Source: Hyphomicrobiales bacterium (GTDB lineage: Bacteria > Pseudomonadota > Alphaproteobacteria > Rhizobiales > Aestuariivirgaceae). From it: DNA of 40,000 nucleotides. The position numbers and the translations under genes were made by a program. The stretch lies in assembly GCA_038231475.1 (NCBI GenBank), contig JBBRLH010000011.1, positions 42,634 through 82,633 of the forward strand, written 5' to 3'. Shown piece by piece: positions 1 through 40,000 of the stretch (the stretch's first letter is position 1; every line of letters begins with the position of its first letter). The notes beneath the pieces were generated by a model. The model ran no database searches and was not told where the DNA came from. It saw nothing but the letters and a program-made list of their open reading frames with translations.

Positions 1-677
1 GTGCGGAAGATCCTTGGTTGCAGCGTTTCGTGTTTCATGGCGGCGATGTCAGACATGAAGGCGGATGAGCCCAAATCGTCCAGTGACGAATGGGCGGCGC
101 GCTGAGCGGTATCTGCGATGACAGGCAAAAGATCGCGCATAATATTGAGGCCCGCCGTCTGCCCGATTGGGACCAAACGCACGGCCACTGAAATCAGCGC
201 GTTGGAAAAGCCTTGCAGGAAGGCAAGCAGGGCGTGTTGCGCTTCGATGTTCATCGCCTTGCAGGCCAAAGCAGCGGCGACAGGATAGGCGAGAGGGCCC
301 TCATCCTTCCCATCGCTTGCGCGATAGGCCCCTTCCTTTTCCCCACTCTGTGGGGCGAAGGCGCTTGACGCAATGTTGAACGCCGCGCCAAGTTGCGTGG
401 TTTCCAGAAAGCGCTCATGCGATGAACACAGCGCCAATGCGAGTTCCTTCACGCTTTCCCCCCTGCTGGCCGCAGCAAAAATCACGGCATCGTTCCAGCC
501 GGAGCCTTGCGTGATGATTTCGCTGATCCAATCCCTAGTGGTGGCCTCATCATGCACAAGGCCCTCGTCAATCGCCCATTCCAGCCCGTGGCTGTAGGCA
601 AAGCTGCCAATGGGAAAGGCGGGCGACATCCAGTTCAACAGCAGCAGGAGTTGCTGAGCTTCAATGCCCGTGGCCAT
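1..677 (-). CDS. ureF: urease accessory protein UreF (3' end runs off the left edge)
   Basis: Absent from the ORF track because it has no stop in the window. Manual minus-strand translation from ATG (plus 675-677) gives MATGIEAQQLLLLLNWMSPAFPIGSFAYSHGLEWAIDEG..., a UreF-type N-terminus. It stays open for about 225 codons to position 1. It overlaps the ureE stop by 17 nt and sits where ureF is expected after ureE. Confidence 0.85.
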   Translation of the reverse strand, partial: MATGIEAQQLLLLLNWMSPAFPIGSFAYSHGLEWAIDEGLVHDEATTRDWISEIITQGSGWNDAVIFAAASRGESVKELALALCSSHERFLETTQLGAAFNIASSAFAPQSGEKEGAYRASDGKDEGPLAYPVAAALACKAMNIEAQHALLAFLQGFSNALISVAVRLVPIGQTAGLNIMRDLLPVIADTAQRAAHSSLDDLGSSAFMSDIAAMKHETLQPRIFR

Positions 678-1098
678 GGTAAGCTCCATGTTCGGGATGG
701 AATTGTTCGCGCACGACTTCAACTTTCGCTCCGAGTTGTTTGAGCATCACCGCAATCACATGATCGCGAAGAATGAGAATGCGGTCAGCCTCGATTTGTG
801 CAGCGAGATGACGATTTCCAATATGCCAAGCCAATAAACTATGATGGGCAGGGCTTACCGCGCGAACCTCTAAAAGGTCTTCCTCTGCGGCTCTCACTTC
901 AAGATAGGTTCCGTTTTCCAACTCAAGGTGATCGCCATCCTCGATCATCACCGCCAAGGGAAGATCAACCAGAACTTCGTTGCCACCTTCAGTGACAAGC
1001 AACTTTCGCCTGAGATGACGATCTTGTGCAGCAAGCTCGATTCCATCGGTGGCTTGTCCGGCACTGTCGCTCAGTCTGACATGTCGGATGGCTTTCAT
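661..1098 (-). CDS. ureE: urease accessory (nickel chaperone) protein UreE
   Basis: 145 aa with a His-rich C-terminus (HPEHGAYHGHGH). It lies directly downstream of ureC with a 1-nt overlap. Confidence 0.9.
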   Translation of the reverse strand: MKAIRHVRLSDSAGQATDGIELAAQDRHLRRKLLVTEGGNEVLVDLPLAVMIEDGDHLELENGTYLEVRAAEEDLLEVRAVSPAHHSLLAWHIGNRHLAAQIEADRILILRDHVIAVMLKQLGAKVEVVREQFHPEHGAYHGHGH

Positions 1099-2801
1099 CA
1101 GAACAGGAAATAGCGCTGCGCCATGGGCAGAACGGTTGCAGGATCGCAGGTCAGCAATTCGCCATCAGCGCGCACTTCATAGGTTTCGGGATTAACATCA
1201 AGCTTTGGCGTTGCGGCATTGTGGATCATCGAGGCCTTGGTAATGCCGCCGCGGGTGTTTTTCACTGCGATCATTTTCTTCGCTGTGCCGAGTTTCACGG
1301 CGAGACCACCAGCGGCTGCCGCTTGCGAGACAAAAGTGATCGAGGAATTGGTCATCAGTTTTCCGAAGCTCGCAAACATCGGGCGATAATGCACAGGCTG
1401 CGGCGTGGGGATCGAAGCATTGGGATCGCCCATGGGTGCTGCTGCAATCGAGCCGCCTAGGAGAACCATTTCAGGCTTTACGCCGAAGAAGGCCGGATTC
1501 CACATGACCAGATCAGCGCGCTTTCCAACTTCAATGGAGCCCACCTCATGAGAAAGGCCGTGGGCGATTGCTGGGTTGATCGTGTATTTCGCGATGTAAC
1601 GCTTCACGCGGAAATTGTCGTTGTCGCGATCTGGCGAGAGATGCCCACGCTGGGTTTTCATCTTGTGGGCTGTTTGCCAGCAACGGATGATGACTTCGCC
1701 GACACGGCCCATGGCCTGGCTGTCGGATGAGATCATCGAGAAGCAGCCCATGTCATGAAGGATATCTTCAGCGGCAATTGTTTCCTTGCGGATGCGGCTT
1801 TCGGCGAAAGACAAATCTTCGGCAATGCGTGGAGACAAGTGATGGCAGACCATCAGCATGTCGAGATGCTCGGCGACCGTGTTCACGGTGTAGGGCCGCG
1901 TGGGGTTGGTGGAGGACGGCAACACATTGGGCAGGCTTGCCACCTTGATAATGTCAGGCGCATGGCCGCCGCCTGCGCCTTCGGTGTGAAAGGTGTGGAT
2001 GGTGCGGCCCTTGAAGGCAGCAATCGTAGCTTCCACAAAACCTGATTCATTCAATGTGTCGGTATGAATCGCAACCTGCACGTCATGGGCATCAGCCACG
2101 GTGAGGCAGCAATCTATGGCGGCAGGAGTAGTCCCCCAATCCTCATGGAGTTTCAGACCGCAGGCGCCTGCCAGAACCATTTCTTCCAAAGCGGCGGGGA
2201 GCGAGGCATTGCCCTTGCCCATGAAACCCAGATTCATGGGGAATGAATCGGCCGCTTCAATCATGCGTTCCAAATGCCATGCGCCGGTGCAGGTCGTCGC
2301 CAATGTGCCATGGGCCGGGCCGGTGCCGCCGCCCAGCATGGTGGTGATGCCGGAATAAAGCGCTTCCTCGATTTGTTGAGGGGCAATGAAATGAATGTGA
2401 CTGTCAACGCCGCCCGCAGTCAAAATCTTCCCTTCGCCCGCGATGATTTCAGTTGAAGGGCCGACGATGATGGTCACACCATTTTGCATATCAGGATTGC
2501 CAGCCTTGCCGATGGCGGCAATGCGGCCCTCTTTCAGGCCAATGTCGGCTTTGTAAATTCCGGAATGATCGACCACCAAAGCATTGGTGATGACAGTATC
2601 CATGGCCCCTTGGGCGCGTGTCGCCTGGGATTGGCCCATGCCATCACGGATCACCTTGCCGCCGCCAAATTTCACCTCCTCGCCATAGAGCGTGAAATCC
2701 TTTTCCACCTCGATGAAGAGTTCAGTGTCAGCCAAGCGCACCTTGTCGCCCGTGGTGGGGCCATACATTGAGGCATAGGTTGAGCGGGAAATTTTTGCCA
2801 T
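1098..2801 (-). CDS. ureC: urease subunit alpha
   Basis: 567 aa. Has the canonical urease alpha sequence ([28 protein letters not shown]..., [15 protein letters not shown]). Confidence 0.98.
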
Positions 2802-3112
2802 CAGAGTGCCCCCATCACTTTGCCCTGGAAGCCATAGACTTTGCGGCTGCCGCCCAAGGGCACCAAAGTTACATCGCGCTTTTGTCCCGGTTCAAAACGG
2901 ACGGCGGTTCCGGCGGCGATGTCCAGTCTCATGCCGCGCGCCAAGGCGCGATCGAACAACAACGAGTCATTGGTTTCAAAGAAATGATAATGCGAGCCCA
3001 CTTGAATCGGCCGGTCGCCGGAATTGGCTACGGTGAGGCTGAAGGATTTTGTTCCGGCATTGAGATCAATGTCGCCGGGCTTGGTGATGAATTCTCCGGG
3101 GATCATTTTCAC
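2801..3112 (-). CDS. ureB: urease subunit beta
   Basis: 103 aa starting MIPGEF...; typical UreB. Overlaps the ureC start by 1 nt. Confidence 0.95.
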
Positions 3113-3114
3113 TC

Positions 3115-3417
3115 CTAGCGGATGGGGTTATGCACGGTCACAAGTTTTGTGCCGTCAGGGAATGTCGCCTCGACTTGGATGTCGTGGATCATCTCGGGAA
3201 TGCCCTCCATGACCTGGCCGCGTGTCACGACATGGGCGGCGGCCTCCATCAAATGAGCCACGCTCTTTCCATCACGCGCGCCTTCGACAACAAAGTCGCT
3301 GATCAGGGCAATGGCCTCGGGATGGTTGAGCTTGACGCCGCGCCCCAAGCGCTTGCGGGCCACTTCGGCCGCCATGGCAATCAGCAATTTATCCTTTTCA
3401 CGCGGGGTGAGTTGCAT
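3115..3417 (-). CDS. ureA: urease subunit gamma
   Basis: 100 aa, [39 protein letters not shown]: canonical UreA. Confidence 0.95.
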
Positions 3418-3426
3418 GAATTTTCC

Positions 3427-4215
3427 TCAGTCTGTCCAATTTAGCGGCAAATTCTCAGCCTCCACAAAGCTGCCGAGCGCTTTAATCAGCAGTTTTCGCA
3501 GAGTGTAGCCGTCTTTTGCAAGAAGCCTTGCAACTAGCTTGCCATTCCAGAAACTGGCTGCACCATGTTCGCCAAAAACGGAATTGAGCTTCGGGGCCAG
3601 AGTTTCAAAATTTGCGCCGACACACAGGAGCGTGGCCATGGCGGTGGTCTCCCCCATCGCAGCGCGCGACGTGGGAAGTTTGGGGCCGAGTTGCGTGTCA
3701 TCGGCAAAAGCCAGTTTTCCGTCGACACGGATTCGCCAGCGGTCATGAAAATCGATATTGGTGATTTTTTCATCTGAGATGCTGCGCCCAAAAATTGCGG
3801 GCTCCAGCATCACGAGTTTGGCGCCTTCGGCAAGTTCGGCGGTGATGGTGCGGTGCAGTTTTGCGCCGTCATAGAAGATGGTTTCCTGCGGCAACCAGAA
3901 CAGCGTCGCATCTTCCGCCACGACAAGCTTTGCGTTCACATGGGCCACGGCGCCGAGGCTGCGATAGACCCGTTCGGCGGTCTGTGAGGCCACAGTCAAT
4001 GTGGTGGCTGCGTTGACTTTGACGTCAAAACCAAAGTCATCGCCGCCCGCCAGGCCGCCGCCGGTATTGACCAACACGGCATGTTTGCCACCGGGCAACA
4101 TGCGCGCCTTGGCTGAACCCTCTTCGCCATGACGCATGAGGCCGCCCGGGCCAAATTCCAGTTTCACCCGGCCAAAGCTTCGTTGTCGGTGAAATTGTTC
4201 CAATGTTCCGTGCAT
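3427..4215 (-). CDS. ureD: urease accessory protein UreD
   Basis: 262 aa. First gene of the cluster. Carries a UreD-like stretch NTGGGLAGGDDF...TVASQTAERVYRS. Confidence 0.85.
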   Translation of the reverse strand: MHGTLEQFHRQRSFGRVKLEFGPGGLMRHGEEGSAKARMLPGGKHAVLVNTGGGLAGGDDFGFDVKVNAATTLTVASQTAERVYRSLGAVAHVNAKLVVAEDATLFWLPQETIFYDGAKLHRTITAELAEGAKLVMLEPAIFGRSISDEKITNIDFHDRWRIRVDGKLAFADDTQLGPKLPTSRAAMGETTAMATLLCVGANFETLAPKLNSVFGEHGAASFWNGKLVARLLAKDGYTLRKLLIKALGSFVEAENLPLNWTD

Positions 4216-4331
4216 GAACTGACGTTAGGGTGAAGTTCCGGACTTGGCCAGAGGCATACTGTCTGCGTGCTTGATTTTGCAGCGTTTCGGGTTCAAAGGA
4301 GGCTCACTTTTTGAGAGATTCACAGGACAGC

Positions 4332-4553
4332 ATGGCCAAAGAAGAACTATTGGAATTTGAAGGCACCGTGGCAGAACTTCTGCCCAACGCGACGTTTCGC
4401 GTTAAACTCGACCACAACGCCCATGAGATTATCGCCCACACGTCTGGCAAGATGCGCAAGAACCGCATTCGAGTTCTGGCCGGAGACCGCGTGATGGTGG
4501 AAATGACGCCCTATGATCTGACCAAGGGCCGCATCAATTACCGGTTCAAATAG
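4332..4553 (+). CDS. infA: translation initiation factor IF-1
   Basis: [26 protein letters not shown]...[16 protein letters not shown]. Trimmed to ATG 4332, which gives the canonical ~72-aa IF-1; the track start at 4311 is TTG. Confidence 0.95.
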
Positions 4554-5191
4554 TGACTGAACTCAGGGCCAAACTGGTTCTGGCCAGCGCCTCGCCCCGG
4601 CGCTTGGCGCTGCTCGACAAGGTGGGCCTGCCGCCTGATTTGCTCAATCCTGCAGATGTTGATGAAACGCCCTTAAAGCGCGAGTCGCCACGGCATCTGG
4701 CGATGCGATTGGCCGGAGCAAAAGCCGAAAAGGCCAAGCTCGCTCCGCTGGTGAAGGCACTTGGGGCTGGCGCGTTCATTCTTGCCGCTGATACAGTGGT
4801 GGGCCTGGGCCGCCGCGTTCTCCCCAAGGCTGAAGACCTGCAAACCGCCAAGGATTGCCTCACTTTGCTTTCGGGTCGTTCGCATTGGGTCTATTCTGCG
4901 GTTTGTTTGATTGCGCCTGATGGCACCAAGACCACGCGCTGCTCTGAAACCAAGGTTCGCTTCAAGCGTTTTTCTCGCGAAGACATCGAGACTTATTTGA
5001 AAAGTGACGAGTGGCGCGGCAAGGCCGGGGGCTATGCCATTCAGGGCCGGGCGGAAGCTTTTGTGCGCCATTTGTCTGGAAGTTATTCAGGCGTGGTGGG
5101 ATTGCCCCTCCAAGAAACCGTGCAGCTGTTGCAGGGTGCCAAGTTCCCCGTCTATCATAATTGGATGACGCAGAACTCCAGCGAGATCTGA
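4553..5191 (+). CDS. maf: Maf-like nucleoside triphosphate pyrophosphatase / septum formation protein
   Basis: 212 aa with LVLASASPRRLALLDKVGL and a C-terminal GKAGGYAIQG motif. GTG start overlaps the infA stop. Confidence 0.9.
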   Translation: MTELRAKLVLASASPRRLALLDKVGLPPDLLNPADVDETPLKRESPRHLAMRLAGAKAEKAKLAPLVKALGAGAFILAADTVVGLGRRVLPKAEDLQTAKDCLTLLSGRSHWVYSAVCLIAPDGTKTTRCSETKVRFKRFSREDIETYLKSDEWRGKAGGYAIQGRAEAFVRHLSGSYSGVVGLPLQETVQLLQGAKFPVYHNWMTQNSSEI

Positions 5192-5192
5192 G

Positions 5193-5384
5193 ATGGCCGA
5201 GGTTGTTGCCTTCCACAAACGCAAACCCTGCCCGATTTGCAAAAAGCCTTCGGAGGCCTCGCATCATCCTTTCTGCTCCAACCGCTGCCGCGAGGTGGAC
5301 CTCAACCGTTGGCTGGGCGGGCATTACGCCATTCCGGTGGTTGACGACGAAAGCGATCCTCAGTCTGGAAACGCGGAAGACTAA
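5193..5384 (+). CDS. yacG: DNA gyrase inhibitor YacG (zinc finger)
   Basis: 63 aa with CPICKKP...HPFCSNRCREVDLNRWL, the YacG Cys4 signature. Conserved maf-yacG adjacency. Confidence 0.85.
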   Translation: MAEVVAFHKRKPCPICKKPSEASHHPFCSNRCREVDLNRWLGGHYAIPVVDDESDPQSGNAED

Positions 5385-5510
5385 ATTTACGGAAATTATT
5401 CCGATTGCTGTAGACGGCTTCCCCTGCCCTGCCTAGAATTGAAGTGTCGTGGGCAAAGCTGCCACTAGAGCAGCATGCCAAAATTAATACGCTTCAGGGA
5501 GGGAGCATTC

Positions 5511-7358
5511 ATGTCTTCAAGCAACACAATGGCTATGCCCAAAAACAGCAAGGGCCTTTCCAAGGATGAGAAATTTGTCATTCTTGCATCATCCACCGGC
5601 ACGGTTTTCGAGTGGTATGATTTCTATCTTTACGCCACTTTGGCACCATTTTTCGCGGCCCTGTTTTTCCCCAAGGGGAATGACACGGCGGCCCTGCTTT
5701 CAGCCTTTGCGACCTATGCCGCAGGCTTTCTCGTTCGCCCTTTTGGTGCCTTGTTCTTTGGTCGTCTCGGAGATTTGATCGGCCGCAAATATACATTCCT
5801 CGTCACCATGCTGGTCATGGGCATTTCGACTTTCGCGGTTGGCTTGTTGCCGACCTACGCGTCAATTGGCTGGCTTGCGCCGTTCCTGCTCGTCTCTCTG
5901 CGCCTGCTGCAAGGCTTGGCGCTGGGCGGTGAATATGGTGGTGCGGCAACCTATGTGGCCGAACATGCCCAGCCGGGCAGGCGCGGTTATTCCACGGCGT
6001 GGATTCAAACCACGGCGACTTTTGGCTTTTTCCTCTCGCTTCTGGTGATCCTGTTGTGCCGGACCAACATGACGACAGCAGCCTTTGCAGAATGGGGCTG
6101 GCGCATCCCCTTCATTATCTCGGCTTTGTTGCTGATCTTCTCACTCTGGATTCGTCTCAAGCTTAATGAATCTCCGGTGTTCCAGAAGATGAAGGCGGAA
6201 GGCAAAGGATCTAGTTCGCCACTGAGAGATTCATTCCTGCACTATCCCAACAACAAATATGTTCTGCTGGCGCTGCTCGGTGCCACGGCAGGCCAGGGCG
6301 TGGTCTGGTACACAGGGCAGTTCTATGCGCTGTTCTTCCTCACCATCACCCAGAAGGTGGACTATGTGACGGCCTATTGGCTGATCGGTATTTCGCTTTT
6401 GATCGGAACACCTTTCTTCCTGTTCTTTGGCAGTCTCTCTGACAAGATTGGCCGGTTGAAGATCATTCTGGCGGGCTGCCTGATTGCGGCAGTTGCTTAT
6501 TTCCCGCTGTTCCATTGGCTGGCGCGCGAGGTCAACCCTGACCTTTCGGACTATGCAGCCAAGACCACCATCACGGTTTCGGCTGATCCGGCGCAATGCC
6601 ACTTCATCGTGTTCCCCACGGCTTGGACCAAATATGGCGATTGCGACAAGGCTAAGGATTTCATGGCCAAGAGTGGCCTGTCGTTCTCGTCAACCGACGG
6701 AGCCGCAGGTTCGGCAGCCTCCATCGAAATCAATGGCACAAAGGTTGATGGCTTCTCGCCCTACTCATGGTCGAAGGCTTTGGCTGACAGCGGCTATCCG
6801 ATGATCAAGATGGCCTCAACCGAGGTTGCCTTGAGCAAGGAGCAGGCTGACAAGGTTGCTGCCGCGACAGCCGACAAGAAAACGGCTGATGCCACGACCG
6901 TGATTTCGGATGCCCGCATGGCGGCTGATCCCAAGGCCAAGAAAGTTGCCGACATTGCCAATATCGACAAGGTCGATGTGGGAACGGACGGCACAGCCAA
7001 GGCTACGGTTTCGGAAGCCTTCCCAGGTTCGGCTGACAAGTCGAAGATTTCCTGGCCCGGAGCCATTTTCATTCTCGCTTTGATGATGATTTTGGTGACG
7101 ATGGTTTATGGACCGATTGCGGCCTATCTCGTGGAATTGTTCCCCACAAATATCCGCTACACGTCGATGTCGTTCCCCTATCACATCGGCAATGGCTGGT
7201 TTGGCGGCATGCTGCCTTTGCTGGCGACTGCCATTGTGGCCTTCCAGGGCAATATCTATGCAGGCCTCTGGTATCCGGTAATCGTGGCGCTTGCCACGGC
7301 GATCATCGGCTTCTTCTTCCTGCATGAAACCAAGGATACCGACATCGCCAAGCACTAA
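5511..7358 (+). CDS. MFS transporter, metabolite:H+ symporter (MHS)-like, with a ~175-aa hydrophilic insertion
   Basis: FEWYDFYLYATLAPFF and GRLGDLIGRKYTF motifs, and 12 predicted TM segments. Start set at ATG 5511, which follows GGGAGGGAG; the track start is 5475. The insertion lies between TM9 and TM10. Confidence 0.9.
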   Translation: MSSSNTMAMPKNSKGLSKDEKFVILASSTGTVFEWYDFYLYATLAPFFAALFFPKGNDTAALLSAFATYAAGFLVRPFGALFFGRLGDLIGRKYTFLVTMLVMGISTFAVGLLPTYASIGWLAPFLLVSLRLLQGLALGGEYGGAATYVAEHAQPGRRGYSTAWIQTTATFGFFLSLLVILLCRTNMTTAAFAEWGWRIPFIISALLLIFSLWIRLKLNESPVFQKMKAEGKGSSSPLRDSFLHYPNNKYVLLALLGATAGQGVVWYTGQFYALFFLTITQKVDYVTAYWLIGISLLIGTPFFLFFGSLSDKIGRLKIILAGCLIAAVAYFPLFHWLAREVNPDLSDYAAKTTITVSADPAQCHFIVFPTAWTKYGDCDKAKDFMAKSGLSFSSTDGAAGSAASIEINGTKVDGFSPYSWSKALADSGYPMIKMASTEVALSKEQADKVAAATADKKTADATTVISDARMAADPKAKKVADIANIDKVDVGTDGTAKATVSEAFPGSADKSKISWPGAIFILALMMILVTMVYGPIAAYLVELFPTNIRYTSMSFPYHIGNGWFGGMLPLLATAIVAFQGNIYAGLWYPVIVALATAIIGFFFLHETKDTDIAKH

Positions 7359-7381
7359 GATTTGGCGTTTGAAACTTGAAC

Positions 7382-7413
7382 CCCCGGCTCACAAGGCCGG
7401 GGGTTTTCTTTTG
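7382..7413 (+). terminator. rho-independent terminator after the MFS gene
   Basis: Stem CCCCCGGC (7382-7389), 7-nt loop, GCCGGGGG (7397-7404), followed by TTTTCTTTT. Confidence 0.75.
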
Positions 7414-7443
7414 GAAAGTGCGGGGACGGTGATCTATTTTTAT

Positions 7444-7640
7444 TCAATCCTCTCCCCTTGAGGGAGAGGGGGGACCATTGCGGAACGCAATGGTGGGAGA
7501 GGGGTGTGTTCGCAACGGATAAGGTTGCAGGTTTGGATCAAGCGGTTTCATGCGTTGAACCAACCCCTCATCCGGCGCGTACCGCGCCACCTTCTCCCGC
7601 AAGGGGAGAAGGTTGGTCAGGGGGTGAGAGGGAGAAGGCG
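7444..7640. repeat. intergenic palindromic repeat element (copy A), two GGGAGA/TCTCCC hairpins
   Basis: Hairpins CCTCTCCC-cttga-GGGAGAGG (7449-7469) and CCTTCTCCC-gcaag-GGGAGAAGG (7590-7612). The segment CAACCCCTCATCCGGCGCGTACCGCGCCACCTTCTCCCGCAAGGGGAGAAGG is homologous to 22538-22588. Confidence 0.6.
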
Positions 7641-7660
7641 GAAGCGAGAAAGTCGAAAAA

Positions 7661-8179
7661 TTAGGCCGCTGCTGCGTGACGGGGTACCTTGTTTCCCGAA
7701 GCCACAATGCGGCCCTCGGCTTGAGTCAATGCGCCTTCAACCAGTTCGAGGCCCAGAAAGCGCTCGCGCTCCACTGGACCCGGAAGCTGAAGCTTCAAGG
7801 TGTGGCCGGGCTCAAAGCCGAAGCGCTTGTAGTAGGGATGATCGCCCACAAGAATGATGGCGCGATGGCCAGCGTCAAGGGCAGCGGCAATGGCTGTCGC
7901 CATCAGTGCGCTGCCGATCCCCTCGCAGGTGCGTTCGGCTGAAACGGCCAGAGGCCCCAGCAGCAAGGCTTCACCCACTGATCCAGCCGTGATGCTCCAC
8001 AGGCGGATCGTGCCGATGAGTTGGCAGTTTCCATCAACAGCCGAAAACGCAAAGGCGGGCAAGCGACCGCTGCGCAGTTTTTCCGAGGTCTTGCGCAGGC
8101 GCTTTGGACCAAAGGCGTTATTCAAAAGGGCCTCGCGGGCCGCAACATCAACAGGCAATTCAGCACGAATGGTGACCAT
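7661..8179 (-). CDS. GNAT family N-acetyltransferase
   Basis: 172 aa from ATG 8179, which has a GGGAGG RBS. Has an acetyl-CoA pocket-like CEGIGSALM and a C-terminal YYKRFGF. The longer track start at 8299 would overlap the decarboxylase. Confidence 0.8.
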   Translation of the reverse strand: MVTIRAELPVDVAAREALLNNAFGPKRLRKTSEKLRSGRLPAFAFSAVDGNCQLIGTIRLWSITAGSVGEALLLGPLAVSAERTCEGIGSALMATAIAAALDAGHRAIILVGDHPYYKRFGFEPGHTLKLQLPGPVERERFLGLELVEGALTQAEGRIVASGNKVPRHAAAA

Positions 8180-8216
8180 GACAGCCTCCCAAAAAAGCCA
8201 AAAGAAAAAGGGTGAC

Positions 8217-9353
8217 TTAGATGACGTAAGCTTTGAGCGGCGGGAAGCCGTTGAACGCCACCGACGCATAGGTCGTCGTGTAGGCGCCGCAGGATTCAAT
8301 CAACACCTCATCGCCGACCGACAGCGTGATCGGCAGGTCGTAAGGCGTCTTCTCATAGAGCACGTCAGCGGAATCGCAGGTTGGACCCGCGATCACGCAA
8401 GGTGTCTTTTCGTCTGCATCATGGGCGGTGACGATCGGATAGCGGATCGCTTCGTCCATGGTTTCGGCCAAGCCGCCGAACTTGCCGATGTCGAGATAGA
8501 CCCATCGCAAATTATCATTGGCGTGCTTCTTCGAAATCAAAACGACTTCCGACTTGATGACGCCCGCGTTGCCGACCATGCCACGGCCGGGCTCAATGAT
8601 AGTTTCAGGAATGGCATTGCCGAAATGCTTGGCCAGGCCATCGTGGATGGCATTGGCATAGGCATTGGTGCCGGGAACGGCTTTGAGATATTTGGTCGGA
8701 AAGCCGCCGCCGAGATTGACCATCTGCAAGGTGATGCCAACCTGCGCGCATTCATCAAAGATCGCCTTGGCCTGGGCCAAAGCCGTATCCCAGGCGCCAA
8801 GACGCGTCTGCTGGGAGCCGACATGGAAGGAAATGCCATAGGCACCAAGGCCAAGCTTATGAGCATGGACCAGAACATCTTTGGCCATGGCAGGCTCGCA
8901 GCCGAACTTGCGCGACAGCGGCCATTCAGCACCAGCGCCATCGGTGAGGATGCGGCAGAACACGCGGGCTCCCGGAGCAGCGCGGGCCACTTTTTCAACT
9001 TCTTCAACTGAGTCCACGGCAAAGAGCGAGACGCCGTAGGCATGGGCCTTGGCGATGTCGCGTTCCTTCTTGATGGTGTTGCCATAGGAGATGCGGTCAG
9101 GCGAAGCACCAGCGGCCAGCGCGAGTTCGATTTCAACCACCGAGGCGGTGTCGAAGTTCGAGCCTAGCCGTGCGAGCAGCGAGAGGATCTCAGGGGCTGG
9201 ATTGGCTTTCACCGCATAGAAAATGCGCGTGCCGGGCATGGCATGATCAAAAGCGCGGTAGTTGTCCTCAACGACGTTAAGGTCAACCACGAGGCATGGG
9301 CCTTCGGGCTTTTCATTTCGGAGGAAATCGATGATTCGTTGTGTCGCGGCCAT
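8217..9353 (-). CDS. PLP-dependent ornithine/lysine decarboxylase (alanine-racemase fold, group IV)
   Basis: 378 aa from ATG 9353 (MAATQRIIDFLRNEKPEGPCLVVDL). YAVKANP carries the PLP-lysine motif. GGGFP and CGPTCDSAD-like (AGPTCDSADVL) motifs are present. Confidence 0.9.
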   Translation of the reverse strand: MAATQRIIDFLRNEKPEGPCLVVDLNVVEDNYRAFDHAMPGTRIFYAVKANPAPEILSLLARLGSNFDTASVVEIELALAAGASPDRISYGNTIKKERDIAKAHAYGVSLFAVDSVEEVEKVARAAPGARVFCRILTDGAGAEWPLSRKFGCEPAMAKDVLVHAHKLGLGAYGISFHVGSQQTRLGAWDTALAQAKAIFDECAQVGITLQMVNLGGGFPTKYLKAVPGTNAYANAIHDGLAKHFGNAIPETIIEPGRGMVGNAGVIKSEVVLISKKHANDNLRWVYLDIGKFGGLAETMDEAIRYPIVTAHDADEKTPCVIAGPTCDSADVLYEKTPYDLPITLSVGDEVLIESCGAYTTTYASVAFNGFPPLKAYVI

Positions 9354-9707
9354 AGTGCAAACTCCCATTTCAAAATCAAATGACAGCCGTGCGACGTGCG
9401 GTCCACGCGATGGAAACGTGGATAGCCGCGTCAGCTTACTGACTGTTCGCCTTGGTTTGATCGGGGATCCCAATCGCGCTTAGGGCAAGAAAGTGGTGCC
9501 TCTCAGTGTCACTGACCTTTGGAGGGCCAGCAGAGACCAAAAAACCTTCACCGTCGTTGCTTTGGGGAGACCTTGCGGCACGTGCGACTTTGGGCAAGGC
9601 CGCATATGATGGATTCTTGTGTCATTTTCAAGAATTTTCTCGGGCGCGGCCGAAGTTTTTTGATAACAATTCCTTAATGGGTCCAACGCTGCCGAAAGGT
9701 TGGTTTG
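9354..9707 (-). promoter_or_regulatory. long structured 5' leader / promoter region of the decarboxylase gene (candidate speF-type leader)
   Basis: 354-bp noncoding gap upstream of an alphaproteobacterial ornithine decarboxylase. Minus-strand hairpins include CCACGtttccatcgCGTGG and GTCAGtaagCTGAC. A possible TTGAAA-17-CATATG promoter is present. Assignment to the speF leader family comes from context only. Confidence 0.35.
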
Positions 9708-10283
9708 TCAGCGCTCCATCACCGCAAACTGCAGCAGGATGATGGTCTTGGCGTCGATGATGCCACCGCTGGCGATCATCGCGAAAGCCTCAGCCAAGGG
9801 CATTTCAACAACCTCAATGTCTTCATGCTCGTGCTGAAGGCCGCCGCCTTCGCCAAATCGGTCTTCAAGCGCATAGTCACCGACAAACAGGCTCAAGCGT
9901 TCCGACAAGGCGCCGGGGCTGGAGAAGCAGTCGCAGACATGGCGGATATTTCTGACATGAAGGCCAAGTTCCTCTGCAGCCTCGCGGGTGACACACCCCA
10001 CCGGATCGTCCGCATCAAGGAGGCCGGCGCAGGCTTCAAGCAGGGGGTCGGTTGAGCCTGCAAAACTTGCCCCCGCACGCCATTGCCGCACCAGCATGCA
10101 GACCCCACGGGTTTTATCGACAGGCAGAATGGCAGCACCATGGCCATGATCGGACACTTCGCGCGACAAGATTTTGGTATTGCCAGTTGCGCGTTCAGTT
10201 GCTTCGACGCTGAGCTCGCTCAAGCTCGACCAACCCTTGGCCATGATTTCTGACTTGACGATTCTGTAGGTGAATTTGCTCAT
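9708..10283 (-). CDS. NUDIX hydrolase (ADP-ribose pyrophosphatase-like)
   Basis: 191 aa with a Nudix box, GLLDADDPVGCVTREAAEELGL. Confidence 0.85.
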   Translation of the reverse strand: MSKFTYRIVKSEIMAKGWSSLSELSVEATERATGNTKILSREVSDHGHGAAILPVDKTRGVCMLVRQWRAGASFAGSTDPLLEACAGLLDADDPVGCVTREAAEELGLHVRNIRHVCDCFSSPGALSERLSLFVGDYALEDRFGEGGGLQHEHEDIEVVEMPLAEAFAMIASGGIIDAKTIILLQFAVMER

Positions 10284-10337
10284 CGCGCCGTTGCTTCCAT
10301 TCTTATTGACATAATCTTAACCAGAATTCCCCTAGCC

Positions 10338-10964
10338 ATGGATCACAAGGACAACATGGCCCGCACGCAGAAATCAAGAACGAGATTGCTGTCTGCCTTC
10401 TTGGCAGCGGGGTGCCTTGTTGTCTCGATTGGCGTGGTCGCATCCCTGAGGGGCCATGGCCAACATCTGCAAACTGCCGCTGCAGGCTCTGATGAAACCA
10501 CGGGATCGCTCACCCAGGTTGCGGGCGAAACTGGCAAATCTGGTTTGCCTCTGCCGCGTTTTGTGTCCCTGAAAGCTGAAAAAGTTAACGTGCGAAAAGG
10601 CCCCTCGTCTGACCATGGCGTGGCCTGGGTGTTCCAGAGCAAGGGCCTCCCCGTTGAAATTACCGCCGAGTTTGAAACCTGGCGGCGCATCCGCGACAGC
10701 GACGGGGCTGAGGGGTGGATTTTGCAAAACATGCTGGCAGGCAAACGCACCGTTTTGGTTGCTCCTTGGAAAAAGGGCGAGACCGTCGGCCTGATGGACC
10801 GTGCTGCTACAACGGCTGGCATGGTGGCAAAGTTGTCGTCTGGGGTTCAGGCGGAAATCCGGTCCTGTGATGGTACCTGGTGCAACATCAAGACCAATGG
10901 CTATAGCGGTTATATTGAGCAAGGCCTCGTCTGGGGCGCCTATCCTGGCGAAATTGTGAACTGA
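10338..10964 (+). CDS. SH3-like domain-containing membrane-anchored/secreted protein
   Basis: 208 aa. N-terminal hydrophobic anchor, then two bacterial SH3-like repeats (VNVRKGPSSDHGVAWVF...WRRIRDSDGAEGWI and a second C-terminal one). Confidence 0.75.
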   Translation: MDHKDNMARTQKSRTRLLSAFLAAGCLVVSIGVVASLRGHGQHLQTAAAGSDETTGSLTQVAGETGKSGLPLPRFVSLKAEKVNVRKGPSSDHGVAWVFQSKGLPVEITAEFETWRRIRDSDGAEGWILQNMLAGKRTVLVAPWKKGETVGLMDRAATTAGMVAKLSSGVQAEIRSCDGTWCNIKTNGYSGYIEQGLVWGAYPGEIVN

Positions 10965-11061
10965 TCCAAACAGTTTTCCAGCGTCACTTTCAACGCTTTC
11001 ACCCTGCCCCGCCCCTATGGTAGAAGGCCCCAACCGGGAATTTTCCTGGCCGTGAGGCCCT

Positions 11062-11574
11062 ATGACCACCCGAAAATCACATCTGACCTATGACGACCTG
11101 ATCACCTGCGGACGCGGCGAAATGTTTGGTCCCGGCAATGCGCAACTGCCTTTGCCCCCCATGCTGATGTTTGACCGCATTACACAGATTGAAGAAAAGG
11201 GCGGCCAGCACCAGTTGGGCAAGGTGGTCGCGGAATTTGAGATCAAGCCTGATCTGTGGTTTTTCCCCTGCCATTTCCATGGCGATCCGGTGATGCCCGG
11301 ATGTCTCGGCCTTGATGCCCTGTGGCAGCTCACCGGATTTTTCCTCGGTTGGCTGGGTGAGCCTGGCCGTGGCCGCGCTTTGGGTGTGGGCGAAGTGAAA
11401 TTTTCCGGCATGGTGACGCCGAAAGTCAAATTGGTGACCTATGAAGTTGAAGTGAAGCGGCTGATCCTTCGGAAATTAAAGCTTGCCGTTGCCGATGGCA
11501 TTGTGAAAGCCGACGGAGAGCCCATCTATCACGTGACAGACATGAAGGTCGGTCTGTTTCAGGCGGAAGCATAA
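11062..11574 (+). CDS. fabA: 3-hydroxydecanoyl-ACP dehydratase/isomerase
   Basis: 170 aa with [24 protein letters not shown], the active-site region of FabA. Confidence 0.95.
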
Positions 11575-11584
11575 GGAGAATATC

Positions 11585-12799
11585 ATGCGTCGTGTTGTTG
11601 TCACCGGAATGGGCATTGTTTCAAGCATTGGCAATGGAGCCCAGGAAGTCACGGCTTCGCTGCGCGAAGCCAAGTCAGGCATCGTGCGCGCAGAAAAATA
11701 TGCCGAGCTTGGATTCCGCTGTCAGGTTCATGGCGCTCCCAATTTTGATGCCGAGCAGGTTGACCGGCGCGTGCGTCGCTTCATGGCCGATGGCGCCATT
11801 TGGAATTATGCTGCGATGGAACAGGCCATTGCGGATGCGGGCCTTGACGAAAAAGACATCAAGAACGACCGCACCGGAATCATCATGGGTTCAGGTGGGG
11901 CATCAACGCGAACGATCGTAGCGGCTGCCGATATCACCCGCGAGAAAGGTCCAAAGCGCGTCGGGCCTTTTGCGGTTCCGCCGTCGATGTCGTCTGCGCA
12001 TTCGGCAACGCTTGCGACACCGTTTGGCATTCGCGGTGTGAACTATACGATCTCATCAGCCTGTGCGACTTCGGCCCACTGCATCGGCAATGCCACGGAG
12101 CTCATTCAATGGGGCAAGCAGGATGTGATGTTTGCCGGTGGTGGTGAAGAGCTCGACTGGACGCTCTCGGTATTGTTTGACGCGATGGGTGCCATGTCGA
12201 CCAAATATAATGACCGGCCAGCGGTTGCCTCACGCGCCTATGACAAGAACCGCGATGGATTTGTGATTGCGGGCGGTGCGGGCACGTTGGTTCTTGAAGA
12301 GCTTGAACATGCGAAAGCCCGCGGCGCCAAAATCTATGGCGAGATCGTGGGCTATGGCGCCACGTCTGACGGCTATGACATGGTGGCCCCTTCCGGCGAA
12401 GGTGCGGTGCGCTGCATGCGTCAGGCGATGGCCACCGTCAAAGGCACCATCGACTATATCAACCCTCATGGCACATCAACGCCGGTGGGCGACTCCAAGG
12501 AAATCGGGGCCATCCGCGAAGTGTTTGGTTATAAAATTCCTCCGATCTCTTCCACCAAATCTCTCACGGGTCATTCGCTGGGCGCCACTGGTGTGCAAGA
12601 AGCAATCTATTGCCTGCTGATGATGAAGAACGGCTTCATGGCGGAAAGCGCCAACATCGAAGAGCTTGATCCTGAATTTGCCGACATTCCCATTTTGCGC
12701 GCACGCGTGGACAATGCCAAGATTGATACGGTGATGTCGAACTCCTTCGGGTTTGGCGGAACCAATGCCACGCTCATCATGCAACGCTACAACGGATAA
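11585..12799 (+). CDS. fabB: beta-ketoacyl-ACP synthase I
   Basis: 404 aa. [17 protein letters not shown], an active-site SSACATS, and a C-terminal [10 protein letters not shown]. Lies directly after fabA. Confidence 0.95.
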
Positions 12800-12809
12800 G
12801 AAGAAAAAC

Positions 12810-13607
12810 ATGACTGGATTGATGAGCGGCAAGCGCGGCCTCGTAATGGGCGTTGCCAATGACCATTCGATTGCCTGGGGCATCGCGCAGGCGCTTCATG
12901 CTCAAGGGGCTGAACTCGCCTTCACCTATCAGGGCGAGGCCTTTGGGAAACGCGTGCAGCCGCTGGCTGCGTCTGTCGGCTCTGACATTCTGATCCCCTG
13001 TGATGTTGAAGACATCGCGACGGTCGATGCCGTTTTTGACACGCTCAAACAAAAATGGGGCACGATTGATTTTGTGGTTCATGCCATTGCGTTCTCTGAC
13101 AAGAACGAACTCAAGGGCAAGTTCGCCGATACGAGCCGCGAGAATTTCGTGAAGACCATGGTGATCTCGGCTTTTTCCTTTGTGGAAATCACCAAGCGCG
13201 CCGCGGCGTTGATGCCCAAGGGCGGCTCGATCATTACCTTGACCTATGGCGGCTCAACCCGCGTCATGCCGAACTATAATGTGATGGGTGTCGCAAAGGC
13301 TGCGCTTGAATCTTCAGTGCGCTATCTTGCCGGCGACTATGGCCCGCAAGGCATTCGCGTGAATGCAATCTCCGCTGGCCCGATGCGGACATTGGCCGGA
13401 GCTGGCATTGGTGATGCGCGCGCCATGTTCAACTATCAGGCCGAACATGCGCCCTTGCGCCGGACGATCACACTCGAAGAAGTGGGCGGCGCTGGATTGT
13501 ATTTGCTCTCGCCCTTGTCTGGCGGTGTAACCGGTGAAATCCACTATGTGGATTCAGGCTACAATATCATTTCCATGCCGCGCCCAGAGGATATCAGCAA
13601 ATCCTGA
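12810..13607 (+). CDS. fabI: enoyl-ACP reductase (NADH)
   Basis: 265 aa from ATG 12810 (MTGLMSGKRGLVMGVANDHSIAWGIA). Completes the fabA-fabB-fabI arrangement. Confidence 0.95.
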   Translation: MTGLMSGKRGLVMGVANDHSIAWGIAQALHAQGAELAFTYQGEAFGKRVQPLAASVGSDILIPCDVEDIATVDAVFDTLKQKWGTIDFVVHAIAFSDKNELKGKFADTSRENFVKTMVISAFSFVEITKRAAALMPKGGSIITLTYGGSTRVMPNYNVMGVAKAALESSVRYLAGDYGPQGIRVNAISAGPMRTLAGAGIGDARAMFNYQAEHAPLRRTITLEEVGGAGLYLLSPLSGGVTGEIHYVDSGYNIISMPRPEDISKS

Positions 13608-14424
13608 CGCGAATGTCAGCGGGGTGCCTTTCATCGGATCTGGCAAAGCTCCGGAATTCCTGCATCGTCTCCTCAATGGACAGGGCATGATCGTTGGCAG
13701 ATGATCTCAAGAATACGCTATGCATCTCGCCTTGCGGACCAACGTCAACACGAGCGAAGAGAAGTTGTGCCTTGACGGCCTCTCGAAATTTGAAGATCGA
13801 CGTTGTCACAATCGGAGCATCTTCTCCGCTATGGTCGACATAAGAAAACAGCGTGGCACCAGCCTTCAGCGCGCTCCGCGCCTCTAAAAAAGAATTTGCC
13901 CCTTTCAGAACCACTTTGGGTGGTGTGTTGAACCGATAGAATTCAATGTCCTGCCGCTTGAAGTCACCCCACATCATCACCGAAGAGCGCAAATTTGATA
14001 AGTCCATTGCAGCGTAGAGTGCCAATTCGCCTTGGCCATGTTCAACAACCACAACACTCGGCTGGCTTTGCAGCAGGGCAACCTGATCAGGCCTGAGCGG
14101 CACGACCTCTGCTGTGTAATTTCTGAAAAGCCATCTGAAATAATAACGGAACTCGTAATGTGAAACTCTGTGCGCCGAGATTTCATACAGGGGCTTCTTG
14201 TCAAACAAGCGCAGGCCATTCATGCTGATCCAAGCCCATGCCAAACGAAAAAGCTGTCGCTCCGAAAGTTTCCAATTTTTCATCAGAAACATGACCAGTC
14301 TAGGATTTCGCAGATAGAAAATGGCGGGTTCGGGATATCGCCGAACAAAAGCGTGAAAACAATTGAGCACAGCAAACATAGCTGAGCGGCCTCCCACTTT
14401 GAAATTCACCGCAAGCCCCGACAC
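13594..14424 (-). CDS. hypothetical protein (lower-GC islet), no confidently recognised domain
   Basis: 276-aa ORF, the only long ORF in this stretch. Convergent with fabI and overlapping it by 14 nt. The start is ambiguous (alternatives M16 and M45). Confidence 0.5.
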   Translation of the reverse strand: MSGLAVNFKVGGRSAMFAVLNCFHAFVRRYPEPAIFYLRNPRLVMFLMKNWKLSERQLFRLAWAWISMNGLRLFDKKPLYEISAHRVSHYEFRYYFRWLFRNYTAEVVPLRPDQVALLQSQPSVVVVEHGQGELALYAAMDLSNLRSSVMMWGDFKRQDIEFYRFNTPPKVVLKGANSFLEARSALKAGATLFSYVDHSGEDAPIVTTSIFKFREAVKAQLLFARVDVGPQGEMHSVFLRSSANDHALSIEETMQEFRSFARSDERHPADIRVRIC

Positions 14425-14608
14425 TTTAACTGTTTGACCGCAGGCCTGAGAGTTTCAACTGACGAAGGCCTCCATTCTCATATTTCGAACATTGTGCTAT
14501 GTTGTCAAGCCATGATGAGAATCCTTTGGGGGCACGATCCTGAGAACTGTTGAAAGCGCTTGGGCGACGAAAGAGATCATACTGTCTTCGGACTTTCGCT
14601 CTTATTCC

Positions 14609-15475
14609 ATGGCGGACCAATACCGACAGTTGCAAGCCCACACGGGGTATGATTTTTCAGCCGCGATTAAACTTCTAGAACACTTGCCCGTGTTTATGGA
14701 TGGTGATCATCACATGCGGGTCCGCAAGGCGATGGCGAGGCAAATTGCAGGCAGCCAGAAATGCCAGTTCTCTGCCGCTGTGGAAAAGCTGGATGATTTG
14801 ATTGCAACCAAACTGTTACCAGCAACGAAAATCGACTTGGTTGCCGATTTTGCTGGCCCCTTGTGGTGGGCTGTTTCCAGTTCGATTGTGCTGCGGTCTC
14901 CCGCCACGGTAAGACTGGTTGATGATATCCCCGGCCTGTTTAATCCCATCCTGTCACTCTCCAAGCGCCTGGACATCTCGAAGCGCATCGACGCCGTTCT
15001 GCGGCTCGCTGGCGAAGATGCGGAAGAGGAGTTGATTCTCATGGGCATTGCCACGCTTGGCGCGCGGCCGTTTGCTGGCTCCATAAGTCTATCGTTGTAC
15101 GAGATTATTCAGAAAAATGCGGGAAAGCAGTTTTCAGATATCGCTTGGCCGGAGATTTTCCCCGCCACCTCGCTGCGTTTTGTCGATCGTATATGTTTGA
15201 ACCCGGTGACGATCGGGGACAACTCATTCGAGGCTGGTGAATGGGTACGCTGCTTTGCGCAACGTGGCGATTATACGCGTGAGGAAAACAACGCCGCCCT
15301 GTTTGGATTTGGTGTCCATTCCTGTCTTGGAAAATCCATCTCGGAGCGCGTGTGGAAATTGGTGACTGAAAAGCTTTCGCAATTGCCCCTCAGTGCCACG
15401 CCTTTGGATTTGGTCATAAGTCTCCACACAGATCCATTCTACATGGCGCAATCGGCGTACGTGCAATTAATCTAG
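14609..15475 (+). CDS. short cytochrome P450-like protein (lacks ~100 N-terminal residues of canonical P450s)
   Basis: Heme-thiolate loop FGFGVHSCLGKSIS near the C-terminus. A preceding RF..R / ...IGD..F..G..V region is laid out as in P450s. There is a degenerate I-helix (LMGIATLG). Only 288 aa, with stops upstream. Confidence 0.65.
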   Translation: MADQYRQLQAHTGYDFSAAIKLLEHLPVFMDGDHHMRVRKAMARQIAGSQKCQFSAAVEKLDDLIATKLLPATKIDLVADFAGPLWWAVSSSIVLRSPATVRLVDDIPGLFNPILSLSKRLDISKRIDAVLRLAGEDAEEELILMGIATLGARPFAGSISLSLYEIIQKNAGKQFSDIAWPEIFPATSLRFVDRICLNPVTIGDNSFEAGEWVRCFAQRGDYTREENNAALFGFGVHSCLGKSISERVWKLVTEKLSQLPLSATPLDLVISLHTDPFYMAQSAYVQLI

Positions 15476-15476
15476 T

Positions 15477-15785
15477 CTACTTGCCAGTCTTCTTCTGGGC
15501 TTGTTTCAAAGCCTCCAAGTGTCCCGCAAGTTGGACAACAGTGGATTTAGGAGCAAAACTTACCGCCTCGATTTCAATGTCACACCGCGTTTCAATCTCC
15601 ATGGCCCATTGCAGCGTTTCGAGACTGCTCAGACCGAGAGACTCCAATGTTGCGCTGCCTGCTGTTTCATGGCTGAAGACGTCAGTCAAATCCGGCCTCG
15701 TATTGAACAATGCGTCGATGATCAATGCCTCCAGAGTGGAAGAGGCGTGATCTTTTCGAAGTAACCCAGACGGAATGCTGTTCAT
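15477..15785 (-). CDS. stand-alone acyl/peptidyl carrier protein (phosphopantetheine-binding)
   Basis: 102 aa. LESLGLSSLETLQWAMEIETRCDIEI aligns to the ACP motif [24 protein letters not shown], with Ser at the attachment position. Confidence 0.65.
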   Translation of the reverse strand: MNSIPSGLLRKDHASSTLEALIIDALFNTRPDLTDVFSHETAGSATLESLGLSSLETLQWAMEIETRCDIEIEAVSFAPKSTVVQLAGHLEALKQAQKKTGK

Positions 15786-15929
15786 CGCGGACCCATTACA
15801 TTTATTCCTCTTAAAGTAGCCTATTGCTGCCAGAATTCAAGCCGAGTCTCATTCAACCTTGCTCTGGTTTCTTGGCCACTTTCGATATAGATATTCCCAT
15901 CCAATCGGTTGAATTGCAGAAAGACTACG

Positions 15930-17165
15930 ATGTCTTCCCACGAAACACTCCTCGACAAATATGCCGAACTCACCGTCAAGGCCGGGCTTAATGTTCGCGC
16001 CGGACAGCAGGTTCTGATGACAGCGCCGCTTGAAGCGGTCAATCTCGTGCGGCGGATCACGCATCATGCCTATGCCGTGGGGGCCTCGCTGGTCACATGC
16101 CTTTACAGCGATGAGCAGACTTCGCTGATGCGCTACACTGAAGGACACAAGGACGCGTTTGATGCTGCCCCCGGCTGGCTGTTCAACGGCATGGCTGAAG
16201 CGTTTCGCGATGGCAATTGCGCCAGGCTTGCGATCATCGGCGAAAACCCTGCTTTGCTTTCCGGCCAAGACATCGACAAGGTTTCGCGCGCCAACCGCGC
16301 ACGTTCCACCGCCTACAAGCCGGTTGTTGAACTGATCACGACTTTTGCCACCAACTGGTGCGTGATTTCCGCAGCAACGCCTTCTCATGCAAAGTCCGTG
16401 TTTCCGAACTTGAGCGAGAAGGATGCGCTGGCCGCCTTGTGGACTGCGATTTTCAAATGCACACGCGCCGATCTGCCTGATCCCGTCGGAGCCTGGGCCA
16501 AGCATAATGCCGCTTTGCACAGTCGCGTCGAGACCCTGAATGCCAAGCGCTATGCGGCGCTTGCCTATAAAGGCCCCGGCACCGACTTCACGCTTGGATT
16601 GGTTGATGACCATATCTGGGCCGGTGGCGCATCGATGGCCAAGAACGGCATCATCTGCAATCCCAATATTCCGTCGGAAGAAGTTTTTACCATGCCCCAC
16701 CGCGAGCGCGTGGATGGCATTGTGCGCTCGACGAAGCCACTTTCCTATCAGGGCACGTTCATTGACGGCATTGAAGTGACCTTCGAGAAGGGCCGGATCG
16801 TCAAGGGCACGGCGTCAAAGGGTTCGGAAGTTTTCAGGAAGATGATTGAGACCGATGAAGGTGCCGCACGTCTTGGCGAAGTGGCTTTGGTGCCGCATTC
16901 CTCGCCGATCTCGGCCTCGGGCATTGTGTTTAATGAAACCCTCTATGACGAAAACGCCGCTTCTCACATCGCCGTGGGCCAAGCCTATTCGCAGAACATG
17001 AAGGACACAGCGACTTTGTCGGCGGCGGAGAAAACCGCGCGCGGCATGAACACATCGCTGGTTCATGTGGACTGGATGATCGGTTCGGGCGAGCTTGATG
17101 TTGATGGCGTCTTCAAGGACGGCAAACGCGAACCTTTGATGCGCAAAGGCGAGTGGGTGGATTAA
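15930..17165 (+). CDS. aminopeptidase, M29 (AmpS/PepS/aminopeptidase T) family
   Basis: MSSHETLLDKYAELTVKAGLNVRAGQQVL... and a C-terminal VHVDWMIG, both typical of M29. Start is ATG 15930 or TTG 15909. Confidence 0.9.
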   Translation: MSSHETLLDKYAELTVKAGLNVRAGQQVLMTAPLEAVNLVRRITHHAYAVGASLVTCLYSDEQTSLMRYTEGHKDAFDAAPGWLFNGMAEAFRDGNCARLAIIGENPALLSGQDIDKVSRANRARSTAYKPVVELITTFATNWCVISAATPSHAKSVFPNLSEKDALAALWTAIFKCTRADLPDPVGAWAKHNAALHSRVETLNAKRYAALAYKGPGTDFTLGLVDDHIWAGGASMAKNGIICNPNIPSEEVFTMPHRERVDGIVRSTKPLSYQGTFIDGIEVTFEKGRIVKGTASKGSEVFRKMIETDEGAARLGEVALVPHSSPISASGIVFNETLYDENAASHIAVGQAYSQNMKDTATLSAAEKTARGMNTSLVHVDWMIGSGELDVDGVFKDGKREPLMRKGEWVD

Positions 17166-18298
17166 TGTCTCTGTTGTTTTCTCCGTTTCAAATGCGTGAT
17201 GTCACGTTGCGCAACCGGGTCATCGTTGCGCCGATGTGCCAGTATTCGGCAAAGCATGGCGTGGCCAATGACTGGCATTTTGTCCATCTCGGCCGCTTTG
17301 CCCTGGGTGGCTTTGGCCTGGTAATGGTCGAGGCCACAGGCGTTTCGCCTGAGGGGCGGATTTCCTATGCCGATATGGGCTTGTGGAATGATGAGCAGGA
17401 AAAAGCCCTGTCGCGCATTGCGGGCTTTCTCAAATCGCAAGGCGCCACACCCGCCATCCAGATTGCCCATGCCGGTCGCAAGGCTTCAACTTCGGTGGCG
17501 TGGATCAACAGCGCCACATTGACGGACGCCGAAAAAGACAAACTCGGGTTTGAGCACTGGAAGCCCGTTGCCCCTTCCGCCCTCGCCCATTCTGCAGCAC
17601 CTGATTTTCAAGTGCCCACGACGCTCGACAAAGCAGGCATCCAGAAAGTCGTTGCCGATTTTGCAACCTCCTTCAAGCGCGCCGACCGCGCCGGATTCGA
17701 AGTCGCTGAAATCCATGCCGCGCATGGTTATTTGCTGAACCAATTCCTCTCCAGTTTTTCCAACACCCGCACTGATGAATATGGCGGCAGCCTGCAGAAT
17801 CGGATGCGCCTTGTCCTCGAAGTGGCGGAAGCGGCGCGGGCCGCTTGGCCCAAATCCAAGCCGCTCTGGGCGCGTGTCTCCGTAGTTGATGGCAAGGATG
17901 GCTGGACCGTCGAAGACAGCTTGGCCCTCGTGCCGGAACTGAAAGCGCGCGGCGTTGATGTCATCCATTGCACCACAGGTGGCTTCGACGGCACGTCGGT
18001 GAAGCCTGGCCCGCATTACCAAGTGCCAATGGCCGCGGCCCTGCGCAAGTCTGGCCTTCCCACCGTGGCCGTGGGCCTCATTCAAGACCCTCACGCTGCT
18101 GAGGCTGTTTTGCAGAAGAGCGAAGCTGATCTCATCGCCCTGGCCCGCGGCGCCTTGGAAGACCCGAACTGGGCAGTCCATGCGCATCATGTGCTGGATG
18201 AAGGTGACGAGGCTTACAAGCTCTGGCCGAAACAGGCGGCGGCAAGACTGCGCGATAAGGACCGTACGCTGGCGATCAGGGGATTTGCGAAGGCATAA
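17165..18298 (+). CDS. NADH:flavin oxidoreductase, Old Yellow Enzyme family (YqjM/NamA-like)
   Basis: MSLLFSPFQMRDVTLRNRVIVAPMCQYS, HAAHGYLLNQFLS. ATG 17165 overlaps the upstream stop (TAATG). Confidence 0.9.
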   Translation: MSLLFSPFQMRDVTLRNRVIVAPMCQYSAKHGVANDWHFVHLGRFALGGFGLVMVEATGVSPEGRISYADMGLWNDEQEKALSRIAGFLKSQGATPAIQIAHAGRKASTSVAWINSATLTDAEKDKLGFEHWKPVAPSALAHSAAPDFQVPTTLDKAGIQKVVADFATSFKRADRAGFEVAEIHAAHGYLLNQFLSSFSNTRTDEYGGSLQNRMRLVLEVAEAARAAWPKSKPLWARVSVVDGKDGWTVEDSLALVPELKARGVDVIHCTTGGFDGTSVKPGPHYQVPMAAALRKSGLPTVAVGLIQDPHAAEAVLQKSEADLIALARGALEDPNWAVHAHHVLDEGDEAYKLWPKQAAARLRDKDRTLAIRGFAKA

Positions 18299-18299
18299 G

Positions 18300-19238
18300 A
18301 TGCCAAACCTGCTTACTATCGCTAACGAGCCTCGCTCATACCCTAGCCCAAAGCTCTGTATATATTGCGGCTCAGTTTCAGGGGCACTCAGCGATGAACA
18401 CATTTTGGCCCACGGGTTGGCAGGAGATTCACTGATATTCAAAAATGCAAGTTGCCCCAAATGTGCGAAAGCAACAGAGTCGTTTGAAACCGTGTGTCTA
18501 AGACACCTTTGGTGGCCCTTTCGAACCAAGATAGGGGCTCCAAATAGTGGGAAACAAACACCAGAAACCTTTTCCCTCAAGCGTATGAAAGTCACAAGCT
18601 ATGACAAAGGGAGGGATGAAATAACTTATGACCAACTCGGAATGGAAGATCTCACCCCGGAAGAATATCCGTTATTCTTTCAAACTTTTGACTTTCCCGA
18701 ACCAGGTATTATTGCGAACAGAGTGTCTTCAGAAAATGTTGAATATAGAATTTGGTGCAAGATAGATGACTCAGAATTCAAGAAATCCAAAGCCCGAGAA
18801 GGAGAAGGTTTTCGGTTAGGTCCCGGCAAGCCAGAGGCTGTCTGCAAAATACTTGCCAAGATTGCACATGGCTATGCGGTTGCAGAAATTGGATTTGGAA
18901 ATTTTGAACCGTTGCTAGCAGAATATATTTGCGGCAGGCAGCTTGATAGACTCCAGTTCATCGGCGGCTTGGGTTTCAAACCCAAGCTCACGACCGCCCT
19001 GCATAAACTTTCGCTGAAACAGCAAACTATGAATGGGGTCAACTACGTTGTTGTCGACATCCGTCTATTTGCGTGCATAGAAACTCCATCATATCGCGTC
19101 ATTGTCGGAAAACTCGATCTTACTCCACATAACCGAGTTCAAATAAAACCCAGGAATTTTCGAGTCGAAATTTGTGGAAATTTGCCGTTTCCATATGCGA
19201 AGGCTCTAGGAGGCATTGCTCAAGGGGGCTGGAGCTAG
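18300..19238 (+). CDS. hypothetical protein with N-terminal HNH/zinc-ribbon-like motif (low-GC singleton)
   Basis: 312 aa from ATG 18300. CIYCGSVSGALSDEHILAHGLAG....CPKC resembles CxxCG...EH(I/V)...LGG...CxxC of HNH-type nucleases. The rest is unrecognised. Sampled line is about 38% GC. Confidence 0.55.
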   Translation: MPNLLTIANEPRSYPSPKLCIYCGSVSGALSDEHILAHGLAGDSLIFKNASCPKCAKATESFETVCLRHLWWPFRTKIGAPNSGKQTPETFSLKRMKVTSYDKGRDEITYDQLGMEDLTPEEYPLFFQTFDFPEPGIIANRVSSENVEYRIWCKIDDSEFKKSKAREGEGFRLGPGKPEAVCKILAKIAHGYAVAEIGFGNFEPLLAEYICGRQLDRLQFIGGLGFKPKLTTALHKLSLKQQTMNGVNYVVVDIRLFACIETPSYRVIVGKLDLTPHNRVQIKPRNFRVEICGNLPFPYAKALGGIAQGGWS

Positions 19239-19257
19239 AGACAAGTGTGCTCGGCCT

Positions 19258-20562
19258 TTACAAAATAAACTTGCTTAGATCCGTGTTCTTGGCCAATTCG
19301 CCGACATGCTGGTTCACATAGGCTGCGTCGATGTTCACCGTCTCGCCAGTCCGGTCGGTGGCGGTGAAGCTTACATCATCAAGAACGCGCTCCATGATAG
19401 TTTGCAAGCGGCGCGCGCCGATGTTTTCAACGGATGCGTTGATCTCGGCGGCGAGCTTGGCGATGGCGACCACGCCATCATCGGTGAATTCAAGCGCAAC
19501 ACCTTCGGTCTCAAGCAGCGCGCGATATTGCTTGATGAGGCTGGTCTCGGGCTCGGTCAAAATGCGGCGGAATTCTTCCTGTCCCAGCGCTTTCAATTCC
19601 ACGCGAATGGGAAGGCGGCCCTGAAGCTCCGGCAGCAAGTCTGAAGGCTTCGCCACATGAAATGCGCCCGACGCGATAAAGAGAATATGATCGGTCTTCA
19701 CCGGGCCATGCTTGGTTGAAACTGTCGTGCCTTCAATCAGTGGAAGCAAATCACGCTGCACACCTTCGCGGCTGACATCGGCACCACCGCGGCCTTCGCG
19801 CGATGCGATCTTGTCGATTTCATCGAGAAATACAATGCCATTGTTTTCAACTATTTCAATGGCTTCTGCGATGATCTTCTCCTGATCTAGGAGCTTTTCG
19901 CTCTCTTCATTCAGAAGAATTTTCTGGGCCTGCTCAACACTCACCTTGCGCGGCTTGGTGCGATTACCAAAGGCCTTGCCCATCATGTCGGAGAGGTTGA
20001 TGACGGAGGCTGAACCTCCCGGCATTCCCGGAATGTCAAAGGCGGGTAAGCCGCCTGTATCCGCAACCTGAATTTCAATTTCCTTGGTTGAAAGTTCGCC
20101 GGCGCGCAATTTTTTACGGAACACGTCTTGCGTTGACTCCGACGCGTTTGCACCGACCAAAGCTTCAACCACGCGGACTTCCGCATTGAGTTCAGCTTGC
20201 GCTTCCACTTCCTTGCGGCGTTGCGACTTCACCATGCCGATGCCCGCTTCCAAAAGGTCACGCACGATCTGGTCAACGTCGCGACCAACGTATCCCACTT
20301 CAGTAAATTTCGTCGCTTCAACTTTCAGGAATGGCGCATTGGCGAGTTTGGCAAGACGTCGCGCGATTTCGGTTTTGCCCACACCCGTGGGGCCTATCAT
20401 CAAGATATTTTTCGGAACCACGTCTTCGCGCATCTGGCCTTTGAGTTGTTGCCTGCGCCAGCGGTTGCGCAAAGCAATGGCCACGGCGCGCTTGGCGTCA
20501 TGCTGGCCAATGATGAAACGATCGAGTTCAGAAACGATTTCGCGGGGAGAGAAGTTGGTCAT
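19258..20562 (-). CDS. hslU: ATP-dependent protease ATPase subunit HslU
   Basis: 434 aa with [21 protein letters not shown] and Walker [16 protein letters not shown]. Confidence 0.98.
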
Positions 20563-21104
20563 GTGTCGAGAGTCTCAATCGTCAAATTGCCATTGGTGTA
20601 AACGCAAATCTCTGCCGCGATGCCCATGGCCTTGCGGGCGATGGCTTCGGCCGTCATGTCTTGATCAATCAAGGCGCGAGCGGCGGCCAGCGCATAATTG
20701 CCGCCTGAGCCGATGGCGATCACGCCGTTCTCAGGTTCCAGCACATCGCCGGTTCCGGTGAGGACCAGAGACACGTTCTTGTCCGCCACGATCATCATGG
20801 CTTCGAGGCGGCGGAGATAACGGTCGGTGCGCCAGTCCTTGGCCATGTCGACGCAGGCTCTCGTAAGTTGGCCGGGGAATTTTTCGAGCTTGCCTTCCAG
20901 ACGTTCAAACAGCGTCATGGCATCGGCGGTCGCTCCGGCAAATCCGGCAATAACCGTGCCGTCGCCCAAGGGCCGCACTTTCTTGGCATTGCCCTTGATC
21001 ACCGTCTGCCCCAGGCTCACCTGGCCATCGCCCGCGATCACCACCTTGCCGCCTTTGCGGACTGTCAAAATCGTCGTGCCGTGCCAAGTTGGAATTTCGC
21101 TCAT
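20559..21104 (-). CDS. hslV: ATP-dependent protease subunit HslV
   Basis: 181 aa from ATG 21104 ([30 protein letters not shown]). 4-nt overlap with hslU. Confidence 0.95.
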
Positions 21105-21212
21105 GGTTTTCGTCCTCTCGCCCCCATGTAAGGCTTTGTTTGCCTCAGTTAAAGGCCATATGGCCAATTAATGCTGCATCTGCTAAGAGCGCCGCCTTAA
21201 AGGATAAAGCCC

Positions 21213-21806
21213 ATGCGCAAAGCCGAAATTTCCCGCAAAACCACCGAAACGGCCGTTAAGCTGGCTGTTAACCTTGATGGCACGGGCCACTATGACATCA
21301 AGACAGGCGTAGGCTTTTTTGACCACATGATGGAACAGCTGGCGCGCCATTCGCTGATCGACATCACGCTTGAAACCAAGGGCGATCTTCACATTGATGA
21401 CCATCACACGGTTGAGGATTCCGGCATTGCCTTGGGGCAAGCCGTGGCCAAGGCGTTAGGGGACCGCAAGGGCATTCGCCGATATGGGTCATGCGATTTG
21501 CCGATGGATGAAGTTTTGAGTCGTTGTGCTGTCGATGTGTCCGGCCGCGCCTTTCTGGTGTTCAAAGTCGAATTTCCAACCCAGAAGATCGGCACGTTCG
21601 ACACGGAACTCGTGCGCGAATGGTTTCAGGCCTTTGCGATGAATGCCGGTATCACGCTTCACATTGAAAACGCCTATGGCGCCAATTCGCATCACATTGC
21701 CGAAAGCTGCTTCAAGGCTTTGGCGCGGGCGCTTCGTGATGCGCTTGAAATTGATCCGCGCCAGGCGAACCGCATTCCCTCAACCAAGGGCACATTGTCG
21801 GCGTGA
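21213..21806 (+). CDS. hisB: imidazoleglycerol-phosphate dehydratase
   Basis: 197 aa with [25 protein letters not shown] and HHIAES motifs. Confidence 0.97.
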
Positions 21807-22456
21807 TGAAGACTGTCATCATTGACTATGGTTCGGGCAATCTGCATTCGGCCCTGAAGGCGTTTGAGCGCGCGGCCACGGATCATCAGATCAAGGGCAA
21901 GATCATTGTGTCCTCAAAGCCTGATGATGTGGCAACGGCTGATCGCATCGTGCTGCCGGGTGTTGGTGCGTTCAAGGATTGCCGCGATGGTTTGATGGCG
22001 GTGGATGGCTTGCGGGCAGCAATGCAGGAACAAGTGATTGCCAAGGGTCGGCCGTTTCTGGGCATTTGCGTGGGCATGCAATTGATGGCGACGCGTGGTC
22101 TTGAACACGAAGTAACCATGGGCTTAGGCTGGGTGGCGGGCGATGTGAAGCTGATCACGCCCTCTGATCCCGAATTGAAAATTCCGCATATGGGATGGAA
22201 CACTATTACGCCGCTTGCGCAACACGCTTTGCTCGATGGCATCCGCACGGGTGATGATGGGCTTCATGCCTATTTCGTGCACAGCTATAATTTCGAGACG
22301 ACGTTGCCCGAAGACATGGCGGCTACGGCTGACTATGGTGGTCCAGTGACAGCCATGGTGGGCTATGACAATCTTGTGGGCACTCAGTTTCATCCGGAGA
22401 AGAGCCAGGCTCTGGGCTTGGCCTTGATTGCGAATTTTTTGAGGTGGAAGCCTTGA
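21806..22456 (+). CDS. hisH: imidazole glycerol phosphate synthase, glutamine amidotransferase subunit
   Basis: [29 protein letters not shown] (Cys nucleophile), FHPEKS. ATG overlaps the hisB stop (TGATG). Confidence 0.95.
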
Positions 22457-22471
22457 TCCCGCTCCGTTCTT

Positions 22472-22584
22472 ATCCTCCCCGCTTGCCGGGGAGGTGTCAG
22501 GCGAAGCATGACGGAGGGGTTCTTTGCCTAGAGCAGCCAACCCGTCCGGCGCTGCGCGCCACCTCCCCGGCAAGCGGGGAGGAG
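22472..22584. repeat. MITE-like palindromic repeat element (copy B) between hisH and hisA
   Basis: ATCCTCCCCGCTTGCCGGGGAGGTG (22472-22496) is the near-perfect reverse complement of CACCTCCCCGGCAAGCGGGGAGGAG (22560-22584). Each arm is itself a hairpin. The right half is homologous to 7561-7612. Confidence 0.65.
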
Positions 22585-22595
22585 AAGGTATCCGC

Positions 22596-23324
22596 ATGAT
22601 CCTGTTTCCCGCAATTGATCTCAAAGACGGCCAATGCGTTCGCCTGAAGTTGGGCGATATGGCGCAAGCCACGATCTACAATGAGGACCCTGCAGCACAG
22701 GCGCGCGAATTTGAAGTCCAAGGCTTTGAATGGCTTCACGTTGTTGATCTCAACGGGGCCTTTGAAGGCCAGTCGGTGAATGGCGCTGCGGTTGAAAGCA
22801 TTCTGAAGGCAACGAAGAATCCAGTGCAGTTAGGCGGCGGCATTCGCACACTGGCTCACATTGAGGCTTGGCTTGCCAAGGGTCTGGCCCGCGTCATCCT
22901 CGGGACCGTTGCCGTGCGCAATCCAGATTTAGTAAAAGAAGCGTGCCGATTATTCCCCGGCAAAGTTGCCGTGGGGATTGATGCCAAGGGTGGCAAGGTT
23001 GCCGTTGAAGGCTGGGCCGAAGCATCTTCGCTCGGCGTGATTGAGCTTGCCAAGAAATTTGAAGGCGCTGGCGTTGCGGCACTGATCTATACCGACATCG
23101 ACCGCGATGGCATTCTGGCGGGCATCAACTGGCCCAGCACCTTGGCACTGGCCGATGCCGTTTCAATTCCGGTGATTGCATCGGGAGGCCTCGCCTCCAT
23201 AGAGGATATTCGCCGCATGACAAAGCCCGATGCCAAGAAGCTCGCGGGCGCCATTACGGGCCGCGCCCTTTATGATGGACGTTTGAATGCCAATGAAGCT
23301 TTGGCACTGTTGAGGACCGCATGA
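22596..23324 (+). CDS. hisA: 1-(5-phosphoribosyl)-5-[(5-phosphoribosylamino)methylideneamino]imidazole-4-carboxamide isomerase
   Basis: [17 protein letters not shown] is the canonical HisA N-terminus. The track start at 22524 reads through the repeat element. Confidence 0.95.
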
Positions 23325-24070
23325 ACAAAGTTCTTTTGATTACCGGCGGCGGGCGCGGCATTGGAGCAGCCACCGCCCTGCTCGCGGCTCGCCAAGGGTA
23401 TGCCGTGGCTGTCAATTATCAGAGCGACAAGGCCCGCGCCGAAGATATTGTGGCGCAAATTGCAAAGACCAATGGCAAGGCCGTGGCAGTTCAGGGCGAT
23501 GTTTCAAACCCTGAAGACGTGGCGCGGCTCTTTGATGAGACAGAACGCGCGCTCGGCAAGGTGACACATGTTGTGCAATCGGCTGGCATCACCGGAAAAT
23601 CCTCACGACTGGTTGATGCTCCATTGGATGTGATCCGCCAGACCCTCGACATCAATCTGCTCGGCACAATTCTGGTGGCGCGCGAGGCCGTCAAACGCAT
23701 GTCAACTAAACTTGGTGGCAAGGGCGGTGCCATCGTCAATATTTCATCTGCCGCAGCCCTGTTAGGAAGCCCCGGCGAATATGTCTGGTATGCGGCGTCG
23801 AAAGGCGGGGTTGACAGCTTAACGACCGGGCTTGCCAAAGAAGTCGCCGAAGAAGGCATCCGTGTGAATGCCGTAGTGCCGGGCATGGTGGAAACTGAGA
23901 TTCACGAACGCTCGACGGGAGACGCAGCCCGCGTTGGCCGCATCATTCCCAATATCCCCATGAAGCGCATCGGCAAGCCAGAAGAAATTGCTGAAGCCGT
24001 TTTGTTTCTGTTGAGCGATGCCTCTTCTTATACGACGGGTACCACGCTTCGTGTCTCGGGAGGCCGATAA
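23321..24070 (+). CDS. short-chain dehydrogenase/reductase (SDR) family oxidoreductase
   Basis: 249 aa with TGGGRGIG (cofactor motif), NISS and YAASK (YxxxK). Overlaps the hisA stop (ATGA) and the hisF start (TAATG). Confidence 0.9.
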
Positions 24071-24840
24071 TGCTGAAGATGCGTGTCATCCCCTGCCTCG
24101 ATGTGAAAGATGGCCGCGTTGTCAAAGGCGTGAACTTCGTTGACCTGCGTGATGCGGGCGATCCTGTTGAAGCGGCGCGCGCCTATGATGTGGCGGGGGC
24201 TGATGAACTTTGTTTTCTCGACATCACAGCCACGCACGAAAATCGCGGGGTGTTGTTTGATGTGGTGAAACGCACGGCGGAAGCCTGCTTCATGCCGCTC
24301 ACCGTTGGTGGTGGGGTTCGCACACTCGATGATATCCGCAACCTGCTTTTGTCAGGCGCTGACAAGGTTTCAATCAACTCTGCTGCCGTGGCAAACCGGC
24401 AATTTGTGAAAGACGCCGCGACGAAGTTTGGCAGTCAGTGTATTGTCGTGGCGATTGACGCCAAGGAAACAGCACCGGGAAAATTTGAAATCTTCACCCA
24501 TGGTGGACGCAAAGAAACAGACATAAATGCAGTGGAATTTGCAAAAGAAGTCGCCGCATTGGGGGCTGGTGAAATTCTGCTGACCTCGATGGATCGCGAT
24601 GGCACGGGCAAGGGATTCAATCTCGCTTTGACACGCGCCGTTGCTGATGCCGTTTCCATTCCGGTGATTGCTTCAGGTGGCGTTGGAACGCTCGATCATC
24701 TCGTTGAAGGCATTCGCGATGGCCATGCCACGGCGGTTCTTGCGGCATCGATTTTTCACTTTGGAACTTTCACCATTGGCCAGGCCAAGGCCCATATGGC
24801 CGAAGCTGGCATTGCCATGCGCCTGGCCACGGAGGCTTGA
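24070..24840 (+). CDS. hisF: imidazole glycerol phosphate synthase, cyclase subunit
   Basis: [23 protein letters not shown]... is canonical HisF. Confidence 0.97.
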
Positions 24841-25167
24841 ATGAAACATGATCTTGAAATTTTGGCAAAGCTTGCCGACACCATTGCGTCACGCGCGGGA
24901 ACTTCGCCTGAGGTTTCATACACCTCAAAACTTCTGGCCGCGGGCACTGAGAAATGTGCAAAGAAATTCGGCGAGGAATCATTTGAGTTGGCGCTGGCCA
25001 GTGTGACGGGCGATCACGCCCACAAGGCCAATGAGGCGGCGGATGTATTTTATCATCTGTTGGTGTTGCTGCAATCAAACGGGGTGACCCTTTCGGAAGT
25101 GATGGCCGTCTTACAGGCCCGCGAAGGCACCAGTGGGCATGATGAGAAGGCCTCGCGACGTGGCTGA
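24841..25167 (+). CDS. hisE: phosphoribosyl-ATP pyrophosphatase
   Basis: 108 aa with [21 protein letters not shown] and [13 protein letters not shown], which are HisE motifs. Confidence 0.9.
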
Positions 25168-26122
25168 ATTTGATGAGGACCTGGCGCGCGAGGTTTCGCC
25201 ATTCCGGCGGTTCGCGCGCGATGAATGGGCGGCGTTGCGTGCCGACACGCCGATGACACTGACCGAGGCTGATCTCGTCGAGGTGCGAAGCCTCAATGAC
25301 AAGATCAACCTCAATGAAGTCGAGATGATTTATCTGCCGCTGTCGCGTCTGCTCAATCTCTATGTTCAGGCCAGCCAGAGATTGTTTTCAGCGTCCAATT
25401 TCTTTCTGCACCGGACTGACTTGAAAGTGCCTTATGTCATTGGCGTGGCCGGCAGCGTTGCGGGCGGCAAGAGCACCACAGCGCGCATTCTGCGCCGGCT
25501 TTTGTCGCGGTGGCCCTCAACGCCCAAGGTTGATCTTGTCACGACCGATGGCTTTCTGATGCCCAACGCCGTTCTCGAAAAAGATGGCTTGATGGCGCGC
25601 AAGGGTTTTCCTGAGAGCTATGACCTGCCCAATCTGTTGCGTTTTCTTTCGGCAATCAAGGCGGGCGAGCGCGATGTCGAGGCGCCGCTTTATTCGCATC
25701 TCACCTATGATATTCTGCCGGACAAGACGCAGGTGATTGACCAGCCTGATATCCTGATTGTCGAAGGCATTAATGTTTTGCAGACGGGCCGCCCGCCGCG
25801 CGATGGCCGCGGCATTCCCAATGTGTCCGACTTTTTTGATTTCTCGATCTATATTGATGCTGATGAAGCCGATCTTCGCGATTGGTATATTGCGCGCTTC
25901 TTCAGTTTGCGAAGCGGCGCATTTGCCGATCCCAAATCCTATTTCCATCGCTACGCCGCGATCGACGACAAGACCGCCAATACTACGGCGTCGCGCATCT
26001 GGGAAACGATCAATCTGGTGAACTTGCGGGAGAACGTTCTACCGACGCGACCGCGCGCTGATCTCGTGTTACGCAAGGGCACCGACCATATGGTGCGCAC
26101 TGTTTATTTGCGGAAACTCTAA
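25133..26122 (+). CDS. coaA: type I pantothenate kinase
   Basis: [25 protein letters not shown] parallels the E. coli CoaA N-terminus. P-loop [15 protein letters not shown]. Exact start ambiguous (GTG 25133, ATG 25139 or ATG 25142). Confidence 0.93.
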
Positions 26123-26267
26123 TTTCTCGCCGTCGAAGATTTGGGCACATTTCGAGGCCAAAATTACAAAATCCTAACAATCTCCCAAAAAATACCAAAC
26201 TTGCTGAACTTATCAGGGTTTTGAGCGTTGTGCCTGAGATGCGGACAACAATCAGAAGGATATTGTC

Positions 26268-26501
26268 ATGAAGAAGCTTGTTTCAATCGCTGCCATTTCG
26301 GCTGCAATCGCCCTCGCCCCAACCGGTGCCTCGGCTCACGCTTGGAAACATCATCACGGCTATCAGCATGAAGGTGGTGCCCTTGTTGTTATCGGCGCAG
26401 GTGCCGGTGCTGGTGCCTTGATTGCGGGGCCCGTCGGCGCCGCAGTCGGTGGTGTTGCTGGCCTGTTTCTGGTTGTCGTTGGCGACGCTGCCAACAACTA
26501 A
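26268..26501 (+). CDS. small secreted/membrane glycine-zipper protein with His-rich segment
   Basis: 77 aa. Signal peptide MKKLVSIAAISAAIALAPTGASA, then HAWKHHHGYQHEG, then a GxxxG-rich hydrophobic tail. Followed by a terminator. Confidence 0.55.
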   Translation: MKKLVSIAAISAAIALAPTGASAHAWKHHHGYQHEGGALVVIGAGAGAGALIAGPVGAAVGGVAGLFLVVVGDAANN

Positions 26502-26520
26502 GCGCAATCGTTGAGATCAA

Positions 26521-26560
26521 AGCCTCCGGGGAGCCTTATGCATTCCGGAGGCTTTCTTTG
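26521..26560 (+). terminator. putative rho-independent terminator
   Basis: AGCCTCCGG (26521-26529) pairs with CCGGAGGCT (26545-26553), followed by TTCTTTG. The loop is rather large (15 nt). Confidence 0.55.
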
Positions 26561-26666
26561 TGACGTTGGCAGAGGTTAAATCACCCGCCAATCTATTTTT
26601 CTTGAACGCTTGAGGGCTTTGTCTCAAAAGCCTTTGCAAGATTGATTTTACTGTTGAGGACCATTC

Positions 26667-27611
26667 ATGACGAAGCGACAACTCGGACGTTCAGACATTT
26701 CATTTGAGCCTTTGGTGCTGGGCACTAATGTTTTCGGCTGGACCGCTGACGAGGCCACCTCATTTGCCGTTCTGGATGCCTTCATTGCAGAAGGCTTTAC
26801 CGCGATTGACACGGCTGACGTTTATTCGCGCTGGGTGCCCGGCAATGAAAGTGAATCTGAAAAGATCATTGGCAGGTGGATCAAGGCGCGCGGATCACGC
26901 AGCAAAATTATTCTGGCCACGAAGGTTGGCTCGGATATGGGCCAAGGGCGGAAAGACCTGCGGGCCAGCTGGATCGTCAAGGCCGTCGAAGATTCATTGC
27001 AGCGTTTGCAAACCGACTACATCGATCTTTATCAATCGCATTGGCCCGATCCATTAACACCCGAAGAAGAGACATTGGGTGCCTATGACAAATTAATCAA
27101 GGCTGGCAAAGTGCGCGTGATCGGTGCGTCGAATTATGATGAGAAGCTATTGGGCAAGGCCTTGAAGCTTTCGCGCGAAAAGGGCCTGCCCCGTTATCAG
27201 TCACTGCAGAACGAATACAATCTCTATGAACGCTCCTCCTATGAAGGGGCGGTGCAGGATCTCGTGGTCAAGGAAGGTCTGGGCGCCCTCACCTATTTCA
27301 GCCTGGCGTCAGGATTCCTGACGGGCAAATATCGCAGCAAGGCTGATCTTTCCAAAAGCCAGCGCGGCGAAGGCATTGCAAAATATCTGGATGCGCGAGG
27401 GTTGAAAATTCTTGCTGCACTGGATGATGTGTCGGCTCGCACCGGCGCTGCACTTTCTGAAATTTCGCTGGCGTGGATCAATGCTCAAGCCGGTGTCGTA
27501 GCACCCATCGCTTCGGCAACCTCAGTTGCGCAGCTTACGAGCCTGGCGCGCGGTGCGAGGCTTGTGCTGAAACCCGAAGATCTGAAAGTTCTCACCGACG
27601 CGGGGGCCTGA
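26667..27611 (+). CDS. aldo/keto reductase family oxidoreductase
   Basis: 314 aa with GTNVFGW, IDTADVY, LATKVG and YQSHWPD, which are AKR signatures. Confidence 0.9.
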   Translation: MTKRQLGRSDISFEPLVLGTNVFGWTADEATSFAVLDAFIAEGFTAIDTADVYSRWVPGNESESEKIIGRWIKARGSRSKIILATKVGSDMGQGRKDLRASWIVKAVEDSLQRLQTDYIDLYQSHWPDPLTPEEETLGAYDKLIKAGKVRVIGASNYDEKLLGKALKLSREKGLPRYQSLQNEYNLYERSSYEGAVQDLVVKEGLGALTYFSLASGFLTGKYRSKADLSKSQRGEGIAKYLDARGLKILAALDDVSARTGAALSEISLAWINAQAGVVAPIASATSVAQLTSLARGARLVLKPEDLKVLTDAGA

Positions 27612-27625
27612 CAAAGCCGCAGGCG

Positions 27626-28081
27626 TTAAACCGCAAATCTTTCCTTGATGCGCTTCACCAGATCGTCGCGCACGCCGCGATAAGCATCCAGAATTTGCGC
27701 GCGACTGCCTTGGCATGTCGAAGGATCGGGAATGGTCCAGCCTTCGACTTCGACGGCCATGGTGCGCGCCATGTCCTCGGCGCGTTTTTGCGCTTCGGGT
27801 GACAGTGTGACCAGAAGATCGAATGCGGAATCTTCCATGTCTTCAAAACTGTGTGGACGATGGGTTTTGAGATCAATGCCGATCTCGTCCATCACCAGTC
27901 CCACAAAGGGATCAGGATCGCCTGCGGCAATGCCAGCCGAGGCCACGTAGATTTTATCGCCGCGATAATGATGCAGAATAGCGGCGGCCATGGGTGAGCG
28001 AATGGCATTCAGAGTGCAGGCAAACAATACGGCGCTGGGTTGGCGTTTTGCTGTCATGCCGCGCGCCACATCAGTGAGCAC
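27626..28081 (-). CDS. low-molecular-weight protein-tyrosine phosphatase / ArsC-like
   Basis: 151 aa with the CX5R(S) P-loop VLFACTLNAIRSPMAAAIL. Confidence 0.85.
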   Translation of the reverse strand: MLTDVARGMTAKRQPSAVLFACTLNAIRSPMAAAILHHYRGDKIYVASAGIAAGDPDPFVGLVMDEIGIDLKTHRPHSFEDMEDSAFDLLVTLSPEAQKRAEDMARTMAVEVEGWTIPDPSTCQGSRAQILDAYRGVRDDLVKRIKERFAV

Positions 28082-28539
28082 ACAAGCGTGAACAGGCGGC
28101 GCGCCGTGTCGAAATCCATTTCGGCCTTGCCCGCCAGACGTTCCTGCAGCAATGCGCTGCCGTCATTGTGAATGCCACGCCTTGCCATGTCGATCGCTTC
28201 AATGGCGCGCGGGTTCGAAGCTTTCACGGCCATGTTGTAGCTGTCGCAGATTTCAAAATAATCTTTCATCACGCGGCGAAAGGGCGAGAGCGAAAGACCG
28301 ATGGTGTAAGTCTGATTTGTGTCATTCAGAAATTCGAAGATCAGCCGTTGATCGAGCGTGGACAGATGAAGCGTGTAGGGACCGGTGACGCCATTGCTGA
28401 GGTGGAAGCTGTTGGCCTCGAGCAGATCGTAAATCGCCAATTGCCGGTCACTTTCGGCTTCGCGCGACGGGGCCTTGCCGATGGAGGATCCAATCTCGAC
28501 CTTGGACAGGTGATTTGGGCCCTTGGCTGCGTTAGACAT
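28054..28539 (-). CDS. UPF0262 family protein
   Basis: 161 aa from ATG 28539 (MSNAAKGP...). RQLAIYDLLEANSFHL resembles the conserved UPF0262 segment of alphaproteobacteria. 8-nt overlap with the upstream gene. Confidence 0.7.
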   Translation of the reverse strand: MSNAAKGPNHLSKVEIGSSIGKAPSREAESDRQLAIYDLLEANSFHLSNGVTGPYTLHLSTLDQRLIFEFLNDTNQTYTIGLSLSPFRRVMKDYFEICDSYNMAVKASNPRAIEAIDMARRGIHNDGSALLQERLAGKAEMDFDTARRLFTLVCSLMWRAA

Positions 28540-28945
28540 CGTGACCGGGCACGATGTCAGTGCCCCAGGCTCCACCCAGATCGGCCATCGTCACGTTGAG
28601 GCAATCCACGGCAAGCTTGATTTGTTTGCCCGCCGAAAAACTGAGTGTGACCGTGCCCGCCAAACCATCACTGGGTTCAAAGCTGATGGCGAGGACAGAC
28701 AAGATCGCCGAGGCTTGGGCATTCTCAAAGCCTGAAGCCTTCACCGACGTCACGTCATCAAAATGGAGACCCGTGCGGCGGCGCTGCTTTTCGGGGAGTG
28801 CGTCCCAGGCAAAACGATTGGAGACCAGGGCAAAGCGGCGGCGCTTGGCGTCAAACTGCATGTCGGCGCGTTTCAACACGGCGTCCTGCATTTGCGCTGA
28901 AATTACCGCAAGGTCTTCAGCATCATCAGCCTGAAGTCGCAGCAT
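28532..28945 (-). CDS. DUF2948-like protein
   Basis: 137 aa, MLRLQADDAEDLAVISAQMQDAVLKRADMQFDAKRRRFALVSNRFAWD. This family is typically found downstream of murA in alphaproteobacteria. Assignment is from memory of the family pattern. Confidence 0.6.
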   Translation of the reverse strand: MLRLQADDAEDLAVISAQMQDAVLKRADMQFDAKRRRFALVSNRFAWDALPEKQRRRTGLHFDDVTSVKASGFENAQASAILSVLAISFEPSDGLAGTVTLSFSAGKQIKLAVDCLNVTMADLGGAWGTDIVPGHDV

Positions 28946-28948
28946 GGC

Positions 28949-30241
28949 TTATGAACCAGACAGCCTTTCGACATCAGCACCGACACCTTGAAGCTTTTCT
29001 TCCAGTGCTTCAAAGCCACGGTCCAAGTGATAGACCCGGTGCAGCATGGTATCGCCCTGAGCCGCTAGACCCGCGATGACGAGCGACACCGAGGCGCGCA
29101 AATCCGTTGCCATCACATCGGCACCCGTCAACTTTGCAACACCACGCACTTCCGCCATGTCGCCGTGGAGATGAATGTCGGCACCAAGGCGCGCCAGCTC
29201 CTGCACATGCATGAAGCGGTTTTCAAAAATCGTCTCGCGGATATGGCTCTTGCCCTTGGCCATGGTCATCAGCCCCATGAACTGGGCCTGAAGGTCCGTC
29301 GGGAAGCCGGGGAATGGATCAGTCGTCACGTCAACCGGCATGATGCCTGAGCCGTTGCGCTTGATCCGCATGCCTTCATTGTTGGTTGAAACATCAATGC
29401 CGGCGCGTTGCATGGTGAGGATCACATCGGCCAGCGTATCCGCGCGGGCACCGCGCAATGTGACATCGCCACCCGCCATGCCAACGGCCATGGCATAGGT
29501 TCCGGTTTCGATGCGGTCGGCCACGACGGTGTGTTCCGCGCCCTGAAGGCTCGTCACACCGGTGATGTGCAAGGTCTTGGTGCCGATGCCTTCAATCTTG
29601 GCGCCCATCTTGACGAGGCATTCGGCAACGTCGGTGATCTCGGGTTCCATGGCGGCGTTTTCAATCACCGTGTCGCCCTTGGCCAGAACGGCGGCCATCA
29701 AGGCGGCATGGGTTGCGCCCACTGAAACCTTGGCGAATGAAATGTGCGCGCCCTTGAGGCCATTCTTCGCCTTGGCGATCACATAGCCCTGATCAATCAC
29801 GCATTCAGCGCCGAGCTTTTCCATGGCCAGCAAATGCATGTCCACTGGCCGCGTACCAATGGCGCAACCGCCGGGCAGCGACACCTTGGCTTCGCCCATG
29901 CGCGCAATCAACGGTCCCAGCACCCAGAAGGAGGCGCGCATTTTCGAGACGAGTTCGTAAGGGGCCGTTGTATCCACGATGGACTTTGCCGAAATCTTCA
30001 GGGTCTCGCCCGAGCTTCCCAATTGGCCGGGGCGCTTTCCCGCCGTGGTGATATCCACGCCGTGATTCAACAGAATGCGCTGCAGGGCTTTCACATCAGC
30101 CAGGCGCGGCACATTGTGCAGGGTGACGGTTTCCGGCGTGAGCAGCGGAATGATCATCAACGGCAGGGCGGCGTTCTTCGCACCCGAAATATCAATCGTG
30201 CCGGAGAGCTTGTTGCCGCCGCGAATCCTGATCCGGTCCAT
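28949..30241 (-). CDS. murA: UDP-N-acetylglucosamine 1-carboxyvinyltransferase
   Basis: 430 aa from ATG 30241 ([29 protein letters not shown]). Active-site region [13 protein letters not shown]. Confidence 0.97.
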
Positions 30242-30417
30242 CTCGAAAATCCCCTTCAGGGCGACCCCGAAACGGTCCAACCCCCATAATTACAGTGATT
30301 GGCAGGTTACATAGAATTTAAACCGCCCGATTCAAAGGGTTTTTGCAAAGCCACAATGGCGGGATTGAGGCAGATGGCGTTGATAGGACTTTACTATTTT
30401 AAATAGGAAAATAACCC

Positions 30418-30446
30418 TTGACACCGTGCGGGCGAGCGGCTATAGG
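30418..30446 (+). promoter_or_regulatory. sigma70-like promoter motif with no obvious plus-strand gene
   Basis: TTGACA (30418-30423), a 17-nt spacer, then TATAGG (30441-30446). It sits at the junction between the conserved backbone and the AT-rich island. Sequence motif only. Confidence 0.3.
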
Positions 30447-30561
30447 GGTATAGTGATATCTCGTAGAGTTCCGATTTATCAAGTTTGTTGTCATTGGGAT
30501 TTTGATTGAGTGCATGCTTATGCATGAAAGATTTCTATCAATGATCAATGGTGTTTTCGCG

Positions 30562-31674
30562 TCAATTTGATCTGGATAGTTCAATCATTTTGTTGCTCAA
30601 AAATGGTCGGTAAAAAGTTACCGCAGCGCTATATGGCTTCAATCTATTCACCGAGCTTTTCAAATAGCACGCACTATATTTTGCATTGTAGGTAGCCAGG
30701 TTGCAGGACTGATTTATTTGACACGCATTTTGACAGTCGCCTTGGGAAATGCCTCTGGTAGGCATATTGGGAAGATCATCTCCTGGCGCATCAAATCCCA
30801 CAACACTCAAAAGTCTTTGACTAATGTCTGTTGTTGGAACGTCGGTTCCTATAATTTCGGTTTCTGATACTGGGTTTTTATCTTGAGCTTCTGCGATGGA
30901 GGTTTGAATATCAGTTTGGGGCGCTGCTCCAGATGTAAGTGGCACTTCAACAATTTTTTCATCTGAATTACCGGTCTGAACAGGTGGCGGCGTGAACGGA
31001 GCAACACTCACTTGATACGATTTACCGTCCAGCCATGGGCATTTATTGGCTAAATTCTCTATGTCACTACTAGACAAACCTATATCTGAAACAAAATTTG
31101 GATCAAAATCAGGCGTGGTTTGTCCCGATAGAACTGAACTCCGATTGCCCAGAATAATTTGCGCTGAAAGTTTTCCTTTTGCACCTTGGAAATAGCACCA
31201 AGCGCTTTGCCATTGTCCCTTTGCCTGATCTTCCTGTGTTGCAAAAGCATGGCCAGCGGTTACGTCCCAAGACTTTCCACCAGCAAACACGCTTGTATTC
31301 TTAAATATTGTAAAATTAGTTGTGACGTAATCAGACTTGGTATTTTCGGCTTTGGTTGGTGTCGTATCCAACGTCGTTTTGGAATTCGTAACTGGAACAG
31401 GTGCCGGCGGCTCTATAGAAGGGGAATAATCCTGTTGGGATATCATCGGGTGATCTGTCGTATTAATTAAACGAATGGCAAATGCCGCTGCGACAATAAC
31501 CAATGCAATTGCGGCGGCTCTTCCCAACCAGTTCGACCGGCTTATGGCACTAGTCATCACAGGATAAGACGGGGCGCCGATAGCAGGTGCCAAAGTCAAA
31601 AATTTAGCATCGTACCTTCGAATTATTTGTGCCAGCGCTTCTTCAAGTGCTTGGGTGTTGTGCCTTGTCTCCAC
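30562..31674 (-). CDS. membrane-anchored protein with C-terminal PAN/Apple-like Cys domain
   Basis: 370 aa. Single TM (AAAIALVIVAAAFAIRL). C-terminal GDCQNACQINQSCNLATYNAKYSACYLKS matches the C..C....C......CxLK spacing of PAN/Apple (PAN_4-like). AT-rich. Overlaps the upstream gene by 32 nt; an alternative start is at 31557. Confidence 0.6.
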   Translation of the reverse strand: METRHNTQALEEALAQIIRRYDAKFLTLAPAIGAPSYPVMTSAISRSNWLGRAAAIALVIVAAAFAIRLINTTDHPMISQQDYSPSIEPPAPVPVTNSKTTLDTTPTKAENTKSDYVTTNFTIFKNTSVFAGGKSWDVTAGHAFATQEDQAKGQWQSAWCYFQGAKGKLSAQIILGNRSSVLSGQTTPDFDPNFVSDIGLSSSDIENLANKCPWLDGKSYQVSVAPFTPPPVQTGNSDEKIVEVPLTSGAAPQTDIQTSIAEAQDKNPVSETEIIGTDVPTTDISQRLLSVVGFDAPGDDLPNMPTRGISQGDCQNACQINQSCNLATYNAKYSACYLKSSVNRLKPYSAAVTFYRPFLSNKMIELSRSN

Positions 31675-33298
31675 GCCTGCGACCCTTCAGTGATATTTTT
31701 ACCTGCTCAGCAATGTCACTCGGCAAAGCAGCATCCAAAGATTTAAAAAGTTCGTCCGGATTATCTGTAAGGAGAGGAATGTAAAGAATCTCCTTGATGA
31801 CCTTCTCCACCGGAACCTCTTTTTCCACAGTAAGGGTTCGAACTCTTTTCCACCTTCGACCTACGACATAGCTGCGAAAGAGCCTAGAAATCCCCCCTTG
31901 TTTTTGAACGGTTGAGGGCGACAAACCAATTTTCTGCAATCCCAATGCAACAATTGCACACATTGGGCCAGCCAAGGCAGCGAGTGCGGCGAGTGACCCA
32001 AACCAAATTAGACCAATTTTTGATGCCGATTCTATTTTCACATCCTCAGCATTTTGCCCAAATACCCATCCAGCCAGTCTTTGAACTTGATCTTTTCTTG
32101 CAAGGACTATTCGCTTGCTCTCCGTTTCTTCAATTTGCTTATCAAGAGCGAACAACTTGTCGTTATTCTCATTTATTGAGTTGGACCGAGAAGTTTCTAA
32201 ACTCTGAGCATCACCCATAAGCTGGCGAGCTTTGTCAATTTGGGTCGCCCATTTATTGTCGGAATCACGCAATTGAGCCACAAGTTCTTTGCGCCGTGCT
32301 TCCGCCTCCCCGCGTTGACTCGTATTACTGTTAGAAAGATTGGCGCGAATGGAATCAAGTTGATCCCGTTTTTGCGAAATTTCCAGATCAATTGCATCCA
32401 CTTTGGATTTGAAATCGGCGTAGATTGCGGGAACGGGGTTTTTGAGTGCAGCTAACTCCTGGGACCACTGAGCCTTTTGACTTGTGTCTGCACCTTTGAG
32501 CCTGTCTACATAGCTATCGCGTTGGCTGGTGAATAGTTTCGATTGCTCTTCCACCTTTTGATTTTGTTCACTGACGAGGGCCTGTCGTTTCTCGTCTAAA
32601 GCCTTTAAACTGTCGCGAAGCTGTGCTCCCTCAGGTGTAAGCACGACCCCGCCTTCCAAATCTTTTTCTACTTTGGATATTTTACTTTCAATAGATTGAT
32701 GATCCTGCTCAGCCAATTTTGAAAGCTTATCAATATTGTCTTGCGAGTCGGAAAGAGCACTGTGGCCCTGTAAGGTCGCGATCTCATTCGCAATCCTTGC
32801 CCGATCACGTTGCAGATCACCTTCACTTTTCTGAAGTTCTTTAAACCTCAACTCTCTTAGAGTTGTTGATCTTTCAAGACCCATGAATACGGTTTCGAAA
32901 GTAATGCCTGCAAGCAAAACTAAAAATATGGCTAGTATAGGTTTCCATCTCCATTTCACCGAAAATAACAACGTCGCAATTGGAATCTTTGTGAGTTCAG
33001 CCAACGCCACCATAAAGAATGGCGCGCTCGCAAGAATAAGATCGCTGCGATCTGCACTTTCGCTGTTTTCAAATGCTTGCAACCCTAAAACAATGCCGGT
33101 CGTAAGGCCTATCGAAGCCGCGATAATTTCGAGCGCCCACGCACAGCGATAGGTCCAGCGACCGTAAGAGGCCAATTTTGCATTAAAAGTATCAGATGGT
33201 CGGGTTTTTCCGCCGCTTAGCACTGAAGATTGTAAATCAGTGTTGCCGTCCGAATTATGACTTGCGGTAGATGTTGCTTGGTTATTGTTAAAGCCCAT
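31643..33298 (-). CDS. multi-pass membrane protein with ~300-aa central coiled coil (unknown function)
   Basis: Start set at ATG 33298 (GGGGAAG RBS); the track start is 33403. Three N-terminal TM segments, a long heptad-rich Q/E/K/D/S region, one further TM (IGLIWFGSLAALAALAGPMCAIVALGL) and a basic C-terminal tail. Confidence 0.6.
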   Translation of the reverse strand: MGFNNNQATSTASHNSDGNTDLQSSVLSGGKTRPSDTFNAKLASYGRWTYRCAWALEIIAASIGLTTGIVLGLQAFENSESADRSDLILASAPFFMVALAELTKIPIATLLFSVKWRWKPILAIFLVLLAGITFETVFMGLERSTTLRELRFKELQKSEGDLQRDRARIANEIATLQGHSALSDSQDNIDKLSKLAEQDHQSIESKISKVEKDLEGGVVLTPEGAQLRDSLKALDEKRQALVSEQNQKVEEQSKLFTSQRDSYVDRLKGADTSQKAQWSQELAALKNPVPAIYADFKSKVDAIDLEISQKRDQLDSIRANLSNSNTSQRGEAEARRKELVAQLRDSDNKWATQIDKARQLMGDAQSLETSRSNSINENNDKLFALDKQIEETESKRIVLARKDQVQRLAGWVFGQNAEDVKIESASKIGLIWFGSLAALAALAGPMCAIVALGLQKIGLSPSTVQKQGGISRLFRSYVVGRRWKRVRTLTVEKEVPVEKVIKEILYIPLLTDNPDELFKSLDAALPSDIAEQVKISLKGRRRGDKAQHPST

Positions 33299-33387
33299 TT
33301 TTCTTCCCCGAAACAATCTAACAGCTTTGTTACCATAGGCAATAGACTGTATAAAAACCGACGAGCAGGAAGCCTTAAGGGGATTTC

Positions 33388-33693
33388 GTGATAGTGATGA
33401 CATGGAAAATGTGGCGTTATACTTCCGTAACAGCCTTGATGCTGACGTGCACGGCCATAATTTTCGAAACCCCTCAAGCTTCGGCTTTCACACAAGCGGA
33501 AATTGCACAGCGAATTATCAACGATAGTTTATCTACCTATCCTGGCAATTGCCCCTGTCCCTATAACAGAGACCGAGCTGGCCATTCATGTGGAAAAAGG
33601 AGCGCTTATTCTAAACCAGGTGGATACTCGCCAATATGTTTTGCAAGCGATGTTACTGAGGAAATGATCCAAAATTGGATTCATAGTCATTGA
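33388..33693 (+). CDS. small secreted Cys-rich protein
   Basis: 101 aa. Signal peptide ending QASA. Mature part contains GNCPCPYNRDRAGHSCGKRSAYSKPGGYSPICF. Divergent from the coiled-coil gene. Confidence 0.5.
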   Translation: MIVMTWKMWRYTSVTALMLTCTAIIFETPQASAFTQAEIAQRIINDSLSTYPGNCPCPYNRDRAGHSCGKRSAYSKPGGYSPICFASDVTEEMIQNWIHSH

Positions 33694-33833
33694 AGTGGAA
33701 TCGCGAGAACATGAGTGAATAAATAGGACTCGACAGGTCAATGGATAACTTATATATATTCCTATATACGTTATTTAATCCTTCGGAGACTAATATGCGA
33801 AATCAAACTGGCTTAAGCATAAAATGGAGGAAA

Positions 33834-33944
33834 ATGGAGGTCAGTGCTAGCGGAGTTCCAGCGCTTTTAACCGTGGTGATAATATCTCTGTGTATCGTGG
33901 CAGGCTTAGCTATCACTCATGTATTTGGATGCGTGTTTATCTAA
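33834..33944 (+). CDS. possible 36-aa hydrophobic peptide
   Basis: ATG 33834 is preceded by GGAGGA. MEVSASGVPALLTVVIISLCIVAGLAITHVFGCVFI is a single TM. The RBS-ATG lies in a perfect 10-bp tandem duplication, AAAATGGAGG x2 (33821-33840). Weak call. Confidence 0.3.
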   Translation: MEVSASGVPALLTVVIISLCIVAGLAITHVFGCVFI

Positions 33945-34109
33945 TCTGATTTTTTTTGATTTTAAGTTTGAACACCACGAAATTACAATGCATTTGGAAA
34001 TTTTGGAAATTTCAAACCCTCTCGATTTTCGACTTTTCTGTGAATTGAGTGCAAGAAAATTTGGCGATGAATTATTGTTGTAAAATGACAAGCGGATTTA
34101 GTTCTATAT

Positions 34110-35162
34110 TTAGTCGTGCGCAATCACTGCACATATAGCCGTGACAATTTTCCTAGCCAATTGTGGGTTCAAACGACAAAAACCCTCATCGGTCACCACA
34201 AAATCAGTTACTGAAAATGTTTCTTTGAAGATCATTTTCAGTATTTGACCATCAACAATCGGCCGAAATGGCTCCATGCGGTCAAGTACGAAAGCATCGC
34301 GGTATTTTCGCTTTCGATGAAATATTCCAATTGTTGGATCGTAGCCTTCAGCAATAACTTGAAGTTTGATTTGTGAATGAAGCACCGCGTAGGCGTAATT
34401 CAACATCGCATTAAAAGGGTGCCGTGCGTTGACGTTGCCTTGGGCAATTGCCGACCGCCTGCCGCCGATATATTTCCAGTCTACCGGGATTAAATCGCGC
34501 TGCTTTAATTTCCAATGAATTGGAATTCTTTGCCAAGCCTCAAAATATTTTGCGGCACTTGCACCCTCCAAACCAAGTAATTCATTGGTCGAAAGTAATT
34601 TCGGACTTTTTAATTTGGTTATGGAGTTTCCGAGAAAATCAATTGCGATTTGCGCCTCATATTTTTCCGAAAACATTTTAAGCGTCGAAATTGAATTCTT
34701 GAATTTTAAAATGAGTAATTTCCGAATTTCAATTTGTGAATTACCCATTTCCAATTGTTTTTGGACCAGCTTTGCATCTGCTGAATAATTCATATTGGCA
34801 ACACATATTACATTTCCCTGCCAATCAATTTGAATAAGGGGTATATTTCTCTCACCAAGCCATTGCAAAACATCGAGAGAAATTGACCCTGACGCGTCGA
34901 AAATGATTATTCGGTTGGGTAAATGTGGATCCCCGCGAAAAAATCGAAATTCCTCGCGTTCTTGGGGATAATGAGTAAATCCATTTCGGATAAATAACGT
35001 CCCGCGATCAATTTGGAACCTGGCCCCATGACCGCAAATAATCAGTGGTCTTTTATCCCGCCTTTTAATTCGGCCTCTATGAGATAGCGATTCTTCGGGT
35101 TTTCCGAGCCAATATTCGGAACGTTCTGCCCAATCTGCAGATGAAACAGACCCATATTCCAT
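34110..35162 (-). CDS. cas1: Cas1 family endonuclease/integrase, stand-alone (putative casposase)
   Basis: 350 aa. LLGLEGASAAKYF (Glu), RRSAIAQGNVNARHPFNAMLNYAYAVL, GYDPTIGIFHRKRKYRDAFVLDRMEPFRPIVD (His, Asp/Glu) form the canonical Cas1 alpha-helical catalytic core. The N-terminal PLIICGHGARFQIDRGTLFIRNG matches the Cas1 beta-domain start. Confidence 0.85.
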   Translation of the reverse strand: MEYGSVSSADWAERSEYWLGKPEESLSHRGRIKRRDKRPLIICGHGARFQIDRGTLFIRNGFTHYPQEREEFRFFRGDPHLPNRIIIFDASGSISLDVLQWLGERNIPLIQIDWQGNVICVANMNYSADAKLVQKQLEMGNSQIEIRKLLILKFKNSISTLKMFSEKYEAQIAIDFLGNSITKLKSPKLLSTNELLGLEGASAAKYFEAWQRIPIHWKLKQRDLIPVDWKYIGGRRSAIAQGNVNARHPFNAMLNYAYAVLHSQIKLQVIAEGYDPTIGIFHRKRKYRDAFVLDRMEPFRPIVDGQILKMIFKETFSVTDFVVTDEGFCRLNPQLARKIVTAICAVIAHD

Positions 35163-35239
35163 TGCGAAATATCCCAGTCAAATTGAGTGTTAAATCTATC
35201 ACAAATGTCAGATTTAGTCCTTAGAATTTAACGGGATAT

Positions 35240-36223
35240 CTAGGTTATTTGACGCGTTTTTCCAGCGCCAACATTTTTTTGTGGCCATTCCTTGCGCTGA
35301 ATAGCGCACACTAAAGCAACGAAATTAGCCACCTTAAAATTTGGCTGCAGCAGCCCTTTGTAAGCTTCAACAAAAAGACCAGGATCAAACCCAGAAGGTA
35401 ATTGGCATTTTGGAATTGCCAGCAATTCTTTAAATGACCGAAGAGCAGCAACCATTTTCCAGAATTCAGTTCTTGCGGTTTTAAAGTGAATTGACTCAGC
35501 GGATTCGAGCGCAAACTGTCCGGAGTTTGTTGTTTCGTCGGCGGGCGCAAAGATGCCTTTGAACAAATTAATCGCAGGGTTTTGTGAAAATTCTCTTGGC
35601 TCTGGAATACCTAAGGCATTTGCCAAGGACTCCGCAAATGACGTCCTAGTTTCGCCTGTCCTCAAAGTGGCAAGCATGTCGAGCCTTTCACGGCCTGAAT
35701 AGGCGAAACCTTCGGGAACCAATCTGCTGTCAACATTTGGAGTCCCATTTTCGAATGCTTTGACCGTTCTGGCACTTGGTTCCGAATTGGCAAGATCAAC
35801 GTTTGAACGGGTATTCATCACTTGAGACGAACTCAACCGCTTCAGAGTCCGCAAGCACGCCCGTCTTAGATCTTTGATATTCACATGCGCGCCGAAGAGC
35901 CAAAGCAGAATTTGCAATTCATCAAAGTATTTTACGCCCTGACTTTTGAAGCGACAAATTCGGCATGCCCGTCTGTAGGCCAAGGCGTCCCAATGGGATC
36001 GAAAACCCTTTCCCCGACCCAAACTAACTTTGATTGGCCCTGGAATGACTCGCTCTTCACACCAATCTCTCACCATACGGTCAGTGACTGTGATCCCGCA
36101 ATTGATCTGAGCCCATTGGATGAGCCGATTGAGAAACTCTTCGTAAGAAAACACCGCAGGTTTCTTCGTTCCGTCCGCGCGATCGCTTTCCAAGTTTAGT
36201 ACTCCCACCATCCATTGCAACAC
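35240..36223 (-). CDS. hypothetical protein (possible N-terminal HTH)
   Basis: 327-aa ORF, the only long ORF in this stretch. FSYEEFLNRLIQWAQINCGITVTDRMVRDWCEERVIPGP could be a helix-turn-helix. No recognised family. Confidence 0.5.
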   Translation of the reverse strand: MLQWMVGVLNLESDRADGTKKPAVFSYEEFLNRLIQWAQINCGITVTDRMVRDWCEERVIPGPIKVSLGRGKGFRSHWDALAYRRACRICRFKSQGVKYFDELQILLWLFGAHVNIKDLRRACLRTLKRLSSSQVMNTRSNVDLANSEPSARTVKAFENGTPNVDSRLVPEGFAYSGRERLDMLATLRTGETRTSFAESLANALGIPEPREFSQNPAINLFKGIFAPADETTNSGQFALESAESIHFKTARTEFWKMVAALRSFKELLAIPKCQLPSGFDPGLFVEAYKGLLQPNFKVANFVALVCAIQRKEWPQKNVGAGKTRQIT

Positions 36224-36268
36224 GCAGGAAAGGTTTGGCCCATTGGACTCTTAATAAGGAGAACCAAT

Positions 36269-36844
36269 GTGACCAAATCAAAGCGCAACTACAAGGACGA
36301 ATATGCCCGCCGCCTAGCGAGGGCGTTCGGTAAGAATCTAAGCCGTGCCGAGGCCCGTGGCCACGGCAAACAAGCCCTGAAGCCGAAGTCGGGGAAAGCC
36401 TTCAGTTCCGACCAGCGGTTTCTGGAAAAGGGCGTCAAGCTCATCAAGTCGGGTTCGAGCCTTACGGGGGCGGCCAAAGAGCTCCATGTGGCACCCGAGC
36501 GCCTGCGCAATTACCTGGAAGCGTCTGGCGTTGCTAAAAAGGTCGGGGCTCGATGGCGGATTGGCCCGGACGACCGCGCCAGGCAAATGCTGGTCTTCTC
36601 AGAACATCGAGCCCTCAAGGTGAAGGTTGAGCCTGAAGCTGCTTCATTGATCGGCAGTTACATGAATGATGTCGGTCTGTTTTTGAACAGCAATAATCCC
36701 TCATTTCTGAAGGCCTGGAAAGATGAACGCTTCGTCGATTTCAAAGGCCGCAAGCACCCCTTCGAAACTGATCCCAATAGTTTGTACCGGCTCAACCAGG
36801 CTGGACGGAACAGCTTCGATGAAATCTACCGCATCATAACATAA
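36269..36844 (+). CDS. hypothetical HTH-like DNA-binding protein
   Basis: GTG 36269 is preceded by AGGAGA; the track start at 36215 would overlap the divergent gene. Basic N-terminus with an LSRAEARGHG motif. SLTGAAKELHVAPERLRNYL is HTH-like. Confidence 0.5.
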   Translation: MTKSKRNYKDEYARRLARAFGKNLSRAEARGHGKQALKPKSGKAFSSDQRFLEKGVKLIKSGSSLTGAAKELHVAPERLRNYLEASGVAKKVGARWRIGPDDRARQMLVFSEHRALKVKVEPEAASLIGSYMNDVGLFLNSNNPSFLKAWKDERFVDFKGRKHPFETDPNSLYRLNQAGRNSFDEIYRIIT

Positions 36845-36856
36845 GGAAACTTGACT

Positions 36857-37219
36857 ATGGACACTACTAAACTTGCAAGAGAAGCCCGCGAACGTGCGGC
36901 CAAGCGAAGACTAGGATCCGATAGCCCGTGCTGCGCCACATGCGGCTGCAGTGATTGGAAATGCCTTGAGGCACACCATATCGCAGGGCGTGCCTATGAT
37001 CCAACTACCGACATTGAGTGTCGTAACTGCCATCGCATCTTGAGCGATTGGCAAAAGGATCACCCCAAACAAACAATCAATCCCCCGAGCTTCGAAGAAG
37101 GGCTCGCTCATTTCCTGCTGGGCATGGCGGACCTGTTTGAGCTGCTAGTCGGAAAACTCCGCGAGTTCGCTGACAAACTACTTGAAAAACTGCAACCCAC
37201 TTTGGAGCCACAATCATGA
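36857..37219 (+). CDS. HNH endonuclease
   Basis: CCATCGCSDWKCLEAHHIAGRAYDPTTDIECRNCHRIL is the CxxC...HH...CxxCH HNH zinc-finger nuclease pattern. Its stop overlaps the polB start (ATGA). Confidence 0.75.
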   Translation: MDTTKLAREARERAAKRRLGSDSPCCATCGCSDWKCLEAHHIAGRAYDPTTDIECRNCHRILSDWQKDHPKQTINPPSFEEGLAHFLLGMADLFELLVGKLREFADKLLEKLQPTLEPQS

Positions 37220-39864
37220 CGAACTCAAATCTTGACCTGCCTCACCCTGACTACTTGTCAATCGCGATCAGAACCTATGCTGATCATCGCCAACAAAAGC
37301 CGTTCAGCGCACCACCTTACATTTCGTCCAAATATTCTTTGATTTTTGACTGTGAGACCACCACCGACGAAACCCAGTCCTTGCGGTTTGGAGCTTTCCA
37401 GATTCGGGAGAATGGGGAACTTATTGAGCAGGGTGTATTTTATGACGACCAAACTTTGGATGGGAACGAGTTGGAATTGCTCAAAACCTATGCAGCAACA
37501 TATGGCGTTGCCCATCTCCCCGTAGATGTGTTCGTCGAGAACTACCTCTACAAATTTGGATATGACCTGGGTGCTGCCATTGTTGGATTTAATCTGCCCT
37601 TTGATCTCTCCAGATTAGCCAAAGACTGGGGCATTGCACGAAGGTCAATGAAAGGAGGTTTCACCTTCCCACTTTCGGACGACAAGCGGCGACCCAATAT
37701 TGCCATCAAGCACCTCAGCAGCCGGATGTCCCTGATGAGGTTTGTTGGCCCTTTCGTGCAGAGCACAGGGCGCGGCATGCGAAGGCGTAAAGCTCTTGTC
37801 CCGTTTGAAAGAGGCACATTCATTGACGTGCGCACCCTTGCTGCAGCGTTGCTCAGTAAGTCATTTAGCTTGGGCAAGCTTTCTGAACATCTGCAGGTCG
37901 AGCATCAAAAGCTTGAGACCGATGAGCATGGAGGTCCATTGACTGAGGATTACATTCGCTATGCCGTGCAGGATGTCCAAACAACCTGGGAGTGTTTTGT
38001 TGCACTTCGCAAGAAATATGACGAACTGAAACTCTCGACTCCCATCCACAAGATCATGAGTGAGGCCAGTCTAGGGAAAGCCTATCTTTCCCAAATGGGC
38101 ATTAAGCCCTGGCGGCAATGCCAGCCTGATTTTCCGCCTGAACTTATCGGCAAGATCTTCAGTACATACTATGGTGGACGATCCGAAGTGCATATCCGCC
38201 GGAAAATCCAGCGTGTCATGTATTGCGATTTTCTCTCCATGTACCCGACGGTTTGCACCAAAATGGGTTTGTGGAAGTTTGTCATTGCCGAAGGCATGAC
38301 CTGGCGGGATGGCACTGACGAGATTCAGCAGCTCATCGATGGGATAAATGTTGATGATTTCCGAAATCCCGAGACCTGGAAGAGATTGACGGCCATTGTT
38401 CGCCTCAAACCTGAGGCCAATCTCTTTCCGGTTCGTGCCGAATATGTTGAAGGTGCTGGGACATCCATCGGGCTGAATCATCTCTCATCGGAGAGGCCAC
38501 TGTATTTCACGCTGGCCGATTGCGTTGCCTCAAAGCTGTTGACAGGGAAAACGCCGCAAATTGAAGAAGCCATCATTTTCGAGGCTGGCCCCCCTCAAGT
38601 TGGCTTGCAACCTGTCGAGATTGGAGGCCAAGCCGATTGCCTGGTTGACCCTTACAATGATGATTTCTATAAAAAGCTCATAGAGCTGCGCCAGACCATC
38701 AAGGCCAGGATGAAAAGGGCTTCGTCTGTCGAAGCCTGGCAACTTGATGCAGCACAATTGGCCCTTAAGATTGCTGCCAATGCCACAAGCTATGGCATCT
38801 TTGTTGAAATCAATGTGCGTGATGAACTTAAGAATAAAGAGGTCACCTGCTACGGGCCTGAAGGTTCTTTCACTGCCAAGACCCGCAAAACCGAGCAGCC
38901 GGGCCGCTACTTTCACCCACTCCTTGCTACACTCATCACCGGGGCAGCCAGGTTGCTTCTGGCTTTGGTAGAATACAAGGTCAAGGATGCTGGCTTAGAC
39001 TGGGCCCTTTGTGACACAGACAGCATGGCCATTGCCCGACCTGAGGGCATGGAAGAAGCAGAGTTTATTCGAAAGGCCAAAACCATTTGCACATGGTTCG
39101 ATGATTTGAACCCGTATCAAGGTGGCGGTCCCTTGCTAAAGATAGAAGACGACAATTATTCGCTGGATGATCCAAAGTCTCTAGCCGAATTATATTGCCT
39201 TGCAGTTTCATCCAAGCGCTATGTGTTGTTCAATACTGTTGATGGCAAGCCAGTCATTCGCAAGGTATCTGCTCATGGTTTGGGACACCTCCTCGAACCA
39301 TATAATGAGAAGAATCCTGCGAAGAACCTTGCCAAACCCAAGGTTGATCTCAAGGAGGCCAGGCTTTGGCATCATGACCTGTGGTATCAAATCATCATCG
39401 CGGAACTTGAGGGACACGGTGCGCAAATTGACTTGACCTGGCATGCCGCATTGAAAAAGCCAGCAATGAGCCAATACAGAGCATCAAGCCCTGATCTGCT
39501 CGCCTGGTTTAAGTCATGCAATGCGGGCAAGAAATACCGAGACGCGGTCAAACCCTTCAACTTCCTTCTGACCCAGATCGCAGGCAGTGATGTCTTGAAG
39601 AGCAGCGTTAAAGCGGTGGCTCCATATGACAAGGATCATGATCGCGCCATTCAGAAGGCCTTTGATCGAATAACGGGGATGAAAATCAACCGCAGGGATC
39701 TGCAGAGCTTTGCCCAGGCACTCATGCAATATCATATACATCCAGAGGCAAAGTTTCATGGTGGGGATTTTGTGGACCAAGGCCCGACCTCCTGCCGCCA
39801 CGTGCATGCCATTGGCATACAGCACATTGGAAAAGAGGCGGACCGGCTGGAGGAGAGATGGTAA
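37216..39864 (+). CDS. polB: family B DNA polymerase with 3'-5' exonuclease domain
   Basis: 882 aa. ExoI FDCETTT (D45/E47), ExoII FNLPFD (aa 125-130), ExoIII YAVQD (249-253), YxGG YYGG (318-321), motif A DFLSMYP (338-344), motif B KIAANATSYG (518-527), motif C CDTDS (599-603), KxY SKRY (666-669). All appear in canonical order. Confidence 0.9.
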   Translation: MTNSNLDLPHPDYLSIAIRTYADHRQQKPFSAPPYISSKYSLIFDCETTTDETQSLRFGAFQIRENGELIEQGVFYDDQTLDGNELELLKTYAATYGVAHLPVDVFVENYLYKFGYDLGAAIVGFNLPFDLSRLAKDWGIARRSMKGGFTFPLSDDKRRPNIAIKHLSSRMSLMRFVGPFVQSTGRGMRRRKALVPFERGTFIDVRTLAAALLSKSFSLGKLSEHLQVEHQKLETDEHGGPLTEDYIRYAVQDVQTTWECFVALRKKYDELKLSTPIHKIMSEASLGKAYLSQMGIKPWRQCQPDFPPELIGKIFSTYYGGRSEVHIRRKIQRVMYCDFLSMYPTVCTKMGLWKFVIAEGMTWRDGTDEIQQLIDGINVDDFRNPETWKRLTAIVRLKPEANLFPVRAEYVEGAGTSIGLNHLSSERPLYFTLADCVASKLLTGKTPQIEEAIIFEAGPPQVGLQPVEIGGQADCLVDPYNDDFYKKLIELRQTIKARMKRASSVEAWQLDAAQLALKIAANATSYGIFVEINVRDELKNKEVTCYGPEGSFTAKTRKTEQPGRYFHPLLATLITGAARLLLALVEYKVKDAGLDWALCDTDSMAIARPEGMEEAEFIRKAKTICTWFDDLNPYQGGGPLLKIEDDNYSLDDPKSLAELYCLAVSSKRYVLFNTVDGKPVIRKVSAHGLGHLLEPYNEKNPAKNLAKPKVDLKEARLWHHDLWYQIIIAELEGHGAQIDLTWHAALKKPAMSQYRASSPDLLAWFKSCNAGKKYRDAVKPFNFLLTQIAGSDVLKSSVKAVAPYDKDHDRAIQKAFDRITGMKINRRDLQSFAQALMQYHIHPEAKFHGGDFVDQGPTSCRHVHAIGIQHIGKEADRLEERW

Positions 39865-39898
39865 TCCCCCCATTTTTAATGGGACTTGATTGTAGAAC

Positions 39899-40000
39899 TC
39901 ACGCGGCCAATTGTTGTTTCAGTTTCTGAGCGGGTGTTATGCCGCCAAGCCCCATGTTGGGACGGTCGTTGTTGTAAGTCCATAGCCAGTCTGTGGCGTA
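39899..40000 (-). CDS. DDE (rve) transposase, C-terminal 33 codons; IS3-family-like; 5' part lies beyond the window
   Basis: Not in the ORF track. Manual minus-strand translation gives YATDWLWTYNNDRPNMGLGGITPAQKLKQQLAA*, the W..YN..RP...LGG.TP end of rve-domain transposases. A candidate IS terminus TG... lies at 39887-39891. Confidence 0.8.
   Translation of the reverse strand, partial: YATDWLWTYNNDRPNMGLGGITPAQKLKQQLAA

Follow-up and report, generated by a model that had tools for sequence, protein, structure and literature searches.

Casposons are mobile elements that combine an integrase of the Cas1 type with a DNA polymerase of their own. The archaeal casposons of family 2, such as AciBoo-C1 and the element of Methanosarcina mazei, encode a Cas1 with a C-terminal HTH, a PolB of the CDTDS group, an HNH nuclease and two HTH proteins, have termini (GGGATATAGG...) similar to those of the element described here, produce target site duplications (TSDs) of 14-15 bp, form tandem arrays and target tRNA 3' ends or leader-like sites. 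Casposase integration in vitro and translocation of the M. mazei casposon in vivo have been demonstrated for this family, and no biochemical characterisation of any family 3 casposase was found in the literature examined. Family 3 includes HenMar-C1 of Henriciella marina DSM 19595 (Krupovic et al. 2014, PMC4046053), whose Cas1 has no fused domains, whose core genes encode, in this order, Cas1, a MerR-like HTH protein, an HTH protein, an HNH nuclease (C4) and PolB, and whose cargo comprises a Cas4-helicase fusion, a C5 methylase and a Ser/Thr kinase. Another member of the family, NitAL212-C1 of Nitrosomonas sp. AL212, has the same core gene set, a terminus that starts with GGGGTAT and a parasitic IS; its Cas1 has a zinc finger at the N-terminus and an HTH at the C-terminus, and its PolB also ends in an HTH. 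In a 2023 study, the reference set comprised 54 bona fide casposon Cas1 sequences assigned to four families.

Two other kinds of systems share components with casposons. Pipolins are self-synthesising elements of bacteria that encode a B-family polymerase, often carry cargo and also occur in Alphaproteobacteria (PMC5695915), but they lack Cas1 and are recognised by a piPolB with KH-X8-KTRG in the place of KxY, tyrosine recombinases and att direct repeats. The CRISPR-Cas adaptation module (cas1 and cas2 beside a repeat-spacer array) has in common with casposons the Cas1 fold, the catalytic Glu, His, Asp and Glu/Asp, and a staggered integration that duplicates the target; the DNA inserted is a spacer, whereas in casposons it is the whole element.

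The window, that is, the whole stretch of 40,000 nucleotides analysed here, very probably contains, judging from sequence comparison, an integrated family 3 casposon like HenMar-C1, with its left and central portions in view; the element runs from a terminal inverted repeat (TIR) at position 30445 to beyond the end of the window. The original prediction, that Cas1 serves as the integrase of a casposon, is supported by the phylogeny, the synteny and the TIRs and TSDs of related loci. Its further suggestion of an undescribed variant or a domesticated module was not upheld, because every trait listed as unusual is typical of the family 3 lineage of HenMar-C1: the copy is a new example of an already described bacterial casposon type and represents no new system or domesticated module. 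The result for the window is mainly a correction of annotation: a recognisable family 3 casposon, damaged by an insertion sequence, whose left end is defined and whose cargo has no known function.

Cas1 and the neighbouring core genes

The casposase gene cas1 (34110-35162, minus strand) encodes a protein of 350 aa, which matches PF01867 (Pfam, E=7.8e-40) and TIGR00287 (114.6 bits). The catalytic Glu, His and Asp-Glu positions predicted for it are present and intact as E199, H282, D294 and E297, which are invariant or nearly so in an alignment of 39 sequences and are the counterparts of E141, H208, D218 and D221 in E. coli Cas1. The protein carries no extra domains; its short form had been considered unusual, but the Cas1 of HenMar-C1 also lacks them (PMC4046053). 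In BLASTP searches the best match is the HenMar-C1 Cas1 (41% identity, 222 bits), against 141 bits for NitAL212-C1 (27% identity), 98-113 bits for family 2 (26-30% identity), 67 bits for family 1 and less than 59 bits for CRISPR Cas1 proteins. In a neighbor-joining tree, the window Cas1 and its relatives form one clade with HenMar-C1, which is nested within it (200/200 bootstraps), and this clade groups with all family 3 sequences in 140 of the 200 bootstraps. The phylogeny proposed along with the prediction as a check therefore places the protein among casposases and far from the CRISPR Cas1 sequences sampled, a sample in which types I-C to I-F, III and V are absent and covered by HMM scores alone.

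The remaining core genes, two of the HTH type, HNH and polB, are found where they had been predicted, and the order cas1, MerR-like HTH, second HTH, HNH, polB is identical to that in the published HenMar-C1 table. The presence of two genes between cas1 and polB, regarded as atypical in the original prediction, is thus the arrangement of HenMar-C1 (Table S2), and the opposite orientation of cas1 and polB, likewise singled out, recurs as divergent transcription in 57 of 61 related loci.

Next to cas1 lies p327 (35240-36223, minus strand), a core gene that evolves fast and encodes a MerR-like HTH at the N-terminus; in 29 of 35 loci, jackhmmer connects it to the correspondingly placed ORF; MerR_1 is matched by 2 of 19 homologues, and a MerR-like HTH gene occupies this position in HenMar-C1. 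It is followed by p209 (36215-36844, plus strand), a conserved HTH protein with homologues in 65 related loci (30-48% identity, and 75% in locus L092) that give weak matches to HTH_28 and HTH_17; HenMar-C1 has an HTH gene here as well. The two HTH-like ORFs expected between cas1 and the HNH gene are thereby recovered as weak HTH signals at the level of the family, while neither window protein has a significant Pfam match. The HNH nuclease gene with a C4 zinc motif (36851-37219, plus strand) overlaps the polB start by 4 bp with its stop, as had been noted. Its product shows the conserved pattern CxxC...HH...CxNCH, with C28, C31, H43, C57 and H61 invariant; it has no Pfam match of its own, PF01844 is found in 9 of 24 homologues, and the window protein itself matches the HNH family phrog_2255 (E=0.0047). 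The HNH and HTH functions in the window are predicted from such homologues and conserved motifs. Gene calls on an independent contig favour likelier starts at 36193 for p327 (317 aa), 36269 for p209 (191 aa) and 36857 for the HNH gene.

The window element belongs to family 3 by the clustering of its Cas1, its catalytic residues, the type of its PolB, the presence of HNH and two HTH genes and the absence of CRISPR. With HenMar-C1 it further shares cargo on either side of the core, an alphaproteobacterial host and an intergenic insertion. It differs in its terminus (GGGGTATAG versus GGGGATAAGGG in HenMar-C1), in its cargo, in the interruption of polB by an IS3-family element and in having its right end outside the view.

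The interrupted polymerase gene

The polB gene (37216-39864, plus strand) is an ORF of 882 aa whose product exceeds the gathering scores of PF03175 (32.3 bits) and PF00136 (25 bits) and has no match in a phmmer search against PDB. The expected polymerase and exonuclease motifs are all present in order, namely ExoI FDCET, ExoII NLPFD, ExoIII YAVQDV, motif A DFLSMYP, SKRY and motif C CDTDS. The last of these occurs in 55 of 56 PolBs of the family and defines the PolB_CDTDS group, which takes in the PolB of the A. boonei casposon (PMC7544198); by motif C, and not by alignment to a reference casposon PolB, the window protein is assigned to the type of casposon families 2 and 3.

A correction to the prediction is that this ORF is not complete, because its last two codons and stop are supplied by an IS3-family element. 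The native sequence ends near 39854, at about residue 880, and the translated C-terminus reads YNNDRPNMGLGGITP. The end of the insertion sequence occupies 39855-40000 (minus strand), with the 3' end of its transposase at 39899-40000; 367 plasmid records match this stretch, with the underlying features annotated as IS3 family transposase, and the alignment to an IS3 copy of Rhizobium binae begins at 39855, which puts the entry point in polB at about 39855-39860. In most relatives PolB runs 125-160 aa beyond the truncation point and, as in NitAL212-C1, ends in a C-terminal HTH. By this comparison, the insertion has cost the window PolB a C-terminal domain of roughly 125-160 aa, and with the loss of the HTH region the copy is probably no longer autonomous.

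Termini, cargo and alternative origins

The termini are best described from the related loci, among which 37 of the 40 with at least 7 kb on either side of cas1 contain the core module. Paired termini GGGGTATAG...CTATACCCC were found in 22 relatives, delimiting elements of 7.4-19.5 kb, and 21 of these 22 are flanked by perfect duplications of 12-17 bp, in most cases 14-15 bp; four related loci contain tandem junctions, and both the cargo and the insertion sites vary. In the window, the family terminal 12-mer has a single exact match in 40 kb, at 30445 and in the expected orientation, where the left TIR begins (GGGGTATAGTGATATCTCGTAGAGTTCCGATTT..., 30445-30489, plus strand). Past the 12-mer, 19 of 33 positions match the TIR of locus L034 (null mean 13.4, p ~0.0015). 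The element therefore begins ~3.7 kb to the left of the extent of 34110-39890 originally assigned to it, which missed the cargo genes and the IS3 insertion. The left terminus lies 165 bp from murA, and a fall in GC content begins at the start of murA, from 0.554 in the host region to 0.41-0.54 in the element. The 15 bp just outside the terminus (GGGCGAGCGGCTATA, 30430-30444, no strand assigned) are a candidate TSD copy, as suggested by the 14-15 bp duplications of the relatives; the right end, with the second copy, would lie outside the window. The independent Logan contig L085 stops precisely at 30430.

The cargo consists of three lineage-specific genes spanning 3.7 kb. The first (30562-31674, minus strand) encodes a 370-aa protein with a C-terminal PAN/Apple domain (PF14295, E=3e-07; PF00024, E=3.7e-07), without homologues in the 84 related loci or a PADLOC match; the second (31643-33403, minus strand) is an ORF for a 586-aa protein with no match in Pfam, PADLOC or the related loci; and the third (33388-33693, plus strand) encodes a Cys-rich protein of 101 aa that matches phrog_27544 (E=1.1e-24), a family of unknown function. 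Among the cargo and core proteins PADLOC recognised Cas1 and gave a weak match to a DEDDh exonuclease, so no defence cargo was found.

An inverted-repeat search in the 28-40 kb interval found no pair of TIRs: the right terminus is past the IS3 element and no longer in the window, so that only half of this copy's boundaries is shown. Looking up the murA product by exact sequence, with either of two possible starts, returned nothing on record, so neither an empty site nor a longer contig was obtained. Searching the records for PolB and for the PAN-domain protein led to two short contigs of run SRR19962015, identical to the window and with nothing beyond it. Scanning metagenomes for the TIR of this element gave no match with a 24-mer and three unrelated family termini with a 19-mer. 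Tandem copies or empty sites read from the break points of Logan contigs were considered and set aside as too uncertain.

On the basis of the relatives and of published casposase biochemistry, the Cas1 homologue would bind the GGGGTATAG termini and join their 3' ends to target positions staggered by 14-15 bp, and subsequent repair would generate a duplication of 14-15 bp. The B-family polymerase would copy the element, and the HNH nuclease and the HTH proteins may aid the processing of ends and the recognition of the target or the termini. The window copy was inserted upstream of murA, and the IS3-family element splits its polB near the 3' end; past the IS3 element, one would expect the remaining part of polB, a terminus ...TCACTATACCCC and then a repeat of GG(G)CGAGCGGCTATA.

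The truncated polB and the right end not visible in the window copy, together with a few relatives that have cas1 without polB (L002, L047, L054) and one in which ThsB-TIR and SLATT genes lie beside cas1, would also fit a domesticated Cas1-PolB module that has no part in transposition and is used by the host, for instance for repair or defence. This reading is improbable: the TIRs, perfect TSDs, variable cargo and sites, and tandem copies of the relatives are marks of active mobility, the truncation is due to the IS insertion and not to a conserved architecture, and none of the 84 related loci adjoins murA.

It is still less probable that the cas1 half and the polB half derive from two different adjacent elements. 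The difference in base composition between the halves that had been reported is real (GC 0.41 in cas1 versus 0.50 in polB, a gap exceeding that of any of 51 relatives), and the loci with the most similar Cas1 (L003, L004, L090) are below average in PolB and p209 similarity. L092 and L090, the two closest of the relatives that were checked, show the same asymmetry. Against two elements, the five-gene order is conserved and published, no internal terminus motif separates the halves, and L092, with its AT-rich cas1, is close to the window in Cas1 (70%), p327 (52%) and p209 (75%) together, so that any mosaicism would be old and inside one element. A recent mosaic of two elements, prompted by the GC gap and the incongruent similarities, was weakened as a candidate by the same locus, whose terminus yielded no recognisable motif.

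A pipolin or another PolB element (with piPolB or a protein-primed PolB) lying beside cas1 by chance is equally hard to credit. The occurrence of pipolins in Alphaproteobacteria and the best Pfam match of PolB, the organellar/viral type PF03175, would favour it, but PolB has KxY (as SKRY) and CDTDS and no KTRG signature of piPolB (PMC5695915; PMC7544198), no tyrosine recombinase or other recombinase family is matched among the ORFs of the element, and the relatives end in inverted repeats with 14-15 bp TSDs rather than att direct repeats.

As originally stated, no CRISPR array, cas2 or effector gene was found in the 40 kb: the window contains no tandem repeat arrays, and the Pfam-assigned ORFs of at least 90 aa in 1-30280 are all housekeeping genes, with four ORFs left without assignment and no cas gene among them. 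A CRISPR-associated Cas1, with its array and other cas genes just past the window and polB adjacent by chance, is therefore largely refuted and the least credible reading, since the good matches to generic Cas1 models and the CRISPR-like array a few kb from polB in locus L035 are outweighed by the nesting of the protein among casposases, the failure of every subtype-specific CRISPR Cas1 model to reach its cut-off, the linkage of polB to cas1 across the related loci and the absence of arrays from 84 of the 85 sequences scanned (related loci and window).

Targets across the wider family

More than 589 HenMar-C1-like loci were found in species-representative genomes, mostly of Alphaproteobacteria, and the target-site patterns of this family are more interesting than the window copy. 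We tentatively consider, as a possibility that is rather doubtful at present, that the window element belongs to a very large HenMar-C1-like radiation, for the most part undescribed, whose casposases choose structured or operator DNA. If so, duplicated palindromic targets of 14-15 bp and head-to-tail tandem copies would create repeat-insert-repeat structures, a natural model for the origin of CRISPR repeats, and the window copy, whose insertion site upstream of murA is not palindromic, would stand for an additional class of target. Among the related loci there are dozens of intact elements whose termini and TSDs are exactly defined, some of them in cultured Sphingomonas, Novosphingobium, Microvirga, Brevundimonas and Methylobacterium. 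The clear preference of these elements for certain targets, namely hairpins and the recA SOS box, would bear on the question of how Cas1 integrases came to target palindromic repeats.

Many relatives have palindromic targets that recall CRISPR repeats, and the family appears to favour GC-rich palindromic hairpins resembling bidirectional terminators or REP elements. One sub-lineage appears to target the LexA box GAAC-N7-GAAC upstream of recA.

Genes of the element and its place among casposons

The Cas1, PolB and HNH gene calls of the original prediction were borne out, the ORFs being found as described and the profile matches agreeing with them. The cas1 gene (34110-35162, minus strand) encodes a 350-aa protein that matches Pfam Cas_Cas1 (E=7.8e-40) and TIGR00287 (114.6 bits); of its catalytic residues, E199, D294 and E297 do not vary across 39 aligned family members, and H282 hardly varies. 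The polB gene (37216-39864, plus strand) encodes 882 aa, scores above the gathering thresholds of both DNA_pol_B_2 and DNA_pol_B, and contains the ExoI, ExoII, ExoIII, motif A, KxY and motif C segments in order. Its start is overlapped by 4 bp by the stop of the HNH gene (36851-37219, plus strand, 122 aa). A Pfam search with the window HNH protein itself gave no match, and 9 of 24 homologues match Pfam HNH; across the homologues the CxxC...H...C..H residues are invariant, and the flanking residues of HH and CxNCH nearly so. The predicted lack of a CRISPR array in the 40 kb was also confirmed, with none detected by Tandem Repeats Finder.

The window Cas1 was compared with the Cas1 alignment in the supplement to the original casposon paper (PMC4046053). 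The closest sequence in that set is HenMar-C1 of Henriciella marina (41% identity, 222 bits), followed by NitAL212-C1 (141 bits), the family 2 casposases (98-113 bits) and family 1 (67 bits), with all CRISPR Cas1 sequences in the alignment below 59 bits. In a neighbour-joining Cas1 tree, the window family and HenMar-C1 form a clade in 200/200 bootstraps, with HenMar-C1 nested within it, and this clade groups with other family 3 sequences in 140/200 replicates. The published HenMar-C1 gene order (cargo, Cas1, MerR-like HTH, HTH, HNH/C4 zinc, PolB, cargo; PMC4046053) is exactly that of the window element, and the HenMar-C1 Cas1 likewise lacks extra domains (PMC4046053), so that neither the short Cas1 nor the two genes between cas1 and HNH, both of which had been regarded as unusual, sets the element apart. 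The window PolB has CDTDS as its motif C, as do 55 of 56 family members; the PolB_CDTDS cluster takes its name from this motif and its A. boonei member is casposon-encoded (Kazlauskas et al. 2020, PMC7544198). Alphaproteobacterial family 3 casposons have been on record from 2014 and 2016, in Henriciella, Hyphomonas and Citromicrobium. An undescribed variant or a domesticated module had been considered; the element is a further casposon of the already described family 3 type.

The differing base composition of the two halves proved real: GC is 0.413 in cas1 and 0.501 in polB, a gap exceeding that of all 51 relatives. The loci nearest to the window (34110-39854) in Cas1 also differ from those nearest in PolB (comparison with L003, L004, L090 and L092), a pattern suggesting that sub-lineages exchanged the cas1 side long ago. 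Since one of these loci, L092, is close to the window in Cas1 and in both intervening HTH proteins, p327 and p209, and shares its AT-rich cas1, any recombination would be old and within one element.

The core module and its termini in related loci

A protein search returned 1462 Cas1 relatives at E<1e-5, and a scan of species-representative genomes confirmed at least 589 loci, mostly in Alphaproteobacteria. Synteny was analyzed by tblastn in 80 genome loci and four contig loci. PolB, HNH and p209 adjoin cas1 wherever the contig permits, and of the 40 loci in which cas1 has 7 kb or more on both sides, 37 contain PolB. The opposite orientation of cas1 and polB, also listed originally as a peculiarity, is the rule, with 57 related loci divergent as in the window versus 4 colinear. 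The poorly conserved p327 is tied by jackhmmer to the same-position ORF in 29/35 loci, and the core therefore comprises five genes.

In one related locus, L003 (6844-8180), genes for ThsB-type TIR and SLATT domains, a defence-like cargo, come straight after cas1. In L035 (6-4955), a CRISPR-like array repeating every 60 nt, the sole array among 85 scanned sequences, adjoins the polB side of the casposon and is followed by ORFs of 109, 320 and 1062 aa.

Inverted repeats of 33-500 bp bound many relatives. The termini GGGGTATAG...CTATACCCC were found in 22 related elements of 7.4-19.5 kb, and 21 of them lie between perfect direct repeats, which measure 12-17 bp and in most cases 14-15 bp. Head-to-tail junctions consisting of CTATACCCC, 15-16 bp and GGGGTATAG occur in four loci (L036:10900-10933, L061:8459-8491, L070:609-641 and L075:5256-5289) and indicate tandem casposon copies sharing one spacer of the length of a target-site duplication (TSD). 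The conserved gene set, paired termini, direct repeats and head-to-tail junctions are together the defining marks of casposons. By analogy with published family 1 and 2 casposases, the casposase would bind the paired termini and carry out staggered integration, giving rise to the 14-15 bp duplications seen in the relatives, and the element's own polymerase would, on the same published work, replicate the element.

The published terminal inverted repeat of HenMar-C1 is 37 bp long (CCCCCTCTCCCGGATCGGGAGGGGATAAGGG...) with a 1-bp direct repeat (PMC4046053, Fig. S2). It looks as if a palindromic target duplication had been counted as part of this repeat; on that reading, the true HenMar-C1 terminus would begin at GGGGATAAGGG and the TSD would be of the usual length.

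Ends, cargo and surroundings of the window copy

The 12-mer GGGGTATAGTGA has a single exact match in the 40 kb, at 30445, on the strand expected for a cas1-side end. Likeness to the terminal inverted repeats of relatives runs past the 12-mer, with agreement at 19 of 33 positions with L034, a score that just 0.15% of random window positions equal. The terminus is 165 bp beyond the start of murA, and GC drops there from 0.55 to 0.41-0.54. The uniqueness of the 12-mer, the extended likeness and the GC fall near murA therefore place the start of the element at 30445. Between this terminus and cas1 lie three cargo genes, encoding a protein with a PAN domain, one of 586 aa and a small Cys-rich one, for which no counterpart in related loci and no defence-family match was found.

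Independent support comes from an assembly of run SRR19962015, two contigs of which (L085 and L001) match window 30430-33482 and 33483-39889 at 100% identity. One break in this assembly falls exactly 15 nt beyond the terminal GGGG, a distance equal to the family TSD length, and another within the cargo at 33482/33483; tandem copies, site polymorphism or chance could account for them. A near-consensus sigma-70 pair (TTGACA-17 nt-TATAGG, 30412-30440) ends at the left-terminus junction and points into the element, the nearest genes of which are on the other strand.

On the other side, the casposon is interrupted within polB. In most relatives PolB runs 125-160 residues past the end of the window protein, and this conserved C-terminal region, with two HTH-like segments, opens with an ...EYG... 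segment and extends to the vicinity of a conserved DPSNL motif. From about 39855 on, the window matches IS3-family elements in 367 plasmid records, and a Rhizobium binae IS copy aligns with it from GAGATGGTAATCC onward; the polB ORF therefore takes its final two codons and its stop from the IS. Thus, an IS3-family insertion, seen in the window at 39855-40000, took the C-terminal HTH region of roughly 125-160 aa from polB, and the window must end short of the remaining part of the gene and of the right terminus. With this part of PolB removed, the window casposon is probably not autonomous. Its right end is expected to read ...TCACTATACCCC, followed by the direct repeat GG(G)CGAGCGGCTATA.

In the host region (1-30280), ORFs of at least 90 aa were assigned by Pfam to urease, fatty-acid, histidine, hslUV, murA and similar housekeeping genes, a content that we take to fit an alphaproteobacterial chromosome; four such ORFs had no Pfam match. 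Lower GC (about 0.50) marks 13594-15475 and 18298-19258, stretches that hold ORFs of 276 and 288 aa without a Pfam match and about 1 kb without any ORF of at least 90 aa. A speF leader RNA (9391-9532, minus strand, 46.9 bits) lies upstream of an ornithine decarboxylase gene. A 136-bit match to 5_ureB_sRNA (2363-2651, plus strand), in the region of the urease alpha-subunit gene and on the opposite strand, may simply be conserved coding sequence.

Target-site patterns in the family

The literature searched yielded no account of the lineage size or target preferences of HenMar-C1-like casposons. Two patterns emerged among the reconstructed targets, and are offered as leads concerning the family, not the window copy, whose left flank has no hairpin. 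At 13 of the 22 targets, strong GC-rich hairpins are centred on the duplication, with folding better by more than 2 sd than that of random 41-mers drawn from the locus in question; GC-rich palindromic hairpin sites are found at L010, L020, L034, L059, L060, L079, L012, L021, L029, L049 and L063. Several of these sites have A and T runs on their flanks and resemble bidirectional terminators; others, of the form CCCTCTCCC...GGGAGAGGG, resemble REP elements.

Four of the reconstructed targets lie in GAAC-N7-GAAC sequences, which we take to be the alphaproteobacterial LexA box. One sub-lineage inserted in such a sequence upstream of recA is represented by L040 (18717-19916) and L016 (15713-16875), and also by L030, L048, L033 and L027. 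In L040 the recA gene starts about 100 bp past the right terminus, in L016 about 150 bp past it, and an intact GAAC-N7-GAAC box remains beside recA after insertion.

Follow-up and report, generated by a model that had tools for sequence, protein, structure and literature searches.

Within the window, the whole 40,000-nucleotide stretch of DNA that was analysed, the region from position 30,445 to the right-hand edge covers the left end and the middle of a family-3 casposon of the HenMar-C1-like, alphaproteobacterial type. Judged by its sequence, the island belongs to an already described kind of element, a self-replicating transposon, and its stand-alone Cas1 appears to be the intact integrase of that transposon. 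The features are listed below by position in the window and strand, with comparisons to L003, the nearest of the related loci.

About 30,400-30,444: conserved target flank upstream of the predicted left target site duplication (TSD), resembling the L003 flank over about 45 nt
30,430-30,444: predicted left TSD copy of 14-15 bp (GGGCGAGCGGCTATA), by analogy with the L003 TSD, which has the same position and the same terminus
30,445-30,477, plus strand: left terminal inverted repeat (GGGGTATAGTGATATCTCGTAGAGTTCCGATTT), the one place in the window that matches the family terminus
30,562-31,674, minus strand: cargo gene for a 370-aa protein with a C-terminal PAN domain (Pfam PAN_4 E=3e-07, PAN_1 E=3.7e-07); GC 44.5%
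31,643-33,403, minus strand: cargo gene, an ORF for a 586-aa protein
33,388-33,693, plus strand: orf101, a small cargo ORF
33,595-35,494: lowest-GC block (39.6%) found by segmentation, taking in orf67, AT-rich spacers, cas1 and the 3' end of orf327
33,741-33,944, plus strand: orf67, a small ORF conserved beside the cas1 3' end, with 70% amino acid identity to L003 6534-6713
34,110-35,162, minus strand: cas1, the casposase (a Cas1-family integrase) of 350 aa, without an extra N- or C-terminal domain
35,240-36,223, minus strand: orf327, a variable gene that separates cas1 from the polymerase arm, with the main GC change-point (about 35,495) inside it
36,215-36,844, plus strand: orf209, a conserved core protein of the family, whose homolog, found in 70 of 83 loci, immediately precedes HNH-PolB in every case
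36,851-37,219, plus strand: putative HNH-type nuclease of 122 aa (the start may be an internal ATG), with a CxxC...HH...N...CxxCH motif in the translation
37,216-39,864, plus strand: polB, a family B DNA polymerase of 882 aa (Pfam DNA_pol_B_2 E=6.6e-08, DNA_pol_B E=1e-05)
39,863-40,000, minus strand: end of an insertion sequence (IS) that interrupts polB, namely the 3' end of a DDE/rve transposase gene (translation YATDWLWTYNNDRPNMGLGGITPAQKLKQQLAA up to the stop; rve_3 E=0.0013)

At the left terminus (30,445), GC falls from the level of the host to that of the island. This terminus (GGGGTATAGTGATA) was located solely by comparison with L003; it matches the family terminus exactly and is identical to the termini of L003, where the same 15-mer ends the element at 3507 (plus) and 17740 (minus). 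A search for inverted repeats within 30-40 kb returned no credible pair. In L003 the terminus adjoins a 15-bp TSD, GGTCTATCGGCTAGT, and by analogy a TSD of 14-15 bp is predicted for the present element, with only its left copy inside the window. L003 and no fewer than 19 other relatives have both inverted ends; across dozens of related loci the terminus is conserved as inverted pairs with a spacing of 7-19 kb, and TSDs of 14-16 bp accompany the paired termini in 19 of 19 relatives. L003 also holds tandem elements with one common TSD, an arrangement that has been reported for Methanosarcina (PMC4779613). Because no second copy of the terminus occurs in the window up to 40,000, the right end must lie beyond that position, where one would expect the remainder of the IS, a polB 3' remnant of ~250 nt coding for the HTH, possibly a large HTH protein like that of L003, and the right inverted terminus (...ATATCACTATACCCC) with a second copy of GGGCGAGCGGCTATA after it. 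The insertion is intergenic: it lies some 165 bp upstream of murA and parts that gene from the displaced downstream sequence, and no tRNA target is found within the window. A speF leader was also detected in the window; together with relatives from Aestuariivirga, it points to a Hyphomicrobiales-like alphaproteobacterial host.

The preliminary description had seen in the 350-residue protein a stand-alone Cas1 with its metal-binding residues in place, functional rather than decayed, and the evidence agrees. Both Pfam Cas_Cas1 (E=7.8e-40) and TIGR00287 (E=4.9e-33) match it. Residues E199 (LLGLEG), H282 (GIFH), D294 and E297 (VLDRMEPFR) are at exactly the positions named, and an alignment pairs them with the catalytic Glu/His/Asp/Glu both of the casposase 6OPM and of CRISPR Cas1s; among 40 aligned sequences, E199, D294 and E297 do not vary, and the conservation of H282 is 90% or more. 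A dN/dS of 0.14 against the nearest relative indicates purifying selection on cas1, and the protein as a whole looks functional. The AF2 model (pLDDT 80, pTM 0.71) consists of a beta N-domain and a helical catalytic domain, and its top Foldseek matches are the 6opm chains (E=4.7e-19), which rank above the CRISPR Cas1s. The Cas1 fold is thus borne out, but the additional C-terminal domain that had been considered is absent.

The structure 6OPM, described in the PDB as 'Casposase bound to integration product', comes from Methanosarcina mazei (family 2/4) and is also the best sequence match in the PDB (E=4e-30), although identity to it is only about 25-27% and its host is an archaeon. Its 431-aa chain runs well past the aligned core (residues 19-309), whereas the Cas1 described here ends 8 residues after that core; in family 2 casposons, a C-terminal HTH is fused to Cas1 (PMC4046053). 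Among published casposases, identity is 41% to the HenMar-C1 Cas1 (E=4e-75) versus 25% to that of StrAlb-C1.

The same fold and active site are found in the Cas1 proteins of CRISPR-Cas adaptation (types I-C, I-D, I-G and II), and generic Cas1 models match the protein, as they would if the gene were an orphan left over from a decayed CRISPR-Cas locus. Against such an origin, the 40 kb contain no CRISPR array, tandem repeat, cas2 or other cas genes (cas genes were sought by a PADLOC scan of eight island ORFs), and there is no leader; subtype-specific Cas1 models score far below their cut-offs; a casposase is the best match in both sequence and fold; and cas1 is linked across the family to PolB and to transposon termini. 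We consider the idea of a CRISPR remnant refuted, with hardly any probability left to it.

The cargo and the polymerase arm differ in how widely they are conserved. The PAN-domain protein has no homolog in any related locus compared, and both the 586-aa protein and orf101 are absent from related loci and without a match in Pfam, NCBIfam or PADLOC. These three resources gave nothing for orf67 either, the region of which (33,661-33,901) has 76% nucleotide identity to L003. The slot occupied by orf327, which has no family match in the same resources, is filled by other genes in relatives, and a weak homolog was found in only 7 of 83 loci. On the other side of this slot, orf209 matched no Pfam, NCBIfam or PADLOC family and no HTH model; it may correspond to the 'conserved HTH protein' of family 2/3 casposons, the HTH being taken only from the published description (PMC4046053). 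The HNH gene is conserved in 64 of 83 loci, and its own profile match is weak (HNH_2 E=0.13), while its homolog in L106 scores above the Pfam cut-off for HNH (E=9.3e-05, 22.9 bits).

The polymerase retains its catalytic motifs (ExoI FDCETT at 44, ExoII NLPFD at 126 and ExoIII YAVQD at 249; Pol A DFLSMYP at 338, B KIAANATSYG at 518 and C DTD at 600) and can be aligned over its whole length with residues 1-882 of protein P0122 (964 aa); no relative by sequence was found in the PDB at E<0.01. At about 39,862 the homology to L003 and L004 ends, and the gene is cut at codon 882 by the IS, with the loss of the C-terminal ~82 aa, the HTH region, so that this copy is damaged. The only transposase is that of the secondary IS at 39.87 kb; the element's own ORFs gave no integrase or transposase matches in Pfam. 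An identical contig in the Logan collection, L001, breaks 26 nt into the IS, as is expected since the IS is a repeat. The left break of L001 falls at 33,483.

The published family 3 comprises casposons of the HenMar-C1 type from Henriciella marina, Hyphomonas and Citromicrobium (Krupovic et al. 2014, PMC4046053; 2016, PMC4779613). The present element shares with them a bacterial host of alphaproteobacterial type, an intergenic insertion, a Cas1 without fused domains, a putative HNH nuclease, a small protein conserved in the family and a PolB that in relatives ends with an HTH, together with the terminal inverted repeats and 14-15 bp TSDs seen in its relatives. The first bases of its terminus, GGGGTAT, are common to it and to the published terminal inverted repeat of NitAL212-C1 (GGGGTATGTTAAC..., supplement of PMC4046053). 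It departs from the published members in its IS-truncated polB, in having only its left end within the window, in its cargo of a PAN-domain protein and a 586-aa protein, and in a Cas1 subclade that is unusually AT-rich relative to polB. Pipolins, which are piPolB-encoding elements of Alphaproteobacteria and others (PMC5695915, PMC11551731), are likewise PolB-encoding integrative elements with variable cargo that occur in Alphaproteobacteria, and the cargo of one relative (L106) includes the defence genes ThsB_TIR and SLATT. Unlike in pipolins, however, a Pfam scan of the island ORFs detected no tyrosine recombinase, the window has no tRNA, the integration marks of the family are terminal inverted repeats and a TSD instead of att direct repeats, and the polymerase is always paired with Cas1.

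The related loci were drawn from at least 589 genomic matches, mostly in Alphaproteobacteria and including relatives from Aestuariivirga; a scan of JGI metagenomes with the single Cas1 added one close relative only, a short contig. In 69 of the 82 related loci, from many genera, a core module of Cas1, orf209, HNH and PolB appears in the same order and orientation. This conservation bears directly on the possibility that an unrelated Cas1 island and an HNH-PolB island merely abut at about 36.25 kb, as the divergent orientation of the genes and a local GC-rich patch at 36.3 kb might suggest. In relatives, one pair of inverted termini and one TSD flank the whole module, the paired termini carrying TSDs in 19 of 19 cases, and an identical 6.4-kb stretch across both arms of the present element is a single contig (L001) in an independent assembly. 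A local chimera of two unrelated islands is refuted by the module conservation and the paired termini with their TSDs, and we give it next to no credence.

The two arms do differ in base composition. Computed GC is 41.3% for cas1, 47.4% for orf327, 54.0% for orf209, 52.6% for the HNH gene and 50.0% for polB, in a host of 55.4%, and the by-eye figures of the preliminary description match these values. Its claim that cas1 lies much below polB also stands (chi-square p=2e-6), and the two arms are separated by a tetranucleotide distance of 0.262, versus a null from pairs of host chunks of 0.195 +/- 0.016 with a maximum of 0.224. The difference sits mainly at the third codon position (GC3 37.0% in cas1 vs 55.0% in polB; GC2 37% vs 39%), and the spacers flanking cas1 have 32-36% GC. 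The step itself had been placed near 36.25 kb, exactly between the divergent genes, and there it is not found: the best change-point, at about 35,495, falls inside orf327 and separates 42.9% from 50.7% GC (the two-segment model having the best BIC), while at 36.3 kb there is only a local 300-nt patch of 62% GC (36,295-36,594) at the 5' end of orf209.

To read the step, it helps to look at the trees of the two proteins, built by neighbour-joining on corrected distances with 100 bootstraps. In the Cas1 tree, this element, L003, L004, L106, L107 and L109 form a clade in 100 of 100 bootstraps; none of 100 bootstraps of the PolB tree returns that set, and L106, L107 and L109 there group with other elements at 99-100% support. 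The deep nodes of the PolB tree are weak, the sister group of the PolB clade of this element receiving 19-51%. The separate phylogenies are incongruent at nodes with 99-100% bootstrap. All members of the Cas1 subclade have a cas1 of 39-43% GC and a polB of 48-50%, including those that carry a different PolB lineage. As a general property of the family the offset was rejected, polB minus cas1 averaging only +1.4 +/- 3.2 points in the family versus +8.7 here, and as a peculiarity of this locus it was rejected too, a low cas1 with a higher polB being common to L003, L004, L031, L106, L107 and L109. Because every member of the Cas1 subclade has the same offset, the GC step is not local in origin; although real, it has been inherited within the subclade and is no local scar, and the suggestion that it marks local recombination falls.

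The divergence from L003 is just as uneven along the element. Synonymous divergence (dS) is 0.53 for cas1, 1.09 for orf209, 1.79 for the HNH gene and 1.98 for polB, where values near 2 are saturated and the four-fold ratio is approximate. Nucleotide identity is 92-95% inside cas1, about 76% in the polymerase arm and about 50% in orf327, and the stretch most similar to L003 is 34,180-34,930 (87-95%). Other pairs of loci are mosaic as well: L106 and L109 have a dS of 0.19 in polB versus 0.86 in cas1, and protein identities are likewise discordant in L070 and L059 (76% for PolB vs 46% for Cas1) and between L004 and the present element (75% for PolB, only 50% for Cas1), though part of this discordance in identity could reflect rate differences between the genes. 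Taken together, the comparisons support different histories for the Cas1 arm and the orf209-HNH-PolB arm within one casposon family, and they indicate that related elements have exchanged their cas1 and polymerase halves. Of the earlier proposal that the arms have different histories or are chimeric, this much stands, on the conflicting trees and the dS of 0.53 vs 1.98, and the assembly from unrelated parts does not. No exchange of cas1 and polB arms within family 3 was reported in the published descriptions examined.

Two other readings of the composition dispense with recombination as its cause. In the first, which had been offered as an alternative from the outset, the element entered its 55% GC host in one piece and the polymerase arm simply drifted faster towards host composition. 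In its favour, polB is 5.4 points below host GC, which is the family mean, and cas1 is 14 points below; the right arm is nearer to the host in tetranucleotide usage (0.218 vs 0.253 for the cas1 arm); and across the family the GC of the elements follows that of their hosts (r=0.86 for whole elements, 0.87 for polB and 0.76 for cas1). A single history of this kind, however, explains neither the Cas1 and PolB clades that conflict at high bootstrap nor the lower dS of cas1, and it leaves unaccounted for the same offset in combination with two PolB lineages and different hosts. We regard it as weakly supported and improbable.

In the second, selection would keep the cas1 cassette AT-rich, for example for low expression through rare codons or for silencing by an AT-binding nucleoid protein, and the GC step would say nothing about history. 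The concentration of the difference at third positions and the AT-rich spacers around cas1 would fit, as would the persistence of cas1 at 39-43% GC (about 41%) among relatives down to 50% protein identity, in hosts of 52-59% GC. But cas1 and polB are nearly equal in GC in the rest of the family, which speaks against a general constraint, and no regulator or binding site was identified. Such selection is moreover compatible with the evidence for recombination and does not replace it, and as the explanation of the locus we think it unlikely. The maintenance of cas1 at about 41% GC in diverged relatives is accounted for by none of the explanations tested.

We return to reshuffling, and consider it likely that the locus as a whole is a family-3 casposon in which the GC step is inherited within the Cas1 subclade, homologous recombination re-pairs cas1 and polymerase arms, and polB has been damaged by an IS. 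By analogy with characterised casposases, Cas1 would attach the GGGGTATAG... termini by their 3' ends to a specific target and so give rise to a duplication of 14-15 bp, while the orf209-HNH-PolB operon, which is transcribed divergently, would supply replication and accessory DNA functions. Through homologous recombination, related casposons would repeatedly re-pair a cas1 arm with a polymerase arm, the variable slot between cas1 and orf209 serving as the junction. In the present lineage, the exchange of the cas1 cassette would be more recent than the divergence of the polymerase arm. The cas1 cassette of the subclade has 39-43% GC regardless of the polymerase arm to which it is joined.

A more far-reaching picture is possible, which we put forward tentatively and hold to be rather less than even in probability. 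Here cas1 with its adjoining terminus and cargo slot, on the one hand, and orf209-HNH-polB, on the other, would be separately exchangeable modules, and one AT-rich casposase lineage would spread horizontally over different polymerase backbones, homing to short terminator-like hairpins with GC stems and leaving a 14-15 bp TSD that spans the hairpin. If this is true, the geometry of the hairpin target recalls that of CRISPR repeats, and it would bear on the shift of Cas1 from transposition to spacer integration.

For this locus, the earlier observations are partly confirmed and their interpretation partly supported: what had looked like an odd stand-alone Cas1 belongs to an ordinary, partly damaged casposon, and the GC step offers no evidence for a local fusion. 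For the family, HenMar-type casposons, with one common terminus (GGGGTATAG...) and duplications of 14-16 bp, appear to be far commoner in Alphaproteobacteria, at 589 or more genomic loci, than the handful described in 2014-2016. If the exchange of arms is confirmed by proper phylogenetics, trees of Cas1 or PolB alone would not represent the history of whole casposons, and this limit of single-gene trees would matter for arguments on the origin of CRISPR adaptation.

The low-GC island whose left end lies at position 30,445 of the window is identified as a family-3 casposon with Cas1 as its casposase. Its genes and the neighbouring sequence are as follows.

1-30,280: host DNA, GC 55.4%
34110-35162, minus strand: cas1, 350 aa, GC 41.3%, GC3 37.0%
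First gene rightward of cas1, minus strand: orf327, GC 47.4%
Rightward of orf327, plus strand: orf209, GC 54.0%, GC3 63%
Next rightward, plus strand: 122-aa HNH-motif protein, GC 52.6%
Next rightward, plus strand: polB, 882-aa family B polymerase, GC 50.0%, GC3 55.0%
39863-40000, minus strand: insertion sequence, C-terminus of an rve-type transposase, cutting polB at codon 882

The Cas1 protein matches Pfam Cas_Cas1 (E=7.8e-40) and TIGR00287 (E=4.9e-33), and all subtype-specific Cas1 models fall far under their cut-offs. Residues E199, H282, D294 and E297, named in the preliminary description as the metal-binding set, do line up with the catalytic positions of Cas1 proteins of known structure; an alignment of 40 homologs shows no variation at E199, D294 or E297, and at least 90% conservation at H282. 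The closest solved relative by sequence is the Methanosarcina casposase 6OPM (E=4e-30), while the top CRISPR Cas1 reaches just 4e-14. An AlphaFold model (pLDDT 80, pTM 0.71) has the Cas1 fold, an N-terminal beta domain followed by a helical catalytic domain, and a Foldseek search with it ranks three 6opm chains first and CRISPR Cas1s next. Nothing extends beyond residue 348 of the model, so the protein is predicted to lack the C-terminal DNA-binding domain that had been considered for it. The 40-kb window has neither a CRISPR array nor a tandem repeat, and the eight island ORFs scanned against PADLOC include no cas2. In the host part, two Rfam models give hits: 5_ureB_sRNA at 2363-2651 (+), with 136 bits, which is most likely just the coding sequence of ureB, and a speF leader at 9391-9532 (-), with 46.9 bits. 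Against published casposons, Cas1 is 41% identical to that of HenMar-C1 of family 3 (E=4e-75) and 25% to that of StrAlb-C1. No exonuclease or polymerase motif is missing from the polymerase, and its nearest relatives (79% and 75% identity) lie on contigs with the same gene order and an adjoining Cas1. Bacterial hosts, intergenic insertion and a HenMar-type Cas1 without fused domains are described features of family 3 that fit the window (PMC4046053, PMC4779613), and the HNH-motif protein and orf209 are candidates for the HNH protein and the conserved small protein that also belong to it.

The ends of the element were read from relatives. In L003, a locus from an Aestuariivirga MAG, GGGGTATAGTGATAT occurs at 3507(+), 17740(-) and 17756(+), and the 15-mer GGTCTATCGGCTAGT stands immediately before 3507 and again makes up the stretch separating 17740 from 17756, which outlines an element of 14.2 kb bearing terminal inverted repeats and a target-site duplication of 15 bp. 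The regions 3492-3521 and 17709-17787 of L003 show a second casposon in tandem, with only the shared 15-bp duplication between the two, an arrangement already reported for Methanosarcina (PMC4779613). Just one copy of the L003-type terminus occurs in the window; it lies at 30445(+), at the fall in GC from that of the host. Related loci carry the terminus GGGGTATAG... in inverted pairs spaced 7-19 kb apart, and a 14-16 bp duplication is present in all 19 loci having both termini, each at no more than two mismatches. About 45 nt outside the left terminus are alike in the window (30400-30444) and L003 (3462-3506; taggaaaata..cttgacaccgt.cgg....cggcta..), and the adjacent host genes differ, murA in the former and a LysR gene in the latter; these flanks suggest that the target is sequence-specific and that a segment next to the duplicated 15 bp is recognised. 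In the common flank, a TTGACA box and a TATAGG at the junction are 17 nt apart. Many relatives are inserted in short, terminator-like GC-stem hairpins flanked by A/T runs, the 14-15 bp duplication spanning the hairpin (L093 at 9078-9098 and 19774-19795; L020, L034, L079, L010, L049). The published HenMar-C1 "TIR" (CCCCCTCTCCCGGATCGGGAGGGGATAAGGG, DR 1 bp) may be a duplication of this palindromic kind, with the true terminus GGGGATAAGGG after it.

On the right, PolB aligns gap-free to residues 1-882 of the 964-aa homolog P0122, which continues as an HTH-like tail, and HTH_3 domains occur in many PolB homologs. Nucleotide homology to L003 and to L004, another related locus, ends at about 39,862, and the polB stop codon lies at the insertion-sequence junction, removing the HTH tail of about 82 aa seen in the closest homologs. 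An independent assembly of SRR19962015 yielded a 6,407-nt contig (L001), 100% identical to window 33,483-39,889, whose right end lies 26 nt into the insertion-sequence repeat and breaks there because of it. The end of the PolB alignment, the loss of homology, the transposase and this break together indicate that polB is interrupted by an insertion sequence. The left break of L001, at 33,483, falls inside orf101, near 33,661 where similarity to L003 resumes, and could mark a cargo variant in the sample. The right casposon end lies outside the window, past 40,000, and the element is a further member of known family 3, partly disrupted.

Scanning one genome per species gave at least 589 loci that encode relatives of this Cas1. 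Alphaproteobacteria make up the great majority of hosts among the matches listed, beside some Nitrosomonas, Bordetella, Gammaproteobacteria, Actinomycetes, Thermomicrobiales, Myxococcota and Chthoniobacteraceae. Across 80 fetched loci plus L003 and L004, PolB is present in 69, orf209 in 70 and HNH in 64, with this arrangement kept, and most exceptions are cut by contig ends. One locus, L108, has a 4-kb low-GC island (1000-5000) with a Cas1 56% identical to the window's, a DUF4238 gene, one terminus at 4954(-) and a host-GC methyltransferase in the place expected for the polymerase arm, an apparent half-casposon keeping the Cas1 arm only. Cargo beside cas1 in L106 (6844-8180), L107 (937-3431) and L108 (2301-4766) comprises, over the three loci, a defence-like pair of ThsB-like TIR and SLATT proteins, a radical SAM enzyme pair and a DUF4238 protein; in the window the cargo is instead one protein with a PAN domain and another, of 586 aa, without assigned function.

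The two arms of the window element differ in composition, as had been noticed by eye. The GC of cas1 and polB differs (chi-square p=2e-6), mainly at third codon positions, and composition-normalised tetranucleotide usage separates the arms by 0.262, against 0.195 +/- 0.016 for pairs of host chunks, with the right arm closer to the host (0.218) than the left (0.253). The main step is not near 36.25 kb, where it had been placed: likelihood segmentation of the element favours a two-segment division at about 35,495, inside orf327 (left 42.9% GC, right 50.7%). The value of about 63% sampled at 36.3 kb reflects a real local patch, isolated by a five-segment solution as 62% GC at 36,295-36,594, and the main step lies some 750 nt further left.

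The same profile is found in L003 and L004 (cas1 about 41-43% GC, orf209 54-57%, polB 48-50%) and likewise in L031, L106, L107 and L109, four loci with 57-61% identity to the window in Cas1 but just about 46% in PolB; with the profile shared by all six, a local scar is ruled out. Over 69 loci, polB exceeds cas1 by a mean of 1.4 GC points (SD 3.2), and the window, at +8.7, sits in the upper tail. For the 25 elements whose ends were delimited, GC follows that of the host (r=0.86) at an average of 7.8 points lower, polB lying 5.4 and cas1 6.9 points (SD 5.5) below the host; the window values are 5.4 and 14.1. What is out of the ordinary is this subclade's cas1 cassette, an inherited trait. A cassette near 41% GC in hosts of 52-59% may reflect continued circulation via a lower-GC reservoir, or it may reflect selection for AT-richness.

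Distance-based trees (neighbour-joining, Kimura distances, 100 bootstraps, 63 elements) disagree between the arms. The window, L003, L004, L106, L107 and L109 form one Cas1 clade in 100/100 replicates and 0/100 in the PolB tree, where the window, L003 and L004 group at 100%, and L106, L107 and L109 fall in a separate clade with L007, L013, L090 and L077 (99-100% support). The congruence that would have spoken against separate histories is not seen in these trees. By identity, the window Cas1 is nearer to L109, L106 and L107 (57-60%) than to L004 (50%), while its PolB is far nearer to L004 (75%) than to those three (46-47%). Against L003, dS is 0.53 for cas1, 1.09 for orf209, 1.79 for HNH and 1.98 for polB (values near 2 being saturated), with dN/dS of 0.06-0.14 indicating purifying selection on all four. 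Nucleotide identity to L003 is 92-95% over 34,330-34,780, compared with about 50% for orf327 and about 76% for the polymerase arm; similarity drops no more than about 200 nt from the GC change-point. That 450-nt tract inside cas1, in an element otherwise at 50-80%, suggests recent gene conversion. Mosaic pairs occur elsewhere in the family too: L106/L109 (polB dS 0.19, cas1 dS 0.86, HNH too divergent to align), L070/L059 (PolB 76%, Cas1 46%) and L090/L087 (Cas1 66%, PolB 43%).

These comparisons argue that the cas1 and polymerase arms do have different histories, within the casposon family. The preliminary description had pointed to the right spot, and its inference is right in part only, the arms not coming from unrelated islands; a local fusion of such islands is excluded. 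Its other reading, amelioration of the polB arm toward host composition, does not by itself account for the tree conflict or the dS difference. We propose instead one conserved casposon architecture in which recombination between related elements would re-pair integrase and polymerase arms, such that the AT-rich cas1 lineage would ride on at least two polymerase backbones and the cas1 cassettes of the window and L003 would share a more recent ancestor than their polymerase arms. The loci encoding relatives of this Cas1, at least 589, far outnumber the few family-3 casposons that the 2014-2016 papers describe, and the apparent exchange of modules between the cas1 and polB arms is a modest but real observation at the level of the family.
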